Assembly (NCBI GenBank): GCA_905479265.1
Contig: CAJQLX010000009.1
Coordinates: 564-64,563, forward strand
Direction of reading: 5' to 3'
DNA: 64,000 bases
DNA from: an uncultured Alphaproteobacteria bacterium
Lineage (GTDB): Bacteria; Pseudomonadota; Alphaproteobacteria; UBA7985
The notes under the pieces were generated by a model. The model made no database searches. It had not been told where the DNA came from and saw only the letters and a list, made by a program, of their open reading frames with translations. Positions within the stretch are counted from its first letter, which is position 1; every line of letters begins with the position of its first letter. Of the stretch, positions 1 through 64,000 are shown piece by piece. A program made the position numbers and the translations under genes.

Positions 1-1476
1 GGGATTGCTGCGCTGCTGTCAGGGTTTATGAACAATGTCGGTGCGCTGGCTTTGCTGATGCCTGTCGCCATATCGCTGTCTAAGCGCCCGAGCCAGATTT
101 TGATGCCGCTGTCGTTCGGGACGATATTAGGCGGCCTGACAACATTGATCGGCACGCCACCGAACATCATTGTGTCCAACTACCGGGAGCAGATTACCGG
201 TGAACCTTTTGGCCTGTTTGCCTTCTCACCGGTTGGCGGTGTTCTGGCGTTTGTCGGCCTTGTGTTCCTGCTGCTCATCGGCTGGCGTCTGATTCCTACA
301 AAGCGCAAATCGCCTCAGGAACACACCGCGCATTTCGAGATCAAAGACTACGTGACCGAAATTCTCGTTCCCGAAGATCATCCCCTGATCAACGAACAAA
401 TCTTCCGCCTCGAAAGTCTATCCGATGGCGGCATTCAAGTGGTGGGGATCATCCGCGGTGCTACCAAGTTGTTCGGTAACCTGCGCCTGCGTCACATCCG
501 AAAAGACGACATCCTGATGGTCCAAGCCGGGCCGAACGTGCTCCAAGATTTTCTCGCCGCGCAAAAGCTGGAATTGGCTGGCGCTGATGAGTTCATCGAG
601 GAACACATGACCTCAGAGCACGCAGCGCTGATGGAGGCTGTGGTCCTGCCGGGTTCTCGCGTTGAGGGACGCTCGCCGCGCAGTCTTTACCTGCGCCGGA
701 AATACGGGGCTAACCTGCTGGCCATCGCGCGCGAAGGCACACCGATCCAAGACCGGATTGGCCGCGTGCGCTTGCGCGCTGGTGACGTCCTGTTGCTTCA
801 AGGTGAACCCTCCACGTTGCCCGACACGATCAATGATCTTGGCGCGGTTCCGTTGGCGCAGCGCGCCCTGATGCTGGGTCAAAACCAGCGCGAAGACTGG
901 GCTCCGCTGGGGTTCTTTGCCCTTGCGATCGCTGCCACAGCGCTGTTGGGCGTGCCCGTGGCCATTGCCTTTTCCGCCGCTGTCGTGGGGATGCTGCTGT
1001 CGGGCCGGATTGATCCGCAGAAGCTGTATCAGGCCATCGATTGGCCCATCATCGTGCTGCTGGGGGCGATGATTCCTTTGGGTGATGCGTTGGAGAAAAC
1101 CGGCGCCACGGCGCTGATTGCCGAGAGTGTTGTTTCCACCGCTGGTTCCTTTGGTCCGCTGATCCTGCTGGCGATCATCATGATCGTGACCATGACGCTG
1201 TCAGACATCATGAACAACGCCGCAACAGCCGTCGTCATGGCCCCGATTGCTGCGACCGTGGCCAATGAAATTGGCTCTTCGCAAGACGCTTTCCTGATGG
1301 CTGTGGCCTTGGGCGCCTCGTGCGCTTTCCTGACCCCGATCGGGCATCAGAACAACTTGCTGGTTATGGGGCCGGGCGGTTACCGATTTGGCGATTATTG
1401 GCGGATGGGATTGCCTTTGGAAATTCTGATTGTGCTGCTCGGAACGCCGTTAATCGCGTTTATTTGGGGTATTTAG
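1..1476 (+). CDS. SLC13/DASS-family permease with two internal TrkA-C (RCK_C) domains; 5' end lies outside the window
   Basis: Reading frame is open from base 1. Hydrophobic permease repeats (PPNIIVSNY.., MNNAATAVVMAPIA) flank two RCK_C-like segments (VTEILVPEDHPL..GIIRGATKLFGN ; EAVVLPGSRVEGRSPRSLYLRRKYGANLLAIAREG). This architecture is typical of TrkA-C-containing anion permeases. Confidence 0.8.
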   Translation, partial: GIAALLSGFMNNVGALALLMPVAISLSKRPSQILMPLSFGTILGGLTTLIGTPPNIIVSNYREQITGEPFGLFAFSPVGGVLAFVGLVFLLLIGWRLIPTKRKSPQEHTAHFEIKDYVTEILVPEDHPLINEQIFRLESLSDGGIQVVGIIRGATKLFGNLRLRHIRKDDILMVQAGPNVLQDFLAAQKLELAGADEFIEEHMTSEHAALMEAVVLPGSRVEGRSPRSLYLRRKYGANLLAIAREGTPIQDRIGRVRLRAGDVLLLQGEPSTLPDTINDLGAVPLAQRALMLGQNQREDWAPLGFFALAIAATALLGVPVAIAFSAAVVGMLLSGRIDPQKLYQAIDWPIIVLLGAMIPLGDALEKTGATALIAESVVSTAGSFGPLILLAIIMIVTMTLSDIMNNAATAVVMAPIAATVANEIGSSQDAFLMAVALGASCAFLTPIGHQNNLLVMGPGGYRFGDYWRMGLPLEILIVLLGTPLIAFIWGI

Positions 1477-1588
1477 CCCGCCTCTCAAACTACAAATTGT
1501 TAGAAAGAACTCTTGCAATCTGCCGAATCAACTCCGATTTAAGGGTTAGCGTCGGGGGCCGCATCATTCTTAGAGGAGAGGCTTCACC

Positions 1589-1684
1589 TTGAACTCGCCA
1601 ACACTTCGAAACCTTGGTCTCGCAGTATACGTGATACTCGCTGTCGTGACTGCGTTTGCCGCCATGTCCGGAACGGTGTTCTAA
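1589..1684 (+). CDS. Small hydrophobic peptide (31 aa, TTG start), possible single-pass membrane protein upstream of the XpaC-like gene
   Basis: Translation is LNSPTLRNLGLAVYVILAVVTAFAAMSGTVF. A good RBS (agaggagagg) sits 8 nt upstream of the TTG. The stop codon is 3 nt before the next ATG at 1688. It is below the ORF-track length cutoff, so it was found by reading the sequence directly. Confidence 0.3.
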   Translation: MNSPTLRNLGLAVYVILAVVTAFAAMSGTVF

Positions 1685-1687
1685 GCC

Positions 1688-2584
1688 ATGTCGCAGGGAA
1701 AACGGGTTTCTTCCAAATCCATGAAAGCTGGTGCCTTTGCAGAAACCAGCGAAAAGCAAGTGGTGCCAGTAAACGGCCTAAAGGCTGGTTTGACGCGCTG
1801 GTTGGTGGCTCTGCCACTCCCCGTCATGGTGCTTGCACTGCTCATCGAAACCGTCAGCGCCGATATCTTTACCGCTCTGGCCTTGCTGGTCGCCATTGCG
1901 CTGCAGCTTGCGGGCATCGGGCTGGTGCGTCGGGGCTTGACCGTTCGGCAGTCCGGCGGGGTTGAAGCCGCGCTAAACAGTCCATCGACCGCTCTGGGCC
2001 TGGGCTCAGCAGCGCTGGTGGCGGCTTTGTTCCTGCTGTGCTTATCAGGCCCAGCCGGGCCATTACAGGCCATAGGCGTTGCCGCTTTGGGCGCAATCGG
2101 CCTGTGGCTGGCGCTCTTCACCTCAACCGGCGCGGAACAGGCGTCGAACGGTTTGGGTGAGAAAGTCGCCGGCATCGATATGGGTGACCTGCGCAAGCAA
2201 CTCGCCCAAGCGCACGACTACGTCAAACGGATGCGGACCAGCGGCGCACAGTTGTCCTCGTCCGACAATCAAGCACAAGTGGTCCGAATCGCCGACCATG
2301 CCGAGGGCGTGCTCGAAGGTATTTTGGCAGACCCCGGTGATATTCGTCGCGCCCGTCGCTTCATGGCCACCTACCTCGAACGCGCCGCGACATCCGTGGA
2401 GCAGTTTGCAGCCGCCGAAACCAAGGGCAAGGCAGACGGCCATCGCGCCGACTTTAACGCCACGCTCGACGTGATTGAAAAAGCATTTAACGACCAGAAA
2501 CAACGGTTGGACGCAGAAGATTCCATAGATCTCGAAGTCCAGCTCGACGTCCTACGCAAACAAATGGAGCGGGAAGGCCTCTAA
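1688..2584 (+). CDS. XpaC-like membrane protein (5-bromo-4-chloroindolyl phosphate hydrolysis protein family; N-terminal TM helices plus C-terminal coiled/charged domain)
   Basis: Several N-terminal TM segments, then a charged helical C-terminal region (DLRKQLAQAHDYVKRMR..LERAATSVEQFAAAE..). It lies immediately upstream of a TelA/YaaN homologue, the same pairing as the B. subtilis xpaC-yaaN operon. The family assignment rests on architecture and context, not on any alignment I could run. Confidence 0.5.
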   Translation: MSQGKRVSSKSMKAGAFAETSEKQVVPVNGLKAGLTRWLVALPLPVMVLALLIETVSADIFTALALLVAIALQLAGIGLVRRGLTVRQSGGVEAALNSPSTALGLGSAALVAALFLLCLSGPAGPLQAIGVAALGAIGLWLALFTSTGAEQASNGLGEKVAGIDMGDLRKQLAQAHDYVKRMRTSGAQLSSSDNQAQVVRIADHAEGVLEGILADPGDIRRARRFMATYLERAATSVEQFAAAETKGKADGHRADFNATLDVIEKAFNDQKQRLDAEDSIDLEVQLDVLRKQMEREGL

Positions 2585-2629
2585 AAAGAGCCGCCGCCAT
2601 CCAAGCCGAACCAAAAGGGATAAATTCCA

Positions 2630-3799
2630 ATGGCAACCGAAACCAAAACCGCCGTCGCTGAAGTCATTTTTCCAGACGTGGCCGCAGATGGATCCGTCAC
2701 CAACACAGCGTTGGTGCCCGTTGATCCGGATGATCCAACCAACCAGGCGATGGTGAACAAGTACATGTCCGAGCTGGATATGTCGGACACCAACTCGATC
2801 ATCTTTTTCGGATCGAAAGCGCAGCAGGAGCTGACGACCATTTCGTCAACCATGCTCGATGGCGTGCGCAACAAAGATGTTGGCCCCGCCGGCGACGCAC
2901 TGACCAACATGGTTTCGGCGCTGAAGGGCTTTGACGCGCGCTCCTTGGATCCAAACCGCAAGCCAAACTTTTTCATGCGCTTGCTGGGCATGGGTCAGGA
3001 CAATCTGGTCCGGTTTCAGTCCAAATTCGACACGGTACAGGGTCAAGTCGATCAGATCGAAATCGACTTGGAGAAGCAAAAGACGGTGATGCTCACCGAC
3101 ATTGAAAAGCTCGATAAGCTCTACGATGCCAACCTCGACTACTTCCATGATCTCGAACTGTGGATTGACGCCGGTGAGAAGAAGCTGGCCTTGCTGAACG
3201 AGGAAGACATCCCAGCGCTCGAAGCCAAGGCAGAACAATCTGGCGAAATGCTGGATGCCCAAGCCGTGCGCGATCTCCGCTCTGCCCGCGATGATCTGGA
3301 GCGCCGCGTTCACGACTTGCGACTCACCCGCCAGGTGACGATGCAGTCCCTGCCGTCGATCCGGTTGGTGCAGGAAAACGACAAGGCGTTGGTGAACAAG
3401 ATCAACTCGATTGTCGTCAACACCAAGCCGCTTTGGCAGCAGCAGCTGGCACAGGCGATTGCCATTCACAACATGGCCAAAACCGGCCAAGCGGTCGAGG
3501 CAGCACAGGATTTGACCAATGATTTGCTCAAAGCCAATGCCGATAACCTGCGCGCCGGCAACGCCCAAGTGCGCGAGCAGATTGAGCGCGGTGTCTTTGA
3601 CATTGAAACCGTGCAGGAAGCCAATGATAGCCTGATCGGGGCCATCAATGACTCCCTGATGATCGCCGATGAAGCCAAGAAGAAGCGCGCTGCGGCTGTG
3701 GTCGCCATGCAATCCATGGAAAACGATCTCAAGGCCGTGCTGAAGTCTGCTTCCGGCGCTGCGATCGAGGCTGGCCAATCAGCCGTCGACGCCAACTAA
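2630..3799 (+). CDS. telA: TelA/YaaN/KlaA-family toxic anion resistance protein
   Basis: 389 aa with the family's N-terminal pattern (..NQAMVNKYMSELDMSDTNSIIFFGSKAQQELTTISSTMLDGVRNKDVGPAGDALTNMVSALKGFD..) and a long coiled-coil body, both typical of the TelA family. Confidence 0.8.
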   Translation: MATETKTAVAEVIFPDVAADGSVTNTALVPVDPDDPTNQAMVNKYMSELDMSDTNSIIFFGSKAQQELTTISSTMLDGVRNKDVGPAGDALTNMVSALKGFDARSLDPNRKPNFFMRLLGMGQDNLVRFQSKFDTVQGQVDQIEIDLEKQKTVMLTDIEKLDKLYDANLDYFHDLELWIDAGEKKLALLNEEDIPALEAKAEQSGEMLDAQAVRDLRSARDDLERRVHDLRLTRQVTMQSLPSIRLVQENDKALVNKINSIVVNTKPLWQQQLAQAIAIHNMAKTGQAVEAAQDLTNDLLKANADNLRAGNAQVREQIERGVFDIETVQEANDSLIGAINDSLMIADEAKKKRAAAVVAMQSMENDLKAVLKSASGAAIEAGQSAVDAN

Positions 3800-3842
3800 A
3801 CAAACACTGTCATTTGCACAGAAACGAAGGAGAAGGCCTAAA

Positions 3843-4958
3843 ATGGCATTCGGAATTTTCGGCGGTCAGTTCATCGACGTTATCGAATGGACCGATGATA
3901 CCAGCGACACGATGGTGTACCGCTTTGAACGTCAAGGGAATGAAATCAAATACGGCGCCATGCTCACGGTCCGCGAAGGACAAGTTGCGGTCATGGTCAA
4001 CGAAGGCGAAGTCGCCGACGTGTTTGATCCCGGCTTATGGCAACTGGAAACGGCAAACCTGCCGGTTCTCAGCACGCTTCAATCTTGGAAGTACGGCTTT
4101 AAAAGCCCGTTCAAGTGCGAAGTTTACTTCATCAACACCAAGCGGTTTTCCGACCTCAAATGGGGCACGAAAAACCCGATCATGCTGCGCGATGCCGAGT
4201 TTGGCCCCGTGCGCCTGCGGGCTTTTGGCACCTACGAAATCCGTGTTGCAGACCCGGTCGAGTTCCTGCGCGAAGTTGTTGGCACCGATGGTCGGTTTTC
4301 CGTCGATGAGGTCAGCGACCAGCTGCGCAATTTGATTGTCAGCCGGGTTGCGGTTGGCTTGGGTAAAGCGAAGATCCCTGCGCTGGATCTGGCCGCGAAT
4401 TATATGGAGCTGGGGGATTTTCTGACAAACCTCGTCGGTCCAGATTTCGCCGCCTATGGTCTGGATCTGCAAAAGCTGCTGATCGAAAACATCTCCCTGC
4501 CGCCAAATGTCGAAGAAGCGCTGGACAAGCGTTCGTCGATGGGTGTGATCGGTGATCTCAACAAATACATGCAGTTTCAGGCTGCTGAATCCCTCACGGC
4601 AGGCGGCGAAGCTGGCGGCGCTGCGGCGTCGGGTGCTGGCATGGGTATGGGCTTTGCGATGGCACAGCAAATGGCGGCTGCCTTCTCGCCCAACGGGGGT
4701 GCTTCCCCTGCGGCGGCAGCGGCACCGCCCCCGCTGCCTTCTGAGCCATCCTACTATATTGCGGTAAACGGCGGTCAGACGGGCCCGTTTCAGGGTCACG
4801 CCCTGCACGACGAAATCGCAGCCGGCCGCCTGCACTCAGACGCGCTGGTTTGGGCCGCAGGCATGGCTGCTTGGACCAAGGCATCTGACGTGCCGGCCAT
4901 TGCGCGTTTGTTTGACGTGGCACCGCCGCCGGTCCCCGGTTCACCACCTCCGCTGTAG
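3843..4958 (+). CDS. SPFH/band-7 domain protein of the YdjI type (COG4260), with a Gly/Ala/Pro-rich linker and a C-terminal DUF4339 (GYF-like) domain
   Basis: The N-terminus (FIDVIEWTDDTSDTMVYRF, LSTLQSWKYGFKSPFKCEVYFINTKRFSDLKWGTKNPI) aligns by eye with B. subtilis YdjI (VVEW, LSTLKGFKFGF, EVLFVNTKEF, WGTKQ). The C-terminus (YYIAVNGGQTGPF..LVWAAGMAAWTKASDVP) matches the DUF4339 pattern and replaces the zinc ribbon found in YdjI. Confidence 0.75.
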   Translation: MAFGIFGGQFIDVIEWTDDTSDTMVYRFERQGNEIKYGAMLTVREGQVAVMVNEGEVADVFDPGLWQLETANLPVLSTLQSWKYGFKSPFKCEVYFINTKRFSDLKWGTKNPIMLRDAEFGPVRLRAFGTYEIRVADPVEFLREVVGTDGRFSVDEVSDQLRNLIVSRVAVGLGKAKIPALDLAANYMELGDFLTNLVGPDFAAYGLDLQKLLIENISLPPNVEEALDKRSSMGVIGDLNKYMQFQAAESLTAGGEAGGAAASGAGMGMGFAMAQQMAAAFSPNGGASPAAAAAPPPLPSEPSYYIAVNGGQTGPFQGHALHDEIAAGRLHSDALVWAAGMAAWTKASDVPAIARLFDVAPPPVPGSPPPL

Positions 4959-5073
4959 CGCAAACAACAAGGGGGCCCAGCGCCCCCTTTCTTTTTGCAA
5001 GAGCCACGGGTTTCATGATGGGTGTGACTTTCGTATTCTTGCGACCACTGACGATCAAAACGGGGACTTTCTC

Positions 5074-6180
5074 ATGGATGCGGCATCACGCGAGGAAACA
5101 GGAACGCTCGAACGCCAAGACTACCCGTGTCAGAACTGCGGGGCGTTGCTGGCCTTCAAGCCCGGCGCTGACGCTTTGGGGTGCGATTATTGCGGTCACG
5201 TAAACCCCCTGCACCATGATGCGCGCGAGATTGTGGAGAATGACCTCGATAGCGCTCTACGGGATTTAGAAAACAGCCACGCGACCGACCATGTGGCGTC
5301 GATCAAGTGCGACAGCTGCGCAGCAGAGTTCACCCTCGCCCAAAATGAAACAGCCGGCCGGTGCCCGTTTTGTGCGGTGCCTGTGGTGGTTGATCCGGTG
5401 CAAGTGCGGCGCTTGACCCCCGATGCTGTCCTGCCGTTCAAGCTGACGGCAAAGGAGGCGCGCCAAGCGACCAAACGCTGGCTAAAACGATCGTGGTTGG
5501 CCCCCGAAGCCATGCGACGACACACGACCGCCGACGATCAATTCAAAGGCGTTTACCTGCCCTACTGGACCTATGACGCTGATACGGCGTCTCGGTATCA
5601 GGGCTTTCGCGGCGATACCTATACCGTCACGGTTGGCAGTGGGGAAAACCGGCGCACCGAAACCCGCGTGCGTTGGACGCCCAAAAGCGGCCGCGTGGCG
5701 CGCCTTTTTGACGACGTGCTGGTGCCGTCGTCCCATTCTCTACCGGCCAAATATCTGTCTCGATTGACGCCGTGGGATTTGGAAAATCAGCGCCCTTATG
5801 CGGATGAATACCTTGCCGGCTATATCTCCGAGGCCTACCAAATGCCCTTGGCCGAAGGGTTCACAGAAGCCAAACGCATCATGCAGATCGCGATTGAACG
5901 GGACGTTCGGCGGTCCATCGGTGGTGATCGCCAGCGCATCACGCGGCTTGAAACCCACTATGACGACACGACCTTCAAGCACGTCTTGCTGCCCACGTTT
6001 TTGTCTGCTTTTCGCTGGAAAAACAAAGTTTACCGCTTCGTGGTCAATGCGCGAACGGGCGAGGTACAGGGCGAGCGCCCTGTTTCGTGGTGGAAAGTCA
6101 CGCTGCTGATCATCTTGGGATTGATCGCAGGGGGGCTGGTGCTGGCCGGTATGATTGCGTACGAGGGCGCTGATATCTAG
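5074..6180 (+). CDS. Double zinc-ribbon protein with a C-terminal transmembrane anchor (putative YdjG-like partner of the SPFH protein)
   Basis: Two CxxC..CxxC ribbons at the N-terminus (CQNCGALLAF..CDYCGH ; CDSCAAEF..CPFCA), a roughly 250-aa conserved middle domain, and a C-terminal TM helix (WWKVTLLIILGLIAGGLVLAGMIAY). The ATG at 5074 is chosen because the ORF-track start at 4900 would overlap the upstream gene. Confidence 0.6.
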   Translation: MDAASREETGTLERQDYPCQNCGALLAFKPGADALGCDYCGHVNPLHHDAREIVENDLDSALRDLENSHATDHVASIKCDSCAAEFTLAQNETAGRCPFCAVPVVVDPVQVRRLTPDAVLPFKLTAKEARQATKRWLKRSWLAPEAMRRHTTADDQFKGVYLPYWTYDADTASRYQGFRGDTYTVTVGSGENRRTETRVRWTPKSGRVARLFDDVLVPSSHSLPAKYLSRLTPWDLENQRPYADEYLAGYISEAYQMPLAEGFTEAKRIMQIAIERDVRRSIGGDRQRITRLETHYDDTTFKHVLLPTFLSAFRWKNKVYRFVVNARTGEVQGERPVSWWKVTLLIILGLIAGGLVLAGMIAYEGADI

Positions 6181-6196
6181 CGCGGATGCCGAGTTG

Positions 6197-7321
6197 CTAC
6201 AGCGTACCGGCCACGGACCCGCGCCAAGCATCGTAGGCCGCTTGCGCCGCTTCGCCCGGGGGTGAAGCCCAGAATTCTGCGCTGAACAGCAAGCTGGAAC
6301 CAAGGTTTTCTGGTCCCGTCGGCAACCACGCCCGCAAGTCTTCGCGCGCTGCCGTTGCGGCAGACAATCGCGCCGGGCCATAGCCGGTGACGGTCGCCAT
6401 GGCCGTTTGGTAAGCCCCGCGAGAGACATTGGCGATGAAGTCGCCCGCCAACCTCGGGTTCGCTGCGCCCGATGGAATGGCAAAAACGTCCATATCAACA
6501 ACGTGGTTATCCCAGAGATACCCAATACGTGGCCCCGTCGCGCGCAGCTCCCGCAGGGCATCAAAGTGATGGATTAAGCCAATCGCAGCCTGTCCCGACT
6601 TCAGCAGAGCGAAAATTTCCTGCGTTGAGTTGATAAATTGAACATTTTTTCGCACACGGTTGAGCACGGCCAGCGCTTCGGCCACACCCTCGGGCGTGCC
6701 CAAACGCTCGTAAACCCGGTCCACGGCAACGCCTTCAGACAGCAACGCCAGCTCCATCATTACGCTCGCCGAGGTCGTGAACAGCCGCCGACCGGGAAAC
6801 AATAACGGGTCAAAAGCATCGGTGAGCGCGTAGGGCTTAGCGCCGCTGAACAGCCGCTGATCAAACCCAAATCCGTGCGACCAGACAACATTGCCAACCC
6901 AGCACAGGCCGATGGCCCCGTCGATGAAGTCACTGGTGGGATTTTGAATGCCAATCCGTTGATGATCGATGGGTTCCAAATAGCCTTGGAGGCACAAAGC
7001 CTCAGCATCATGCCGTTCGAGGTCCAAGACGTCCCAACCCAGCGCGTCGCCTGTCTCGCGATAAGCAGCAACCTTTTGGCGCACTTCGTTTGGATGGCCG
7101 GTATAGGTGACAACATCCACCGACTTTCCAGTCTGGAAGCCAAAGGGCTCGGCGAGTACTTGCGTCTGCGCCTTTTGGTAAAAGCCGCCCCACGTTGCAA
7201 TCGTAAGCTCCGCGTCCCCGGTTTGCGCCTGCGCCACTGATGCAAAGCCCAGCAGGACAGCGCCCATGCCGAACAAAGCTGCGCTGGCGAGCCCTTGGAA
7301 AGCACGAATAGTTTGCCGCAT
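6197..7321 (-). CDS. ABC transporter periplasmic substrate-binding protein (family-1 extracellular solute-binding, PotD/PotF-like); no cognate permease or ATPase adjacent
   Basis: Signal peptide (MRQTIRAFQGLASAALFGMGAVLLGFASVAQAQ) followed by an SBP-type sequence (LTIATWGGFYQKAQ..). The start is taken at the Met that precedes the signal peptide. Confidence 0.65.
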   Translation of the reverse strand: MRQTIRAFQGLASAALFGMGAVLLGFASVAQAQTGDAELTIATWGGFYQKAQTQVLAEPFGFQTGKSVDVVTYTGHPNEVRQKVAAYRETGDALGWDVLDLERHDAEALCLQGYLEPIDHQRIGIQNPTSDFIDGAIGLCWVGNVVWSHGFGFDQRLFSGAKPYALTDAFDPLLFPGRRLFTTSASVMMELALLSEGVAVDRVYERLGTPEGVAEALAVLNRVRKNVQFINSTQEIFALLKSGQAAIGLIHHFDALRELRATGPRIGYLWDNHVVDMDVFAIPSGAANPRLAGDFIANVSRGAYQTAMATVTGYGPARLSAATAAREDLRAWLPTGPENLGSSLLFSAEFWASPPGEAAQAAYDAWRGSVAGTL

Positions 7322-7442
7322 CGTTTCACCCGACATAAGGTTTTGAGATCGTGCTGTTTTTATGCGCGCTAGATCTCACGGACTCATGTAGATAAAGATC
7401 AAACTATGTTCGTGCAAATTTTCAGTCAGGGATAAAGTCAAC

Positions 7443-9368
7443 GTGAAGTCACGGGATTCCAAGAGAGGCGTTTTCGCTCCTGTAACAGCTGTTTGGCGAT
7501 GGTTATGGGCGCCGAGGAAGAATCCTCATGCGGTTGAGGAGCGCGCCGATCAGCGCCGCCGTGACAAAAGACGGCGCGGGACAAGCAACCCAGCGCGAAT
7601 GCCGAGCAACCGTAAGCCAGAGGCGGCAAAGGCAACGCAAGACCGGGCCTATGTCGATAAAAGCGGAAGCGTGCGCCTGACCGATGGTGGACGCATCATT
7701 GCCCGGGCTGGCAAAGGTTCCAAAACCGCGGCGCTTGCCGATGCCGAAGCCCTATACGAGCAGCGCTTGGGTGAACTGACGGCGCTCGAAACCGCGCTGT
7801 CCAACGCCTCTGTTTCAATCGCTGGCTTAGAGCCGCAGGTCGCTCAGTTAAAAGTGGATCTCAGGGATACGCCCGGGCTCGGTGATCTCGACGCCTTGGA
7901 CGCGCGATTTGCGGCGTTGGAAACGGCTTTGGAGGCGCACACGCAGGCCCAATGGGGCCAAAAGCGCGACATCATTGGTCGGCTGGAGGCCTTGAGCAAA
8001 GCGTCACCCAGCACGCTAACCGCCCGCATCGACGCGCTGGTTGAGGAGTGGGGTCAGTCCGGTTCTGCTGGTGCCGTCCATGATACCGTGCTCGAACGAC
8101 GCTACGTCGCGGCACTGGAAGCGGCAACAAAGCGCGCGCAGATCGCCACAGAACAGCCAGAGCTGTTTGCAGCAGAGCGGCAAGCTGTTCTCGATGACTT
8201 GGTCGAGTTGATGTCCAGCACCCACCGCAGCAACATGCAGCCGAAACTCCACGGCTTGATGCAGGCTTGGGAAGAAGCCGGCGGGCCGGACGATGGTGCG
8301 CTGGACCAGCGCTTCACCCAGATGACGGCGGCGGTTGAACGGGACATTCTTGCGCTTGCGAGTGAAACACAGAATTTGCGCGCTGAGGCCGAAGAGGAAG
8401 CGACTGTGCTTGAGCAAGCCTTCGACAGCCTCGCGAGCGATGCGGATGCCTTAACCGACGGCAAAGATTTGCAGCGCTTGGCCCAGTCTGTGAGCACCTT
8501 GGAAACAAAATCAGGCGGGCAAAACCGCGATATTACCGACAAACTGCGTCGCCGGATTGATGAATTGCAATGGCGCGCAGATCGAGAAATCGAAAAACGT
8601 CGCGCGCAAGTCGCAACGCTGGCCAACGATGCCCGGCAGCATCTGATTCGTGCCAAGGAGATTCCCACAGAGCCCTCAACGCTCAAAGAGTGGCGCGGTA
8701 TTGAAGAAGCGGCCAAAGCCGGCATGGACAGCGCGGAAAACGCGCTGGCGACCATGAAGAAATTGGGGCGCGTTGCCGCTGAGGATGTCGGGAGAATAGG
8801 CGCAGATCTCCGCGACACACGCAAAGCCGTGAACGAAGCCCGCAAAGCGTTTTTTGAGACGCTCGACGAAAGCCGGGAAACAAACAATTTCCGCAAGCGC
8901 GCCCTCTTGGACCGCTTGAGCCACCCGCCTCTGGGCGCGTCGGTCAAAGCACTTGATGAGCACGTCGAGGCTGTCATGGCCGACTGGAAACAGACCGGCA
9001 GTGCCGGGCGGGAGACGGACCAAGCGCTTTGGGCGGAGTTTCAGGATGTGCGATCGGGCATTCGTACGCTCCGCGATGACGCATCGGCTGCTGAACGCGC
9101 CGATTTTGGCGCGCGCTTGGCTGAAGCCTTCACCCGAAAACGCGAATTGAGCTACGCGCTTGAAGATGAAATCCGCATGGGCAAGCTCGTTCTGGAAAAC
9201 AAACCAGACCCAAAGTTCGAGAAAGAATTAAAGCGCAAAGAGCGTCGTTTGGGGGATCTCCGCAAGGATTTGTCCGACATCCAGCGCAAACTGTCCAAGC
9301 TGTCAAAAACCAAGGCGCCACTGGTGGCTGAAGCCGAAGCGAAGCAACCCTCTGATCACGCCGCATAA
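7443..9368 (+). CDS. DUF349-like helical-repeat protein (alternative start at ATG 7599)
   Basis: Long, charged, alpha-helical protein with repeated W..xxG.xxxE..L motifs (QAQWGQKRDIIGRLEAL ; LVEEWGQSGSAG ; LMQAWEEAGGPDDGALDQRF ; VMADWKQTGSAGRETDQALWAEF) that are characteristic of DUF349. The first 52 codons are Arg-rich and may not be translated. Confidence 0.6.
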   Translation: MKSRDSKRGVFAPVTAVWRWLWAPRKNPHAVEERADQRRRDKRRRGTSNPARMPSNRKPEAAKATQDRAYVDKSGSVRLTDGGRIIARAGKGSKTAALADAEALYEQRLGELTALETALSNASVSIAGLEPQVAQLKVDLRDTPGLGDLDALDARFAALETALEAHTQAQWGQKRDIIGRLEALSKASPSTLTARIDALVEEWGQSGSAGAVHDTVLERRYVAALEAATKRAQIATEQPELFAAERQAVLDDLVELMSSTHRSNMQPKLHGLMQAWEEAGGPDDGALDQRFTQMTAAVERDILALASETQNLRAEAEEEATVLEQAFDSLASDADALTDGKDLQRLAQSVSTLETKSGGQNRDITDKLRRRIDELQWRADREIEKRRAQVATLANDARQHLIRAKEIPTEPSTLKEWRGIEEAAKAGMDSAENALATMKKLGRVAAEDVGRIGADLRDTRKAVNEARKAFFETLDESRETNNFRKRALLDRLSHPPLGASVKALDEHVEAVMADWKQTGSAGRETDQALWAEFQDVRSGIRTLRDDASAAERADFGARLAEAFTRKRELSYALEDEIRMGKLVLENKPDPKFEKELKRKERRLGDLRKDLSDIQRKLSKLSKTKAPLVAEAEAKQPSDHAA

Positions 9369-9458
9369 ATTGGAAAAACACGGCTTTTTAGCAATTGATA
9401 TTGTTTTCGCCGTAAAATCGTGGTTCTCCAGACGTGATACTTTGAGGTTTTTGAATTT

Positions 9459-10583
9459 ATGCGCTTAATTCTCGCGGCCAGTGGCTTTTTTCTGTCTCTG
9501 CTGGTCACAGGTTGCACCGCGTCTGTTGACGGCGGGGTTATGGATCCTGAGGCTGCTGAACAGGCTGTCGCAGAACTGTTCGCGGACAATGGTGAGCGGG
9601 TTTTGATGCAGGGTAGCGCCGCCGATATTCTTGACCAAGAAGCCTTGGATAGCGCGGCGTCTCCGGATGAGCGCAAGTTTGTGATCCAAACGGATCAAGG
9701 CATCTTTTCGATGACCCAAGCCCAGCTCAACCAGTACCTCGCCATCCGCCGGGCGGAAGAAGCCGAAAAAGCGCAGTTGGCAGCCAGTCAAACGGGGCTG
9801 ATTAGCCCCTATGGGCGGGTGGTGTCGCGCACGGTTGTCGCGGGATCAACCTCATCGACGGCCACCCCGCAGCCAGCAGCCCGCGCCAAAGCCCCGCCCA
9901 TCGACCCCACGACAATCAAGTCGACAAAGTCGGTTCCGGGCGCTTTTGACCAATATGTTGGCCCCAGCCTCGCCTTTACCAAAGGCCCAAGCGACCTCAA
10001 AAACGCGGACGGCTCGCACGCCTGTGTGCTGACATTCGACGATGGTCCTCATCATGGTCGAGACGCCCAGATTTATGACATTCTGGACGCCAAAGGGGTG
10101 AAGGCCGTGTTCTTCTTCTTGGGTGAAAAAGTCCAAGCGAACCCCAATACCGCCAAGGAAGCCAAGGCCCGCGGACACGAAGTCGGCTACCACTCGTGGG
10201 ACCACAAAAACCTGCGCGCCGAAAGTATGGCGACGGTACAGGCTGACTTTACCAAGGGACTGGCCGCCTTTAACGCCGTGGGTTTGCGGCCCAAGGTGTT
10301 CCGGCCCCCTTTCGGCAATTACAACTCCGGGATCATCGCCACGGCGAAGAAACACGGCATGTCGGTGGTCAACTGGACCAACGATAGTCTGGATTGGAAG
10401 ATCAAATCAGCAGCCGGTATCACCTCTCGCGTGCTGGAGCAGAGCGCGCCGGGGGATATCGTGTTGCTGCATTCAATACACGAGCGGTCGGTTGAAGCGC
10501 TGCCGGGGATCATCGACGGCCTGAAAGCGCAAGGGTGCCGCTTTATCTCCATGCAGTCATGGATCACGCGCGCCACGTCTTAA
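9459..10583 (+). CDS. Lipoprotein with a C-terminal polysaccharide deacetylase (NodB/CE4) domain
   Basis: Lipobox LVTGC follows the signal peptide. The CE4 motifs are present (LTFDDGPH, HEVGYHSWDH, RPPFG, LLHS). Confidence 0.8.
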   Translation: MRLILAASGFFLSLLVTGCTASVDGGVMDPEAAEQAVAELFADNGERVLMQGSAADILDQEALDSAASPDERKFVIQTDQGIFSMTQAQLNQYLAIRRAEEAEKAQLAASQTGLISPYGRVVSRTVVAGSTSSTATPQPAARAKAPPIDPTTIKSTKSVPGAFDQYVGPSLAFTKGPSDLKNADGSHACVLTFDDGPHHGRDAQIYDILDAKGVKAVFFFLGEKVQANPNTAKEAKARGHEVGYHSWDHKNLRAESMATVQADFTKGLAAFNAVGLRPKVFRPPFGNYNSGIIATAKKHGMSVVNWTNDSLDWKIKSAAGITSRVLEQSAPGDIVLLHSIHERSVEALPGIIDGLKAQGCRFISMQSWITRATS

Positions 10584-10614
10584 AACGGCGTCAGACAGAC
10601 CTGAGTGCGCTGGT

Positions 10615-11055
10615 CTAGGACGGCAGTTCGTTCGACAGGATTGAACCGAAACCACAGCCGCCGACGGCGAACGAGACACCTGAAACAGGTTTCCACGCCC
10701 CGATCGCGCCGGCATCTCGCAGTCTCTCGACAAAGTCAGGATCCGTATTCTCGATGATCCAGGCGTTTGAAAAGAGCGTGGCGCGGATCACGCGCGCGTC
10801 TGTTTGATCAATAGCGTCAAAAACCACGTCCGCCGGTGTGCGCGGCGGGAAAACGGCGAGCACGGTTCCGCTGAAATCCTGCGGCAATCGTGTGGCCAAC
10901 GCTAAGGCCACCGAAAGCACCATCATAGCCAGAACGCCCACCGTCAGCGCCCAAAACGCCACGGCGGTCTGAGACCAAGCTGATGGCGAGGTTGGGGTTG
11001 AGGGGGTGGCCTGCGGTCCCTGCGCGGGATCACTATCGGTCATGCTACCCATCAC
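10615..11055 (-). CDS. Hypothetical membrane-anchored protein
   Basis: 146-aa ORF ending 3 nt before the MFS gene, probably co-transcribed with it. It has a Pro/Ser/Thr-rich N-terminus and one TM helix (VAFWALTVGVLAMMVLSVALALA). I recognise no family. Confidence 0.45.
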   Translation of the reverse strand: MMGSMTDSDPAQGPQATPSTPTSPSAWSQTAVAFWALTVGVLAMMVLSVALALATRLPQDFSGTVLAVFPPRTPADVVFDAIDQTDARVIRATLFSNAWIIENTDPDFVERLRDAGAIGAWKPVSGVSFAVGGCGFGSILSNELPS

Positions 11056-11058
11056 ACA

Positions 11059-12345
11059 TTAAGCAGCGACAGGCTGCGGCGCAGCGCGGTCGATCGGCTT
11101 TTCATCGATGGGCCAATGGATCACCGTTGCGAAGACACCCATCATAATCGCCGCAATCCACATCCACGTCAGCTCTCCGGTCACGTTTTGGATCCAACGG
11201 GCGAGGAACGTCGCGAAGAAGCTGCCAATTTGGTGGGAGACAAAAACGATGGCGTAGAGTGTCGTCATATACCGCACCCCAAACACTTGCGCGACAATGC
11301 CTTGTGTGAGGGGCACCGTCGCCAGCCAAAGAAGGCCCATACAGGATGCAAAGACCAGGGCGCTGATGGGGGTGATCGGGAACACGATAAAGCAGGTCAT
11401 GACCAAAGAGCGCCCGGCGTAAATGAACACCAATGCGTATTTCTTGGATCTATTTCTGCCAAACACACCCGCAGCGTAGGCACCGATGATGTTGAACACG
11501 CCAATCAGAGCCAAGGATACCGCGCCAATACCCCCAAGACCGTTGAGCCATTGGGGTTGAACCCCCTCATCGATCAGGAATTTGGGCAGATAGATTGTAA
11601 TCAGAGCGATGTGAAACCCGCACACAAAGAAACCGAAAAACAGCAGAACATAACCCCGCTGCCGAAACGCAAATCGGACTTCTTCCAAGACCTCAGCAAA
11701 GCTGCCTGACGTGTCACTTGCGCCTTTTTCAGCGGCTGTTCCTTTGATACCAGCGAACAGGAACGAAAGCGGGATGATGAGGAAGGTTAAGCCAGCAAGC
11801 ACGTAAAGGGCGTTATCCCAGCCCAGTTGCTGCAACATCATCCCGGCGGGCAAGCCTACGGCAAACTGTCCAAAGGACGCCGCTGCTGTCCCGATGCCCA
11901 GCGCCCAGGATCTTTGCTCTGGTGAAACCAGTTTACTGAAGCTCATCGCGACGATGGTGAAGCTGGTCGCGGCGATCCCTGAACCGGTCAATCCGCCCAT
12001 AAAAATGTACGTCATGAGTGTACCGGGGAGAATCAGCATGCCGATGATGCCCAACCCATACAGCAAGGAACCTGCAATCAGCACCCATAGGGGGCCAAAG
12101 CGGTCCACCAAACTGGCGGCATAAGCCCCCATCAAGCCCCACAGCAGATTTTGCCACCCCAAAGCCAAACCGAAGTCAGCAGCGGAAACGCCAATAGCGT
12201 CGGGAGCCCCAGCGACAAACAGACCGAATGTCGAGCGCACACCCATGGATATCAGCGCCATCATGCATCCGGCGATGATGATGAGGCCAACGCGCGGGCT
12301 GATGGCGGATGTGGATTGACTGCCTGTCATCAATACTACTCCCAA
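11059..12345 (-). CDS. MFS transporter
   Basis: 428 aa with 12 predicted TM segments and MFS-like loop motifs. Confidence 0.8.
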   Translation of the reverse strand: MGVVLMTGSQSTSAISPRVGLIIIAGCMMALISMGVRSTFGLFVAGAPDAIGVSAADFGLALGWQNLLWGLMGAYAASLVDRFGPLWVLIAGSLLYGLGIIGMLILPGTLMTYIFMGGLTGSGIAATSFTIVAMSFSKLVSPEQRSWALGIGTAAASFGQFAVGLPAGMMLQQLGWDNALYVLAGLTFLIIPLSFLFAGIKGTAAEKGASDTSGSFAEVLEEVRFAFRQRGYVLLFFGFFVCGFHIALITIYLPKFLIDEGVQPQWLNGLGGIGAVSLALIGVFNIIGAYAAGVFGRNRSKKYALVFIYAGRSLVMTCFIVFPITPISALVFASCMGLLWLATVPLTQGIVAQVFGVRYMTTLYAIVFVSHQIGSFFATFLARWIQNVTGELTWMWIAAIMMGVFATVIHWPIDEKPIDRAAPQPVAA

Positions 12346-12600
12346 GCGAACCTAATACGGCGACTACACCCCTGACCATGAACTCTCTGTGGCAAAAGAA
12401 AAGTCTTTGTTTTGATGCAGCGCGCCTTTTCAGCCCTGCTGTCGAAGCTGGGCATGGGACCGAGGCCTTGGGCTGGACCGATGCTGGGGTTTGGTTGCGA
12501 CCTTTGGCAAAGGTGACGCGCAAAAAGCAGCCTATGCACGAGGGGGGCTAACGGGTTAAGCCCATAGCAGTATTTTCGCCCCCAGAACCCCACGCGCCCT

Positions 12601-13302
12601 ATGATCGATCAACCGACAACGGATCTCCCCCCCATCTTTGTCGCTCTGGACATGAGCGAAGCCGAAGTTGCGCCTTTAATGGGCGCGCTAGACGGTCTGA
12701 ATGTGGGCTACAAAGTGGGTATGGAGCTGTTTTACCAATCTGGCGCGTCGCTGGTAAAAAGGTTGGCCGCAGACCATCCGATTTTCTTGGATTTGAAGCT
12801 TCACGATATTCCGAACACGGTCCGCTCGGCCGGCGCACGCATCGCCGATCTGGGCGTGAGAGTGACGACGGTCCATGCCGCAGGCGGCGCCGCAATGCTC
12901 GCGCCCTTGCCCGCGCTGGAACGCGATGATTTTCAGTTTCTGGCGGTCACGGTGCTGACCAGCATGAACAACAGTGACTTGGCCGGCTTAGGCGTGCTGG
13001 ACGCCAATCCAGCGGCGCGGGTGCAGCGTCTGTTCCAACTGGCAACCGGAAGCGGGATTACGGGCTTCATCTGTTCTCCGCTCGAAGTTGCAGCACTCAG
13101 CGGTCAATTGCCGAACGGAACCTTTATCACACCCGGCGTTCGCCCCGCCGGTGCCGCCTTGAACGACCAAAACCGCGTGGCCACGCCGGCGCAAGCGAAG
13201 CAGAGTGGCGCAACGTCCTTGGTCATTGGCCGCCCCATCACCCAAGCCCAAGACCCGCGCGCAGCAGCACAGGCCATATTGGACGAGCTTGCACATGGTT
13301 AA
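12601..13302 (+). CDS. pyrF: Orotidine 5'-phosphate decarboxylase
   Basis: Contains the conserved FVALD..., DLKLHDIPNTV and LVIGRPIT motifs. Length is 233 aa. Confidence 0.9.
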   Translation: MIDQPTTDLPPIFVALDMSEAEVAPLMGALDGLNVGYKVGMELFYQSGASLVKRLAADHPIFLDLKLHDIPNTVRSAGARIADLGVRVTTVHAAGGAAMLAPLPALERDDFQFLAVTVLTSMNNSDLAGLGVLDANPAARVQRLFQLATGSGITGFICSPLEVAALSGQLPNGTFITPGVRPAGAALNDQNRVATPAQAKQSGATSLVIGRPITQAQDPRAAAQAILDELAHG

Positions 13303-14116
13303 GCCCATTCGTCTCATGGGTCAGTTCCCACCGCTCGCCGCAGGCCGCGTCATCCGCCAAGTCGTGGCTGACGGCCTGTTCGGTCAGTGGCGGCTGTTGC
13401 TGATGGTTGCCATTGTGCCCTTTATTCTGGCGCTGATGATCGATTTGGGTTCGGCGCTGGTTCTGGATTTTCGCGGATCGCGTAACTTGGTTGGAAGCCC
13501 CGAAGCCATAGCTGTCGACCTGATCGCTCTGATCCTGCTCGAAGTGCTGGTCGGGGCGTATTACACCACCAACGTCGCGCGGCTTTTGGGCATTGGATCC
13601 CGCAAAGGAAAAGTGACAATCGACGAAGACTGGCGCGACGCCTTTGGTGGCGTTGCCCTGCGATTGGCTGTGTTTTACTTTTTTGGTGGATTGCTCATGG
13701 GCGGCGGCTTTGTCGCCTATCTCGTCTTCCGAGACGACTTGCCCAACCCCCAGCTGGCTCCGCTGATGATCGCCGTGCCTGCGATGATCCAACTTTACCT
13801 CTATGCGCGGTTTAGCTTTGTTATCTCCGCTGCTGCCGTCGGCGCGCCCTACACCTTTGGCGACAGCGTCCGGGCGACAGGCGGCATCACGCTGCTGGTT
13901 CTTGGGCTGAACCTCGCATTTTCCCTGCCCCTTGTGGTGGGTCAATTGGCCTTGCAAACCAGCACATCCTCCGCCCCCGCCTTTGGTATGACGTACTTCG
14001 GCACCATGCTGCTCACCCAAGCTCTCTTCTTGCTGCGTGTGGCCGTTTTCACCATCATCAATCTTGTATGCTTTGTGAACCGCACCGGCTGGGCGCCCGG
14101 TGCGCGACGCGTCTAG
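13295..14116 (+). CDS. Hypothetical polytopic membrane protein
   Basis: The ATG at 13295 overlaps the pyrF stop by 8 nt. About 6 TM helices; no family recognised. The 13205 start in the ORF track would overlap pyrF by about 100 nt, so I rejected it. Confidence 0.55.
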   Translation: MVKPIRLMGQFPPLAAGRVIRQVVADGLFGQWRLLLMVAIVPFILALMIDLGSALVLDFRGSRNLVGSPEAIAVDLIALILLEVLVGAYYTTNVARLLGIGSRKGKVTIDEDWRDAFGGVALRLAVFYFFGGLLMGGGFVAYLVFRDDLPNPQLAPLMIAVPAMIQLYLYARFSFVISAAAVGAPYTFGDSVRATGGITLLVLGLNLAFSLPLVVGQLALQTSTSSAPAFGMTYFGTMLLTQALFLLRVAVFTIINLVCFVNRTGWAPGARRV

Positions 14117-14129
14117 AAAGAGATCTCCG

Positions 14130-15587
14130 ATGACGGTGCTTAGAACACTCTCGCAAATCATAATTTTTGGCAGCGCTGCTGCGGCACCCGCTGCGGTGTA
14201 CTTGGGCGCACAATCGGGCCTGCTGGACCTGAAGAACGCCATATACGGACTGTGTGTCGTTGCCGTTCTGTATCACGCTGCGGCTTGGGAATTTACCGGG
14301 CTGATGGCCCTGCGTCGGGGGCAGCTTGGCGGCGGGCTGGCGCAGCCTGCGCCGTTCTGGTCCGGACCGGGTCTGCGTTCAACCGTGCTGGGTTTCAGCA
14401 TCATTTTCGCCGCTGTGTTTGGCTGGATTGGCTTAACCATGGTTGGCTCGCTGCTGACCTATGCCGATGGCGAGACTTTGTGGGGCAGCCTTGGCGCTGC
14501 GGTTGGGGATTTCATCGAATACGGCTCTAACGACCCCCGAAAACTCGCCACCATCGGTGTTGAAACCACCCAGGCACCTGCGCTGGATCAGCAAGCGGTC
14601 AACCAAAGCGCGCTGTTTGCCGTTATTGGCGTCAGCGGCATGCTGATCGCCTATTTCTTCGTCCGCGCTTGGGCCGTTGTGCCGCTGCGTCATCGCCGCC
14701 CCAAGAAGGCATTTACCTTTCATGCATGGAGCGCGCTGCGCGGCCTCAGCGCCGTGCGAGCCGCGCTGGCGCTGGTTGTCGCCACCGGTCTGGCGGTTTG
14801 GCTGCTGAACCTATCGGCGTTCGCTGCGCTCGGCGCGTATTTATCGCTGATCGGCTCCGGGCTTGCCTTGGTCATCTTTCTTGGCGTCACGTGGTTGGTT
14901 GCCGATAAGATTCTGAGCGAGACGACGCCGCTCCCTGCCCGGTGCTATGCGAAGATTTGCGGTGTCAAAACGCCGGAGATCCTCGAAGAGGTCATTCAAA
15001 ACGGCGCAACACACGTTGGTTTTGTGTTCTTTGAAAAGTCGCCTCGGAACGTCGATTTCGAAACAGCCGCCGCGCTTTGCCAGCAAGCCAAGGGCCGAAT
15101 CAGTCGTGTGGGATTGGTGGTCGAGCCCACAGACGACTTCCTCGACGTGCTGCTGGCTGTGGTTGACCTCGACATGCTGCAGGTCCATGCCCACGACGGC
15201 GCTGCCCGGTTCGCCGCCATCCGCGAGCGCACAGGCCTGCCGGTTATTGCCGTTGTCTCCGTCGCTGATTCCGATGATTTGGCGGCCGTTCCGGCCATCC
15301 GCAAGGCGTCAGACGGCCTGCTGTTTGATGCGAAACCGCCAAAAAACAGCGAACTGCCGGGCGGTAATGCGCTGTCATTCGATCACCGGGTGCTGGCTGC
15401 CGCCAAAATTGGCAACACGCCGTGGATGCTCGCCGGTGGCTTAAACCCCGATAATGTGGCTAAAGCTATCACGGTAACTCAACCAACCTATGTTGATGTC
15501 TCCTCGGGTGTCGAAAAAGACGGCGAAAGAGGGACGAAAGATCCTGAGAAGATCAGAGCCTTCTTAGCCGCAGTTGCCCAAGCTTGA
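14130..15587 (+). CDS. trpF: Polytopic membrane domain (about 270 aa) continuous in-frame with phosphoribosylanthranilate isomerase TrpF (C-terminal about 215 aa); either a genuine fusion or a TrpF with a non-canonical start (TTG 14895 / ATT 14910)
   Basis: The C-terminal part carries the TrpF signature (AKICGVKTPE..VGFVFF..SPR..LQVHA..LLFDAK..GGNALSFDHRVL..WMLAGGLNPDNV). It sits directly upstream of trpB and trpA, as in the conserved trpFBA-accD-folC cluster. There is no stop codon and no in-frame ATG or GTG between the membrane region and the TrpF domain. Confidence 0.55.
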   Translation: MTVLRTLSQIIIFGSAAAAPAAVYLGAQSGLLDLKNAIYGLCVVAVLYHAAAWEFTGLMALRRGQLGGGLAQPAPFWSGPGLRSTVLGFSIIFAAVFGWIGLTMVGSLLTYADGETLWGSLGAAVGDFIEYGSNDPRKLATIGVETTQAPALDQQAVNQSALFAVIGVSGMLIAYFFVRAWAVVPLRHRRPKKAFTFHAWSALRGLSAVRAALALVVATGLAVWLLNLSAFAALGAYLSLIGSGLALVIFLGVTWLVADKILSETTPLPARCYAKICGVKTPEILEEVIQNGATHVGFVFFEKSPRNVDFETAAALCQQAKGRISRVGLVVEPTDDFLDVLLAVVDLDMLQVHAHDGAARFAAIRERTGLPVIAVVSVADSDDLAAVPAIRKASDGLLFDAKPPKNSELPGGNALSFDHRVLAAAKIGNTPWMLAGGLNPDNVAKAITVTQPTYVDVSSGVEKDGERGTKDPEKIRAFLAAVAQA

Positions 15588-15633
15588 AACACTGCTAGTG
15601 TTTGCCCGATTCTGAATACGAGACAGGAAAACA

Positions 15634-16868
<1,235 letters not shown>

Positions 16869-16872
<4 letters not shown>

Positions 16873-17684
16873 GCACGCGGATCGATGCAAAATTCGCTGA
16901 ATTGAAAGCCCAAGGGCGCCCGGGTTTTGTCTCCTACATCATGTCTGGTGACCCGAACATGGACACCAGCTTGGAGATCCTCAAAGGCCTGCCCGCGGCA
17001 GGAGCTGACATTATCGAGCTGGGGATGTGCTTCACCGATCCCATGGCCGACGGTGTTGCGATCCAGCTGGCGGCCCAGCGCGCGCTCAAAGGCGGACAGA
17101 CGCTGCCAAAGACGCTGGAAATGGTGCAGGAGTTCCGCAAGGAAGACCGCGACACACCGCTGATCCTGATGGGCTACTACAACCCGATCTACATCTACGG
17201 CGTCGATCGCTTCCTCGCTGCGGCCAAAGCTGCGGGTGTTGACGGTCTGATTGTCGTGGATTTACCGCCCGAAGAAGACGACGAGCTTTGCATCCCGGCG
17301 AATGAAGCCGGCATGAACTTCATCAGACTGGCAACGCCAACGACCGATGAAGCCCGCTTGCCCGCCGTCCTCAGCAACACGTCAGGCTTTGTCTATTACG
17401 TCTCGATCACCGGCATCACCGGTGCGGCGTCGGCCACACAGTCCAACGTCGAAGCGGCGGTGGCCCGATTGAAAAAGTTTACCGACCTGCCCATCGCCGT
17501 CGGTTTTGGCATCAACACGCCTGAGCAAATTCGCGAAATTGGCACCGTTGCTGACGCGGCTGTGGTTGGATCCGCCATTGTCCGGCAGATCGAAAACAAT
17601 CTCGACGACGACGGCAACCCAAAGCCCGGCTTGGTTGATGCCGTGCTAGAGTTTACAAAGACCCTGTCACAAGGCGTCCGCTAA
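16869..17684 (+). CDS. trpA: Tryptophan synthase alpha chain
   Basis: Start [29 protein letters not shown] in an ATGA overlap with the trpB stop. TrpA motifs are present ([17 protein letters not shown]). Confidence 0.9.
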
Positions 17685-17700
17685 CCGCATCTGAGGTTCT

Positions 17701-18639
17701 ATGAACTGGCTATCCCGACACGTCCGTCCCGGTATTCAACGACTGGTCGGCAACAAGAAAGAAACGCCCGATAACCTTTGGACCAAGTGTCAGTCTTGCG
17801 ACCAGATGCTGTTCCACAAGGCGCTCGCAGAGAATCTGCAGGTGTGCACCCATTGTGGTCATCACCATCGCATGACCGTGCTTGAACGTCTCGATAGCCT
17901 GTTCGACGACGGCGCCTACCAGCGTCTGGAGCAGCCCGAACTGCCGGCTGATCCGCTCAAGTTCAAGGACAAGAAGCCTTACATCGCGCGGCTGAAAGAA
18001 TACCAGTCCAAGACCGATGAAAAAGATGCCGTGATCGTCGCAAAGGGCACGATGGGCGATGCGCCCGTGATCATCGCAGCCTTCAACTTTGCCTTCATGG
18101 GCGGCTCGATGGGCCGCGCGGTCGGTGAAGCCTTGGTCCTCGCTGCTGAGGCTGCTGTGGCCAACAAAGCCGCTCTGCTCGTCATTCCAGCCAGTGGCGG
18201 TGCGCGCATGCAGGAAGGCATTTTGAGCCTGATGCAAATGCCGCGCTCGATCATTGCCGTCGAGCATATGCGAGAAGCGCGCCTGCCCTACGTGGTGCTG
18301 CTGACCAACCCGACAACCGGCGGTGTGACGGCAAGTTTTGCGATGCTGGGCGATCTGACGCTGTCCGAACCCAATGCCGTCATCGGTTTTGCTGGCCGCC
18401 GCGTGATCGAGGAAACGATCCGCGAGCAACTGCCTGACGATTTCCAAACTGCCGAATATTTGCAGGAACACGGCATGGTCGACCAAGTCGTTGACCGGCT
18501 GGAACTGCGGGGCCGTCTGATCATGCTGTTTGGCCTGCTGCGCGGTGTTCCGGGGCCAACCGTGCCAGCCGATCCCGCCACAGACGGGGCGCCTGCCATG
18601 GCCGAAGACGAACCCATCGCGAGTTTTGACCAAGTATGA
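17701..18639 (+). CDS. accD: Acetyl-CoA carboxylase carboxyltransferase beta subunit
   Basis: N-terminal zinc ribbon (CQSCDQML..CTHCGHH) and a carboxyltransferase domain (FAFMGGSMG). Confidence 0.9.
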   Translation: MNWLSRHVRPGIQRLVGNKKETPDNLWTKCQSCDQMLFHKALAENLQVCTHCGHHHRMTVLERLDSLFDDGAYQRLEQPELPADPLKFKDKKPYIARLKEYQSKTDEKDAVIVAKGTMGDAPVIIAAFNFAFMGGSMGRAVGEALVLAAEAAVANKAALLVIPASGGARMQEGILSLMQMPRSIIAVEHMREARLPYVVLLTNPTTGGVTASFAMLGDLTLSEPNAVIGFAGRRVIEETIREQLPDDFQTAEYLQEHGMVDQVVDRLELRGRLIMLFGLLRGVPGPTVPADPATDGAPAMAEDEPIASFDQV

Positions 18640-19892
18640 TGCATGAAGACGAGAGCGTAAAAGCTGCGCTTGACCGCTTTCTGGCTCTGCACCCAAAACT
18701 GATCGACCTGTCGCTGGACCGTCTTGACGCTTTGCTGGACGATTTGGGTCGCCCCGAACGCCGCATGCCGCCAGCGATTCACGTCGCAGGCACCAACGGC
18801 AAAGGCTCCACGCTGGCGTTCCTGAAAGCCATGTTGGAAGCCGCCGGAAAGTCGGTCCACGTCTATACCAGCCCCCACTTGGTGCGCTTTGCCGAGCGGA
18901 TCCAGCTTGCGGGCGAAACCATCAGCGATGCAGCCCTACTGGACGTCCTTACCCGCGTTGAGGCCGCAAACGGCGATGGTCCGGGCACGTTTTTTGAGCT
19001 GACAACGGCGGCGGCTTTCCTTGCGTTCTCTGAAACACCGGCGGACTTCGTATTGCTGGAAACGGGGCTGGGGGGACGCTTGGATGCGACCAACATTCTA
19101 CCGCCCGAAGCCGTTGCACTGTCGCTGATTTCCCGCATCGACCTCGATCATCAGCACTTTCTGGGCGATACCATCGAAGACATCGCCCGTGAAAAGGCGG
19201 GTATCTTCAAGACCGGGGTGCAGGCGTTCTATGTACCGCAAGAGGCCAGCGTGACCGCCGTATTGCTCAGCGAAGCCCGCGCGCGAGGGGTTGAGGCACG
19301 GCCCGTCAATCCCGTATCCAAGAATGCCAAACTCAGCCTGTTGGGTGATTTCCAGCGGACCAACGCCGCGCTCGCCTCTGCTGCGGCGCGCTACATCGGG
19401 ATTGATCCCCTGAGCATTGGCCGGGGGATGCGGCAGGCCACATGGCCCGCGCGCATGCAGACCATCAGCAGCGGCCTGCTGTGGACCGCAGCAGGCAGCG
19501 GCAAGCACCGCCTGGTGATCGACGGCGCACACAACGCCAATGCCGGACGCGCCATCGCCGACAGCTTGCCCGACGATCAGCCGATTTATCTGGTGTATGG
19601 CCTGCTTGAAACCAAGGACGCGCAGGGGTTTGTCCAGCCCTTATTGCCCAAAGTAAGCCGAGCGGTTGCCGTGGAAATTCCCGGTGCTGCGGCTTCGCTC
19701 TCTGCCCACAATGCCGCCAGCGCCGCCGGCCATGCCGCAGCAGAAACGGCACCGTCTATCGCAGCGGCGCTTGAAACCCTGCGCGATGAAGAGCCGGGGA
19801 TGATCTTGGTGTGTGGGTCGCTTTATCTTGCCGGGGCGTTTCTTGCAGAAAATCAGGGCGTCACGGTCGCCAGCGGCCGGAAGGCGGTTTGA
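18636..19892 (+). CDS. folC: Bifunctional folylpolyglutamate synthase / dihydrofolate synthase
   Basis: P-loop (HVAGTNGKGST) and Mur-ligase-like domains. It overlaps the accD stop. Confidence 0.9.
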   Translation: MMHEDESVKAALDRFLALHPKLIDLSLDRLDALLDDLGRPERRMPPAIHVAGTNGKGSTLAFLKAMLEAAGKSVHVYTSPHLVRFAERIQLAGETISDAALLDVLTRVEAANGDGPGTFFELTTAAAFLAFSETPADFVLLETGLGGRLDATNILPPEAVALSLISRIDLDHQHFLGDTIEDIAREKAGIFKTGVQAFYVPQEASVTAVLLSEARARGVEARPVNPVSKNAKLSLLGDFQRTNAALASAAARYIGIDPLSIGRGMRQATWPARMQTISSGLLWTAAGSGKHRLVIDGAHNANAGRAIADSLPDDQPIYLVYGLLETKDAQGFVQPLLPKVSRAVAVEIPGAAASLSAHNAASAAGHAAAETAPSIAAALETLRDEEPGMILVCGSLYLAGAFLAENQGVTVASGRKAV

Positions 19893-19895
19893 GCC

Positions 19896-20336
19896 ATGCT
19901 GGATGACCTTCTGCAAAGCCAAAGGGTCTATCTGGACGCCAACGTCATCATTTATCTGGTCGAAAAGAATTCCGACCATCACCCTATGGTGCACCACATT
20001 CTCCGTGAATTGGCCCAAGACGGGGCCGAACTGATCAGCAGTGAGTTGGTGGTCAGTGAATGCATGATGGGGGCGGTACGCCGCGAAAACGAAGCCATAC
20101 TGCTCGCCTATGAGCGCTTTTTCGACGGTGATCGCTTTGGGATCGAGCTTCAGCCCGTCAGTTCACGGGTTTTGTGGACAGCACCGCAAGTCTCGCTGGA
20201 CTTCAAACTCGACCTTCCCGACGCCCTGCACTTCGCGACGGCTTTGGACCAAGGCTGCGATGCCTTTGTCACAAACGACAAAGGGTTCACCGACGGCGAA
20301 CCCTTTCCAATCGTTTACCGCTTGTCTGATCTTTGA
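19896..20336 (+). CDS. PIN-domain protein (VapC-like ribonuclease fold), solitary: no adjacent antitoxin ORF
   Basis: The PIN acidic tetrad is positioned correctly (YLDANVIIY ; SELVVSEC ; LPDALHFATAL ; FVTNDKGF). 146 aa. It starts 3 nt after the folC stop, and its stop codon directly abuts the trxA stop. Confidence 0.75.
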   Translation: MLDDLLQSQRVYLDANVIIYLVEKNSDHHPMVHHILRELAQDGAELISSELVVSECMMGAVRRENEAILLAYERFFDGDRFGIELQPVSSRVLWTAPQVSLDFKLDLPDALHFATALDQGCDAFVTNDKGFTDGEPFPIVYRLSDL

Positions 20337-20657
20337 TCAGATATTGCGTTCGATCCACGACTTGATCGAAGACTTCGGCTGCGCACCGGCGAGCATCGCA
20401 ACGGGCGCGCCGCCCTTAAAGATCATCAACGTTGGCAAGTTACGCACGTTCAAACCCTGCGCCGTCGCTTGGTTTTGGTCGACGTTCAGCTTCGTGATGG
20501 TGATTTGCTCGGCCATCTCGTCAGACAGCTGATCCAGCGATGGCGCAATTGCCTTGCACGGCATGCACCAATCCGCCCAGCAGTCGACCAAAACAGGCTT
20601 GTCGGATCCAACCACCTCAGACTGGAACGTGGCATCGGTAACTTCAACAACAGCCAT
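20337..20657 (-). CDS. trxA: Thioredoxin (atypical active site WCMPC with an extra upstream Cys)
   Basis: 106 aa with a thioredoxin fold throughout (VTDATFQSEV..KPVLVDCWADWCMPCK..LNVDQN..PTLMIFKGG). The CMPC motif was confirmed by reverse-complementing bases 20560-20600. Confidence 0.85.
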   Translation of the reverse strand: MAVVEVTDATFQSEVVGSDKPVLVDCWADWCMPCKAIAPSLDQLSDEMAEQITITKLNVDQNQATAQGLNVRNLPTLMIFKGGAPVAMLAGAQPKSSIKSWIERNI

Positions 20658-20749
20658 TATCGGCTCCTTTCACCATTAAGCGCTCTGCATTGAGCGAGAC
20701 GTATAAAATCAAGAATCGTTACGACCCTAAAATGACCGGACCAACGCCG

Positions 20750-23700
20750 TCAATTGCCACCAGTGGATTTCGCGGAGGGAGGCAGGTCATCATTTCCGAC
20801 CAGCACTTCCATCAAACGCGGCGTTTCCGTCCATAGTAAGAAAGTGCGAATTGGCTTCCCGGGATACAAGCCCTCTAGCACAGATTTATAAGCTGCCAGC
20901 TGTGCACGATAGCTCTCCGGCACGCCAGCCGCCGTTGTTGGTGGCGGGCGGTTTGACTTGTAGTCGACCACCCAGACGTCATTTTCTCGCTCCACGAGTC
21001 GATCAATTTGCCCCGAAACCACCAACTCACCGACGATGCCGGTCACGGCAACCTCGGCTCGGCTGTTGGCGCTGAACAGGTCCGCGAAGTCGGGATCGTT
21101 TGTGATGGCGATGGCTTCACGGCTCCAGTCATCGATCTGCGTTGGGATCAAGTCGAACGAAGGCCGACCCAAATATCGCCGCGCAGCGGCTTCGCGCTCG
21201 CCATGTGGAACCTCGGGTAATCGTTGCAGCAATCCGTGCAGCACATTGCCGCGAAAGAATGGCGAGGCAGAGCGGTGGCCGCGCGCCGTGGTGCCCGTCC
21301 CTTGCAGCTTGCGCAGGGCATCCAGCGGGGACGGCGCTGCGGGCTCCAACAGCATCTGGCTGGGGGTAAAGGGCCGGGGCGGTGACGGCTCAACGGGGAT
21401 GGCTGTCTGCAGCTGCGCCAGCGCCCTGTCATCGGTGCGCGCCGCTGTATCAATCGCAAAGCTGCTCGCCTCGTGGTCCCCTTTGGGCTTTGGTAAGCGA
21501 TCTGGTGAGGCCGCAGGCGCAAACAGCCGAAACCGCGTGCCGGCAACCTCGTCTGGCCCCGGCGTGAGCGTTTCGACCGCTTCGTTGCTTTCGAATGCAG
21601 CCTTGATGGTCTCGTACCATGTTGCCTTAGGAGGCTTGTTCTCGTCGGCTGGTGGCCGCGGCTTCCAACCACAGAGATACAGCCGATCTTCCGCGCGGGT
21701 CATGGCGACGTAGAGCAAGCGCCGCTCTTCTTCCTCGGCCTTGGCCTTGTCCTGCGCATCCAGCACGAGGGTTTCAGCCGGTGTTTCCCCGGTCGGGGGC
21801 TTCCAATAGGGCAGCGGTGCCGGCGCGTCGTCCGTGTCGAACCACCGCAGTCTATCGCGAGAAATGTCATCCATGCGCCGGTGCGTGTGGGGCAGAATGA
21901 CCACGGGTGCTTCGAGGCCTTTTGAGCCGTGAACCGTCATGATTCGCACGCCGCCGTTCGCGCCTTCCTGCTCCCGCTTGACCTCGATTTCAGCCTTGGA
22001 CAGCCAACCCAGAAAGCCCGGAATTGTCGGCGTCTTGGCGCGCTCATAGGTCAGTGTTGCGCGCAAAAACTCCTTGAGAGCATCCGCCGCCTGTGGCCCC
22101 AGACGGCTTGAAAACCGAATCCCCGCTGCCATTTTCGTCAGCAGAAAGCTGTAAAAGGTGTACGGCGTTGATGCCAGGCGCGCGCGCAAAGCCTGAAACA
22201 GACTGCGAGCCTCCCGCGCAGCAGCGTTCCCGTTATCAGCGGCCTTGACCAAAGCGGCTTCCAAGCTCTCGCCTTTACCCCGGCGATGCGCCAGCTCATA
22301 CAACTGCTGCACAGTAAACCCACACAGCGGGCTGCGCAGGACGGTGGCCAGTGCCAAGTCTGCAGCCGGTTGCAGCAGATACTCGGTCAAGCAGAGCAAA
22401 TCTTTGACAACCAGCTGCTCCTGCAACTTCATCCGGTCCGCCCCCGCCACGCGCACACCGTTCTTTTTCAGCGTGTAGGTCAGCGTGTTGATAAACGGGC
22501 CGGACCGAGACCGCACCAGCACCAGAATATCTTCGGCGCGCATGGGACGACCGTGGTTGGACAGCCAGCCCTCATGCCCTTCACCCGCCGCTTTCCCGTC
22601 AAGCCACCCACTGATCCGCTCGCCCAACAGTTTTGCAAGCTCGACTTCCGGACGGTCGGGTTCATCGAGATCGTCATCACCCCGCACGACCACACGCGGG
22701 GCGCTTTTGTCTTTGGGCACCGCTGTAATAGGATCCCAGACTTCGACCAAGCCACCCGCGCCGGGACGGCCAGTCAGGTGCATGGGCCAATCTTGGTTTT
22801 CGAAGGTGAGGCCTTTGGCATTTTCGGCATGGGTGAAAACCGCGTTTACGGCATCCAAGACCGGCTGCGAAGACCGGAACGTCACGTTCAACACCGGGTC
22901 AATCCACGCGTGATTCGGCAGGCGCCGAACGTCCTGTTCGAACCGGGTTCGCATGTTTTCAAAAACCTGTGGATCGGCGCGCTGAAAGCCATAGATCGAC
23001 TGCTTCAAATCCCCGACAACAAACGTCGTACGCGGGGCGGTGCTGTCCTCGTCCGTGCCGTCGTAAAAGGCATCGGTCAGCCCACGGACAATGGCCCATT
23101 GGTCTGGGTTCGTGTCTTGCGCTTCATCCACCAACACGTGGCGCAAGCCCTGATCCAGCTTGAACGCCACCCATGCCCCAGCGCCGTCTTCGGCGGTCAG
23201 CAAATCGATGGTTTTTAGGATCAAATCATCAAAATCGACGCGGCTGATCGCAGCCTTTGACGCCGCATAGGTCTCGATGATGACCCCAGCGGTGTCCAAA
23301 AGTGCTTCTGAAACGTCCAATTGCCGAAAGGCACGGAGCGCATGGATCAGCGGCAAAACGCGTTGCTGCTCATTGAGGATGGCGTCGATGGCTTCGGGCT
23401 GCTCTTCCCGAAATTTTTTCAGAAAAACCTGCGAGCTCAGGGTGCGCGGCTCACTGTCGGTTTTGATGAACAAAGGGATGTACTGGTCAAGGGTCGCGAG
23501 CCGGTCTTCGAGGCGAGATTGGCTGACCCATTCCATCGCAGAGAACGCCAATTTGTTCCGGCTATTGGGCGCGTTGCTGGTGCTTTCCATCCAATTGCCG
23601 AACGCTTGAAACGCGGCCTGCAGCTCAGACGGTACGCCGTCTTTCAGCGCCAAAGCTGCCGCGTAAGCCTCTTCCTCAACACCCAGCTCCAACCCCAGAC

Positions 23701-24421
23701 GTTCCCGCAGGGGCTCAAGAATAACCCGCGCCGGGCGTCGGTTCTCACCGCGCAGTCGTTCAACCCGACCCCGCTCCCGCACCAAACCAGCCAGAATGTC
23801 CCGGAACGTGTCCTCGCCCAGTGCCTCAAAGACCTGCGACATGGCCGGTTCTTCGCGTGCAATCAAACCAGAGAGAAACCGATCAACCGTTGTTTCCAGC
23901 AGCGCTTTGGCTTCGCTATCCTCCAGAACGCTGAACCCCGGCTGAACGCCGGCTTCTACGGGGAAGCGCCCCAGCAAACTTTGTGAAAAGGCGTGGATTG
24001 TCTGAATATTGAGACCGCCCGGCGCCTCCAGCACTTTGGCGAACAAGCGACGCGCCAGCGCCAACTGTTCCTCCCGAGGCCGCTTACCCGCCAACTTGAA
24101 CAGCGCATCACTGAGTTTAGAATCCCCCAGCGTCACCCATTCTTCGAGCGCTTCACTGACCCGATTGGCCATTTCTGCGGCTGCTGCTTTGGTGAACGTC
24201 AGCGCCAGAATTTCGCGCGGTTCTGCCCCTTCGAGCAACAGAGCCAGCAAGCGGTTTGTCAGAACTCTGGTTTTGCCTGTGCCCGCTGACGCTGCGACCC
24301 ACGCCGTCGCAACCGGGTTTGCCGCCGTTCGCTGGTCGTGTGTGGCTTGCAGATGGTTGGGCGCGGGCGTGTCACCATCGATGCGATCATCCCAAAGCCA
24401 GTTCGACGCATTATTCATCAT
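20750..24421 (-). CDS. addA: Double-strand break repair helicase AddA (UvrD-like helicase plus C-terminal nuclease)
   Basis: Walker A (AGTGKT) and UvrD-family helicase motifs. It overlaps addB by 11 nt at tandem ATGs. The AddB-then-AddA order matches the alphaproteobacterial addBA arrangement. Confidence 0.9.
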   Translation of the reverse strand: MMNNASNWLWDDRIDGDTPAPNHLQATHDQRTAANPVATAWVAASAGTGKTRVLTNRLLALLLEGAEPREILALTFTKAAAAEMANRVSEALEEWVTLGDSKLSDALFKLAGKRPREEQLALARRLFAKVLEAPGGLNIQTIHAFSQSLLGRFPVEAGVQPGFSVLEDSEAKALLETTVDRFLSGLIAREEPAMSQVFEALGEDTFRDILAGLVRERGRVERLRGENRRPARVILEPLRERLGLELGVEEEAYAAALALKDGVPSELQAAFQAFGNWMESTSNAPNSRNKLAFSAMEWVSQSRLEDRLATLDQYIPLFIKTDSEPRTLSSQVFLKKFREEQPEAIDAILNEQQRVLPLIHALRAFRQLDVSEALLDTAGVIIETYAASKAAISRVDFDDLILKTIDLLTAEDGAGAWVAFKLDQGLRHVLVDEAQDTNPDQWAIVRGLTDAFYDGTDEDSTAPRTTFVVGDLKQSIYGFQRADPQVFENMRTRFEQDVRRLPNHAWIDPVLNVTFRSSQPVLDAVNAVFTHAENAKGLTFENQDWPMHLTGRPGAGGLVEVWDPITAVPKDKSAPRVVVRGDDDLDEPDRPEVELAKLLGERISGWLDGKAAGEGHEGWLSNHGRPMRAEDILVLVRSRSGPFINTLTYTLKKNGVRVAGADRMKLQEQLVVKDLLCLTEYLLQPAADLALATVLRSPLCGFTVQQLYELAHRRGKGESLEAALVKAADNGNAAAREARSLFQALRARLASTPYTFYSFLLTKMAAGIRFSSRLGPQAADALKEFLRATLTYERAKTPTIPGFLGWLSKAEIEVKREQEGANGGVRIMTVHGSKGLEAPVVILPHTHRRMDDISRDRLRWFDTDDAPAPLPYWKPPTGETPAETLVLDAQDKAKAEEEERRLLYVAMTRAEDRLYLCGWKPRPPADENKPPKATWYETIKAAFESNEAVETLTPGPDEVAGTRFRLFAPAASPDRLPKPKGDHEASSFAIDTAARTDDRALAQLQTAIPVEPSPPRPFTPSQMLLEPAAPSPLDALRKLQGTGTTARGHRSASPFFRGNVLHGLLQRLPEVPHGEREAAARRYLGRPSFDLIPTQIDDWSREAIAITNDPDFADLFSANSRAEVAVTGIVGELVVSGQIDRLVERENDVWVVDYKSNRPPPTTAAGVPESYRAQLAAYKSVLEGLYPGKPIRTFLLWTETPRLMEVLVGNDDLPPSAKSTGGN

Positions 24422-27400
24422 GGTCCCCGCCTTCCCATTCATCCTGCCGCGCCAAATCGATGAAATCGCCTTTGCGCACCACACGAGCGATGAACGCTCG
24501 ATCCTCGTTTTGGTAGGTCGCAATCAGTGTGCGCAGATCGTCCCACGTCGTGTTGATGAGGTCTGCGGTGATGACGGGCTCTTTCTGGCTTCCACCCGGC
24601 GCACGGACTGAGATTTTCCCACCGTCATCGGTGCCGTTGATTTGCCAATATTCCAGCGCTTCGACGTCCAGCCCAACCGGCACTTGACCAAATGCCCCCT
24701 TTTGGATCAGCGCGCCTTCCAGCGCCAACTGCGGTTTTTCGCCCTTATGAACCTCTGCCCCCGTCGGCAACTGGCCGCTTTTGTAATCCACCACCACCAG
24801 CGTCTTATCGGCGGTTACGTCAATCCGATCGGCGCGGCATCGCAGGGTGTATTGAATATCACCAACGTCAAAACTGTACTCGGCCTTGTCTTCGATCGCT
24901 GCAGGATGCCGGCCTTCGGCCCGCAAGCTCTTTTCCGTCGCGGCAAACCACGCGGCCACCTTGCGCAGCTTTGGCGTCCAAAGCGCCAGTTGGGGTTCGG
25001 GCAGACCGCTGGCCTGAAACCGTGTGAAGAGCGCGTCGTACACCACCTGCTCAAACCCCGCACCCAAATGGCCGGGATGGGCCTTGAGCACGCCTTCCAA
25101 AGCGTCGTGAATGATCGTTCCACGGATCGCCGCGTCAACCTGCCCCCCCAAGGGCCGCAGGGCACGCAGCCGCAGCGTGTGTTTGACGTAAACGTCAAAG
25201 GGATTGGCCTTCCAGCGCTCCACATCCGTGACCGCAAACACCGTTGGCCGCGCCGATAAGGGCGGCTTAGGGCGTGGGCGGCGTTCTGGTTTGATGGTTT
25301 CGGCGATGTCTATGTCCCGCGCCGCCTGCGCCAACGAAAGCCCCTTGGGCGCCAGCACGTGATCAGCCTGAACAATCTTCAAAAACGCCTTCAAGCGTTT
25401 GATAAAGCGCGAAGGCACAGTCGCACCGCCATCGACCAAGCTCGCGCGTGTCATAATGACTTCCGCCCGGCCAAAAGCCTGACAGAAATCGTGAGCCGCC
25501 AGCCCAATGCGCCGTTCTACCGGCGGCAGGCCAAAACTGCGTCGCATGGGTCGCGACATCCACGGGCCGGGCTGGGTTTCGGCTGGCCACGTGCCTTCAT
25601 TCAGGCCACCAACAATAATCCGATCGACGCTGGTTAAGCGCGCCTCGATCCCACCGAGAATCAACACGCGAGGATGCCCCACAAAGGGCGACCGCAGGCT
25701 CAGCCCGCTCGCGGCCCGCTCCATCAGCGCCCGAAACTGTGGCAGCAATATCGGCACAGGCGCCACGTCTCGATCAGCCAGCGTTTCGGCCCATTCCATC
25801 AGGAAGGCAATCACGCTTTCCGCGCCCGTTTGCGCCCACAAACCGGCCCCCGGATCGTCCGCCTCCGCTTCGACCTCTGACGGCGCGGGGCGGGCAAGGT
25901 CTTCGAGCGCTGCGACCAAAGCCACCAGCCAGCTCAGTGTCGTCCAACTGGTCCCGTCTTCGCCCTTATCAGCCTCCTGCCGCAGCGCCTGCGTGGCCGC
26001 AATAACCCGGTCTAAAACGGCAAACGCCTGATTGATCCCGTCCACGTCCGGGTTGGCGCTGATCCAGTTGAGCATGGGCGTGAACCCGTTGCCCGACGGC
26101 GAATTTCGCAACACATGCAGGTCCAGCGCCGTGCGCCCTCGCAGTCGCTCTGGGTCCGACAAACCCAACTGGCACAAGGGATGGTGGAGCAGCGAAAGCA
26201 GCGCAAAATGGTCCACCTTGCCTTCAATCAAATCCAACACGATCCGCGCGAATTTAAAGGCCGGCGCGTCTTCGAGGCGCAATCCGGCGGAGTCGTCAGG
26301 CTCAATCGCCCAGCGCTGCAAATGGCCTTTGACCCGCTCCGCCAAGGCGCGATCGGGGGTAACCAGCGCAGACACAAACTCCGGCTTATCCAACCCTTGG
26401 CGCAAGGCCAAAGCGATGGTCTGTGCCTCTTGATCATCATCATCAAGTTCGTAAAGCGTGACGTCGTCAAAGGCTTGCTCGATCGCCGTCACGCTGAGCC
26501 CCTGAACCCCCGCGCGCCAGCCCTCGGTCAGACTGGCCGTCGTTTCTGCGGGTAGCATGGCTTTAGAGAGCAGTTGCGTGCGCGGTTCCTGCATGCGTGC
26601 GGGCAACCAGGGCCAAGGCTGCACGGCTTCGGGTGGCTGTTCACACGCTTTAAGAACCTCATAAAACCCATACTGAGGGTGCGTGATTTCGTGCTCAATC
26701 TCCGCCCATGCCTGCGCGCTCAAATCCGGATCCATGCCCGGCAAGACCACCGCCCCTTGCGGCAGTTTCAGCACGGCCGCGAGCAGCTTTCTGGTCGCAG
26801 GAATTGAGCCCGTGGAGCCCGCTGCGATCACCGGGCCGGTTGGCGGTGCCAAATCCCAGCGACGGATCTGGTTTTCGATGGACAGTCGGCGGCGTTTCGC
26901 CGGTGAGATATAACCCGCCGCGTCCTCAACGTTGGGCCAAACCTCGTAGAGAATCCGCAGGAACCGCAGGGATTTTTCCCAATGCGCCGCCAACTCTGTC
27001 TTTTCGACCAATTGCGGGAGCTTTGCCGCGTCCAGACCTTCGGTTTCGATCTGGTCCATCAGTCGCGCCAGCTCCTGCGCCAGCGCCATCACGTGGTCTT
27101 GTGAAAGCGTTGCATCGGTTTTTGCCACCAACTCTGCCAGCGCTGCTTCGCGCCGCAGCTTGGGCCACGGCTCGGCCAGATCGAGATCCGCATCGGGCAG
27201 CATATCGGCATCAATTCGGCCAGCAATGGCTTCCCCAACCGCATCCTCGTCCGACAAATCCCCCATCGGCACCATGCGCGGCAGCAGCATCGCTTCCCCG
27301 TCACGCAGTCGCAAAAAGGTGGTTTGCAGCGTGCGTCCGGCGCGTCGGTTCGGCAGCAAAATCAAGGCATCGGCCAAGTCCATATCCGCTTCCAGCAGAC

Positions 27401-27464
27401 CTTGCGCCAATGTTGTCCCGAAATCTGCGTAAGAGGGAATGTTGTACAGTCCACGCAAGCTCAT
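24411..27464 (-). CDS. addB: Double-strand break repair protein AddB (inactivated-helicase-like N-terminus plus PD-(D/E)XK nuclease C-terminus)
   Basis: C-terminal nuclease motif (VVVDYKSGQLPT). The start MSLRGLYNIPSYADFG.. forms an ATGA overlap with the tsaE stop. Confidence 0.9.
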   Translation of the reverse strand: MSLRGLYNIPSYADFGTTLAQGLLEADMDLADALILLPNRRAGRTLQTTFLRLRDGEAMLLPRMVPMGDLSDEDAVGEAIAGRIDADMLPDADLDLAEPWPKLRREAALAELVAKTDATLSQDHVMALAQELARLMDQIETEGLDAAKLPQLVEKTELAAHWEKSLRFLRILYEVWPNVEDAAGYISPAKRRRLSIENQIRRWDLAPPTGPVIAAGSTGSIPATRKLLAAVLKLPQGAVVLPGMDPDLSAQAWAEIEHEITHPQYGFYEVLKACEQPPEAVQPWPWLPARMQEPRTQLLSKAMLPAETTASLTEGWRAGVQGLSVTAIEQAFDDVTLYELDDDDQEAQTIALALRQGLDKPEFVSALVTPDRALAERVKGHLQRWAIEPDDSAGLRLEDAPAFKFARIVLDLIEGKVDHFALLSLLHHPLCQLGLSDPERLRGRTALDLHVLRNSPSGNGFTPMLNWISANPDVDGINQAFAVLDRVIAATQALRQEADKGEDGTSWTTLSWLVALVAALEDLARPAPSEVEAEADDPGAGLWAQTGAESVIAFLMEWAETLADRDVAPVPILLPQFRALMERAASGLSLRSPFVGHPRVLILGGIEARLTSVDRIIVGGLNEGTWPAETQPGPWMSRPMRRSFGLPPVERRIGLAAHDFCQAFGRAEVIMTRASLVDGGATVPSRFIKRLKAFLKIVQADHVLAPKGLSLAQAARDIDIAETIKPERRPRPKPPLSARPTVFAVTDVERWKANPFDVYVKHTLRLRALRPLGGQVDAAIRGTIIHDALEGVLKAHPGHLGAGFEQVVYDALFTRFQASGLPEPQLALWTPKLRKVAAWFAATEKSLRAEGRHPAAIEDKAEYSFDVGDIQYTLRCRADRIDVTADKTLVVVDYKSGQLPTGAEVHKGEKPQLALEGALIQKGAFGQVPVGLDVEALEYWQINGTDDGGKISVRAPGGSQKEPVITADLINTTWDDLRTLIATYQNEDRAFIARVVRKGDFIDLARQDEWEGGDHDE

Positions 27465-27946
27465 GCCGTCACTCCTGCGAGCCGCTCTGCCCACGCCTCT
27501 GACCCGTGAAAGTGAAATCTGCGAAATGTCTCGCGCGCTGCATCCAGCTCAAGCGTGATGTGCAGCGCCGCAGCGGGCCGGAGCGAACCTAGGCGTTCCG
27601 GCCATTCGACCAAGGTCGCGCCTTCATCCAGCGCATCATCCCAGCCCAAGTCAAAAACCTCCTCCGCCTCGCCCATGCGATAGAGGTCAAAGTGCGTGAC
27701 TGTCAGCGATGGTGCGCTGTAAATCTGGCTGAAGGTAAAGGTTGGACTGGCGACAATCGCATGCGGATCACCCAGGACCGCCCGCACCAAAGCCCGGCAA
27801 AAGGCCGTCTTTCCTGCGCCCAAAGTGCCATCCAGCAGCACCACATCACCGACCGCCAGAACCCGCGCCAGCTTCGCAGCCAGTCGCTCGGTTCCGCGTT
27901 CATTTTCGACAGCAATGGTCAGGAAATCGTGTGCGCTCTCACCCAT
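27461..27946 (-). CDS. tsaE: tRNA threonylcarbamoyladenosine biosynthesis ATPase TsaE (YjeE)
   Basis: P-loop (LLDGTLGAGKT) and the SPTFT and HFDLYR motifs of TsaE. Confidence 0.8.
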   Translation of the reverse strand: MGESAHDFLTIAVENERGTERLAAKLARVLAVGDVVLLDGTLGAGKTAFCRALVRAVLGDPHAIVASPTFTFSQIYSAPSLTVTHFDLYRMGEAEEVFDLGWDDALDEGATLVEWPERLGSLRPAAALHITLELDAARETFRRFHFHGSEAWAERLAGVTA

Positions 27947-28011
27947 AGCGGCGAAATTCGCACGAGAACATAAAGCGTACAAGGGCGTTTTATGTGTAAA
28001 AGTCGCTAAAG

Positions 28012-28659
28012 TTAGCGGAACTCTTCATCTCGGCCCACACCGTACAGCGCCGACTGTGGAAGCCAGCCACTGATTTCGGGAAAGCGCATCTCGCACCAGC
28101 CGTCGATGCATCGGTCCACCTTGCCCACCAATCCATCGCCCATCAGGGCGACGACCGCGGAATCCGGTGTCGGCAACCGGTGAAGGGTCGTCCCGTCCAG
28201 CAGGACCATACCCGTTCGCTCATTGGAGAGAACCACACGGTTCATCCAACCGATGGTCCCGTCAAAGTCGCGGACTTTGCGCCAGTTGTCGTGCTCGGCA
28301 ACGACTTGGATCGGCAGATCCCGGCGGAGGTAAACCCATTCGATTGCATGTTGCATGGTGGGGCCACGGCGCAAGAACGCCTTGTCCTCGCCCAGCGACA
28401 CAAAACGCGGCAAGGTCTTACCCGTTTCCGGGCCCGTACCAACGTACTGAGCATCGGCTCGTGAAGACAACGCCATGAGCGACCCGAGGATCACAAGCGA
28501 TAAGGACAGTACCCATGTGAGGCGTCGGAGGGTCGACGGTGTGCGCCGAATCCCCCGACTAGAACCACTGAATTGCACGGTAAATAATCCGCTTTTACAC
28601 TTCAAAAATTGGTTTATTGACGCTTCAAATTCCGCGCAGAAAATTTCGCGGCACGCCAA
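28012..28659 (-). CDS. Exported SH3b-domain protein (start uncertain; an in-frame GTG near 28566 is more likely)
   Basis: Signal-like segment (RRLTWVLSLSLVILGSLMALSSRADAQ) followed by an SH3-like beta region (RRGPTMQHAIEWVYLRRDLPIQVVAEHDNWRKVRDFDGTIGWM). Confidence 0.55.
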   Translation of the reverse strand: MACREIFCAEFEASINQFLKCKSGLFTVQFSGSSRGIRRTPSTLRRLTWVLSLSLVILGSLMALSSRADAQYVGTGPETGKTLPRFVSLGEDKAFLRRGPTMQHAIEWVYLRRDLPIQVVAEHDNWRKVRDFDGTIGWMNRVVLSNERTGMVLLDGTTLHRLPTPDSAVVALMGDGLVGKVDRCIDGWCEMRFPEISGWLPQSALYGVGRDEEFR

Positions 28660-28753
28660 CGAATCCCTTTCTACTCAGAAAATCGTTTTGCTCAAGCGTT
28701 TTAGACCAGTTTGTTAAAGCAAATGAACAGTGAAGCGATCATTGTGCCCTGAT

Positions 28754-29488
28754 TCACACACCCAGTCTCATAATGCGGAGAGGCCAAGTAGACACCAAAT
28801 GCGACTGTGGTCGCTGCTCAGTCGCAATCCACTGAATCGCCGCATGAGCCGCCAATAGGCCCATCAGCATCGAGGATGTGGCCAGCACGCCAACGTCGGC
28901 GCAGTTCTGCTGCGGGGGTGGGCCTTCGGGAAACAGATCGGCATAGCGCCGCGTCTCGCCATCCAGACACAGCAACTGCCCGTCCGTGCCTGTGACCGAC
29001 GCCGAAACCAACTTCGCCCCTGCCGACTGCGCCCAATCGGCAATGAGCAAGCGGGTGGAAAAATTGTCGGTGCCGTCAATGATCACAGCATGCCCCGCCA
29101 GCAGTTTCTCGACGTTCTGCGCTCGTGCGGGTTGGATGTTCACCCCGACCGACACATCGGGGTTCACGTCTTCCAAGACTTCCGCGGCGACCATCGCCTT
29201 GGGACGACCGACATCTGCGGTGCGGAACAGCGTCTGGCGCGGTAAATTGGAAAGATCAACCGTATCAGGATCAATCAAGGTCAAATGCCCAACACCAGCC
29301 TGCGCCAACGCTTGCGCTGCGGGGCAGCCAATGCCGCCCATGCCCACCAGCGCGATGCGCGCTTGCTGCAACGACAACTGCCGAGCTGGACCCATTTCGG
29401 GCAAAATTAGATGCCGGGCATAGCGCTCCAGCGCTTCGTCGCTGAAATGCTCCAGCGCGCTGTCATCGGTGTTGGAGGCCTCAGACAC
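28754..29488 (-). CDS. ThiF/MoeB-family adenylyltransferase (E1-like)
   Basis: [51 protein letters not shown] start is chosen at 29488 so that overlap with the dut stop is only 8 nt. The ORF-track ATG at 29572 would overlap dut by 92 nt. Confidence 0.65.
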
Positions 29489-29924
29489 CCGTCGAACCGA
29501 ATCCGCCGGCCCCTCGTTCCGTTTCGTCCAAATCAGCGACTTCCGCGAAGTCGCCTTGGACCACGGGCGCAATCACCATTTGCGCGATCCGCATCCCCCG
29601 CTCGATCACGAAGGGCTCTTGCCCCAGATTGATCAGCGGCACTTTGACCTCGCCGCGATAGTCGCTGTCGATGGTGCCCGGCGCATTAAGGACGGTCAGG
29701 CCATTCTTGACCGCCAGTCCGGAGCGCGGACGCACTTGCGCCTCAAAACCAACCGGTAGAGCCATCGCGAAGCCCGCCGGGATCAAACCGCGCTCCCCCG
29801 GTCCCAGCGCGACCGGCGCCTCAACGGCGGCTTGAATATCCGCGCCAGCCGAACCTGCGGTTTCATAGGCAGGCAACCCCAACCCGGCGCCGTTCTCCAA
29901 GCGCTTGAGTTTAACGGGCGGCAT
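29481..29924 (-). CDS. dut: dUTP diphosphatase
   Basis: Start [29 protein letters not shown]. dUTPase motifs are present. The start forms an ATGA overlap with the coaBC stop. Confidence 0.9.
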
Positions 29925-31117
29925 CACGGCAGGGACTCCACAATTTTCTGCACTAAACGTTCTGCAACCTGGTCTTTGGTCAGTGTCGGCCAAGCCTCGG
30001 CTTCTTGCGCAGAAACAAGGGTCACGGTGTTCGTTTGTTCGCCGAATACAGCGCCGCCTGACACGTCGTTGGCAACAATCCAATCGGCGTTCTTCCGCGC
30101 CAGCTTCCCTTGGGCATTGGCAACCACGTTCTCGGTCTCCGCCGCGAAACCCACAACCAACGCCGGACGGTGGTCGGCTTGCGCGATGGTTGCGAGAATA
30201 TCGGGGTTTTTAACAAAGCTCATCGACAGCTCGTCCTGTCCGCCGACCTTTTTGAGCTTTTCTGTTGCTGTGGTCTTTGGTTTCCAATCCGCAACCGCCG
30301 CAGCAAACACCGCAATATCAGCCGGCAACGCTGCTTGCGCTGCGGCCAGCATCTGGTCTGCCGTCTGGACGGGAACCACGGTCATGCCGGGGGGCTGAGG
30401 CAGGTTAACGGGGCCCGTGACCAACGTAACCTCGGCCCCGGCAGCAGCGAGGGCGCTGGCGATGGCTTGGCCTTGCTGACCAGAGGACCGATTGGCCATG
30501 ACGCGGACAGGATCAATCGGCTCATGCGTGGGGCCAGATGTGACCAGCGCGCGTTTTCCAGCAAGGGGCTTAGGCGCAAAAAAGGCCAGCGTGCGGGCGA
30601 CCAAGTCTTCAGGCTCTTCAAACCGTCCTGTGCCGATTTCACCGCAAGCCATGTCCCCATCCGCTGGCCCCCAAACCTGGATCCCACGCTGCATCAACGT
30701 CGCAACATTGGCTTGCGTGGCGGGGTTGGCCCACATCACCGGGTTCATCGAGGGCGCAATCGCGACCGGACCGTTGGCCGCCAACAGGGTCGTTGAGGCC
30801 AAATCATCTGTCAGCCCATGAGCCATTTTTGCGATCAAATCAGCGCTGGCTGGCGCCACAAGAATTAGGTCGGCTTCGCGGGCCAACCGAATATGGCCCA
30901 TTTCTGCTTCGTCCTTGAGGCTGAAAAGATCCTCGTAGACGGGGTTTTCGGCCAGGGCGCTCAAGGTCAGCGGCGTGATAAATTGTGCGCCCCCGCGCGT
31001 GAGAACCGGCACGACGGACGCGCCAGCATCCTTGAGCCTCCGCACCAGAACCGCCGCTTTGTAAGCGGCAATCCCACCGGAGACGATGAGCAATATCTGC
31101 TTTCCGTTCAGGGTCAC
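29924..31117 (-). CDS. coaBC: Bifunctional phosphopantothenoylcysteine decarboxylase / synthetase
   Basis: N-terminal flavoprotein domain ([14 protein letters not shown]) and a C-terminal DFP domain. 397 aa. Confidence 0.9.
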
Positions 31118-31120
31118 GTC

Positions 31121-32650
31121 TTACCCTCCCAGCACGCGCGTCATGATCCACATCAGCCCCGCCCCGGCCCCGCTCGCCACCGCGAACCAAAGCCAAATGG
31201 GGCCAGCAGACCGACGACGATCCATTTCAGCATTGAAGTCTGTCAGCGCAGTCTCGGCTTGTTCCAGCATCTTTGGCAAGCGTCCAGCTGCAACCAAGGC
31301 TGTTTCTGCATGTTCTGCGAATTGGCTGATCGGATTTCGGTTGTAGATCATCCAATCCCGAACCAAAGGCCGTGCAATATCCCAGATGTTGATTTCCGGT
31401 GCCAAGGACCGCGCAATGCCTTCGGCCATCAGCATGTTCTTTTGCAGCAGGAACAAATCGGGCTGCAGGCTCATGTCAAACGTGCGACCCATCGCCAGCA
31501 GCTGACCCAGCAAGCGCGCAAAGGAAACGCGCTCAAGGGGCTGATTCACAATCGGTTCAGCAACCGATCGCAAGGCCAGCGCAAAGGCCTGTGTCGATGC
31601 TGTGGCGGGCAAGTAGCCTTCTTCGGTATAGCGTTTCGCCAAGCCGTCGTAATCGCCTTCGAGCAAGTGAGCCATGAGATCAGCGAGAAAAACCCGGCCT
31701 TTCCAGTCCAAACGCCCGACGATGCCAAAATCGACAAAAACCACGTCACCGCGCGCGTCGATAAACATGTTGCCTGCGTGCTGGTCGCCATGGAAAAAAC
31801 CGTCATCAAACACGGCCTGAAAAAAGCACGTGGCGGCGTTGGTCAGAACCTGCGCCAAATCATGGCCTGCGGCGCGCAGTTTATCGCGCTCGTCGATGTT
31901 GATGCCGTAGATCCGCGACATGACCAGCACCCGCTGGCTGGTCAAATCCCAAAACGGCGTCGGTGTACTCAAGCCACCACGCTCTTTGAAATTGCGCGCC
32001 ATCTGGTCACCCGCAGCGGCTTCCATGCGCAAATCCAGCTCCATCGCCGTTTGCTGGCGCAGCACTTCAATCAATCCAACGGGCTGAGCGCGCCGTAAGT
32101 CCGGCACGACACGCTGCGCCCAGCGCGCACCCCACTGCAAAAAGCGAAGTTCGCGATCAAACCGCTTTTCGATGCCGGGCCGCAGGATTTTGACGGCCAC
32201 ATCTTCGCCCGTCTGCAAACGGCCAAAATGCACCTGCGCAACCGACGCGGCGCTCACCGGCGCGCCAAATTCAGAAAATACCGTGTCGATAGGGCGGCCC
32301 AAGGCGTCTTCGAGGATCGAGCGTGCCTGTGCGTCGCTGAAAGGATCCAGCTGGTCTTGTAGCGCAGAGAGGTCCAAAGCCGCCTGATCGCCGATCAAGT
32401 CAGCGCGCGTCGATAAGATCTGCCCCAGCTTGATATACGTGGGCCCAAGCCGCTTGAGCGCCTGCGCCAAGTTTACGCCCGCCCCCCGCTTTTTAGCCCG
32501 CGCACTCTTGAGCGTGCTCAGCAAGCCCAGCATGGTCGCCGGGAAACTGCCCTTGGGCGTCAAAGTCAAGGCCACGTCGGTTGCGCCTTCACGGCCCAAG
32601 ACCCACAGAAGGTTCAGGCCTCGAAACGGATGGAGCAAACCGCTCAGCAC
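31121..32650 (-). CDS. ubiB: Ubiquinone biosynthesis protein UbiB (ABC1 atypical kinase)
   Basis: ABC1/UbiB kinase-like motifs; 509 aa with C-terminal TM segments. Confidence 0.9.
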   Translation of the reverse strand: MLSGLLHPFRGLNLLWVLGREGATDVALTLTPKGSFPATMLGLLSTLKSARAKKRGAGVNLAQALKRLGPTYIKLGQILSTRADLIGDQAALDLSALQDQLDPFSDAQARSILEDALGRPIDTVFSEFGAPVSAASVAQVHFGRLQTGEDVAVKILRPGIEKRFDRELRFLQWGARWAQRVVPDLRRAQPVGLIEVLRQQTAMELDLRMEAAAGDQMARNFKERGGLSTPTPFWDLTSQRVLVMSRIYGINIDERDKLRAAGHDLAQVLTNAATCFFQAVFDDGFFHGDQHAGNMFIDARGDVVFVDFGIVGRLDWKGRVFLADLMAHLLEGDYDGLAKRYTEEGYLPATASTQAFALALRSVAEPIVNQPLERVSFARLLGQLLAMGRTFDMSLQPDLFLLQKNMLMAEGIARSLAPEINIWDIARPLVRDWMIYNRNPISQFAEHAETALVAAGRLPKMLEQAETALTDFNAEMDRRRSAGPIWLWFAVASGAGAGLMWIMTRVLGG

Positions 32651-32653
32651 GCC

Positions 32654-33409
32654 TTAGATCCGCCAGCCATGATGCACAGCGACGATGCCACCGGACATAT
32701 TACGGTGCTGAACGCGACCAAAACCAGCCTCGCGCATCATATCTTCGAGCCGTTCTTGGGGCGGAAAGCGGCGGATGGATTCGACAAGGTACTGATAACT
32801 TTCTCGGTCTCCTGCAACCATGCCGCCCAAGGTGGGAAGCAGTTTAAAGGAATACTGATCATAGATGTCTTTTAGAATCGGCAGCACCACGCGACTGAAT
32901 TCCAGACAAAAGAACCGACCACCGGGCCGCAGCACGCGCCGGGCTTCGGCCAAAGCCAGTTCAGGCCGGGAGACATTTCGCAGGCCGAATGAAATGGTGT
33001 AGGCGTCAAAGCTGTTGTCTTCGAACGGCAGAGCCTCGGCGTTGCCGCAAACCCATTGCAGGTCATCCCGACCGGCAAACCGCTCGCGTCCAGCGCGCAA
33101 CATGCCTTCGGTCAAATCGAAAACCAGAACCCGACCCGCCGCATCAGGACCACCCTGACGCGTGCGAATCCGCTCGGCGATATCGCCCGTACCGCCAGCG
33201 ACATCGAGGCACTGCTCACCGGGGCGAGGGCGCATCCAATCCATGAGGGCATCTTTCCAAAAGCGGTGCGCGCCCATCGACATCAAATCGTTCATAATGT
33301 CGTAGCGGCTGGCAACACTTTCGAAGACGCCCTGAACCATCGGCGCTTTCTCTTCCACGCTGATATCGCGGAAGCCAAAATGGGTGGTGCGGTCATTTCG
33401 ATCTGTCAT
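32654..33409 (-). CDS. ubiE: Ubiquinone/menaquinone biosynthesis C-methyltransferase UbiE
   Basis: HFGFRDI..VFESVASRYDIMNDLMS and a SAM motif (LDVAGGTGD). Confidence 0.9.
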   Translation of the reverse strand: MTDRNDRTTHFGFRDISVEEKAPMVQGVFESVASRYDIMNDLMSMGAHRFWKDALMDWMRPRPGEQCLDVAGGTGDIAERIRTRQGGPDAAGRVLVFDLTEGMLRAGRERFAGRDDLQWVCGNAEALPFEDNSFDAYTISFGLRNVSRPELALAEARRVLRPGGRFFCLEFSRVVLPILKDIYDQYSFKLLPTLGGMVAGDRESYQYLVESIRRFPPQERLEDMMREAGFGRVQHRNMSGGIVAVHHGWRI

Positions 33410-33486
33410 ACCCTCCAGATAGCGTCTAACCCTTGCTGTGAAAAGCAAAGCCGACCGTTTAATCCTGCACAGGTGATCGCAGCCCT

Positions 33487-34311
33487 ATGCCCGAATTGCC
33501 CGAAGTTGAAACTGTCGTCCGTGGATTGCGGCCCTTTTTGCAGGGCCAGCGACTAGACCGATTGCTGCTCCGGCGCGCTGATTTGCGCTTTCCGTTTCCC
33601 GAGGGACTGAGCCAGAGGGTCACGGGCAAAACCATGAGCGCCATCGAACGACGCGCCAAATATGGCCTGATCCGCTTTGATTCGCCGGACGCGCTGAGCC
33701 TGCTGTTTCATTTGGGCATGAGTGGCCGCATGGTCTGTGAAGAGACAACAGACACACCGTTTGAAAAGCACGACCACGTGGTCTTTGAAACCCAGCGCGG
33801 GCAGGTCCGGTTCAACGATCCTCGCCGTTTCGGGTTTTTGGATTTGATCGACGGTCCGGACGCGGAAAATCGCTTTCTCGCGGCACTGGGTCCGGAACCG
33901 CTCAGCGATGCGGTTTCGCCAGATTATTTGCTGACGGTGTTCCGAGACAAAACCTCGCCCATCAAAGCCAGTTTGCTGAACCAAAAACTGATCGCAGGAC
34001 TGGGTAATATATATGTGTGCGAAGCGCTGTTTGAATCCGGTATCAAACCGACGCGAAAAACCGGCTCGTTAAAGCGTGCGGAGGTGACGCGACTCTGCGC
34101 GGCCATCAAAGGCGTTTTAGCCCGCGCCATCGATGCAGGCGGCTCTTCGCTGCGTGATTACAAGCAAGTTTCTGGGGAGCTGGGTTACTTCCAGCACGCA
34201 TGGGCTGTCTATGGACGCGAAAATGAGGTCTGTAGAGCCTGTAATGCCCCGATTCAGCGAATTGTGCAGTCCAATCGCTCCACTTTCTTCTGCGCTGCTT
34301 GTCAGCGATAG
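33487..34311 (+). CDS. mutM: Formamidopyrimidine-DNA glycosylase
   Basis: N-terminus MPELPEVE and a C-terminal zinc finger (CRACNAPIQ..FFCAACQ). Confidence 0.9.
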   Translation: MPELPEVETVVRGLRPFLQGQRLDRLLLRRADLRFPFPEGLSQRVTGKTMSAIERRAKYGLIRFDSPDALSLLFHLGMSGRMVCEETTDTPFEKHDHVVFETQRGQVRFNDPRRFGFLDLIDGPDAENRFLAALGPEPLSDAVSPDYLLTVFRDKTSPIKASLLNQKLIAGLGNIYVCEALFESGIKPTRKTGSLKRAEVTRLCAAIKGVLARAIDAGGSSLRDYKQVSGELGYFQHAWAVYGRENEVCRACNAPIQRIVQSNRSTFFCAACQR

Positions 34312-34390
34312 GAGCCTTGCCTTGCGCTCCGCCTACTTTGGGCTTATAGCAGCGCTCAATCATTTACCAAGTCTTTGGAATTAGAACCGA

Positions 34391-34654
34391 ATGGCACACT
34401 CCCGTTCCGCACGTAAGCGCGTTCGTACCGCTGCACGTCGCACAGAAATCAACCGCTCGCGTCGTAGCCGCGTTCGGACGTACATTAAAAAAGTAGAAGC
34501 CGCTCTGGAAGCTGGCGATCAGGCAGCCGCTCGCGCTGCGCTGGTCGAAGCTCAGCCGGAGATCATGCGCGGTGTTACAAAAGGCACCATGCACAAGAAT
34601 ACGGCTTCACGGAAAATCAGTCGCCTCAGCGCGGCCGTGAAGCGGATGGCGTAA
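34391..34654 (+). CDS. rpsT: 30S ribosomal protein S20
   Basis: [36 protein letters not shown]..., 87 aa. Confidence 0.95.
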
Positions 34655-34687
34655 GCCAACCTTCCTCGCGATCTATTGCGTCTTTTG

Positions 34688-34728
34688 AAAAGCCGGTCGG
34701 GACTCGTTTCCTGACCGGCTTTTTGTTT
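34688..34728 (+). terminator. Rho-independent terminator downstream of rpsT
   Basis: GC-rich inverted repeat gccggtc ... gaccggc followed by ttttgttt, about 35 nt after the rpsT stop. Confidence 0.6.
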
Positions 34729-35217
34729 GAGCGAGTCGCGGTCTGAAATGAGAAACTGAGCCCAAACTAACAAGTGATTCGCACAATTACCCGTTTTAAT
34801 CGCCCCATTTTGACCACCTTCGCTGACTCATCGGAGTCGCTTCAAAGAGAATCAGAGCAGCCCCTCACTGAGTGCGTCCTCGACTCCACAAACTCCGTTT
34901 ATTTTGGTTATTGACACAACTTCTGACCTTGCGACGAATTGGCCCGTGGGTAAGGTTAGCCAACGAATTTTGGTAAATCCAATAACTACTGCGGTCGAAA
35001 GAAGCCGTGTCGTTTGAGGTTTTTGGCTTCGCGCAATGATGCTTTCGGGTGGAAAGCCTATCGCGCTCATAAGGTCTTAAATTTTTAGCGAAACAAAAGA
35101 TTTGAGGAGAATACTCGTGCGAGCTTGCGTTCCAAACCCGGCCCGCGGATTTGCGTCTGCGGCTTACAACGAACCCGATTTGCTTGCATTCACAGCGATG
35201 TCCTTGGGTGGACAGCT

Positions 35218-36672
35218 GTGAGCGACCATCTCCTAAATCCCCAAGACCGTCAGGAAATTTGGTCTCAGGTCAAAGCTGCGATCCGCCGGGAATACGGCGA
35301 GAGCACCTATCGATCGTGGCTGCGCCCCATTGAGTTTTCCGAAGCCAACGACGAGCGCATTCGCCTGTCGGTTCCATCGCGGTTTGTCCGGGATTGGGTC
35401 CAGGCAAACTACCTTGAGCGCCTGCGGTCCCTGTGGGTCATGCACGAGCCAACAATTGAGTCCGTTGAGATCATTGTTCGGCCATCGACTCAGCACGCCA
35501 TGCCGGTTCCGCCGAGCAAGCAGGGCGCCAGTCATCTGACAGCACCGCTGGAAGCGGCGACAGGCGGCGGCATGAATGCGAGCCCGCTGTCTGCCCCCAG
35601 TTACGTGGAGCACGTCGGCGCGTCGCAATACCGGTACACGGTTGCCACTGACGACAAGCATTTGGTCAAGCGGTTCAGTTTTAAAGACTTTGTCGTCGGA
35701 CAACCAAACGAGCTGGCCTATGCCGCAGCCCGCCGGGTCGCGGAGAGCTCTGACGTCGCGTTTAACCCGCTGTTCCTTTACGGCGGCGTTGGCTTGGGCA
35801 AAACGCACTTGATGCACGCCATCGCGTGGCACATCCGCGAAACCCAGCCTGAACGCCGTGTGGCGTACTTGTCGGCTGAGAAATTCATGTCCCTGTTCAT
35901 CCGCGCGGTTCGTCACCGCGATACGATGGCATTTAAGGACGAGTTTCGGTCCGTTGACGTTCTGATGATTGATGACATTCACTTCATCGGAAACAAGGAA
36001 TCGTCGCAGGAAGAGTTCTTCCACACCTTTAACGCGCTGGTTGATCAGAACCACCAAGTGGTCGTTTCCGCAGATAAGTCGCCGAGCGATCTTGAGGGCT
36101 TAGAAGATCGGCTGAAGTCTCGTCTGGGCTGGGGTTTGGTCGCGGATATCCACCCGACCAACTATGAATTGCGTCTGTCGATCCTGCAGTCCAAAGCGGA
36201 AAGCATCGCGCTGGATATTCCGCCCCAAGTGCTGGAATTTCTCGCGCACAAGATTTCTTCGAACATCCGAGAGCTCGAAGGCGCGCTGAACCGTATCGAG
36301 GCGCACGCCATCCTGATTGGTCGTCCGGTCACGTTGGAAATGGTGCAAGACGTTCTCCACGACTTGCTCAAAGCCAACGACCGCCGGGTCACGATCGAAG
36401 AGATCCAGAAGAAGGTCGCCGAGCACTTCAACATTAAGCTCAGCGAAATGTATTCCCCGCGCCGTGCGCGATCCGTGGCGCGTCCACGCCAGATTGCGAT
36501 GTACTTGTCCAAGCAGCTGACCACCCGGTCCCTGCCTGAAATCGGCCGTCGCTTTGGCAATCGCGATCATACGACCGTTATGCACGCCGTGCGCAAAGTG
36601 GAAGAACTCCGTTCACTCGACGCAGCCATCGACGAGGATGTCGAATTGCTGCGCCGAATGTTGGAAAACTAA
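35218..36672 (+). CDS. dnaA: Chromosomal replication initiator protein DnaA (GTG start; the ORF-track ATG at 35125 is less likely)
   Basis: AAA+ motifs (LFLYGGVGLGKTHL, DDIHFI) and a C-terminal DnaA-box-binding domain (HTTVMHAVRKVEE). The GTG at 35218 is preceded by ggtgga and yields a typical DnaA N-terminus (LNPQDRQEIWSQVKAAIRRE). Confidence 0.9.
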   Translation: MSDHLLNPQDRQEIWSQVKAAIRREYGESTYRSWLRPIEFSEANDERIRLSVPSRFVRDWVQANYLERLRSLWVMHEPTIESVEIIVRPSTQHAMPVPPSKQGASHLTAPLEAATGGGMNASPLSAPSYVEHVGASQYRYTVATDDKHLVKRFSFKDFVVGQPNELAYAAARRVAESSDVAFNPLFLYGGVGLGKTHLMHAIAWHIRETQPERRVAYLSAEKFMSLFIRAVRHRDTMAFKDEFRSVDVLMIDDIHFIGNKESSQEEFFHTFNALVDQNHQVVVSADKSPSDLEGLEDRLKSRLGWGLVADIHPTNYELRLSILQSKAESIALDIPPQVLEFLAHKISSNIRELEGALNRIEAHAILIGRPVTLEMVQDVLHDLLKANDRRVTIEEIQKKVAEHFNIKLSEMYSPRRARSVARPRQIAMYLSKQLTTRSLPEIGRRFGNRDHTTVMHAVRKVEELRSLDAAIDEDVELLRRMLEN

Positions 36673-36677
36673 GCGCG

Positions 36678-37862
36678 CTAGCGCACCAATCCAGCAAGAG
36701 CCGGAACACCTTGACTGTCTGGGAACACCAGACGGTCAAGCTCTGCTGCGCGCAGGTCAAACTGCGCGGCAAGCACGCCCTTGAGCAGCTGGCGCGTATC
36801 AAAAGTTGGGCGCAAATCTCGTTGCTCAAACAGTTGATGTGACGCCAGACCGGGCCAATCGGCAAGAACGCGCCCACCACGCACCGCACCGCCGTACAAC
36901 AGCGCCGCACCACCAGTCCCGTGATCCGTCCCGCCGCTGCCGTTGGTCGCGACAGTCCGCCCAAACTCGGTTGCGACCACGACCACCGTTTTTGACCATG
37001 CATCCGCAGAAAACTGGGACTTCAGGGCCAGCAAGCCTGTTGCCAACGCGTTCAAGCGGCGGTCCAGCGTGCCATTTGCCAAACCTTGACCGACATGCGT
37101 GTCCCAGCCCGAAAACTCCAGCGACGCGATCCGCGCGCCGTCTGCTGCGTTCAAGAATCGCCCTGTTGCTGCGAACAGTTGCTCAAACTGCGCCAAACCA
37201 CGTTTGCTGGTGCCGCCAGCGTCCATGTCCATCGCCTGTTCTTGCAGGGTCAAAGCGGCTGTGAAGGGATCAGCCAGCACGGGATCGAGGTTATAGAGCT
37301 GCGATAAATCGTCGATAAAGGCTTCATTGCCCGACCGCAAAGCAGAGGGCGCCCACGTCGCGACGGGCACCCGCCCCTGCATCGACAGCGGCAACGGACC
37401 ACCGACGGCGATGCCTTGGCTGGATGCACCACCGAGCACCTCCAACGTGCGATTCAACCACCCACTGGCCGCGCCGACCGGCTTATCAAGCCCCGTCTCT
37501 AGAATCGACTGCGCATCAAAGTGTGACCGTGTGCGATAGGGGATCGCCAGCCCTTGCACCGGGAGCAACTCGCCCGACCGGTAACTGGCCGCCAACGGTG
37601 ATAAACCGGGCGCCAGACCGAACATACCGTCAAGGCGCGTCAGGTCATTGGCAGCATAGGCGAGGCTACCGCGCGCGGCCCGATAGTGGGGGTCGCCGGC
37701 CGGCACAATCGCGTGCAGGCCATCCATAGCCCCGCGCAGCAAAACAAAGACAAAGCGGCGATCCGTTGATGCTCTAGCGAAACTCAGCGATGGCGCAAAG
37801 GTCGTCGCGAGGCCACCGGCGCAAGCAGCACCGAGGAAAGAACGTCGGTTCAAAGCACGCAT
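36678..37862 (-). CDS. DUF1501-family Tat-secreted protein (sulfatase-like fold)
   Basis: Twin-arginine signal (MRALNRRSFLGAACAGGLA). Paired with DUF1800 immediately upstream, which is the usual arrangement for these two families. Confidence 0.75.
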   Translation of the reverse strand: MRALNRRSFLGAACAGGLATTFAPSLSFARASTDRRFVFVLLRGAMDGLHAIVPAGDPHYRAARGSLAYAANDLTRLDGMFGLAPGLSPLAASYRSGELLPVQGLAIPYRTRSHFDAQSILETGLDKPVGAASGWLNRTLEVLGGASSQGIAVGGPLPLSMQGRVPVATWAPSALRSGNEAFIDDLSQLYNLDPVLADPFTAALTLQEQAMDMDAGGTSKRGLAQFEQLFAATGRFLNAADGARIASLEFSGWDTHVGQGLANGTLDRRLNALATGLLALKSQFSADAWSKTVVVVATEFGRTVATNGSGGTDHGTGGAALLYGGAVRGGRVLADWPGLASHQLFEQRDLRPTFDTRQLLKGVLAAQFDLRAAELDRLVFPDSQGVPALAGLVR

Positions 37863-37869
37863 GTTGGCT

Positions 37870-39213
37870 CTACCTCCACTGAAAATCTGGACTGGCGAGC
37901 AACAGCGCCAGTTGAGTGTTACGGTCGGGTTGTTGGTCGAGGATTTGGACAAGAGCGCTTGGGTTTGCGACTTCCATCGTCTCCGCCAAGATCGCGCCAA
38001 TGTCGGTATTCCTACCCCGCGTCCGTCGGGTCAGGGCTTTGGCAAGATCCGCACGACGCAGCAAACTGTCGGGATCCGCCCAACCTTGCACCGTATCACC
38101 GTAACCTGCGGGCGATGGCGGGGACCAAAACGCGTGCCGCATCGACTGAAGCGCCCGCAGCGTTGCGCGGTCGAAGTCGTTCACCCTCAGGGCTCGGGCG
38201 GCAGCGATGATAAAGTCCTGTGGAGTGCGAAACTTGCGCTCGGTGCCATAGAAGGCTGAGTCGCGCTCCAGCAAGGCCAAACTCACGGCTCTCAAATCGC
38301 CGCCAGTGCGCTGGAAGACGTGAGCAATGGCGTCAACATCGGCCTGCTGGGGTCGATCAGCGACAAAGTGCCGAACCAGTTTTGTTGCGATGAACCGTGC
38401 GGTTGAAGGGTGGCGGCACAGCATCGCGATGGCCCGCCGACCTTCTTGCTCGCCGGCCGCATCAAACCGACGCTGAAGCAGGATCTTGGCGCCCGGTTCG
38501 TGCAGCCGATCCGCAAAGCTAAACGGCAAAGGCTCGCCACCGTTGCGCCCCCGGGCCAAACCGCCGACGGTCCAGCCCGTCAGCATCAAAGCCAACTGGC
38601 GCACATCGTCCTGCGTGTAGCCCCCGTCCACGCCCAGCGTGTGAAGCTCCAGCAGTTCACGGGCGTAGTTCTCGTTCAAACCGCGCCCGTTTTTACGTCC
38701 AGCCCGCGAATTTGGGCCGATCGAACGGGTTTGATCGAGATAAATCAACATGGCCGGGTGCATGGCGCTGGCCAAGGTCATGTCTTCGAAACGGCCAAAG
38801 ACGTGGGGGCGAATCGCCTCCCGCTCATAGGCGCCGGCCAAGTGGCTCACCAACGGCTCGCCTTGCATACTGATGGCAAAGTGGTTGCTCCAAAACCGCG
38901 CAAGCCGCTCAGCAAAAGGCGTCTGGGTCGTGGCCGCGTGCCGCAGCGCGGATAGCACCTCCCGCCCTGCCATTTCCCGGCCTTGCTTCCGCATGGCTTG
39001 GCGTCGATCCTGGGCCATACCGCCGGTGTTTCGGGCGGCGGCGAGCGCATCGATCATCGCTTCAGTGGTGAGAAGGCTTTTATCCGGGTTGATCGCCGCT
39101 GTGGGCTGGACCTGTGCGCGCAACCAGCCCTTGGGGTCGATTTGACCCAACTCACCGGGACGCGCGCCCAGCCCAAAGCGATTTAGGGCACGAAGTCGAG
39201 GGTCTATTTGCAT
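37870..39213 (-). CDS. DUF1800-family protein
   Basis: 447 aa with the N-terminal MQIDPRLRALNRFGLGARPGEL signature of DUF1800. Sits 7 nt upstream of the DUF1501 gene. Confidence 0.7.
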   Translation of the reverse strand: MQIDPRLRALNRFGLGARPGELGQIDPKGWLRAQVQPTAAINPDKSLLTTEAMIDALAAARNTGGMAQDRRQAMRKQGREMAGREVLSALRHAATTQTPFAERLARFWSNHFAISMQGEPLVSHLAGAYEREAIRPHVFGRFEDMTLASAMHPAMLIYLDQTRSIGPNSRAGRKNGRGLNENYARELLELHTLGVDGGYTQDDVRQLALMLTGWTVGGLARGRNGGEPLPFSFADRLHEPGAKILLQRRFDAAGEQEGRRAIAMLCRHPSTARFIATKLVRHFVADRPQQADVDAIAHVFQRTGGDLRAVSLALLERDSAFYGTERKFRTPQDFIIAAARALRVNDFDRATLRALQSMRHAFWSPPSPAGYGDTVQGWADPDSLLRRADLAKALTRRTRGRNTDIGAILAETMEVANPSALVQILDQQPDRNTQLALLLASPDFQWR

Positions 39214-39267
39214 GATGATCTCCCTTTGTGTGCTCTACTACGGGAGAATATCTGAAATTATCCCCGG

Positions 39268-43441
<4,174 letters not shown>

Positions 43442-43483
43442 CTACTTCAGCCTATCTCGCCAAAGGACGGCGGAGGCTGTGAT

Positions 43484-44644
43484 TTAGCTCTCTTGAGTTA
43501 CCCCGCCATTATGGACTGAAAACAAAGCAATTTCACCGCTTATTTCGCAGAATGTTATCGATTCGGTACCTGTCATCCATATTTGTCCACCCAAAGGCAC
43601 CAAAGCCTCCAGCAAAGCGGCTCTTCGGGGTAAATCCAAGTGCGCAGCCACCTCATCCAGCAGCATAATTGGCTTCAATCGACGCGCCGCGGTCAGCAAT
43701 TGCGCATGGCCCAGAATGACCGCGAGCAGCAGTGCCTTTTGCTCCCCCGTGGAGCATTGCGAGGCTTCTCGTCCATGGACCGCATGGTACACGTCCAAGT
43801 CAGAGCGGTGCGGTCCGACGGTCGATTGTCCCACAATGCCATCGCGGGCGCGAACCTCTGCCAGCTTGCGTCGGAATTGATCTTCGACATCCAGTGCAGA
43901 ATCCACCGCAAGGGCTGTTTCGATGCCCGCTTTGAAGCCCAGCCGCGCGCCGGGAAAAGGCCCGACGCCGCCGATAATCCGATCCGACAAGCGCCGCATC
44001 AAACCCCGCCGCGCCGCCGCCATCGCCACCCCCTGACGCGCCATGGATTCTTCCAGACTGTCCAGCCAAGTCGTATCGGGGGCGGTGTTGGCCTTGGTTG
44101 CGTCTTTCAGGATCTTCAAACGCTGGCGCATGACTTGGCCATAGGCTTGGGCATTGCTCACGTGACCGGGGTCGTAGGCGGCGACCAGTTGGTCAAAGAA
44201 CCGGCGACGATCCAGCGCTGGCCCCCGCCACAGCGCGTCGTCGTCAGGGGTCAGCCAGAGGATCGGCATGATTTCAGCAAACGCCGTTGCGCCGTTCTTG
44301 TTCTTGCCATCCAGCCGCAGCACGCGTTTGCCGCCAGCGGTATCCAAGCCAACACCCAGTTGGCGGCCCCCGAGTGGCGTTTCGACATGCGCCGAAACCG
44401 CCCATGTGCCACTGCCGTTCAGCAATTCACCCTCGGCGTTCCGGCTGGCCACCTCAGCGGCAGGCGCACCGCGCAAGCCCCGTCCGGGCGCGAACAAGCT
44501 GATCGCTTCGAGGAGGTTGGTTTTCCCGGCACCGTTCGATCCGACAAAAGCAACCGGGCCTTCGGGTAGGGTTACGTCAAGCTGCGCATACGAGCGGAAG
44601 TGTGAGCAGGCCAAGCGGCTGACCCAGACCGAGCCCGCGTCCAC
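43484..44644 (-). CDS. recF: DNA replication and repair protein RecF
   Basis: Walker A (GSNGAGKTNLLEAI), SMC-like signature, 386 aa. Confidence 0.9.
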   Translation of the reverse strand: MDAGSVWVSRLACSHFRSYAQLDVTLPEGPVAFVGSNGAGKTNLLEAISLFAPGRGLRGAPAAEVASRNAEGELLNGSGTWAVSAHVETPLGGRQLGVGLDTAGGKRVLRLDGKNKNGATAFAEIMPILWLTPDDDALWRGPALDRRRFFDQLVAAYDPGHVSNAQAYGQVMRQRLKILKDATKANTAPDTTWLDSLEESMARQGVAMAAARRGLMRRLSDRIIGGVGPFPGARLGFKAGIETALAVDSALDVEDQFRRKLAEVRARDGIVGQSTVGPHRSDLDVYHAVHGREASQCSTGEQKALLLAVILGHAQLLTAARRLKPIMLLDEVAAHLDLPRRAALLEALVPLGGQIWMTGTESITFCEISGEIALFSVHNGGVTQES

Positions 44645-44677
44645 CGGAAATCGTTCCTCGTGCGCCAGTCGCTTGGT

Positions 44678-45796
44678 CTAAACGCGCATCGGCATCAGGA
44701 CATACAGCACAGACGCGCTGTCCTTGTCCTTGACCAGCGTTGGTGATCCCGCATCGGCAAAAACGAATTCTGCGGCATCGCCTGACAACTGGGTCGCGAT
44801 GTCGAGCAGGTAACGGGCGTTGAAGCCAATTTCGATATCGGTTGAGCCGTATTCAACCTCGATTTCTTCGTTTGCCTGCCCCCGGTCCGGTGCGTTGGCC
44901 GACAAGTTCAAACGACCCGCTGTAACCGCTAACTTTACCGCCCGGCTTTCAGCCGACGCAATGGTTGAAACCCGGTCAACGGCATGGGCAAAGGTGGCCT
45001 TATCGACCATCATCGACTTGTCGTTGGCCGTTGGGATGACGCGCTCGTAATCGGGGAACGTGCCGTCGATCAGCTTGGAAGAAAGCGTCACGTCAGAAAA
45101 GCGGAATTCAATGCGCGACTCAGACATGGCCACGCGCACGCTTTCCTCGCCGCCGTCGAGCAGCTTAACCAACTCACCCACCGTTTTACGCGGCACGATA
45201 ACGCCCGGCATTTCCGCCGCGCCGGTTGGCAGAACGGTCTCGAACCGGGCCAAGCGATGGCCATCGGTTGCAACCGCACGCAGGGCCGCAGAAGCGCCCT
45301 CGCCCATGGCGTGCAGATAGATACCATTGAGGTAATAGCGGGTTTCTTCGGTCGAAATGGCAAAGCGCGTGCGCTCAATCAGCGTCTTGAGCTCTTCGGC
45401 TGGAATTTCAAAGGAAATCGGCATCGCAGCGCCATCGAGCGATGGGTAGTCTTCGCGCGGAAGTGTGGACAGCTCAAACCGGGCTTTGCCAGCGGTCAGG
45501 ATCATGCGGCCCGTATCGCTCTGACTTGTCAGCCCAACTTCGACCCCATCGGGCAGCTTGCGCACAATGTCGAACAGCATGTGCGCCGGCGCGGTGATCG
45601 CGCCCGGCTTGACCACAGACGCCCCGGTGGACTCCCGGATGGTCAGGTCCATGTCCGTCGCGGTCAGTGTGACGGCATCGCCTTCGCACTCAATCAAAAC
45701 GTTCGACAGGATCGGAATCGTGTTCCGGCGTTCCACAACGCTCTGTACGTGTGAAAGACTGCGCATCAGGCTTTGCCGTTCGATACGAAGTTCCAT
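44678..45796 (-). CDS. dnaN: DNA polymerase III beta sliding clamp
   Basis: Start MELRIERQSLMRSLSHVQSVVERRNTIPILSNVLIE. 372 aa. It is followed by recF. Confidence 0.9.
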   Translation of the reverse strand: MELRIERQSLMRSLSHVQSVVERRNTIPILSNVLIECEGDAVTLTATDMDLTIRESTGASVVKPGAITAPAHMLFDIVRKLPDGVEVGLTSQSDTGRMILTAGKARFELSTLPREDYPSLDGAAMPISFEIPAEELKTLIERTRFAISTEETRYYLNGIYLHAMGEGASAALRAVATDGHRLARFETVLPTGAAEMPGVIVPRKTVGELVKLLDGGEESVRVAMSESRIEFRFSDVTLSSKLIDGTFPDYERVIPTANDKSMMVDKATFAHAVDRVSTIASAESRAVKLAVTAGRLNLSANAPDRGQANEEIEVEYGSTDIEIGFNARYLLDIATQLSGDAAEFVFADAGSPTLVKDKDSASVLYVLMPMRV

Positions 45797-45851
45797 GGCG
45801 AATGTTCCCGTCCCAGCAAATATCAGGACGATAAGGAATAGCCCTCCGCGC

Positions 45852-46367
45852 TCAAAGGAACAAGAGCGAGTTGGATCTTCCTTGGGCCAGTTCAAGCATA
45901 GCCGCACGCTGTTCTTGGCTCAGCGACTGCAAGACCGTTGCTAAAGCGCGAAAAGCTTCATCATTTGACGCGCGCTGCTGATCTTGAATCTCTCGACGCA
46001 GCACGATGATCGCTTCGACATCAACCGTGTCCGACAGCAGCGCATCGCGTATGGCTTGCTCTTTGCTCCTGAAATGAGCGGCAAAATCGCGGCGCTTATC
46101 CCGGTGCGAACGCAGGAATTGGCGAATCCCGTTGGTTTGCTCGGCGGTTAGACCCAGCTGCTCCTGCATCTGCCGGAAATCGCGAGGGCCCTTGTTTCCA
46201 CCGCGACCACCCCGACGCCCACCCTCAATGGATGAGCGCGTCTGAATTTCCTGCTCCAAAACGCGAATGCTTTTAACCGCATCCGTCCGGCCTTTCAGAA
46301 GCGCCGCGCCCATGCCGATGTTCAGGGCAATCAAGCCAATCACTGCAATGCCAAGTATCCGTACCAT
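45852..46367 (-). CDS. Periplasmic LTXXQ-motif protein (Spy/CpxP-family, annotated in some genomes as a heavy-metal sensor), last gene of the ECF sigma operon
   Basis: Signal/TM segment (MVRILGIAVIGLIALNIGMGAALL), then a charged helical region with two LTXEQ-like motifs (LGLTAEQTNGIRQFL ; LSQEQRAAMLEL). Confidence 0.55.
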   Translation of the reverse strand: MVRILGIAVIGLIALNIGMGAALLKGRTDAVKSIRVLEQEIQTRSSIEGGRRGGRGGNKGPRDFRQMQEQLGLTAEQTNGIRQFLRSHRDKRRDFAAHFRSKEQAIRDALLSDTVDVEAIIVLRREIQDQQRASNDEAFRALATVLQSLSQEQRAAMLELAQGRSNSLLFL

Positions 46368-46377
46368 CTGCCCTGCC

Positions 46378-46878
46378 CTACTCGAAGCTACCGAAAACCG
46401 CGTCAAACGGGTCGATAACGGAACTGTCTGCGGCGCTGTTAAAGGCAAAGACCTCTGATGCACTTGCAGAAATCAGAATATCGTCGGTGCTGATCCCGAT
46501 GTCGCCTAAGCCCAATCCGCCAAAAAGCCCGGCGCTGAACCCAAAGACACCCAACACCAACCCGGCGGTCACACCACGCCAATCGCCACCAACCCAGTTA
46601 CTCAGGCGCGACAGCAAACCCCCGTCGCGCTCGACCGCCACCGACCCAGCAGGTCGGACCAACGGTGAAGCCCGCTCTGCCAACGCCTGCGCGGCCTCAA
46701 CGTCGGCGATCTGCGCCGTATCCAAGCCCGCCGCTGCAACAGCGCGCAAGGCCGAAGACTGCGTTAGCCCTTTGACCAAATCAGTGTTGCTTTCACCATC
46801 CAGAAAAGCCGCCATTTCCATCGGATCGAAGTCCTCTGGCAGCGCCTCAAACTCGGCTGGTTGTTTCGTCTTTGTCAT
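46378..46878 (-). CDS. Putative anti-sigma factor (single-pass membrane protein)
   Basis: Overlaps the ECF sigma gene by 4 nt (ATGA). Cytoplasmic N-terminal region, then a TM helix (GVTAGLVLGVFGFSAGLFGGLGLG). Confidence 0.55.
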   Translation of the reverse strand: MTKTKQPAEFEALPEDFDPMEMAAFLDGESNTDLVKGLTQSSALRAVAAAGLDTAQIADVEAAQALAERASPLVRPAGSVAVERDGGLLSRLSNWVGGDWRGVTAGLVLGVFGFSAGLFGGLGLGDIGISTDDILISASASEVFAFNSAADSSVIDPFDAVFGSFE

Positions 46879-47462
46879 TGTCCCTGGGCCTCCGCTTTCT
46901 GTTTGGCCTCAAATGCATCCCGCAGCTTGGTCAACGCCTTGTGTTTGGCGCTTCGAACCGTTTGTGCTGCGATCCCCAACTTGGTTGCGATGTCCTCGAC
47001 GTCCATGTCTTCATCAAACATGAGCTTGAGGATCACGCGTTGCCGTTCCGACAATCCGGCGTCACCCACCTCTTCCTCCACCGCTTGCAGCGCGGTCTCG
47101 GACTGGCCGATGGCGTCAAATGCCTGTGTTGCTCGCGCGTCTGACAAAGCCCCGGCGTGATCGTCGATATCCTCGGACTGAGGACGGCGACGACGCAGCC
47201 AGTCAATGGCCGTTGAGCTCGCAACCACACGAAGGAAAGTGGTCAATTTGGCCCGCTGTGGGTCAAACTTTTTTAGCAGGGCGAAATCGTGCTTCGAAAG
47301 TCGAATGAAGACTTCCTGACCGACATCTTCGATATCGTGCGCTTCGCCACGGACACCATAGCGCCCAAACGTCTGGCGCACGACGTGCAGTACCAAACCC
47401 GCATGATCCTGACAGAACGCCTGCCAAACCCGCGGTTCACCTTGTCGTAGCGCTTCGAGCAT
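46875..47462 (-). CDS. ECF-subfamily RNA polymerase sigma-70 factor
   Basis: Sigma region 2 (FCQDHAGLVLHVVRQTFGRYGVRGEAHDIEDVGQEVFIRL) and region 4 HTH (LSERQRVILKLMFDEDMDVEDIATKLGIAAQTVRSAKHKAL). Confidence 0.85.
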   Translation of the reverse strand: MLEALRQGEPRVWQAFCQDHAGLVLHVVRQTFGRYGVRGEAHDIEDVGQEVFIRLSKHDFALLKKFDPQRAKLTTFLRVVASSTAIDWLRRRRPQSEDIDDHAGALSDARATQAFDAIGQSETALQAVEEEVGDAGLSERQRVILKLMFDEDMDVEDIATKLGIAAQTVRSAKHKALTKLRDAFEAKQKAEAQGQ

Positions 47463-47558
47463 TCCGCCGTGATGTTCCCTTGCTAAACAACCACCAAAGA
47501 TGGTCGAACACCTGTCCTTCCCCGGTCTTTACGGCAAGAATTCGACGAACATCCCCAC

Positions 47559-48356
47559 TCAGCCAGATTTTTCCGGAAAAACCACCAAACAGGCTTCGGC
47601 ATCGTCCAAACGATAGCTGCCCTCGAACACCGTCCCAGCCCCGCCCTCTGGCAGATCCAACCCCTCAGCCATGGATAAATAGGCATAGCCGTCGGACGCC
47701 AGAGCATCCAGCAGCGCGGGATAGTCCACCGGCGAGCCTGCCAATTCATGCAAGCGCGCAAACCACCGCCCGCCTTGGGTCGCAAAGGCCGGCTCCAGCG
47801 AAAGCCACGCTTTCGGGGTCATCAAACGGCGCGGGCGAAACGCCATATAGCGCTCTGGCGAAACCGTCGCTGCGCCCGCTGGCGCTTCCCAAATAAAGGG
47901 TACGCCGACATGCCGTTCGGGCAAAATGGCGTCGTAGAAAGCGCGGGTTGTGGCATGCTCGGGACGGGTCGACATTTCCCACCGCAAGAACCGCGTTGGA
48001 CCCCAGCTGGTGTTGGTTTGCAGAATGGCCGACAGCAGGGCCCGGCCCAATCCCAACTGACGCCATGCCTTTGCAATGAACAAATCACCCAGATAGTAGC
48101 CCGGTATCTCAGGCGTTGCCGATCCGCGCCCCCCCAACGATTCCATGCCCAAGGAATAACCCGTTGGTTCGCCGTCGCTGTACGCGATGAACACGGTGAG
48201 ATGCGCCAAAGCCTTGGCGAGCGTGGCTTCACCGCTGACCGCGTGGGGCGACTCCCCACTTTCCACAGCAAATTGTTTGATGAGCTGCAACAGAGACCGA
48301 ACGTCGTTTGCGCCCGCACGCCGGACAACAACTTCATTCTGGTCGCTGGCTTTCAT
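47559..48356 (-). CDS. GNAT-family N-acetyltransferase (possibly tandem GNAT folds)
   Basis: Acetyl-CoA-binding motif (AKAWRQLGLGRALL) and a second acetyltransferase-like half. Confidence 0.65.
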   Translation of the reverse strand: MKASDQNEVVVRRAGANDVRSLLQLIKQFAVESGESPHAVSGEATLAKALAHLTVFIAYSDGEPTGYSLGMESLGGRGSATPEIPGYYLGDLFIAKAWRQLGLGRALLSAILQTNTSWGPTRFLRWEMSTRPEHATTRAFYDAILPERHVGVPFIWEAPAGAATVSPERYMAFRPRRLMTPKAWLSLEPAFATQGGRWFARLHELAGSPVDYPALLDALASDGYAYLSMAEGLDLPEGGAGTVFEGSYRLDDAEACLVVFPEKSG

Positions 48357-49093
48357 CGGCCTGCCGATCCGTCAAACACCAGCGCGTGCCAAGCATTCCC
48401 CTCAACCCGCAGCGTGTTTTTCGCAGCTTCGATATCCAAGTCTTCCGGGCATAGCGCGGCACACTGCGCCCAGAATGCCGGGCTGTGGTCCATGTGCTTG
48501 AGGTGCGCGACTTCGTGGGCGACGACGTACTCACGCACTTCGTCGCCTGCGAAAATCAACCGCCAACAGAAGTTCAATCCCGCCCGCGAAGAGCAACTGC
48601 CCCAGCGGGTTTTCGTATCTCGGACGCGCAAGGACCGAAAGGGAATGCCGAGCTTAAGCGATAGGCGATCTGCGCGCGCTTTCAGGTCTTCTGACGCTTG
48701 GGCGATCAAAAACCGCTGCAAGCGGAGAACCGGCTCACCCCGCGCAGGCAAGACCAGTTCGCCGTCAGCATTGGCCTGAATCACGGCGGCGGAGGCATCA
48801 ACGACAATGCGATATTCCCGGCCACGAAAAGGAATCACGCTGCCTTCGCGAACCACTTGGGTTGAAGGACGGGTTTCGACTTGCCGCTCTAACCATGCCT
48901 GATTGCGCGCCAAAAAAGCCCTCAGCGTCGCTGGATCGACGTGATGCGGCGCCGAAATCTTGACGAGGCTTTTGTTGGTGTCGATCCGCATGGTCAAGCG
49001 TCGCGCCCGTTTGAGACGGTTGACGGTGACATCAAACATCCGACCGGCGACTTCGATGGTTTCAGGATCTCGATAAAGCGTTTGAGCAGTCAA
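48353..49093 (-). CDS. M48-family metallopeptidase-like protein of the YgjP/DUF45 type
   Basis: HExxH zincin motif (VVAHEVAHLKHMDHSPAFW), typical of the DUF45/YgjP family. 246 aa. Confidence 0.7.
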   Translation of the reverse strand: MTAQTLYRDPETIEVAGRMFDVTVNRLKRARRLTMRIDTNKSLVKISAPHHVDPATLRAFLARNQAWLERQVETRPSTQVVREGSVIPFRGREYRIVVDASAAVIQANADGELVLPARGEPVLRLQRFLIAQASEDLKARADRLSLKLGIPFRSLRVRDTKTRWGSCSSRAGLNFCWRLIFAGDEVREYVVAHEVAHLKHMDHSPAFWAQCAALCPEDLDIEAAKNTLRVEGNAWHALVFDGSAGR

Positions 49094-49135
49094 ATGGGTC
49101 TCAGAAACGATTAGATGAGCAAGGCGTTGCGATTG

Positions 49136-50014
49136 CTATTCTTTTGCACCGATTCGACGCTTTTCCATAGACAAAAGTCGCTGCTTCCGTTTGACGCCCC
49201 AGCGATACCCCCCCATCGCGCCATCACTGCGAACAATACGGTGGCAGGGAATCAGCAACGAGACCTTGTTTGTCGCGCACCCTTTGGCAACCGCGCGCTG
49301 ACCGGCTTCCATCCCCATTTCCAAGCCCAATTCAGCATAAGAAAGAACCCCGCCGCTCGGAATCGCCAGCAAAGCCTGCCAAACCCGGCGCTGGAATGCT
49401 GTTCCTTGTACGTCCAAGGCGAGCTGCTGGCTGGGCATGGTCCCTGTTTCCAAATGGCCCACCACGTCTTCCAAAACCGCCCGCAGACCCCCTTCGTCGC
49501 GCCGCAAGGTTTCAGCGGCCTTAAACTCTGCCGCCAACGTCGCGCTCAGTTCAGCGTCACTGTCGCCGAACGACAGAAAGCAAATGCCAACCTGCGTCGC
49601 GGCAACCAGCAAACGACCCAAAGGGCTGCTCACAATATCGAAGGTAATGGCCGCGCCCTGACCGAATTTCGCGTAAGAGGCAGGCGACATGCCCAGTAGA
49701 AAACCGCTCTGCTCGTACACCCGGCTGGGGCTGCCATATCCCGCCCCATAGATGGCGTCAGTGACGCTTGGCGCGGACTTGAGTTGCGCTCGAAACGCTT
49801 GGGCACGCTTTTCCGCGCCATAGTCCCACGGCGATATTCCCACCACGCGCGAAAACACCTTTTGCAGGTGCGTGGGCGCGGTTTGCAGGTCTGCGGCCAG
49901 CACTTTGAGCGAAAGCTGTCCCGGCCTTGCCAGATCGGTCACACGCGCATCAATCAAATCGGCGGCTTGCTGCGCCAACGAAACATCCGCCGTATTTTCC
50001 GTGCTCTGGCTCAT
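49136..50014 (-). CDS. Ada-like bifunctional protein: AraC-type HTH regulator fused to methylated-DNA-[protein]-cysteine S-methyltransferase (Ogt/MGMT)
   Basis: N-terminal AraC-type HTH (PTHLQKVFSRVVGISPWDYG ... TDAIYGAGYGSPSRVYE). C-terminal MGMT active site (LIPCHRIVRSDGAMGGYRWG). There is no Cys4 zinc domain, so the methylphosphotriester-repair half of E. coli Ada is absent. Confidence 0.75.
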   Translation of the reverse strand: MSQSTENTADVSLAQQAADLIDARVTDLARPGQLSLKVLAADLQTAPTHLQKVFSRVVGISPWDYGAEKRAQAFRAQLKSAPSVTDAIYGAGYGSPSRVYEQSGFLLGMSPASYAKFGQGAAITFDIVSSPLGRLLVAATQVGICFLSFGDSDAELSATLAAEFKAAETLRRDEGGLRAVLEDVVGHLETGTMPSQQLALDVQGTAFQRRVWQALLAIPSGGVLSYAELGLEMGMEAGQRAVAKGCATNKVSLLIPCHRIVRSDGAMGGYRWGVKRKQRLLSMEKRRIGAKE

Positions 50015-50102
50015 TATTCGCTCTTTCTCCCAAGATCACTCGATCATGCGGACACCAACCTAGCGCAGACCGAGCGACCAAAACCTCCGAATCTTGCGTC
50101 AC

Positions 50103-50780
50103 CTATCCGCGTTCGTCGTCGTCCAGCGGTGCACCATTGGCAAAGCCCCACGGCTTGCGCGGGCTGAGGTTCACGTAGCCGGTTCGCCACGCCTTCTTGG
50201 ATTCATCTTCGCCGTATTCGACCCAATCAAAGCGGCTGATCGAACAGTTATCGACGCCAACGGACAGCGCCTTATCCGGCGTCAGGCCCATAGCGATTGA
50301 TGTCACCGCGCGGATAACGCCCCCATGCGCCACACACACAATATCCTTGCCCCGCAGCTTTTCCGTCCACTCCAGAATGCCCTCATGCACGCGCTCAATG
50401 ACGTCGATAAAGCTCTCGCCCTGCGGGGGGCGATATTCGGCGGTGGTATGCCAGAACGGATGCTGCTCACCGCCGGGCAATGCCTCGTCCCACGTCAGAC
50501 CTTCCCACGCGCCCAAGCCTTGCTCGGCAAAGCGGCCCTCTTGGGTGCTTTGCACCGGCGGGTATCCTTCGCGGATGATCGCATCTCGCGTTTTGTGCGT
50601 TCGGCCCGCCGTGCTGGTCAGCCACACAACATTTTCGCCCCGCGGCAAAGCGCGCGCAGCCGGGGCAAACATGTGCGTTTCACTGACATCCACAGGCATG
50701 TCTGACGCCCCATAGACGATGTGGTCGGGATTAATAACCGGCGCGTGACGCACCCAGAACCAACGCGTGACTGTAGCCAT
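50103..50780 (-). CDS. Histidine phosphatase-family protein, probably alpha-ribazole-5'-phosphate phosphatase (CobC-like)
   Basis: RHAP.. phosphoglycerate-mutase-like N-terminal motif. Located 18 nt downstream of cobS in the same orientation; cobT-cobS-cobC clustering is common. Confidence 0.6.
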   Translation of the reverse strand: MATVTRWFWVRHAPVINPDHIVYGASDMPVDVSETHMFAPAARALPRGENVVWLTSTAGRTHKTRDAIIREGYPPVQSTQEGRFAEQGLGAWEGLTWDEALPGGEQHPFWHTTAEYRPPQGESFIDVIERVHEGILEWTEKLRGKDIVCVAHGGVIRAVTSIAMGLTPDKALSVGVDNCSISRFDWVEYGEDESKKAWRTGYVNLSPRKPWGFANGAPLDDDERG

Positions 50781-50799
50781 AGACCTCGTCCACCTTTTG

Positions 50800-51567
50800 T
50801 TAGGACATCAATGAAAGCGCTGCACCGTAAAAGGCCAGCTCTGTCAGCATTTGGGTTGCGCCGCAAACGTCACCAGTCACACCGCCGTATTGCCACCTTG
50901 CAAAAAGGGCAAAGGCCACAGCCGTGATCACCGCAACCAGCGCGCCGACAAGAACAACAACCGGCGCCAGCGGCACCAACGCCACCAGAACAGCGCACCC
51001 AATGGCCAAAGCGATCAGGCCAATGACCAACGAAGGTCGCTCGGACCCGAGCCCTTCGGTGCTGGCCGCTGGTAAGACCGCCCAAACCACCGTCATCAAG
51101 GCGCGCGAGACCACACTTGCGCCGACCAGCACGCCAAGGGCCAAGGACCACTGGAAACCACCCGCCAATGACATCAGGAACCCAAGTTTTATCGCAGCCA
51201 TCAGAACCAGCGCCAGCACACCAAAGGTGCCCAAGCGGCTGTCTTTCATAATGGCTCGTTTTCGTTCCCGCGTGCTGCCGCCCAAGCTGTCAGCAACGTC
51301 GCCCAAACCGTCTTCATGCAGTGCGCCGGTCAGCATGATCGAACCGCCCATCACCAGCACCGCAATCACCACCGGATGCAGCCCCAAAGCGACCAGCAAG
51401 CCAACCGCCAAAGCCTGCGCAAATCCAATGAGCAAACCGACCACCGGAAACCCCCAAGCGGCGCTAGAAGCGGCAATATGGTCGCGAAACAGGGATGACG
51501 GCAGCGGGATCCGCGTCAGAAAAGCAAGGCTGGTGCTTAGGCTTCCCAGTGCCGAACGCCAATTCAT
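50800..51567 (-). CDS. cobS: Adenosylcobinamide-GDP ribazoletransferase (cobalamin synthase)
   Basis: LAFLTRIPLP motif and a polytopic membrane protein, consistent with CobS. Confidence 0.8.
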   Translation of the reverse strand: MNWRSALGSLSTSLAFLTRIPLPSSLFRDHIAASSAAWGFPVVGLLIGFAQALAVGLLVALGLHPVVIAVLVMGGSIMLTGALHEDGLGDVADSLGGSTRERKRAIMKDSRLGTFGVLALVLMAAIKLGFLMSLAGGFQWSLALGVLVGASVVSRALMTVVWAVLPAASTEGLGSERPSLVIGLIALAIGCAVLVALVPLAPVVVLVGALVAVITAVAFALFARWQYGGVTGDVCGATQMLTELAFYGAALSLMS

Positions 51568-51629
51568 CCTATATACCTCAAGACTGACCCGTTTTTTTGT
51601 TTCCAACGCTTTACCGCGAAGTTGATTTC

Positions 51630-52661
51630 ATGACCACCGAACAAAAACCAATTGCCTCCCTCGCTGAAATTCGTGCCCTGCGCGAAATCCTTCCCGGTAT
51701 CGATGACGCAGCCCGCGATGAAGCGATCGCGCGCAACGCCATTCTGACCAAGCCCGCCGGTGCGCTGGCCGATCTGGAAGACATCGCCATTTTCATGGCT
51801 GGATGGCAGGGCAAGGCAATGCCCGCCGTTAATCACCCACGCACCGCCGTTTTTGCCGGCAATCATGGTGTTGCAGCCTTGGGCGTATCCGCCTTCCCCG
51901 CAGAAGTCACGGCCCAGATGGTCAACAATTTCCAGGCTGGCGGCGCAGCGGTAAACCAGTTGGTCGCCGACCTCGATGGCGACTTAATGGTCTATGAAAT
52001 GGCGCTGGAACACCCCACTGAAGACTTCACCAAGCAGCCAGCCATGTCCGAACAAGAATGCGCGCAAGCCATGTCGTACGGCATGATGGCCGTTGAATCA
52101 GGCATCGATCTGCTCATGGTCGGTGAAATGGGCATTGCGAACACCACATCTGCCGCCGCCATTTACCACGCGCTCTACGGCGGAAAAGCCGAAGATTGGA
52201 CCGGGCCCGGAACGGGCGTCGAGGGCGATGCCATGACCAACAAAATCAACGTGGTGCGTCAGGGCGTCGAGCGGCATGGTGCAGACGCAGCCGACGGGTT
52301 GGACATCCTTGCCCGCTTGGGCGGCAAGGAAATCGCGGCAATCGCCGGGGCGATCCTCGCGGCGCGCATGGGACGGGTTCCCGTGATCCTCGATGGCTAC
52401 ATCAGCTGCGCGGCTGCGGCCTGCTTGCACGCTTGGGCGCCAGAATCCATCGATCATTGCCTTGCCGGGCACTTATCGGTCGAAGGCGCACACCGCGACG
52501 TGCTCGATCGATTGGGTAAAAAGCCGATCCTGCAACTGGGCATGCGCCTGGGCGAAGGATCCGGCGCGACGCTTGCTGCGCAAATCGTGCGTTCGGCCTG
52601 CAGCCTGCACCGCGGCATGTCGACCTTTGAAGACGCTGGTGTCAGCGATAGCATTCATTAA
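51630..52661 (+). CDS. cobT: Nicotinate-nucleotide--dimethylbenzimidazole phosphoribosyltransferase
   Basis: CobT motifs (VFAGNHGV, GEMGIANTTSAAAI, ILDGYISCAAA). It is divergent from cobS. Confidence 0.9.
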   Translation: MTTEQKPIASLAEIRALREILPGIDDAARDEAIARNAILTKPAGALADLEDIAIFMAGWQGKAMPAVNHPRTAVFAGNHGVAALGVSAFPAEVTAQMVNNFQAGGAAVNQLVADLDGDLMVYEMALEHPTEDFTKQPAMSEQECAQAMSYGMMAVESGIDLLMVGEMGIANTTSAAAIYHALYGGKAEDWTGPGTGVEGDAMTNKINVVRQGVERHGADAADGLDILARLGGKEIAAIAGAILAARMGRVPVILDGYISCAAAACLHAWAPESIDHCLAGHLSVEGAHRDVLDRLGKKPILQLGMRLGEGSGATLAAQIVRSACSLHRGMSTFEDAGVSDSIH

Positions 52662-52715
52662 CGCTGCGACGGTCTAAACCCTTTCTTTTTGCGTCAATCC
52701 TGACAGCTTAGGGGC

Positions 52716-54122
52716 ATGACATCTGCACCGCTCCTGAATGGAATATCAGACCAACTCGAATCAACACGCGGGTTGGTCTCTTTCCGCATCGTTACGGCCA
52801 TGCGCTGGATTGCCATCGCCGGGCAAGCCGCCGCCGTCATGGTCGTTTATTTCGCCATGGGTTTTCAGCTGCCCGTCGGCTTCGCCATGATACCGATCTC
52901 CATCAACATCGGTGTGACCATCTGGGCTTGGCAAGCCCGGCGCAGCAAGGGGCGCGACGCGCTCTGGCTGCGTGACCGCGAAGCAGGGCGCTATTTGGCG
53001 TGGGATCTGCTGCAATTGGGCTTGTTGCTGTGGTTGACCGGCGGGGTTTCCAACCCCTTTGCCATCATCATTTTAGCCCCCGTGACCGTATCAGCATCGA
53101 TCCTTGAACGCTCGACAACCTCGATTTTGGCTTTTCTCGCCATCGGTATTGTGACGGTGCTGGCCCTCAATTCCTTGCCGCTGCCTTGGACCAGCGAACC
53201 GGTGATCTTTCCCCGGACGTTTACGGGCGCGATTTGGGCCTCTCTGGTGCTGTCGATCTTGTTTGTTGCGCTCTACGTCTCGTGGCTGGCCCAGCGCGCG
53301 CGGGACATGTCGCAGGCCCTCACAGCCTCACAATTGGCCTTGGTGCGGGAACAGCGGATGTCGGCCCTCGGGGGGCTCGCTGCTGCTGCGGCTCACGAGC
53401 TTGGCTCGCCGCTTTCGACCATTGCTGTCGTTTCAAAAGAATTGCTGCATGACCTGCCACCGGGGTCTGCGCTGGCCGAAGACGCTGCCCTGCTGGTGCA
53501 GGAAACCAAACGCTGCCGGGATATTCTGGTCGAGCTGGAACAGCGCAACGCCGGTCCACCCGATAGCGATGATCCCTACCATCATTTGCCCGTATCAACG
53601 CTGCTGGAAGTCGCCGCACACGCGCACCAGCAGGACCATGTCACCGTCACCATTCTCGCTGATCCCATCCACGAGGACGAGGACGAGCGCGCACCAGCAG
53701 ATATGGATGAAGTGGACGTGTCCCTGCTTGACCAACCCACCATCCCACGCCGGCCTGAGCTGATTCACGGCTTGGGGAACTTCATTCAGAACGCCATCCA
53801 ATTCGCAGATTCTGAAGTTATCCTACAAGCCACATGGACCGCTGACACGCTCAAGATCCTGATCCGCGATGATGGACCGGGCTTTGACGCCGCGGTCATC
53901 AGCCGTCTGGGCGAGCCCTACGTCCAAGGCACGGGTCAACGATCGCGGGCGAAACGTGCGTTGCGGCAGCAGGGTAAGGAGGGCGGAATGGGCCTCGGTG
54001 TCTTTATTGCACGGACGTTGCTGGAGCACACAGGGGCCACCGTAGACTTCACAAATCGTCGCAGAGGCGGGGCATCGGTTGCTGTTGAGTGGAACCGGCA
54101 TAGGTTAGTCAGTGAAAGTTAA
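52716..54122 (+). CDS. regB: Redox-sensing histidine kinase RegB/PrrB/ActS family
   Basis: Six TM helices containing the quinone-site heptapeptide GGVSNPF. H-box (AAAAHELGSPLSTI). Redox-box cysteine (QETKRCRDIL). HATPase domain (GMGLGVFIA). Confidence 0.85.
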   Translation: MTSAPLLNGISDQLESTRGLVSFRIVTAMRWIAIAGQAAAVMVVYFAMGFQLPVGFAMIPISINIGVTIWAWQARRSKGRDALWLRDREAGRYLAWDLLQLGLLLWLTGGVSNPFAIIILAPVTVSASILERSTTSILAFLAIGIVTVLALNSLPLPWTSEPVIFPRTFTGAIWASLVLSILFVALYVSWLAQRARDMSQALTASQLALVREQRMSALGGLAAAAAHELGSPLSTIAVVSKELLHDLPPGSALAEDAALLVQETKRCRDILVELEQRNAGPPDSDDPYHHLPVSTLLEVAAHAHQQDHVTVTILADPIHEDEDERAPADMDEVDVSLLDQPTIPRRPELIHGLGNFIQNAIQFADSEVILQATWTADTLKILIRDDGPGFDAAVISRLGEPYVQGTGQRSRAKRALRQQGKEGGMGLGVFIARTLLEHTGATVDFTNRRRGGASVAVEWNRHRLVSES

Positions 54123-54178
54123 TTGCCACGTTGTGAATATGTTAATTTGAGACGCGTGGAGAACCAAGAGAAGAGCCA

Positions 54179-54760
54179 ATGTCTGCGACTTTAACCTTAG
54201 AGCCGACAGAAGCAGCAGCCTTACAAGGCGATGTTGACCGCAGCCTGCTTATTGTCGACGACGACACGCGTTTCGCCGAACGCCTGTCGCGTGCGCTAGA
54301 ACGACGTGGGTTTGAACCCGTAACGGCGAACACCGTCCGCGATGGCCGCGAAGCCGCGTCCATGAGCCCCCCTGCTTTTGCTGTCGTCGATCTCCGGTTG
54401 GATGACGGAAATGGCTTGGATGTCGTGACCGCCTTGACCGAAGCTCGTCCGAACAGCCGCGTGGTCGTTCTCACGGGATACGGCAACATCGCAACCGCTG
54501 TTTCAGCCGTGAAACTTGGCGCACACGACTATCTGCCCAAGCCCGCCGATGCGGACGTCATCGAAGCTGCGCTGCTGTCCGGCGATGGCTTGCTGCCGCC
54601 GCCACCAGAATTCCCAATGACAGCGGATCGCATTCGTTGGGAGCATATTCAGCGGATTTACGAACAGTGTGATCGCAATGTCTCAGAAACCGCCCGTCGC
54701 CTGCGGATGCACCGCCGCACGCTCCAGCGCATTCTGAACAAGTACGCCCCACGGGTGTAG
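54179..54760 (+). CDS. regA: Redox response regulator RegA/PrrA/ActR family
   Basis: Receiver domain (LLIVDDD..D in VVDLRLDDG). Highly conserved HTH (NVSETARRLRMHRRTLQRILNKYAPR). Confidence 0.85.
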   Translation: MSATLTLEPTEAAALQGDVDRSLLIVDDDTRFAERLSRALERRGFEPVTANTVRDGREAASMSPPAFAVVDLRLDDGNGLDVVTALTEARPNSRVVVLTGYGNIATAVSAVKLGAHDYLPKPADADVIEAALLSGDGLLPPPPEFPMTADRIRWEHIQRIYEQCDRNVSETARRLRMHRRTLQRILNKYAPRV

Positions 54761-54768
54761 TCCCGCGC

Positions 54769-55308
54769 TTACAACAGCGAACGCTCGCGGACCAATCGGT
54801 CTGCGGCGTTTGTTGCGTATTTCATCAGCAAGGCACGCCGACGCGCACTGGGCAATGGATCCGACGCTGTAGGCGGTCGAAGCTCGAACGCTTCAAAATT
54901 ATCGGCCAGAATGACCCCGACGTCATCGGGCAACTGCGCCAGCGGAAAATCCGGATCGACGGCAAAACTAAACCGGTCGCAAAAGCCAAGATATTCCTGC
55001 CATTTCTGATCGACGCGAAAGTCGTCCAAGCACGACTTGATCTCAATGGCCCAGAACTGTCCCTTCGTTGACAGCCCCATGACATCCACGCGCCGCCCCG
55101 TCGGCAGCGTAAACTCGGGCAGCACCGACCATCCCAGCGCATGAAAGTGGCCAATGACGCCCTTGAGGATGCGCGCGGTGATATCGACGCGTGAAACACC
55201 GTATCCGACCCCCAAGCCAAGCTTAGATTGAGTCGGAAGACCATCAGACCGTGAAAAATTAGAATCAGACATAATCTCAGTATGAACCAGTTTTGTTCCC
55301 CTAATCAA
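54769..55308 (-). CDS. PD-(D/E)XK nuclease-fold protein, probably MmcB-family DNA-repair protein
   Basis: D..E-x-K core (GRRVDVMGL ... WAIEIKSCLDDF). About 170 aa. The family assignment is from memory of the MmcB/DUF1052 profile and is unverified. Confidence 0.45.
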   Translation of the reverse strand: MIRGTKLVHTEIMSDSNFSRSDGLPTQSKLGLGVGYGVSRVDITARILKGVIGHFHALGWSVLPEFTLPTGRRVDVMGLSTKGQFWAIEIKSCLDDFRVDQKWQEYLGFCDRFSFAVDPDFPLAQLPDDVGVILADNFEAFELRPPTASDPLPSARRRALLMKYATNAADRLVRERSLL

Positions 55309-55400
55309 CGGTTCAAAGTGCCCATATTTTAGACAATAGTCGCTAAAAACTGCAGTTTTTCACGGCAACCAAGGCAAACCCCATACAGCGGTAACAAACC

Positions 55401-55916
55401 GTGCCCATAGTTGAGGGGTGGCTTAGGAGTGTTAGACACGTGGTAGCTCATCAAACGGCGGGAACGCCAGCGATCGTAAAATGGTTCAACCCGACAAAAG
55501 GGTTCGGGTTCGTCACCCCTAAAGAAGCAGGCTCTGACGCCCTGTTGCATGCCAGTGTACTGGCCAAGCGCGGTAAACGGTGGCTGCAAGAAGGCACACA
55601 CGTCGAGGTCTTGATTGAAGAAGGGCCAAAAGGACTTGTGGTCTCTGAGCTGCTGACCATCGAAGAAACAGAACTTGAGACTGATGCCGCTGACGCTGGA
55701 GACTGGGTTGATGCAGAGGTGAAGTTCTTTAACTTTGCCAAGGGCTATGGGTTTGCTGTGGTGGAAGAAACCAGTGAGGGCGCCCAGGACGTGTTTTTTG
55801 ACAGCCGCGCTTTGGCGCAGGCCGACCTTGACCCGCCCCGCCCCGGCGACCGCTTTCAGGTGCAACTGACCCAGCGGCCCCAAGGGTGCGCTGCGGAACG
55901 CATCAGAGTGATTTGA
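55401..55916 (+). CDS. Cold-shock protein with two tandem cold-shock domains (start uncertain; alternative GTG at 55440)
   Basis: CSD 1: IVKWFNPTKGFGFVTP..G.DALLH. CSD 2: AEVKFFNFAKGYGFAVVE..DVFFD. Confidence 0.7.
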   Translation: MPIVEGWLRSVRHVVAHQTAGTPAIVKWFNPTKGFGFVTPKEAGSDALLHASVLAKRGKRWLQEGTHVEVLIEEGPKGLVVSELLTIEETELETDAADAGDWVDAEVKFFNFAKGYGFAVVEETSEGAQDVFFDSRALAQADLDPPRPGDRFQVQLTQRPQGCAAERIRVI

Positions 55917-57069
55917 CCCACGCCTCTATCTTGTCCAACGCCTCGTTGATGTTTTCCGTTGAATTGGCAAACGACAGTCGAATGTAATCGGCGCCCGCGT
56001 CGCCAAAGGACGTGCCTGCGATGGTGGCGATGCCAAGCTCTTCCAGCCAAATATCCTGAACTTGCTTTGACGGCATCCCAAGGGCGCTGATGTTGGGAAA
56101 AGCATAAAACGCCCCTTTGGGCTTTGCGGCACGAATGCCCGGCATGGCGTTCAGGCGTTGGTGGACAAGGTCGCGGCGGGCTTGGAACGCGGCTCGCATG
56201 TCATCCACGGCATCTTGCGGCCCTTCCAAAGCGGCTTGCGCCGCAAACTGTGCCGGCGCATTGACGCAGCTGTGGACATTGATCGCAAGTTTGGTCGCCG
56301 CACCAATCATCGTTTTTGGCCAAATCCCCCAACCCAGCCGCCAACCCGTCATCGCATACGTCTTTGACCAGCCATCCAAAACAATCAGCCGGTCGCGGAG
56401 TTCATCAAACTTGAGCAGCGTTTGGTGCTGCCGTCCATCGAAGTGCAGGCGCGCGTAAATCTCGTCTGAAAGCACGGCACAGTTGGGAAAGTCCCGCAGA
56501 CCGGCCACCAGCGCCTCCACCTCACTGTCTAGGTTGGATCCCCCCGTTGGGTTGCCGGGGCTGTTCAGGATGATCAGGCGTGTATTATCGGTAAGCTTGC
56601 TCAGGATTTCTGACGCTTTGAAACTGAAGCCCAATTCCTCATGGACCGCATAGGGAAGAGCGCTAGCACCTGTGTAAGCAGCCATTGAGCGATAAATCGG
56701 AAATCCGGGGTCCGGATACAGGATCTCACGGCCCGGTTCACCCAGCAGCATCATCGCAAACGCCATCGTCACCTTGCCACCGGGAACCACAAGAATTTGA
56801 GACGAATCAATGGCTTGCCCGAAGTGATCAGCATAGTAACCCACCAGCGATTCCTTGAGGTTCGGCAAACCCGGCGCGGGAGTGTAGCCGTGATGCCCGT
56901 CTTTTAGGGCTCGAATCGCAGCCTCAACAATATGCGCAGAGGTTTTGAAATCTGGCTGACCGATACCAAGATTAATTATGCGCCTTCCATTTGAATTAAG
57001 CGCCTCTGCCCGTGCAAGAACGTCAAACGCACTTTCTGTCTCAAGTAACGAAGCATTATGAGCCAGCAT
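55903..57069 (-). CDS. Pyridoxal-phosphate-dependent aminotransferase (class I, aspartate aminotransferase-like)
   Basis: 388 aa with class-I aminotransferase motifs (NSPGNPTG, a PLP-lysine region) and a Gly-rich segment. It overlaps the csp stop convergently by 14 nt. Confidence 0.85.
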   Translation of the reverse strand: MLAHNASLLETESAFDVLARAEALNSNGRRIINLGIGQPDFKTSAHIVEAAIRALKDGHHGYTPAPGLPNLKESLVGYYADHFGQAIDSSQILVVPGGKVTMAFAMMLLGEPGREILYPDPGFPIYRSMAAYTGASALPYAVHEELGFSFKASEILSKLTDNTRLIILNSPGNPTGGSNLDSEVEALVAGLRDFPNCAVLSDEIYARLHFDGRQHQTLLKFDELRDRLIVLDGWSKTYAMTGWRLGWGIWPKTMIGAATKLAINVHSCVNAPAQFAAQAALEGPQDAVDDMRAAFQARRDLVHQRLNAMPGIRAAKPKGAFYAFPNISALGMPSKQVQDIWLEELGIATIAGTSFGDAGADYIRLSFANSTENINEALDKIEAWVKSL

Positions 57070-57295
57070 TTTTGCTCTCTTTCAGTCGACTATTTCTAGA
57101 GTTTTTCACTAAATTCACGGCTTCTTTGCGCATTTTGTCTGGTTTGCGGTTTTTCTGAAGATTTGGATCTCGTGCCTTCCAGCCGCTGGCACATCCATTG
57201 CGAATTCGGTGACCAACCCTAATCAAGAGGGATGGCGTGAAGGTTGCACAATTCTGGTGCGGCCGAGAACGCCGAACTAAGCAAAAGATCATTAA

Positions 57296-57311
57296 GCCGT
57301 ATCAATACGGC
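57296..57311 (+). promoter_or_regulatory. 7-2-7 perfect inverted repeat GCCGTAT-ca-ATACGGC abutting the RBS of the giant OMP-like gene; candidate operator or translational hairpin
   Basis: Read directly from the sequence. The arms gccgtat and atacggc are exact reverse complements. The repeat ends about 4 nt before the AAGGAA Shine-Dalgarno and 13 nt before the ATG at 57324. Confidence 0.4.
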
Positions 57312-57323
57312 AAGGAACGAGTA

Positions 57324-60300
57324 ATGATTGAGTCTAAATTCTGGACCCGTCGGGTGCAGCTGGTCACGACCAGTGCGCTTGTCACGGTAGGCCTTTTGGC
57401 CTGTGCGTCCATCGCAAATGCGCAGCGCGCTGTTTTGGCGTCACCTGCACCGAATACCGAACAAGCGGCGCCTGACAGCGGCCGTAACATTCCTAATGGG
57501 ATTCCGTTTCAAATTTCTGTAGACGGCGTTCCCATCGACGGCTCGTTGGGCACGGCCGAAGATGATCAGCGCACAGTCGATGTCGCATTAGATAGAATGG
57601 ACGTTCAGCTCACATTTGACGGGCTGAAGCTGGATAAAGCAGCGAACATTCAAGCGAACAAAGCTGGCGCGAAGGTCGGTGAGGAAGTGGTCTTCACACC
57701 TTACTGGAACTATGGGTCGTTCATCGAGCGAGCAGAGGTGCGTATTTTCCGCAGCGATGCTTCAACCGATGGCGCGCCGCTGGCGACCGTGTCGCTTCCG
57801 GCAGGTCGGTCAGTGGGCTGGCAAGTTCCCGAAAGTGTGAACACAGACCTCAAATACGTCCTGCGCCTTTATAGTAAGGCCAATCGTTTCGATGAGACGA
57901 ACCCGCAGCGTTTGAAACTGTTCGAAGCGGACCACGGGCAAGAAGACAATGAACCTGTGCAGCAGGCCGGTTACGGTCGCAGCTCGCTGGTGAAATCGAA
58001 TATCGCTGTGGGCGGCGGTACCGTGACTGTCTTTGGCGAAAACGTCCCGGCAAACAGCACCGTTTACGTGCTGGGACTGCCTGTTCCTGTCGATGGTCAG
58101 GGCAAGTTTGTGACAGAGCAGCTTTTGCCTGCTGGCTCTCACAACGTGACCATTGCTGTGTTGGACGACAACCGTCGTGGACTAGAATTTCAACGCAACC
58201 TTTATATTCCAGATAGTGATTTCTTTTACGTTGCACTGGGTGATTTGACGGTTGGCGCAGCCTCGGTTTCTGGACCGACGGAGCTGGTCGGCGAGAACGG
58301 CGGCTTTGGTGACAATTTTTACACCAATGCGCGCTTGGCCGGCTTTCTGAAGGGCAAGATCATGGGCGACGTCTATGTGACTGCCCAAGCCGATACTGGT
58401 GAGGCGTCTGTTCAAGACATTTTCACCAACTTCCTCGACAAGGACGCATCGTCACTGATTGATCGTGTCGATGATGACCGGACCTACACAACCTTTGGCG
58501 ATGATTCATCAATTTCCGATGAAACCCCATCGCAAGGTAAATTCTATGCCAAGGTTGAAAAGGGCAACAGCCACGTTCTGTGGGGTAATTTCTCCACCGG
58601 CATCACCGGCACCGACTTCGCACAGGTAAACCGCTCTCTTTACGGTGCCCAGGTGAAGTTTCGGACCGAACAGGCGAATGAAAACGGCGACGCGTACCTG
58701 TCTGTAGATGCCTTTGGCGCGCAGCAAGGCACAGTGCCGCACCGTGACGAGTTCCGCGGTACGGGGAACTCTGTTTACTTCATGTCGTTCCAGGATTTGG
58801 CCAATGGCGGTGAGCGCCTAACAGTCGAAGTCCGCGATCCGTTCAACGATATTGTCAAAGAACGCCGCATTCTGGTTTACGGTGAAGACTATGACATTGA
58901 TTACATTCAGGGTCGCGTGATCCTGTTTGAACCCCTGCCCTCGACCGTGGATGATGGTTTCCTTGTATCCTACGGCACCGGCACATCCGGCGACGAAGTC
59001 TACTTGGTCTCCGAATACGAATACACGCCGCTTGGCGCAGACTTCTCTGACCTGTTTTATGGGGGCCGGGCGTCTGCGTGGCTTGGCAAATATTTCAATG
59101 TTGGCGCCACCGCAATTCGCGATCAGCGCGGCTTGATTGACAAGCAATTGCTCGAAGCTGACGCCACACTCACATTCGGTGGCTCCACCTACATTCGCGG
59201 TGAAATCGCCCAGAGCAACGGTGATCCTTACGTGTCTTTCGGCTCGCTGGATGGTGGTTACTTTGTTGATGAAACCCAAACACCAGCAGCTGTCCAAACC
59301 CTGATTCCAACCGGCGGCAGCCTCTCTATCGTTGGGGATTTGACCAACCTTGAAGATTTGACCGTTACCCTTGTTTCTCGCGATACCGTGACCGGTGAGC
59401 AGACAGGCAGTCAGACACTGGTTGAAAACACCGACTTCACCCTGTCCGGCAACACGCTGGAGCTGATTGGGACGTATGCCGGCTGGGACGAGACGATTGA
59501 CGACGCGACGGAAGCCGATGAGCTTGCCGCTGGCACCCAGGTTGGTGACGACGTTGAAGTTCTGATCAATCCAAACAATGGCTTGCAGGGCGAGGTTGGA
59601 TATCGCGTTGAAGCCTCCGTTGCGGCAAATGATTTTGGCGCAGACTTCGGTGGGCGCGTGACGGGTTACTACCAACACCGTGATGCAGGCTTTGCCGGTA
59701 CGGGGTCGTACACAGCAGATGAAATCAACCAATTCGGCGGAAACCTTTCCGCTCCGTTTGGACCGATCAATCTGTCAGCACGCTATGACCAGACCAACAA
59801 CGTCTCGCAAGACGCTCAAGACCGCCGCGCCAATCTTGACGCAAACTTTAAGTTCGAAAACATCACAGCCGGCATTGGCCTGGGGTACTCGGACACGACG
59901 ACCGCCAGCGTCCAAACCGCTCAGTCCACAACACTCGGCGGGGATATTGGCGCAAGTTTTGGCGGCTATACCTTTGGCTTGTTCGGGCAGTATGACCTGC
60001 AGAACTCCTCGGGCGTCAATGGCGGTCGCGTTGGTGTTCGCGCCGCGGCTCAAGTGACAGAAAATATCGAAATCAATGCCCAAGTCGGCACTGACTTCGA
60101 CAATTCTGGAACCTCTGACGCCACGGACAACATCTTTGCGTCGGTCGGCACGGATATTACCGTCAACGACTACATCCGCATGAACGCGGCCTATGAACTG
60201 GCAAACCGCACCAATGCAGGTACGGGCCAAGGCCAACTCGGCGGTACGGTCAACTTCGGTGGTAACGCGCGCTTTAACAACGGCGTCGACTTCCACTTTA

Positions 60301-61247
60301 GTGAGCGGATCACCCACGCCGGCACGTCGGTCAACGCGTTGCAGCACTCGTTTGGTGTGAACTACGCGATGAGCAAAAACCTGACCTTTGGCTTGACCGG
60401 TGAAGTGGGTCAGGTGCGGGAAGATCAGTTTGCCGAAGCCAGCGACAGCAACCCCTTCCTCAACCGCCGAGCCGCAACGGTTCGGGCGCAGTATGGCAAC
60501 AGTGGTCTAACCCTGGGTGCAGCGGCGGAATATCGGTGGGAAGAAAGCTCCGCAGACGAGGACGGAAACGAGGAAAACGACACGCGCGCGACCTACGTTC
60601 TCAAGGGTAATGCATCCGCCAATATCTCCCCCGATTGGAGATTGGTTGCGAATGCTGCGGCGGTATTCTCTGAATACAACGGCAACTTCGAAGACGGAAA
60701 CTTCCTCGAAGCGTCCATCGGTGCGGCCTATCGCCCAACCAACAACGATCGTCTAAACGCCTTGGTTCGCGCCACGGCACTCTATGACTTGCCAACCCGG
60801 ACTCAGGCCGAAACGGCCGAAGAAACCGGCAGCGGCGTGGCCAACTACCGTCAGCGCTCGTTGATTGGTGAGGCGGACGCGATCTTCCAAGTCACGAAGA
60901 ACTTCGATGTTGGCGCGAAATACGGTGTGAAGGTCGGTGAAGTCACATCCTGCCGAACCTGTACCGACTGGTACGGCTCTAACATCCATCTGTTGGTGGG
61001 ACGTGTTGACTGGCACGTTGTCAAGAATTGGGACGCTTTGCTCGAAGGCCGCGCGATGTGGCAGGGCAACGTCGGCAACTCTGGCGAAAGCGCCATTCGG
61101 CTCGGAGCACTCGCGGCGGTTTACCGCCACGTTGGAGACAACCTCAAGGTTGGCGGTGGTTACAACTTTGGTTCGTTTGATGACAACCTGACGGACGTTT
61201 CGTTCGACAAGCAAGGTCTGTTCATCAACGCAATTGCGAAGTTCTAA
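57324..61247 (+). CDS. Giant (about 1307 aa) secreted outer-membrane-like protein: signal peptide, N-terminal Ig-like/beta-rich region, roughly 600-aa C-terminal beta-barrel-like region ending in Phe
   Basis: Signal peptide (MIESKFWTRRVQLVTTSALVTVGLLACASIANAQ). The C-terminal half has Gly/Asn/Thr/Tyr-rich alternating-polarity segments and ends ..QGLFINAIAKF, a beta-barrel terminal signature. No known family recognised. The 57237 start in the ORF track was rejected because the signal peptide follows Met30. Confidence 0.6.
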   Translation: MIESKFWTRRVQLVTTSALVTVGLLACASIANAQRAVLASPAPNTEQAAPDSGRNIPNGIPFQISVDGVPIDGSLGTAEDDQRTVDVALDRMDVQLTFDGLKLDKAANIQANKAGAKVGEEVVFTPYWNYGSFIERAEVRIFRSDASTDGAPLATVSLPAGRSVGWQVPESVNTDLKYVLRLYSKANRFDETNPQRLKLFEADHGQEDNEPVQQAGYGRSSLVKSNIAVGGGTVTVFGENVPANSTVYVLGLPVPVDGQGKFVTEQLLPAGSHNVTIAVLDDNRRGLEFQRNLYIPDSDFFYVALGDLTVGAASVSGPTELVGENGGFGDNFYTNARLAGFLKGKIMGDVYVTAQADTGEASVQDIFTNFLDKDASSLIDRVDDDRTYTTFGDDSSISDETPSQGKFYAKVEKGNSHVLWGNFSTGITGTDFAQVNRSLYGAQVKFRTEQANENGDAYLSVDAFGAQQGTVPHRDEFRGTGNSVYFMSFQDLANGGERLTVEVRDPFNDIVKERRILVYGEDYDIDYIQGRVILFEPLPSTVDDGFLVSYGTGTSGDEVYLVSEYEYTPLGADFSDLFYGGRASAWLGKYFNVGATAIRDQRGLIDKQLLEADATLTFGGSTYIRGEIAQSNGDPYVSFGSLDGGYFVDETQTPAAVQTLIPTGGSLSIVGDLTNLEDLTVTLVSRDTVTGEQTGSQTLVENTDFTLSGNTLELIGTYAGWDETIDDATEADELAAGTQVGDDVEVLINPNNGLQGEVGYRVEASVAANDFGADFGGRVTGYYQHRDAGFAGTGSYTADEINQFGGNLSAPFGPINLSARYDQTNNVSQDAQDRRANLDANFKFENITAGIGLGYSDTTTASVQTAQSTTLGGDIGASFGGYTFGLFGQYDLQNSSGVNGGRVGVRAAAQVTENIEINAQVGTDFDNSGTSDATDNIFASVGTDITVNDYIRMNAAYELANRTNAGTGQGQLGGTVNFGGNARFNNGVDFHFSERITHAGTSVNALQHSFGVNYAMSKNLTFGLTGEVGQVREDQFAEASDSNPFLNRRAATVRAQYGNSGLTLGAAAEYRWEESSADEDGNEENDTRATYVLKGNASANISPDWRLVANAAAVFSEYNGNFEDGNFLEASIGAAYRPTNNDRLNALVRATALYDLPTRTQAETAEETGSGVANYRQRSLIGEADAIFQVTKNFDVGAKYGVKVGEVTSCRTCTDWYGSNIHLLVGRVDWHVVKNWDALLEGRAMWQGNVGNSGESAIRLGALAAVYRHVGDNLKVGGGYNFGSFDDNLTDVSFDKQGLFINAIAKF

Positions 61248-61390
61248 CCATCCGGTCAGTAACCGCTCGTTCCCTACTGACCAAATCTTGAGGTCAGGGG
61301 CGAAGGTGCTAGCCCAATATTGAGTGTTGCCCAGCACCCATGATTTCAGGCGCCGACTGATGGCCCAAAGTCAGTCAAACGGCACCTTCG

Positions 61391-61420
61391 CCCCCCTTTC
61401 TGCGCGCAAGCAGAAAGGGG
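61391..61420. terminator. Strong hairpin (11-12 bp stem cccctttctgc / gcagaaagggg) between the convergent OMP-like and methyltransferase genes; putative bidirectional terminator
   Basis: Perfect stem with a 6-nt loop, read from the sequence. A weak U-rich tract (ttcgttgtt) follows on the + strand. Confidence 0.45.
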
Positions 61421-61437
61421 GCGAAGTTCGTTGTTGC

Positions 61438-62064
61438 CTAGAATCGTTCCAGCACGACGTAGAGCGCGTCGATGTCTTCCTTGGGCAAATAGTCATTGAA
61501 GCCCCGATAAATCTCGCGAAACAAACCATCGTCGAACAGCGCCTCTAGCGCGTCTTCGAACGGGCGTTCTTCATAGCCCTTGCCGTTGATGGAAATGACC
61601 GCGCGCGCGCCGGACTTCATCGGTGGTGCGAGATGCACCAAATGCTCCGGACCAATGACCGATGGGCCAAAAATCCCACAGCACGTCAGCGCCGCGACGC
61701 TCGCGTCTTCGATGTCGTAGGCCTGTGTCATATCCAGCTCGCCGAGCTTGCGATAGACCCCCAATGCTTCGGCTTTTGCCAACATTTCGGGGCTGAGGTC
61801 GAGGCCGTCGATGGTGGAAAATCCGCGCTGCCGCAGCTCAGTCCCCAACATCCCTGTCCCGCACGCCAGATCGAGCACGGGCACGCCTTTGTCGAGAAAC
61901 TCAGCCGCAAGATCAGCGACGACCTCGTGCGCGACGTACCCCATGCCTTCGGTCGTGTCGGCATCATAGGTATCCGCCCACCCCGCATAGAGCCGTCGCG
62001 TTCCTGCAATATCGCTGATGGCGTAGGCCTGATTCTTGTTCGCCGCACCTTTGTTTTCAGCCAT
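61438..62064 (-). CDS. Class I SAM-dependent methyltransferase
   Basis: SAM-binding motif I (VLDLACGTGMLG). Start taken at MAENKG with an aggagg RBS; the upstream Met in the ORF track lacks an RBS. Confidence 0.65.
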   Translation of the reverse strand: MAENKGAANKNQAYAISDIAGTRRLYAGWADTYDADTTEGMGYVAHEVVADLAAEFLDKGVPVLDLACGTGMLGTELRQRGFSTIDGLDLSPEMLAKAEALGVYRKLGELDMTQAYDIEDASVAALTCCGIFGPSVIGPEHLVHLAPPMKSGARAVISINGKGYEERPFEDALEALFDDGLFREIYRGFNDYLPKEDIDALYVVLERF

Positions 62065-62093
62065 TTTCCCCCGTCCTCCTGCTTGCGCGTACC

Positions 62094-64000
62094 TTAGTGC
62101 GCGTCCATCCAATTATCTGCGACCCCCGCGTCGGCGACCAGTGGCACTTCCAGTTCGATCAGCGGCAGGCAAGCGGTCTCCATCACCTCTCGCGCGACTG
62201 AAACCAGCTTTTCGGCTTCGTCTTCGGGCGCTTCGAAAATCAGTTCATCATGCACCTGCAACAGCATTTTACCGCGCAAACCTGCGGCGGAGAGAGCCTG
62301 TGGCATGCGCAGCATGGCGCGTTTAATGATGTCGGCGGCCGTCCCTTGAATCGGTGCGTTAATGGCCTGTCGCTCAGCAAATCCACGCTTGGCGAAGTTT
62401 TTGTCATCAATGCCAGAAAGGTGGATTTTCCGACCAAAGAGCGTTTCGACAAAGCCGTTGTCTCGCCCAAAGAGCTTGGCGCGTTCCATATACTCCCGAA
62501 TGCCGGGGAAGCGCTGGAAGTACTGATCGATGAAGTCCTTGGCCTCACCATTGGAAATGCCCAAATTGTTGGCCAAGCCAAAGGCGGAAATGCCGTAAAT
62601 GATACCAAAGTTAATCGCTTTGGCATTGCGCCGAACCATCGGGTCCATCCCTTCAATCGGGACGCCAAAGACCTGAGAGGCGGTCATGGCATGGATGTCC
62701 AAGCCATCGCGGAACGCCTGGCGCAGGGTTTCTTCGTCCGCCATGTGCGCGGTCAGGCGGAGCTCGATCTGAGAATAATCGATGGAAACCAGCTTGCAGC
62801 CCGGTTCAGCGACAAAGGCCGATCGGATTTTACGCCCTGCCTCTGTCCGCACGGGAATGTTCTGCAAGTTCGGATCGGTGGACGACAGCCGCCCCGTCTG
62901 TGCGCCGGTCATGGCGTAGGACGTGTGGACGCGGTTTGTTCGGGGGTTGATTTGGTGTTGCAAAGCGTCTGTGTACGTGGACCGCAGCTTGTTCACCTGC
63001 CGCCATTCAAGGATCCGCGCGGGCAAATCGTGGCCCTGCGCTGCCAGCCCTTCGAGCACGTCGGCGCCCGTCGAATAGGCGCCGGTTTTCCCGGTTTTCT
63101 TGCCACCGGGAAGCCCCAACTTGCCAAACAGGATTTCCCCCATCTGCTTGGGCGAGCCAACGTTGAACCGTTCACCGGCAAGGGCGTAGATTTCGTCCTC
63201 CAACCGGGCACTGTCCTGACTGAATTCAGACGACATGCGCGACAGGATCTGGGGGTTCACCTTGATCCCCTCGCGCTCCATATCGGTCAGCACGCCAATC
63301 AAAGGCCGCTCCATGGTTTCGTAAAGCGTCGCCATCTTCTCGGGCACCAAGCGCGCCTTGAGCCGTCGATGCAGGCGCATGGCGATGTCGGCGTCTTCAG
63401 CGGCATAGCTCAAGGCCTTGTCTAGGGTCACGTAATCAAACGTCACCTGCGACTTCCCCACCCCGGCCACTTCTTTGAACGCGATGGTTTTGTGGCCCAG
63501 CATGCGGTCCGACAGCTCATCAAGGCCATGGTTGTGCTTGCCGCCATCAAGGACGAAACTGAGCAGCATGGTGTCATCGACCGGGCTGACGCCAATGCCG
63601 GAATGCATCAGGATGGCCGTATCGTACTTGGCGTTGTGCGCAATTTTCAGCACTGCCGGGCTTTCCAGCATGGGCTTCAAGCGGCTTATGGCCTCCGCCA
63701 TCGGAATTTGCGCCGGCATTTCGTTGATCAGGTCGCCTGACTTGTGCGCCAGTGGGATATAACACGCCTCTCCGGGCTCAATGCACAGGGACACGCCCAC
63801 CAACTCAGCTTGTTGCTGGTCCAATGACGTCGTTTCTGTATCGAACGCCACCAACCGCGCTTCACCAGCCCGCGCGATCCAGCGATCGAGCGCATCGATG
63901 GTGGTCACCAGTTCATATTTATTGTCCGCGATGGGAACTTCGGCTTGGTTCTGTGGGGTCTCGATCACCGGTTGGGTCTCGACCTTCATGCCCATCTTTT
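62094..64000 (-). CDS. polA: DNA polymerase I, C-terminal portion (3'-5' exonuclease and polymerase domains); the N-terminal 5' nuclease part lies beyond the window end
   Basis: Exo motif (LVAFDTETTSLD) and polymerase motifs (RRNAKAINFGIIYG ; LLQVHDELIFE). The reading frame is open to the window edge. Confidence 0.9.
   Translation of the reverse strand, partial: KMGMKVETQPVIETPQNQAEVPIADNKYELVTTIDALDRWIARAGEARLVAFDTETTSLDQQQAELVGVSLCIEPGEACYIPLAHKSGDLINEMPAQIPMAEAISRLKPMLESPAVLKIAHNAKYDTAILMHSGIGVSPVDDTMLLSFVLDGGKHNHGLDELSDRMLGHKTIAFKEVAGVGKSQVTFDYVTLDKALSYAAEDADIAMRLHRRLKARLVPEKMATLYETMERPLIGVLTDMEREGIKVNPQILSRMSSEFSQDSARLEDEIYALAGERFNVGSPKQMGEILFGKLGLPGGKKTGKTGAYSTGADVLEGLAAQGHDLPARILEWRQVNKLRSTYTDALQHQINPRTNRVHTSYAMTGAQTGRLSSTDPNLQNIPVRTEAGRKIRSAFVAEPGCKLVSIDYSQIELRLTAHMADEETLRQAFRDGLDIHAMTASQVFGVPIEGMDPMVRRNAKAINFGIIYGISAFGLANNLGISNGEAKDFIDQYFQRFPGIREYMERAKLFGRDNGFVETLFGRKIHLSGIDDKNFAKRGFAERQAINAPIQGTAADIIKRAMLRMPQALSAAGLRGKMLLQVHDELIFEAPEDEAEKLVSVAREVMETACLPLIELEVPLVADAGVADNWMDAH

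Follow-up and report, generated by a model that had tools for sequence, protein, structure and literature searches.

A recurrent proteobacterial gene cluster that joins an XpaC-TelA pair to an SPFH-GYF/YdjG-like pair

Within the window, meaning the whole 64,000-nt stretch of DNA that was analyzed, five genes follow one another on the forward strand between positions 1589 and 6180, separated by intergenic gaps of 3, 45, 43 and 115 nt: a small ORF, an XpaC-family gene, a TelA gene, an SPFH gene and a YdjG-like gene. These ORF coordinates reproduce exactly the co-directional layout given in an earlier note on this DNA, and all four of the family assignments proposed there hold in profile searches. 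The closest relatives are labeled Alphaproteobacteria, in agreement with the affinity suggested from the letters of the sequence, and the base composition of the cluster is that of its surroundings. Neighboring genes encode a CitMHS transporter, a solute-binding protein (SBP_bac_8), a DUF349 protein and a polysaccharide deacetylase (Polysacc_deac_1).

The small ORF (1589–1684, forward strand), with a TTG start and GGAGAGG 7 nt upstream of it, encodes a 31-aa peptide, MNSPTLRNLGLAVYVILAVVTAFAAMSGTVF, with a single predicted transmembrane (TM) helix. The two genes are probably translationally coupled, given that just 3 nt separate the stop codon of the small ORF from the XpaC start codon (ATG) and that no Shine-Dalgarno sequence is obvious ahead of that start. 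Between the window and a related locus (L004), the peptide has changed at 5 of 31 residues despite approximately 21 nucleotide differences, with zero indels, while the region upstream of the ORF does contain indels. Of the 34 loci that carry XpaC, 32 have a hydrophobic ORF of 27–45 aa immediately before it, with the shared pattern M-x3-4-[LIF]-[QRK]-[KRN]-TM; one such ORF is annotated by PGAP in Thiodictyon pTs417, and another was called by a gene caller in a further locus (L091). What had seemed the weakest item of the claimed cluster is thus, judged by its conservation, a real gene. In the 112-nt gap upstream of it, a block on the forward strand at 1513–1541 (TTGCAA, 17 nt, GATTTA) is shared with L004 in its two hexamers and the greater part of its spacer, and the adjacent intergenic bases diverge; our sigma-70 scan made no call on this block, which we regard as a candidate promoter only.

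The XpaC-family gene (1688–2584, forward strand; 298 aa) matches PF10112 (Halogen_Hydrol/XpaC), the accession given for this family in the earlier note, at 63.8 bits against a gathering score of 29.8 (E 2.7e-17); its product is predicted to have three to four N-terminal TM helices followed by a cytoplasmic helical domain. The TelA/YaaN-family gene (2630–3799, forward strand; 389 aa) matches PF05816 almost end to end (345.6 bits, E 3.6e-103, profile positions 2–331 of 332), carries the PHROG annotation "tellurite resistance", and encodes a protein that is found in identical form on approximately 100 public contigs. No membrane segment was found in TelA by TM prediction, and its AF2 model (pLDDT 69) is all-alpha, consisting of long helices only. 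When this model was compared with the PDB using Foldseek, there was no significant neighbor (best E 0.023, TM below 0.26) and no match to PspA/ESCRT-III; TelA and PspA are unrelated in sequence as well.

The SPFH gene (gene 4; 3843–4958, forward strand; 371 aa) is, by its sequence relationships, of the YdjI/SamI (COG4260) type. It covers the whole of PF13421 Band_7_1 (319.5 bits, E 1.2e-95, profile positions 1–211 of 211), also matches Band_7 (E 6.6e-17), and shares 30% identity with Bacillus subtilis YdjI in the SPFH portion (E 7e-42). The Band_7_1 domain is followed by a Gly/Ala/Met-rich linker, PPPLP, a GYF_2 domain (PF14237, formerly DUF4339; 58 bits, E 8.1e-16) and PPPVPGSPPPL, and no TM segment is predicted. 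It had been proposed that this protein exchanged its zinc ribbon for a DUF4339/GYF-like domain. The domain itself is confirmed, but it is the rule and not a peculiarity of this locus: GYF_2 is present in all 66 of the non-Bacillus partner SPFH proteins sampled, Pro-rich motifs lie on either side of it in 59–65 of 67 sequences, and among the 67 proteins scanned for a C-terminal zinc ribbon, B. subtilis YdjI alone matched zinc-ribbon models.

The YdjG-like gene (gene 5; 5074–6180, forward strand; 368 aa) begins at an ATG within a longer ORF (4900–6180), a start that agrees with public gene calls. Its product has no Pfam match above cut-off, and was described in the earlier note as a double zinc-ribbon protein with a C-terminal TM anchor. 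That description is borne out and can be sharpened, since comparison with B. subtilis YdjG gave a BLASTP E value of 2e-36 (residues 17–358 against 5–329) and an hhalign probability of approximately 100% (E 4.3e-39, 311 columns). Two N-terminal CxxC...CxxC zinc ribbons (C19/C22/C37/C40 and C79/C82/C97/C100) align to the two ribbons of YdjG, with all eight cysteines invariant in 40 homologs, and a single C-terminal TM segment (residues 344–362, within a predicted helix at 339–366) leaves 6 residues beyond it. The predicted architecture therefore comprises a pair of zinc ribbons in the cytosol, then a conserved alpha+beta domain, and finally a TM anchor at the C-terminus; in YdjG, the central domain has been described as YpeB-related with a PepSY/NTF2-like fold (PMC11237479). 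On these alignments, gene 5 is a full-length YdjG/SamG homolog, more than a generic zinc-ribbon protein.

The 115-nt gap between these last two genes contains a terminator-like hairpin on the forward strand at 4969–4999 (AAGGGGGC-CCAGC-GCCCCCTT, then TCTTTTTGCA), which is G+C-rich, followed by a T-run, and located 11 nt past the SPFH stop codon. The terminator scan gave it 8 pairs, of which 6 are G-C, and RNA fold prediction shows it as well; L004 keeps the hairpin, with one of the pairs being G-U and the T-run reading TTTTTT, even though the remaining spacer cannot be aligned. Since the total of terminator-like sites in the region was not above chance (6 found against 7.6 expected), the case for this hairpin rests on its position and conservation. 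The earlier suggestion of a single operon consequently stands in part: the genes are co-directional with short gaps, but the conserved hairpin argues against a simple single transcript, so that a single operon is not secure and the SPFH and YdjG-like genes may be expressed at a variable ratio.

To see how widely the arrangement occurs, we surveyed the closest 80 of more than 600 relatives, so the frequencies given here are biased toward close relatives; 77 loci had enough upstream DNA to be informative. The SPFH-GYF and YdjG-like genes are adjacent and co-directional in 66 of the 77, across at least 10 phyla, and an XpaC homolog lies upstream of TelA in 34 of the loci surveyed. XpaC-TelA precedes the SPFH/YdjG pair, with order and strand unchanged, in 13 of 19 loci from Gammaproteobacteria, 15 of 17 from Rhodobacterales and 2 of 5 from other Alphaproteobacteria, in addition to the window, and in none from the remaining phyla sampled. 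In Rhodobacterales, inserted genes (DUF2927, cytochrome b561-like) leave the order of the cluster intact. The merger of two pairs in one genome, presented earlier as a feature of this DNA, is thus real without being peculiar to it, and we found no description of the merged five-gene cluster in the literature that could be searched. The five-gene cluster is real and recurrent in Alpha- and Gammaproteobacteria.

Comparison with known systems places the two halves of the cluster near two separate sigma-W operons of B. subtilis, xpaC-yaaN and pspA-ydjG-ydjH-ydjI (PMC3498285), a separation the earlier note had stated correctly. The second of these (pspA-samGHI) shares with our cluster a YdjG/SamG homolog of the same architecture and a neighboring YdjI/SamI homolog with Band_7_1 and no TM segment. 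By contrast, the order here is SPFH then YdjG-like and not ydjG-ydjH-ydjI, GYF_2 stands at the SPFH C-terminus instead of the zinc ribbons found in YdjI, and TelA-XpaC occupies the upstream slot that pspA holds in Bacillus. Both PspA and YdjH (TPM-domain) are missing, as had been claimed: searching the 64-kb window and 83 related loci by tblastn with the B. subtilis queries gave no match at E ≤ 1e-3. The Firmicutes xpaC-telA pairs (B. subtilis; Listeria monocytogenes lmo1966-1967; Enterococcus faecium xpaC-telA) have the same families in the same order, with a membrane-bound XpaC and a soluble TelA, but in our cluster they are combined with the SPFH/YdjG-like pair, the XpaC-like protein stands far from Pfam core members (at the score given above) and has additional TM helices at its N-terminus, and XpaC is preceded by a conserved micro-ORF, as in most of the proteobacterial loci sampled, the only ones surveyed for it. 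HflK/C and the flotillins FloT/FloA (NfeD/YqiJ partners) likewise pair an SPFH scaffold gene with a dedicated membrane-partner gene, although our SPFH protein lacks a TM segment or hairpin of its own, has a low-complexity linker and GYF_2 in place of a long coiled-coil domain, and is partnered by a tail-anchored zinc-ribbon protein instead of NfeD.

We consider it reasonably probable that the region encodes a module for inner-membrane integrity (envelope stress) at the cytoplasmic face, in which two conserved gene pairs work together. The first would consist of the single-pass peptide of about 30 aa, the polytopic XpaC-family protein and the soluble, all-helical TelA and, by analogy with Firmicutes, may affect the binding of membrane-active compounds and the distribution of phospholipid domains; in E. 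faecium, xpaC deletion redistributes phospholipid microdomains and increases daptomycin binding only with TelA intact (PMC6811118). The second would combine a soluble YdjI/SamI-type SPFH scaffold with the tail-anchored YdjG/SamG homolog, whose zinc ribbons and alpha+beta domain are predicted on the cytoplasmic side and whose anchor most likely keeps the SPFH oligomer at the membrane; GYF_2 with its conserved PPPxP flanks probably mediates self-assembly or partner recruitment. B. subtilis YdjI and PspA need YdjG and YdjH to form membrane foci, and YdjI loss alters membrane fluidity (PMC8581546; preprint 10.64898/2026.02.06.704340). Because YdjI bound YdjH and not YdjG in a B. subtilis two-hybrid assay (PMC8581546), and YdjH is missing here, direct SPFH-YdjG binding is our assumption. 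With PspA and YdjH absent and TelA-XpaC directly upstream, the SPFH/YdjG platform and TelA/XpaC may act jointly on one stressed membrane patch, and the arrangement suggests that TelA cooperates with a membrane scaffold. Our analysis establishes which genes are present, their homologies and predicted topologies, and that the arrangement recurs; the physical interactions and the inducing stress, together with any PspA-like role of TelA, are what we infer beyond this.

The recurring union of the two pairs is informative because each is also found alone: SPFH/YdjG-like in Planctomycetota, Bacteroidota, Acidobacteriota, Gemmatimonadota and Rhodospirillaceae, and XpaC-TelA in Chromatiaceae. The same separate occurrence would suit two independent neighboring units (micro-ORF-XpaC-TelA and SPFH/YdjG-like) that some Proteobacteria have co-inherited as a block with no functional coupling, the apparent operon being synteny, as would the terminator-like element within the cluster and the unrelated genes that can intervene between the pairs in Rhodobacterales. 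Merged linkage appears in at least four clades of a rough YdjG tree, and mostly tracks taxonomy in it. We nevertheless judge such independence unlikely, given that Alpha- and Gammaproteobacteria share the gene order and strand although their proteins are only approximately 50–55% identical (with a spacing of 43 nt here), that flanks are wholly different between lineages so that only the cluster genes travel together, and that both homologous B. subtilis operons answer to one stress sigma factor.

A dedicated resistance to toxic oxyanions (tellurite, selenite or other metalloids), with TelA as effector and the rest accessory, appears improbable. The name of the TelA family and its PHROG annotation point that way, and a TPMT gene (PF05724, thiopurine/chalcogen S-methyltransferase) lies directly upstream of micro-ORF-XpaC in 10 Granulosicoccaceae loci, but this linkage is limited to one family. 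The micro-ORF-XpaC of Thiodictyon pTs417 sits beside arsenosugar-biosynthesis genes and a glutathione S-transferase; next to the window cluster there is no gene for TerB, TerC, TerD, TehA/B or any other metalloid function. The Ter and KilA-TelAB systems (TerZABCDE; RK2 klaA-telA-telB) share a TelA-family protein with it, yet TerY is likewise missing among the cluster neighbors (the absence of TerB and TerD had been noted earlier), and tblastn of plasmids with the XpaC-like protein returned two weak matches only and no RK2-type kilA operon. In a Listeria telA mutant, as cited in PMC12791056, sensitivity rises 2-fold for tellurite but 4-fold for nisin, so that Firmicutes TelA phenotypes are at least as strong for envelope antibiotics, and nothing known ties the SPFH/YdjG half to metalloids. 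A membrane-acting anti-phage or abortive-infection module, an idea also raised in the earlier note, is highly improbable. In its favor, it has been proposed that structures formed by TelA under the membrane block the entry of phage or xenobiotics, TelA is present in jumbo phages (PMC7824862; PHROG match), an integrase and a resolvase lie 2–5 kb upstream on the source contig, and one gammaproteobacterial locus is approximately 2.3 kb from a BrxR-Wadjet cluster, but PADLOC models (PADLOC-DB v2) miss the XpaC-like, TelA and SPFH proteins and give gene 5 a marginal match only (PDC-S64, E 0.0025, 14.8 bits, in the zinc-ribbon region), the neighborhoods of 83 loci hold mostly housekeeping genes and are variable, composition is not atypical, and the YdjG tree tracks taxonomy, unlike the patchy spread typical of defense islands.

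Returning to the membrane-integrity module, a more specific version would make TelA, in cluster-carrying Proteobacteria, a membrane-repair or remodeling effector recruited by SPFH/YdjG, a functional analog of PspA, with XpaC and the micro-protein as its receptor or brake. We hold this version to be doubtful, and TelA is put in PspA's place by conjecture only. If this version were true, TelA, a "tellurite resistance" protein that has had no known mechanism for decades, would gain a defined cellular role, and a widespread branch of the SPFH stress response that works independently of PspA would be defined.

The earlier note described five co-directional open reading frames and gave their spacing, families and transmembrane (TM) features, and our ORF, Pfam and hydropathy results bear out this sequence description in every detail that could be checked. 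On the forward strand, a 31-aa micro-ORF with a TTG start (1589-1684) is followed after 3 nt by an XpaC-like gene (1688-2584; 298 aa), after a further 45 nt by a TelA gene (2630-3799; 389 aa), after 43 nt by a gene for an SPFH protein with a GYF domain (SPFH-GYF; 3843-4958; 371 aa), and after 115 nt by a YdjG-like gene (5074-6180; 368 aa). The last of these starts at an ATG within a longer ORF (4900-6180), the same start being used in public calls for identical metagenome contigs. The XpaC-like protein matched Pfam PF10112 (XpaC/Halogen_Hydrol) at 63.8 bits (cut-off 29.8), TelA matched PF05816 at 345.6 bits, and the SPFH protein matched both PF13421 (Band_7_1, 319.5 bits) and PF14237 (GYF_2, 58 bits). 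Neither the 31-aa peptide nor the product of the fifth gene had a Pfam match above cut-off, and an NCBIfam search of the cluster proteins gave no additional information. Hydropathy scans predicted a single TM segment in the 31-aa peptide and three to four within the first half of the XpaC-like protein; TelA and the SPFH protein had none, and the fifth protein had one (residues 344-362). The G+C content of the cluster (0.54-0.64) is no different from that of its flanks.

Sequence comparison identifies gene 5 as a homologue of YdjG/SamG. The product aligns end to end with Bacillus subtilis YdjG (BLASTP E value 2e-36, 26% identity over 345 residues), and the profile of its family matches the YdjG sequence with a probability of about 100% (E value 4e-39); the B. 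subtilis pspA-ydjGHI locus was taken from a metagenome contig, using an exact-string search with a published ydjG primer. A published analysis of B. subtilis YdjG (PMC11237479) distinguishes a pair of zinc ribbons, a YpeB-related domain that is uncharacterised, and a TM segment. In an alignment of 40 members of the gene 5 family, eight cysteines are invariant and form two CxxC...CxxC ribbons, and the central domain carries the invariant motifs PYWTYD, FDD, PWDL, IGGD.Q, KH.LLP and N.RTG.V.GERP, with a TM segment after it. Conservation is high across a very large family: among 8,000 candidates scored, more than 4,494 proteins reached E <= 0.001, and homologues in Planctomycetota, Bacteroidota, Gammaproteobacteria and Alphaproteobacteria share 43-52% identity with the window's protein. 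Public names carried by family members (P0001-P0120, the homologues collected here) include 'primosomal protein N' (replication factor Y) - superfamily II helicase', 'DNA-directed RNA polymerase subunit RPC12/RpoP', 'TFIIB-type zinc ribbon protein', 'LSD1 subclass zinc finger protein' and 'ribosomal protein S27E', all of them misnomers. Because the family is both large and commonly misnamed, the correct name is of practical use for annotation.

The partner SPFH-GYF protein is 30% identical to B. subtilis YdjI across the SPFH domain (E value 7e-42) and divergent beyond it. Among the partner SPFH proteins scanned, only B. subtilis YdjI carries zinc ribbons, whereas proteobacterial and other partners have GYF_2 instead; the domain was present in all 66 of the non-Bacillus partners sampled. 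PPPxP motifs flanking GYF_2 are conserved in 59-65 of 67 SPFH sequences and are located within the SPFH protein itself. The possibility that GYF_2 binds the YdjG-like partner through a proline-rich N-terminal tail was rejected as a general mechanism, since only 21 of 120 homologues have such a tail and the window's protein lacks it.

For the neighbourhood survey, an alignment of the YdjG family was scanned against one genome per species, giving more than 600 matching stretches, of which the 80 most similar, with 8-kb flanks, were compared together with three loci from look-ups; gene content was assigned by tblastn with the window's proteins and by all-against-all ORF clustering. Among loci with sufficient upstream DNA, 66 of 77 had the YdjG-like gene immediately preceded by an SPFH gene on the same strand, and these came from Alphaproteobacteria, Gammaproteobacteria, Planctomycetota, Bacteroidota, Acidobacteriota, Gemmatimonadota, Chlorobi, Sumerlaeota, one Pontiellaceae genome and one Bacillota-labelled MAG. 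In this sample, the full XpaC-TelA-SPFH-YdjG arrangement was found in 13 of 19 from Gammaproteobacteria (including Granulosicoccaceae, Methylococcales and Thiotrichaceae), 15 of 17 from Rhodobacterales, 2 of 5 from other Alphaproteobacteria, and none from outside the Proteobacteria. Sulfitobacter, Shimia, Methylotuvimicrobium buryatense and Granulosicoccus are among the cultivable carriers. The merger of the two pairs is not peculiar to this genome but recurs in both classes. The earlier observation that no PspA or YdjH-like gene accompanies the cluster holds, homologues of neither being detectable in the window or in any surveyed locus. In Rhodobacterales, extra genes interrupt the cluster: DUF2927 separates TelA from SPFH at 16 loci (e.g. 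L014:5171-6130), and at nine a cytochrome b561-like membrane protein is encoded between the SPFH and YdjG-like genes (e.g. L036:114-686).

Both pairs are also common alone, and their linkage follows taxonomy, as would be expected of plain synteny between two independent units. We consider this main rival explanation unlikely; against it, the genes keep their order where the proteins are about 50% identical, in neighbourhoods whose other genes are completely different. In a rough neighbour-joining tree with no support values, the YdjG-like proteins follow taxonomy; the TelA-linked state is spread over at least four clades of Proteobacteria, and losses are scattered. XpaC-TelA without the SPFH pair exists, for example, in Chromatiaceae, where it adjoins a V-type ATPase operon. 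At two Chromatiaceae-type loci (L090:5359-8182 and L091:5417-8158), a small opposite-strand ORF (108-114 aa, no Pfam match) splits XpaC from TelA, and no SPFH/YdjG pair was found near them.

By its conservation, the 31-aa ORF is a conserved, largely unannotated gene that forms part of the XpaC unit. Comparison of the window with its closest relative (L004) revealed no indels and 5 amino-acid changes against about 21 nucleotide differences in the micro-ORF, and indels in the spacer upstream. A hydrophobic ORF of 27-45 aa, ending at or slightly overlapping the XpaC gene start, occurs at 32 of 34 XpaC-carrying loci; the common pattern is a short N-terminus, [LIF]-[QRK]-[KRN] and one TM helix, with a C-terminal GG[LVI] in Rhodobacterales and a lipobox-like ...[LV][AVT][ST]C-Q in many gammaproteobacterial members. 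Gene callers missed the micro-ORF in public copies of this locus; a 44-aa gene is called at its position in L091, and a PGAP-annotated example, WP_172965400.1 (MPERLRRVVGILLILSAIGVAAWQSLL...), precedes the XpaC gene on Thiodictyon plasmid pTs417. In the window, the 3-nt distance from the micro-ORF stop to the XpaC ATG, together with the lack of an obvious Shine-Dalgarno sequence at that ATG, suggests that the two may be translationally coupled.

A sigma-70 scan upstream of the cluster gave no convincing match; a candidate promoter, TTGCAA-17 nt-GATTTA (1513-1541), is conserved relative to L004 amid an otherwise diverged spacer. The spacer between the SPFH gene (stop at 4958) and the YdjG-like gene (start at 5074) contains a G+C-rich hairpin of 8 bp with a T-run after it (4969-4999); L004 keeps the hairpin with one G-U pair and a longer T-run, while the remaining spacer is unalignable. 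Terminator-like sites in the region do not exceed chance (6 found, 7.6 expected), and the case for this hairpin therefore rests on its position and conservation. The 115-nt spacer overall folds no better than shuffled sequence (z -0.92), the local hairpin alone standing out; this score and the lack of an Rfam match (best E value 0.91) led us to reject a regulatory RNA in the cluster. The hairpin could reduce the amount of membrane anchor made per scaffold protein, by analogy with B. subtilis, where a terminator between pspA and ydjG has such an effect (PMC8581546). Given this conserved terminator-like element, the single operon first proposed is plausible for genes 1-4 and uncertain for the fifth. 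An antisense, near-consensus sigma-70 match within the SPFH gene (4428-4399, reverse strand; TTGTCA, 18 nt, TATAAT; 11/12) may be due to chance.

A dedicated oxyanion function would be in keeping with the genes that adjoin the XpaC unit elsewhere, namely a thiopurine/chalcogen S-methyltransferase (TPMT) in Granulosicoccaceae and arsenosugar genes with a glutathione S-transferase in Thiodictyon, but the window has no such neighbours, and we regard this explanation as quite improbable. The TPMT gene (PF05724, 1.8e-63) lies directly upstream of micro-ORF-XpaC-TelA-SPFH-YdjG in a Granulosicoccaceae locus (L011:3825-4493) and holds the same position in L015, L018, L023, L027, L029, L037, L040 and L072, a context that hints, for Granulosicoccaceae only, at a link with selenium or tellurium. 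On Thiodictyon syntrophicum pTs417 (L086:5344-6387), there is no TelA with the micro-ORF and XpaC-family gene, which adjoin arsenosugar-biosynthesis genes (ArsS, TIGR04282 glycosyltransferase) and the glutathione S-transferase. For a possible equivalence of XpaC with KlaA of RK2-type kilA/telAB operons, a tblastn search of 72,556 plasmids with the XpaC-like protein gave no support, with two weak matches and no RK2-type operon. An anti-phage role, which the earlier note had raised as a phage-response module, has almost no support and is very improbable, PADLOC being negative for a defence system save for a marginal zinc-ribbon match to gene 5 and a PHROGs search returning the generic TelA family only.

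The window begins inside a CitMHS/TrkA_C transporter gene (28-1476), which on the source contig is immediately preceded by a resolvase gene, an unknown 327-aa gene and a 455-aa phage-type integrase gene (L087:524-3694, from public contigs with an identical locus); this region could mark the boundary of an integrated element. Downstream, past a divergently oriented solute-binding protein gene, a 641-aa DUF349-repeat protein, probably coiled-coil, is encoded at 7443-9368 (forward strand). Some metagenome copies have this gene as two ORFs or in shortened form (L087 and L089 versus L088), which suggests frameshift variants or assembly errors.

Our preferred reading, that the two pairs work together at the membrane, has its experimental anchors in Firmicutes only. 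The xpaC-yaaN and pspA-ydjGHI operons of B. subtilis both belong to the sigma-W regulon (PMC3498285). YdjG and YdjH are needed there for membrane foci of PspA and of the soluble SPFH protein YdjI, whose loss alters membrane fluidity and leads to constitutive stress signalling (PMC8581546; preprint 10.64898/2026.02.06.704340). Deletion of xpaC in Enterococcus faecium redistributes anionic-lipid microdomains and increases daptomycin binding, only with TelA intact (PMC6811118), and Listeria TelA contributes to nisin and tellurite tolerance, as cited in PMC12791056. By extension, the tail-anchored YdjG-like protein would tether SPFH-GYF oligomers to the inner face of the membrane, with GYF_2 and its flanking PPPxP motifs serving in self-association or partner capture, and the same patch of membrane would be the site of action of the micro-protein, XpaC and TelA, the last being held back or positioned by XpaC.

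An attractive extension would make TelA the effector in place of PspA; its only basis is where the genes lie and that PspA is absent. A structural relationship of TelA to PspA/ESCRT-III was rejected: an AF2 model (pLDDT 69) searched against the PDB with Foldseek gave no match at E < 0.01 and TM-scores all below 0.26, the top matches being unrelated long-helix proteins, and phmmer found no match among PDB sequences. The idea thus survives as a functional analogy only. For the eukaryotic major vault protein, an SPFH-like shoulder domain and a relationship to TelA-family proteins have been reported (Suprenant et al. 2007, as cited in PMC3762200), and the adjacency of TelA and SPFH genes in bacteria is a curious parallel.

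By family assignment, all protein-coding genes of the cluster but the micro-ORF belong to known families, and the two pairs are known as Bacillus operon fragments. The literature searched gave no description of a widespread SPFH-GYF/YdjG pair free of PspA and YdjH, of its fusion with XpaC-TelA in Proteobacteria, or of the conserved micro-ORF. To our knowledge, TelA/YaaN and XpaC recur in nisin, daptomycin, bacteriocin and tellurite tolerance screens with a mechanism for neither, and work on YdjI/SamI and YdjG/SamG has been limited to B. subtilis, as PspA helpers only. The cluster is a testable lead on TelA function, useful rather than a surprising new system, and its XpaC unit includes a micro-protein that annotation has largely passed over. 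As a unit that stands alone, with neither PspA nor YdjH at the loci, the SPFH/YdjG pair is widespread (at least ten phyla), and its core function must therefore extend beyond the recruitment of PspA. Many marine and methanotrophic Proteobacteria carry this unit coupled to XpaC-TelA, so that two systems linked before only by a shared Bacillus sigma factor become one testable hypothesis.

What the first reader, a model, noticed from the sequence alone, without database searches (positions are those of the whole stretch)
57296..61247. Giant 1307-aa secreted protein with a C-terminal beta-barrel-like half ending in Phe, preceded by an operator-like palindrome at its RBS
After a clean Sec signal, the N-terminal roughly 600 aa is rich in predicted beta structure (a possible Ig-like segment at VTVFGENVPANSTVYVLGLPVPVDGQGKFVTEQLLPAGSHNVTIAVLDD). 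The C-terminal roughly 600 aa has the alternating G/N/T/Y/F pattern of outer-membrane beta-strands and terminates in the barrel-closing motif ...LFINAIAKF.

The size of the putative barrel, about twice a classical 12-strand autotransporter translocator, together with the N-terminal passenger-like region, fits no family I recognise. It could be a novel surface protein or large-pore OMP.

A perfect 7-2-7 inverted repeat (GCCGTATcaATACGGC) immediately upstream of the Shine-Dalgarno suggests tight repression, or an RBS-occluding hairpin.
Basis: partly seen in the sequence, partly recalled or inferred. Interest (0 to 1): 0.55.

Follow-up and report, generated by a model that had tools for sequence, protein, structure and literature searches.

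The report
Orphan 40-strand outer-membrane barrel protein
The gene encodes a secreted 1307-residue protein predicted to fold into one outer-membrane beta-barrel of about 40 strands, larger than any barrel solved so far; its large, unnamed family nearly always sits beside or is fused to a giant fibre-like adhesin, but this copy stands alone.

Summary
The ORF (57324-61247, +), its Sec signal peptide and its C-terminal ...NAIAKF are real. Only residues 61-290 lie outside the barrel (a conserved motif plus two beta-sandwich domains). Residues 298-1307 form one antiparallel meander of 40 strands. Two AlphaFold2 models (pTM 0.74 and 0.75) and my own coevolution analysis support this, including a ladder that pairs the first strand with the last.

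Pfam, NCBIfam and PDB sequences do not match the core. Fold searches return only generic large barrels such as SprA, LptD and TonB-dependent receptors.

The family is large: 2540 representative clusters, and at least 581 species genomes. In 68 of 70 distant loci the gene lies just downstream of a 1000-3000+ aa CLIPPER/SdrD_B adhesin gene. In 24 of the 150 best representatives the two are fused. The family is therefore most likely the outer-membrane conduit and anchor of these adhesins.

The window's marine alphaproteobacterial clade is an exception. It has no adhesin nearby, no OmpA domain and an extra 120-aa insert, yet it is under strong purifying selection (dN/dS about 0.06).

The palindrome occurs at chance frequency and has no other copies. 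A hairpin at that position is conserved with different stem sequences, so it is an RNA element rather than an operator.

The parts
57296..57311 (+). 5'-UTR hairpin (perfect 7-2-7 palindrome GCCGTATcaATACGGC), ending 12 nt before the ATG
   Evidence: The sequence is. Five orthologous loci each fold a 5-7 bp hairpin (-6 to -10 kcal/mol) at the same place with different stems: GCTGT/GCGGC, GTCGC/GCGGC, GGCCACT/AGTGGTT, GCCACT/AGTGGT. It occurs at chance frequency as a palindrome and has no other copy in the window.
57312..57326 (+). Shine-Dalgarno and start context, AAGGAACGAGTAATG
   Evidence: The stretch (A/G)AGGAACGAGTAATGATT is kept in all orthologous loci apart from its first base (A or G), although the proteins diverge by up to 38%.
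57324..61247 (+). Coding sequence of the 1307-aa outer-membrane protein, stop codon included
   Evidence: The exact protein occurs on 28 public contigs as 'hypothetical protein'. dN/dS against the 90% orthologue is 0.056.
57324..57422 (+). Sec signal peptide, residues 1-33, cleaved at ANA|Q
   Evidence: The sequence shows an n-region (K5, R9, R10), a hydrophobic core and an AxA site. The AxA-Q motif is conserved in the clade and Cys27 is not.
57504..57644 (+). Family-conserved N-terminal motif, residues 61-107 (PFQISVDGVPIDG...DDQRTVDVALDR...)
   Evidence: It is conserved from Alphaproteobacteria to Geomonas. Most of the equivalent stretch in the homologue P0012 (up to about residue 88) is modelled as disordered, pLDDT below 50. 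It is a candidate docking or threading segment; that role is inference.
57645..57968 (+). Beta-sandwich domain 1, residues 108-215
   Evidence: AF2 model residues 1-108 contain nine strands, with pLDDT mostly 82-92.
57987..58178 (+).
   Evidence: AF2 model residues 115-178 have pLDDT 83-93. The equivalent region of homologue P0099 gives a sub-threshold Glucodextran_B match.
58215..61244 (+). Single transmembrane beta-barrel of 40 antiparallel strands, residues 298-1307
   Evidence: AF2 gives pLDDT 79 and pTM 0.74. An independent model of homologue P0012 gives the same strand series, pTM 0.75. In the coevolution analysis every consecutive strand pair is the best partner of its neighbour. A closure ladder links L305-K1306, G306-A1305, D307-N1302, V310-I1301 and A312-L1299. 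The best structural matches are SprA, LptD, TonB-dependent receptors and ushers, all partial.
58734..58988 (+). Family-conserved inserted beta domain between barrel strands 7 and 8, residues 471-555; it carries FRGTGNSVY...QGRVIL, the best-conserved stretch of the family
   Evidence: Invariant residues are R478 G479 T480 D491 R504 D505 D522 Q529 G530 R531. AF2 shows six short strands. The flanking strands pair directly with each other in the coevolution analysis (s8-s10). A role as plug is inference.
59223..59588 (+). Clade-specific insert of about 120 aa between barrel strands 11 and 12, residues 634-755
   Evidence: It is absent from the conserved core. Column occupancy is 1.0 in the window clade and about 0.15 elsewhere. 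The flanking strands pair directly (s13-s15, score 1.67). There is a weak CBM_X2 match, E = 0.0016, below threshold. dN/dS is 0.053.
61212..61244 (+). Last barrel strand with terminal Phe (QGLFINAIAKF), residues 1297-1307
   Evidence: It is conserved family-wide and coevolves with the first strand, residues 298-313.
61386..61426 (.). Strong hairpin (17-bp stem with one bulge) between the convergent barrel and methyltransferase genes; probable bidirectional terminator
   Evidence: It is not tested further.

Best explanation
The gene encodes a Sec-exported outer-membrane protein. After a short linker come a conserved N-terminal motif and two periplasmic-side beta-sandwich domains. The remaining 1010 residues form one closed, BAM-type beta-barrel of 40 strands. 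The barrel carries a family-conserved small beta domain inserted after strand 7 and a clade-specific domain of about 120 aa after strand 11.

The protein belongs to a very large, uncurated family. That family's usual job, inferred from gene order and gene fusions, is to be the outer-membrane conduit and anchor of giant Sec-exported fibrillar adhesins built from CLIPPER (DUF11), SdrD_B and related isopeptide-type stalk domains.

The inferred mechanism is as follows. The adhesin's conserved C-terminal cassette stays on the periplasmic side, next to the barrel's N-terminal domains and, in most homologues, next to peptidoglycan-binding OmpA domains. The stalk passes out through the very wide barrel. 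That width could admit domains already folded and cross-linked in the periplasm.

The window copy is an orphan. It has no adhesin gene nearby and no OmpA domain, and it sits in a conserved housekeeping neighbourhood. It is under strong purifying selection, and eight positions that are at least 96% conserved elsewhere in the family have changed. My best guess is that this lineage keeps the giant barrel as a self-plugged, stand-alone envelope protein that displays its own insert.

What is shown: the ORF, the signal peptide, family size, synteny, fusions and selection. What is predicted: the 40-strand closed barrel. What is inferred: the topology, the translocation and anchoring role, and the stand-alone status.

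Layered confidence:
- Giant single barrel of this family: about 0.85.
- Family role as adhesin conduit and anchor: about 0.65.
- This copy works without an adhesin: about 0.45.
For: Structure:
- The AF2 model of residues 108-1307 has pLDDT 79 and pTM 0.74, with an uninterrupted series of long strands from residue 286 to 1306.
- An independent model of the 49%-identical homologue P0012 has pTM 0.75 and the same strand series.
- I ran mean-field DCA on 313 homologues (Neff about 245). It recovers every consecutive hairpin from strand 2 to strand 43, and it excludes three DSSP strands (s1, s9, s14) from the sheet.
- The first-to-last strand block shows a collinear antiparallel ladder. Five pairs score above 0.5 against a background 99th percentile of 0.42. 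The strand-pair score of 0.69 exceeds the 99th percentile of 776 background pairs.
- Only 40 strands gives the even number that an antiparallel closure needs.

Family size:
- 847 hits in the first search.
- 2540 representatives at E <= 1e-3.
- At least 581 species genomes.

Link to adhesins:
- Giant CLIPPER/SdrD_B genes lie immediately upstream in Geomonas, Marinobacter, Accumulibacter and an alphaproteobacterial contig.
- 68 of 70 loci with at least 3 kb of upstream sequence carry an adhesin-like ORF on the same strand. The median ORF piece is 2325 aa, and about 30 loci show an ATGA start/stop overlap.
- 24 of the 150 best representatives are fusions of 1949-6889 aa with the module at the C-terminus. 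Their N-terminal parts are CLIPPER/SdrD_B repeats.
- The adhesin's conserved C-terminal cassette lies 4-120 aa before the module with no internal signal peptide, or before intervening OmpA domains.

Orphan status:
- No adhesin-like ORF exists in the 64-kb window or in six orthologous loci.
- The synteny aminotransferase | barrel | methyltransferase | polA is conserved.
- dN/dS is 0.056 overall and 0.053 in the insert.
- 35 of 186 family-conserved positions have changed, with a cluster at residues 866-993.
Against: - I could not inspect coordinates. The strand count and barrel closure therefore rest on DSSP strings plus coevolution at modest depth (Neff about 245).
- No experiment on any family member was found in the literature I could search.
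- Translocation through the barrel, as opposed to mere co-anchoring, is inferred only from topology arguments.
- Some fused proteins could be assembly or frameshift artefacts, and cluster representatives may favour long sequences. Direct junctions without a signal peptide argue against this for several of them.
- For the window copy, only 64 kb of the genome is visible, so an unlinked adhesin cannot be excluded.
- 81% of family-conserved positions, including the N-terminal motif, are retained. That fits an unchanged function equally well.
Confidence: 0.6

Rival explanations
1. Same protein and same family, but the window copy still does the family's usual job. It exports and anchors a giant adhesin that is simply encoded elsewhere in the genome, unlinked.
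For: 151 of 186 family-conserved positions are retained, including the N-terminal motif and the FRGTG...QGR insert. Purifying selection is strong. Adhesin-linked members without an OmpA domain exist, such as P0013/L008 and L019, so loss of the OmpA domain is not diagnostic.
Against: In 68 of 70 other loci the pair is adjacent and often translationally coupled. Here the barrel gene has sat alone in the same housekeeping synteny through more than 35% protein divergence. Eight positions that are at least 96% conserved elsewhere have changed radically in the clade. No adhesin-like ORF lies within the 64-kb window.
Confidence: 0.35
2. The sheet is not one closed 40-strand barrel. It could be two smaller barrels in one chain, or an open beta-sheet (a beta-taco or groove, as in AsmA/TamB-type proteins).
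For: Multi-barrel chains exist (PMC8346858). I could not view the coordinates. Two inserted domains, after strands 7 and 11, could mark domain boundaries. TM-scores to solved barrels are low, 0.13-0.19.
Against: Strands on either side of both inserts pair directly with each other (s8-s10 score 0.82, s13-s15 score 1.67), so the sheet is continuous across them. The only strong non-neighbour contact of the last strand is the first strand, and it forms a collinear antiparallel ladder. pTM is 0.74-0.75 for two whole-chain models. The protein also has a terminal aromatic residue, and every fold hit is an outer-membrane barrel.
Confidence: 0.1
3. The palindrome GCCGTAT-N2-ATACGGC is an operator for a dimeric repressor that tightly controls the gene.
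For: It is a perfect 7-2-7 dyad 12 nt upstream of the ATG. The surrounding 5' region has conserved blocks among close orthologues.
Against: The dyad sequence is not conserved. Orthologues have different stems at the same position that still pair, which is the signature of RNA structure rather than a protein-binding site. Perfect 7-bp inverted repeats occur 41 times in the window. There are no further copies.
Confidence: 0.08
4. It is a divergent member of an already characterised outer-membrane family: autotransporter, TpsB/Omp85, usher, LptD, TonB-dependent receptor or SprA.
Confidence: 0.03

Closest known systems
Superfamily of very large outer-membrane barrels predicted by Solan, Pereira, Lupas, Kolodny and Ben-Tal 2021 (PMC8346858): families 002 (40 strands) and 003 (38 strands)
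   Same: A single-chain barrel predicted from sequence and coevolution to have 38-40 strands, larger than any solved barrel. The families are large and proteobacterial. My independent count is 40.
   Different: That paper gives no function, no partner and no domain description in its main text. Its supplement and web list were not readable here, so identity with this family is likely but unverified. The adhesin coupling and the orphan clade are not mentioned there.
SprA, the type 9 secretion translocon (36-strand barrel; PDB 6H3I, 8GL6)
   Same: It is the best Foldseek match (E = 4e-9). It is a giant single-chain barrel that lets folded proteins cross the outer membrane and needs plugs or partners to stay sealed.
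   Different: Identity is 7% and TM-score 0.19. SprA has about 2400 aa and 36 strands, occurs in Bacteroidota, and recognises its substrates by a C-terminal domain signal with PorV. There is no SprA Pfam match. The family here is proteobacterial, desulfuromonadal and nitrospiral, and it is tied one-to-one to a neighbouring adhesin gene.
Type V secretion: classical autotransporters (Va) and two-partner secretion (Vb)
   Same: A BAM-type barrel is encoded in the same polypeptide as a long N-terminal surface protein, or next to its gene. Both arrangements occur in this family, which parallels Va and Vb.
   Different: Type V barrels have 12 or 16 strands and export unfolded passengers. Here the barrel has 40 strands. 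There are no POTRA domains, no TPS domain on the partner and no autotransporter Pfam match. The gene order is adhesin first, then barrel.
Chaperone-usher pathway ushers (FimD, PapC)
   Different: Ushers have 24 strands, export non-covalent pilin polymers and need a chaperone. There is no usher Pfam match. The side of the membrane on which the insert lies is not established here.
Plug-and-barrel complexes (LptD-LptE, MtrB-MtrA) and the LapA retention module in the LapE pore
   Same: A large barrel sheathes part of a partner protein that spans the outer membrane. In the LapA case a giant adhesin is held at the surface by a domain that cannot pass the pore.
   Different: These have 26-strand barrels or a TolC-type channel, different partners and different export routes (type 1 secretion for LapA). 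The resemblance is functional and inferred, not homology.
OmpA family / MotB (the database label of most homologues)
   Same: Most family members carry one to three N-terminal PF00691 peptidoglycan-binding domains.
   Different: That label describes only an accessory domain, and the window protein lacks it. The 1200-aa core has no relationship to the 8-strand OmpA barrel or to MotB.

Membership tests
Giant-barrel, adhesin-partner family (unnamed; this work) | Full-length homology of the roughly 1200-aa core: the N-terminal motif, two beta-sandwich domains, and the barrel with its FRGTG...QGR insert | tested here: met
   BLASTP covers query residues 61-646 and 760-1307 at 34-43% identity to Geomonas and Marinobacter proteins. 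76 alignment columns are invariant.
Giant-barrel, adhesin-partner family (unnamed; this work) | Adjacent upstream, or fused, giant CLIPPER/SdrD_B adhesin | tested here: not met
   The feature is present in 68 of 70 distant loci. It is absent from the window and from six orthologous loci.
Giant-barrel, adhesin-partner family (unnamed; this work) | N-terminal OmpA (PF00691) peptidoglycan-binding domain; frequent in the family but not universal | tested here: not met
   The window protein has no PF00691 hit. The domain is present in most homologues.
38/40-strand OMBB superfamily of Solan et al. 2021 | Single barrel with 38-40 strands supported by predicted contacts | tested here: met
   40 strands from two AF2 models plus DCA, with first-to-last strand closure.
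38/40-strand OMBB superfamily of Solan et al. 2021 | Sequence membership in their family 002 or 003 | not testable with these tools
   The supplement is not held as text. The main text names no proteins.
Classical autotransporter (type Va) | C-terminal 12-strand barrel (PF03797) with the passenger in the same chain | tested here: not met
   No Pfam hit. The barrel has 40 strands. Only about 230 non-barrel residues precede it.
TpsB/Omp85 (type Vb, BamA/TamA) | 16-strand barrel preceded by POTRA domains | tested here: not met
Inverse autotransporter (type Ve, intimin/invasin) | 12-strand barrel followed by a C-terminal Ig-like passenger | tested here: not met
   The barrel ends at the C-terminus with the terminal Phe and nothing follows it.
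Usher (FimD/PapC) | 24-strand barrel with plug, PF00577 | tested here: not met
SprA (T9SS translocon) | 36-strand barrel in a protein of about 2400 aa with SprA sequence homology | tested here: not met
   Foldseek TM-score 0.19 at 7% identity. No sequence match in the PDB.
LptD | 26-strand barrel plus an N-terminal beta-jellyroll (PF04453, PF03968) | tested here: not met
   No Pfam hit. Foldseek TM-score 0.14.
Bacterial lipoprotein | Conserved lipobox cysteine at the signal-peptide cleavage site | tested here: not met
   The LLAC motif in the window protein is LLAY or LLAF in close orthologues, whereas AxA-Q is conserved.

The most novel reading that the evidence does not exclude
The family is an unrecognised outer-membrane export and anchoring route. 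A single-chain 40-strand barrel, the largest known, would let Sec-exported giant adhesins leave the periplasm after their isopeptide- and disulfide-stabilised stalk domains have folded, and would then hold them by a C-terminal stopper cassette tied to peptidoglycan. The window's marine alphaproteobacterial clade would then be a natural experiment in which the barrel persists without its adhesin, either as a self-plugged giant pore or as a scaffold that displays its own domain.
Probability: 0.4. Interest if true: 0.85.

Novelty: new variant of a known kind. Interest (0 to 1): 0.68.

Why it matters
The largest solved single-chain barrel is SprA, with 36 strands; a 2026 preprint still cites it as the record (10.64898/2026.03.07.710327). 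A 40-strand barrel found in hundreds of species, including cultivable Stutzerimonas, Pseudomonas, Herbaspirillum, Marinobacter and Geomonas, would extend what the BAM machinery is known to assemble.

How Gram-negative bacteria get CLIPPER-type fibrillar adhesins across the outer membrane and anchor them there is not addressed in the survey that defined these domains. That paper (PMC12617251) mentions only an 'OmpA-like anchoring domain' and never a barrel. The near-universal gene pairing and the fusions reported here give a concrete candidate that can be tested by genetics.

The orphan copy in the window shows that the barrel can be kept for long evolutionary periods without the adhesin next to it. 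That raises two questions: what seals it, and what does it do on its own?

Tried and rejected
- Pfam, NCBIfam and PDB sequence searches of the window protein were empty, apart from two sub-threshold hits inside the clade-specific insert.
- A PDB profile search with the family alignment hit only the OmpA domains of homologues.
- The afdb50 fold library was unavailable.
- My first DCA run exceeded memory, so I reran it on strand columns only.
- The supplement of Solan et al. is not held as text, so identity with their families 002/003 could not be checked.
- Literature searches for 38- to 48-stranded barrels, and for adhesin/OmpA/barrel operons, found nothing on this family.
- The sigma-70 consensus scan found no promoter upstream.
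- The search for further copies of the palindrome was negative.
- The lipoprotein reading of LLAC was rejected because Cys27 is not conserved.
- The longer GTG start at 57237 was rejected because the conserved Shine-Dalgarno and ATG context of the orthologues lies downstream of it, at 57312-57326.
- The idea that gain of the insert coincided with loss of the adhesin was rejected. The insert-less relative P0012 also has no adhesin gene directly upstream, although only about 760 nt of upstream sequence is visible there.

Full report
**1. The observation**

The ORF is real. It runs from 57324 to 61247 on the + strand, starts with ATG and encodes 1307 aa. A longer reading from GTG 57237 is possible, but orthologues share only the stretch (A/G)AGGAACGAGTAATGATT around the ATG, and upstream of it they diverge.

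The N-terminus is a standard Sec signal peptide: K/R-rich start, hydrophobic core, ANA|Q cleavage after residue 33. The AxA-Q motif is conserved in the clade. Cys27, which could be read as a lipobox, is Tyr or Phe in close orthologues, so the protein is not a lipoprotein.

The C-terminus ...LFINAIAKF is conserved across the whole family.

The palindrome GCCGTATcaATACGGC sits at 57296-57311, with AAGGAA at 57312-57317.

**2. No curated family, but a very large family**

Pfam gives only two sub-threshold hits, both inside a clade-specific insert. NCBIfam and PDB sequences give nothing. Public records that carry the identical protein (28 contigs, the longest 352 kb) call it 'hypothetical protein' from Alphaproteobacteria MAGs.

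Homologues are nevertheless abundant:
- 847 hits among the scored candidates.
- 2540 cluster representatives at E <= 1e-3, and 736 at E <= 1e-30, in a library of 1.84 billion representative proteins (one per 50%-identity cluster).

These include cultured Stutzerimonas stutzeri, Pseudomonas kuykendallii, Herbaspirillum, Polaromonas, Janthinobacterium, Mesorhizobium, Phyllobacterium, Marinobacter, Colwellia, Thalassotalea and Geomonas.

The conserved core is query residues 61-646 plus 760-1307, at 34-43% identity to Geomonas and Marinobacter proteins. Most homologues carry one to three N-terminal OmpA (PF00691) domains, which explains their 'OmpA family protein' or 'MotB' labels. The window protein has none. 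A PDB profile search with the family alignment hits only those OmpA domains.

**3. Structure**

AF2 on residues 108-1307, with a 117-sequence alignment, gave pLDDT 79 and pTM 0.74. The model shows:
- then a continuous series of long strands from residue 286 to 1306;
- two inserted beta domains interrupting that series, at residues 471-555 (family-conserved) and 634-755 (clade-specific).

A second, independent model of the full-length homologue P0012 (1181 aa, 49% identical, lacking the second insert) gave pTM 0.75 and the same strand series.

Coordinates are not returned by the tool, so I tested the topology by coevolution. I aligned 313 non-redundant homologues (Neff about 245) to a query-based HMM and ran mean-field DCA on 590 strand columns. 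The results were:
- Every consecutive strand pair from 298-313 to 1297-1307 is the best partner of its neighbour.
- Three DSSP strands (285-296, 556-568, 743-750) are not part of the sheet.
- The strands flanking each insert pair directly with each other (s8-s10 score 0.82; s13-s15 score 1.67).

For the first and last strands, the strand-pair score is 0.69. The background 99th percentile is 0.58 and the maximum over 776 pairs is 0.72. Each strand is the other's best non-neighbour.

The residue block shows a collinear antiparallel ladder: L305-K1306 0.57, G306-A1305 0.64, L305-I1304 0.51, D307-N1302 0.64, V310-I1301 0.61 and A312-L1299 0.34. The residue-pair 99th percentile is 0.42.

The count is 7 + 4 + 26 + 2 + 1 = 40 strands. 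This is the only count whose parity allows an antiparallel closure.

Using the standard barrel-geometry formula (b = 4.4 A, tilt about 40 degrees), this would be roughly 7 nm across between C-alpha atoms if round. That figure is my own calculation, not read from the model.

**4. Genomic context: the family is tied to giant adhesins**

In Geomonas, Marinobacter, Accumulibacter and an alphaproteobacterial contig, the homologue lies directly downstream of a 2200-3000 aa protein. That protein is built from CLIPPER (DUF11), SdrD_B, SpaA, DUF7933 and DUF7507 repeats and has its own signal peptide. These are the isopeptide-type stalk domains of fibrillar adhesins (PMC12617251).

Across 70 distant loci with at least 3 kb of upstream sequence:
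- 68 carry an ORF on the same strand that matches Pfam-verified adhesins at BLASTP E < 1e-8, with a median ORF piece of 2325 aa.
- In about 30 loci the adhesin stop and the barrel start overlap as ATGA.

Among the 150 best cluster representatives, 24 are proteins of 1949-6889 aa with the module at the C-terminus. Their N-terminal parts are the same adhesin repeats.

The adhesins share a conserved C-terminal cassette of about 350 aa. In fusions this cassette sits in one of two positions:
- 4-120 aa before the module, with no room for an internal signal peptide. These are true fusions (P0122, gap 14 aa; P0169, gap 4 aa).
- About 550 aa before the module, with OmpA domains in between (P0157).

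OmpA domains bind peptidoglycan in the periplasm, and the barrel's last strand ends on the periplasmic side in BAM substrates; both points are established knowledge. It follows that the adhesin's C-terminus is on the periplasmic side, so the adhesin chain must cross the outer membrane. The neighbouring 40-strand barrel is the obvious conduit. This step is inference.

**5. The window clade is an exception**

The window and its orthologues share the neighbourhood aminotransferase(-) | barrel(+) | methyltransferase(-) | polA(-). The orthologues are 62-90% identical and come from marine metagenomes and MAGs, the nearest named one being 'Geminicoccus sp. MED756' at 81%.

No adhesin-like ORF is found anywhere in the 64-kb window or in six orthologous loci. 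Only 2 of the 70 other loci lack the adhesin.

The gene is not decaying. dN/dS against the 90% orthologue is 0.056 overall and 0.053 in the insert.

Of 186 positions that are at least 85% conserved elsewhere in the family, 151 are kept and 35 have changed. Radical changes occur at sites that are at least 96% conserved elsewhere: G482N, S496G, G906R, E920Q, G924D, G936N, Y954N and E993S. The changes in the second half of the protein are concentrated between residues 866 and 993.

The insert at residues 634-755 is confined to the clade. The insert-less relative P0012 also shows no adhesin gene directly upstream, although only about 760 nt of upstream sequence is visible there. The orphan state therefore appears to predate the insert.

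**6. The palindrome**

Perfect 7-bp inverted repeats are common in the window: 5 with a 2-nt spacer and 41 with spacers of 0-8. There is no second copy, and near-matches are at a borderline chance level. The local fold is not unusual, z = -0.84, and it leaves the Shine-Dalgarno sequence unpaired.

All five distinct orthologous upstream regions nevertheless fold a 5-7 bp hairpin ending about 12 nt before the ATG. The stems have different sequences: GCCGTAT/ATACGGC, GCTGT/GCGGC, GTCGC/GCGGC, GGCCACT/AGTGGTT and GCCACT/AGTGGT.

Structure is conserved while sequence is not. This favours an RNA hairpin in the 5' UTR over an operator. It might stabilise the mRNA 5' end, as in E. coli ompA mRNA, but that comparison comes from memory and was not tested. 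With so few sequences the evidence is suggestive only.

**7. Mechanism and rivals**

Best explanation: a 40-strand barrel from the adhesin-partner family, present here as an orphan. The report sections give layered confidence for this.

Rivals considered:
- The partner adhesin is encoded elsewhere in the genome (0.35).
- The sheet is not a single closed barrel (0.10).
- The palindrome is an operator (0.08).
- The protein is a divergent member of a characterised family (0.03).

**8. Comparison with known systems**

Solan et al. 2021 (PMC8346858) predicted a 'superfamily of large OMBBs' with 38 and 40 strands, without assigning any function. This family is probably one of theirs, but I could not verify that.

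As of March 2026, SprA with 36 strands was still cited as the largest known barrel. The CLIPPER survey mentions only an 'OmpA-like anchoring domain' for Gram-negative adhesins and never a barrel.

Functionally, the family resembles several systems:
- type V secretion, because both fused and two-gene forms exist;
- ushers, because of the barrel with an inserted small domain and the export of folded Ig-like units;
- plug-and-barrel complexes.

It fails the defining tests of each of these families (see the membership table).

**9. Limits**

There are no coordinates, no experiments, modest coevolution depth and only 64 kb of the genome. The translocation role and the stand-alone status are inferences.

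Noticed in passing
window 61386-61426: A strong hairpin (17-bp stem with one bulge: CTTCGCCCCCCTTTCTGC gcgcaa GCAGAAAGGGGGCGAAG) lies in the 190-nt gap between the convergent barrel and methyltransferase genes. It is probably a bidirectional terminator.
   Followed up: partly
window 57070-57295: The divergent intergenic region holds blocks conserved among 81-90% orthologues (for example CACATCCATTGCG, GGTTGCACAA, CTAAGCAAAAGATCATTAAG). No sigma-70 consensus promoter was found, so the promoter and any regulatory sites are undefined.
   Followed up: partly
window 57504-57644 (residues 61-107); P0012 residues 26-88: The N-terminal motif PFQISVDGxPxD...QRxxDVAL is conserved from Alphaproteobacteria to Geomonas, yet most of the equivalent stretch in P0012 (residues 26-88) is modelled as disordered, pLDDT below 50. 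It may fold only against a partner, or it may thread through the lumen.
   Followed up: partly
L002 1614-10004 and the upstream ORFs of L009-L088: The giant adhesins share a conserved C-terminal cassette of about 350 aa (DUF11, an SdrD_B-like domain and an alpha/beta end domain) at 40-58% identity across classes, even where the rest of the stalk differs. It is a candidate docking or stopper module for the barrel.
   Followed up: partly
L001 13160-21124 (Geomonas propionica): Downstream of the barrel gene lie three TPR proteins (one of 1092 aa) and an ExbB/ExbD pair on the same strand. This was not seen in the Marinobacter or Accumulibacter loci. It may be a lineage-specific energising or assembly module.
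   Followed up: no
window 20750-27494 (-): Two large ORFs (1257 aa: UvrD-type helicase plus PD-(D/E)XK nuclease; 1027 aa: PD-(D/E)XK nuclease) look like an AddA/AddB-type helicase-nuclease pair. They are unrelated to the finding.
   Followed up: partly
window 54769-55916: An MmcB-like gene (-) and a protein with two cold-shock domains (+, 171 aa) lie upstream of the aminotransferase. The same genes occupy the same order in all orthologous loci.
   Followed up: partly
L011 10001-13861 (Rhodospirillaceae MAG, 62% identity): The orthologue appears broken into shorter ORFs (longest piece 696 aa) in a pilon-polished contig. This is either assembly frameshifts or a pseudogene.
   Followed up: no
L008 13589-15985: Downstream of an adhesin-coupled alphaproteobacterial homologue lies a BufA1/MbnB/HvfC/DoxX cluster (bufferin-type RiPP genes), probably unrelated.
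   Followed up: no
window residues 866-993 (nt 59919-60302): Radical substitutions at otherwise near-invariant family positions (G906R, E920Q, G924D, G936N, Y954N, E993S) cluster in barrel strands of this stretch in the orphan clade. This could mark the surface that contacts the adhesin in coupled members.
   Followed up: partly
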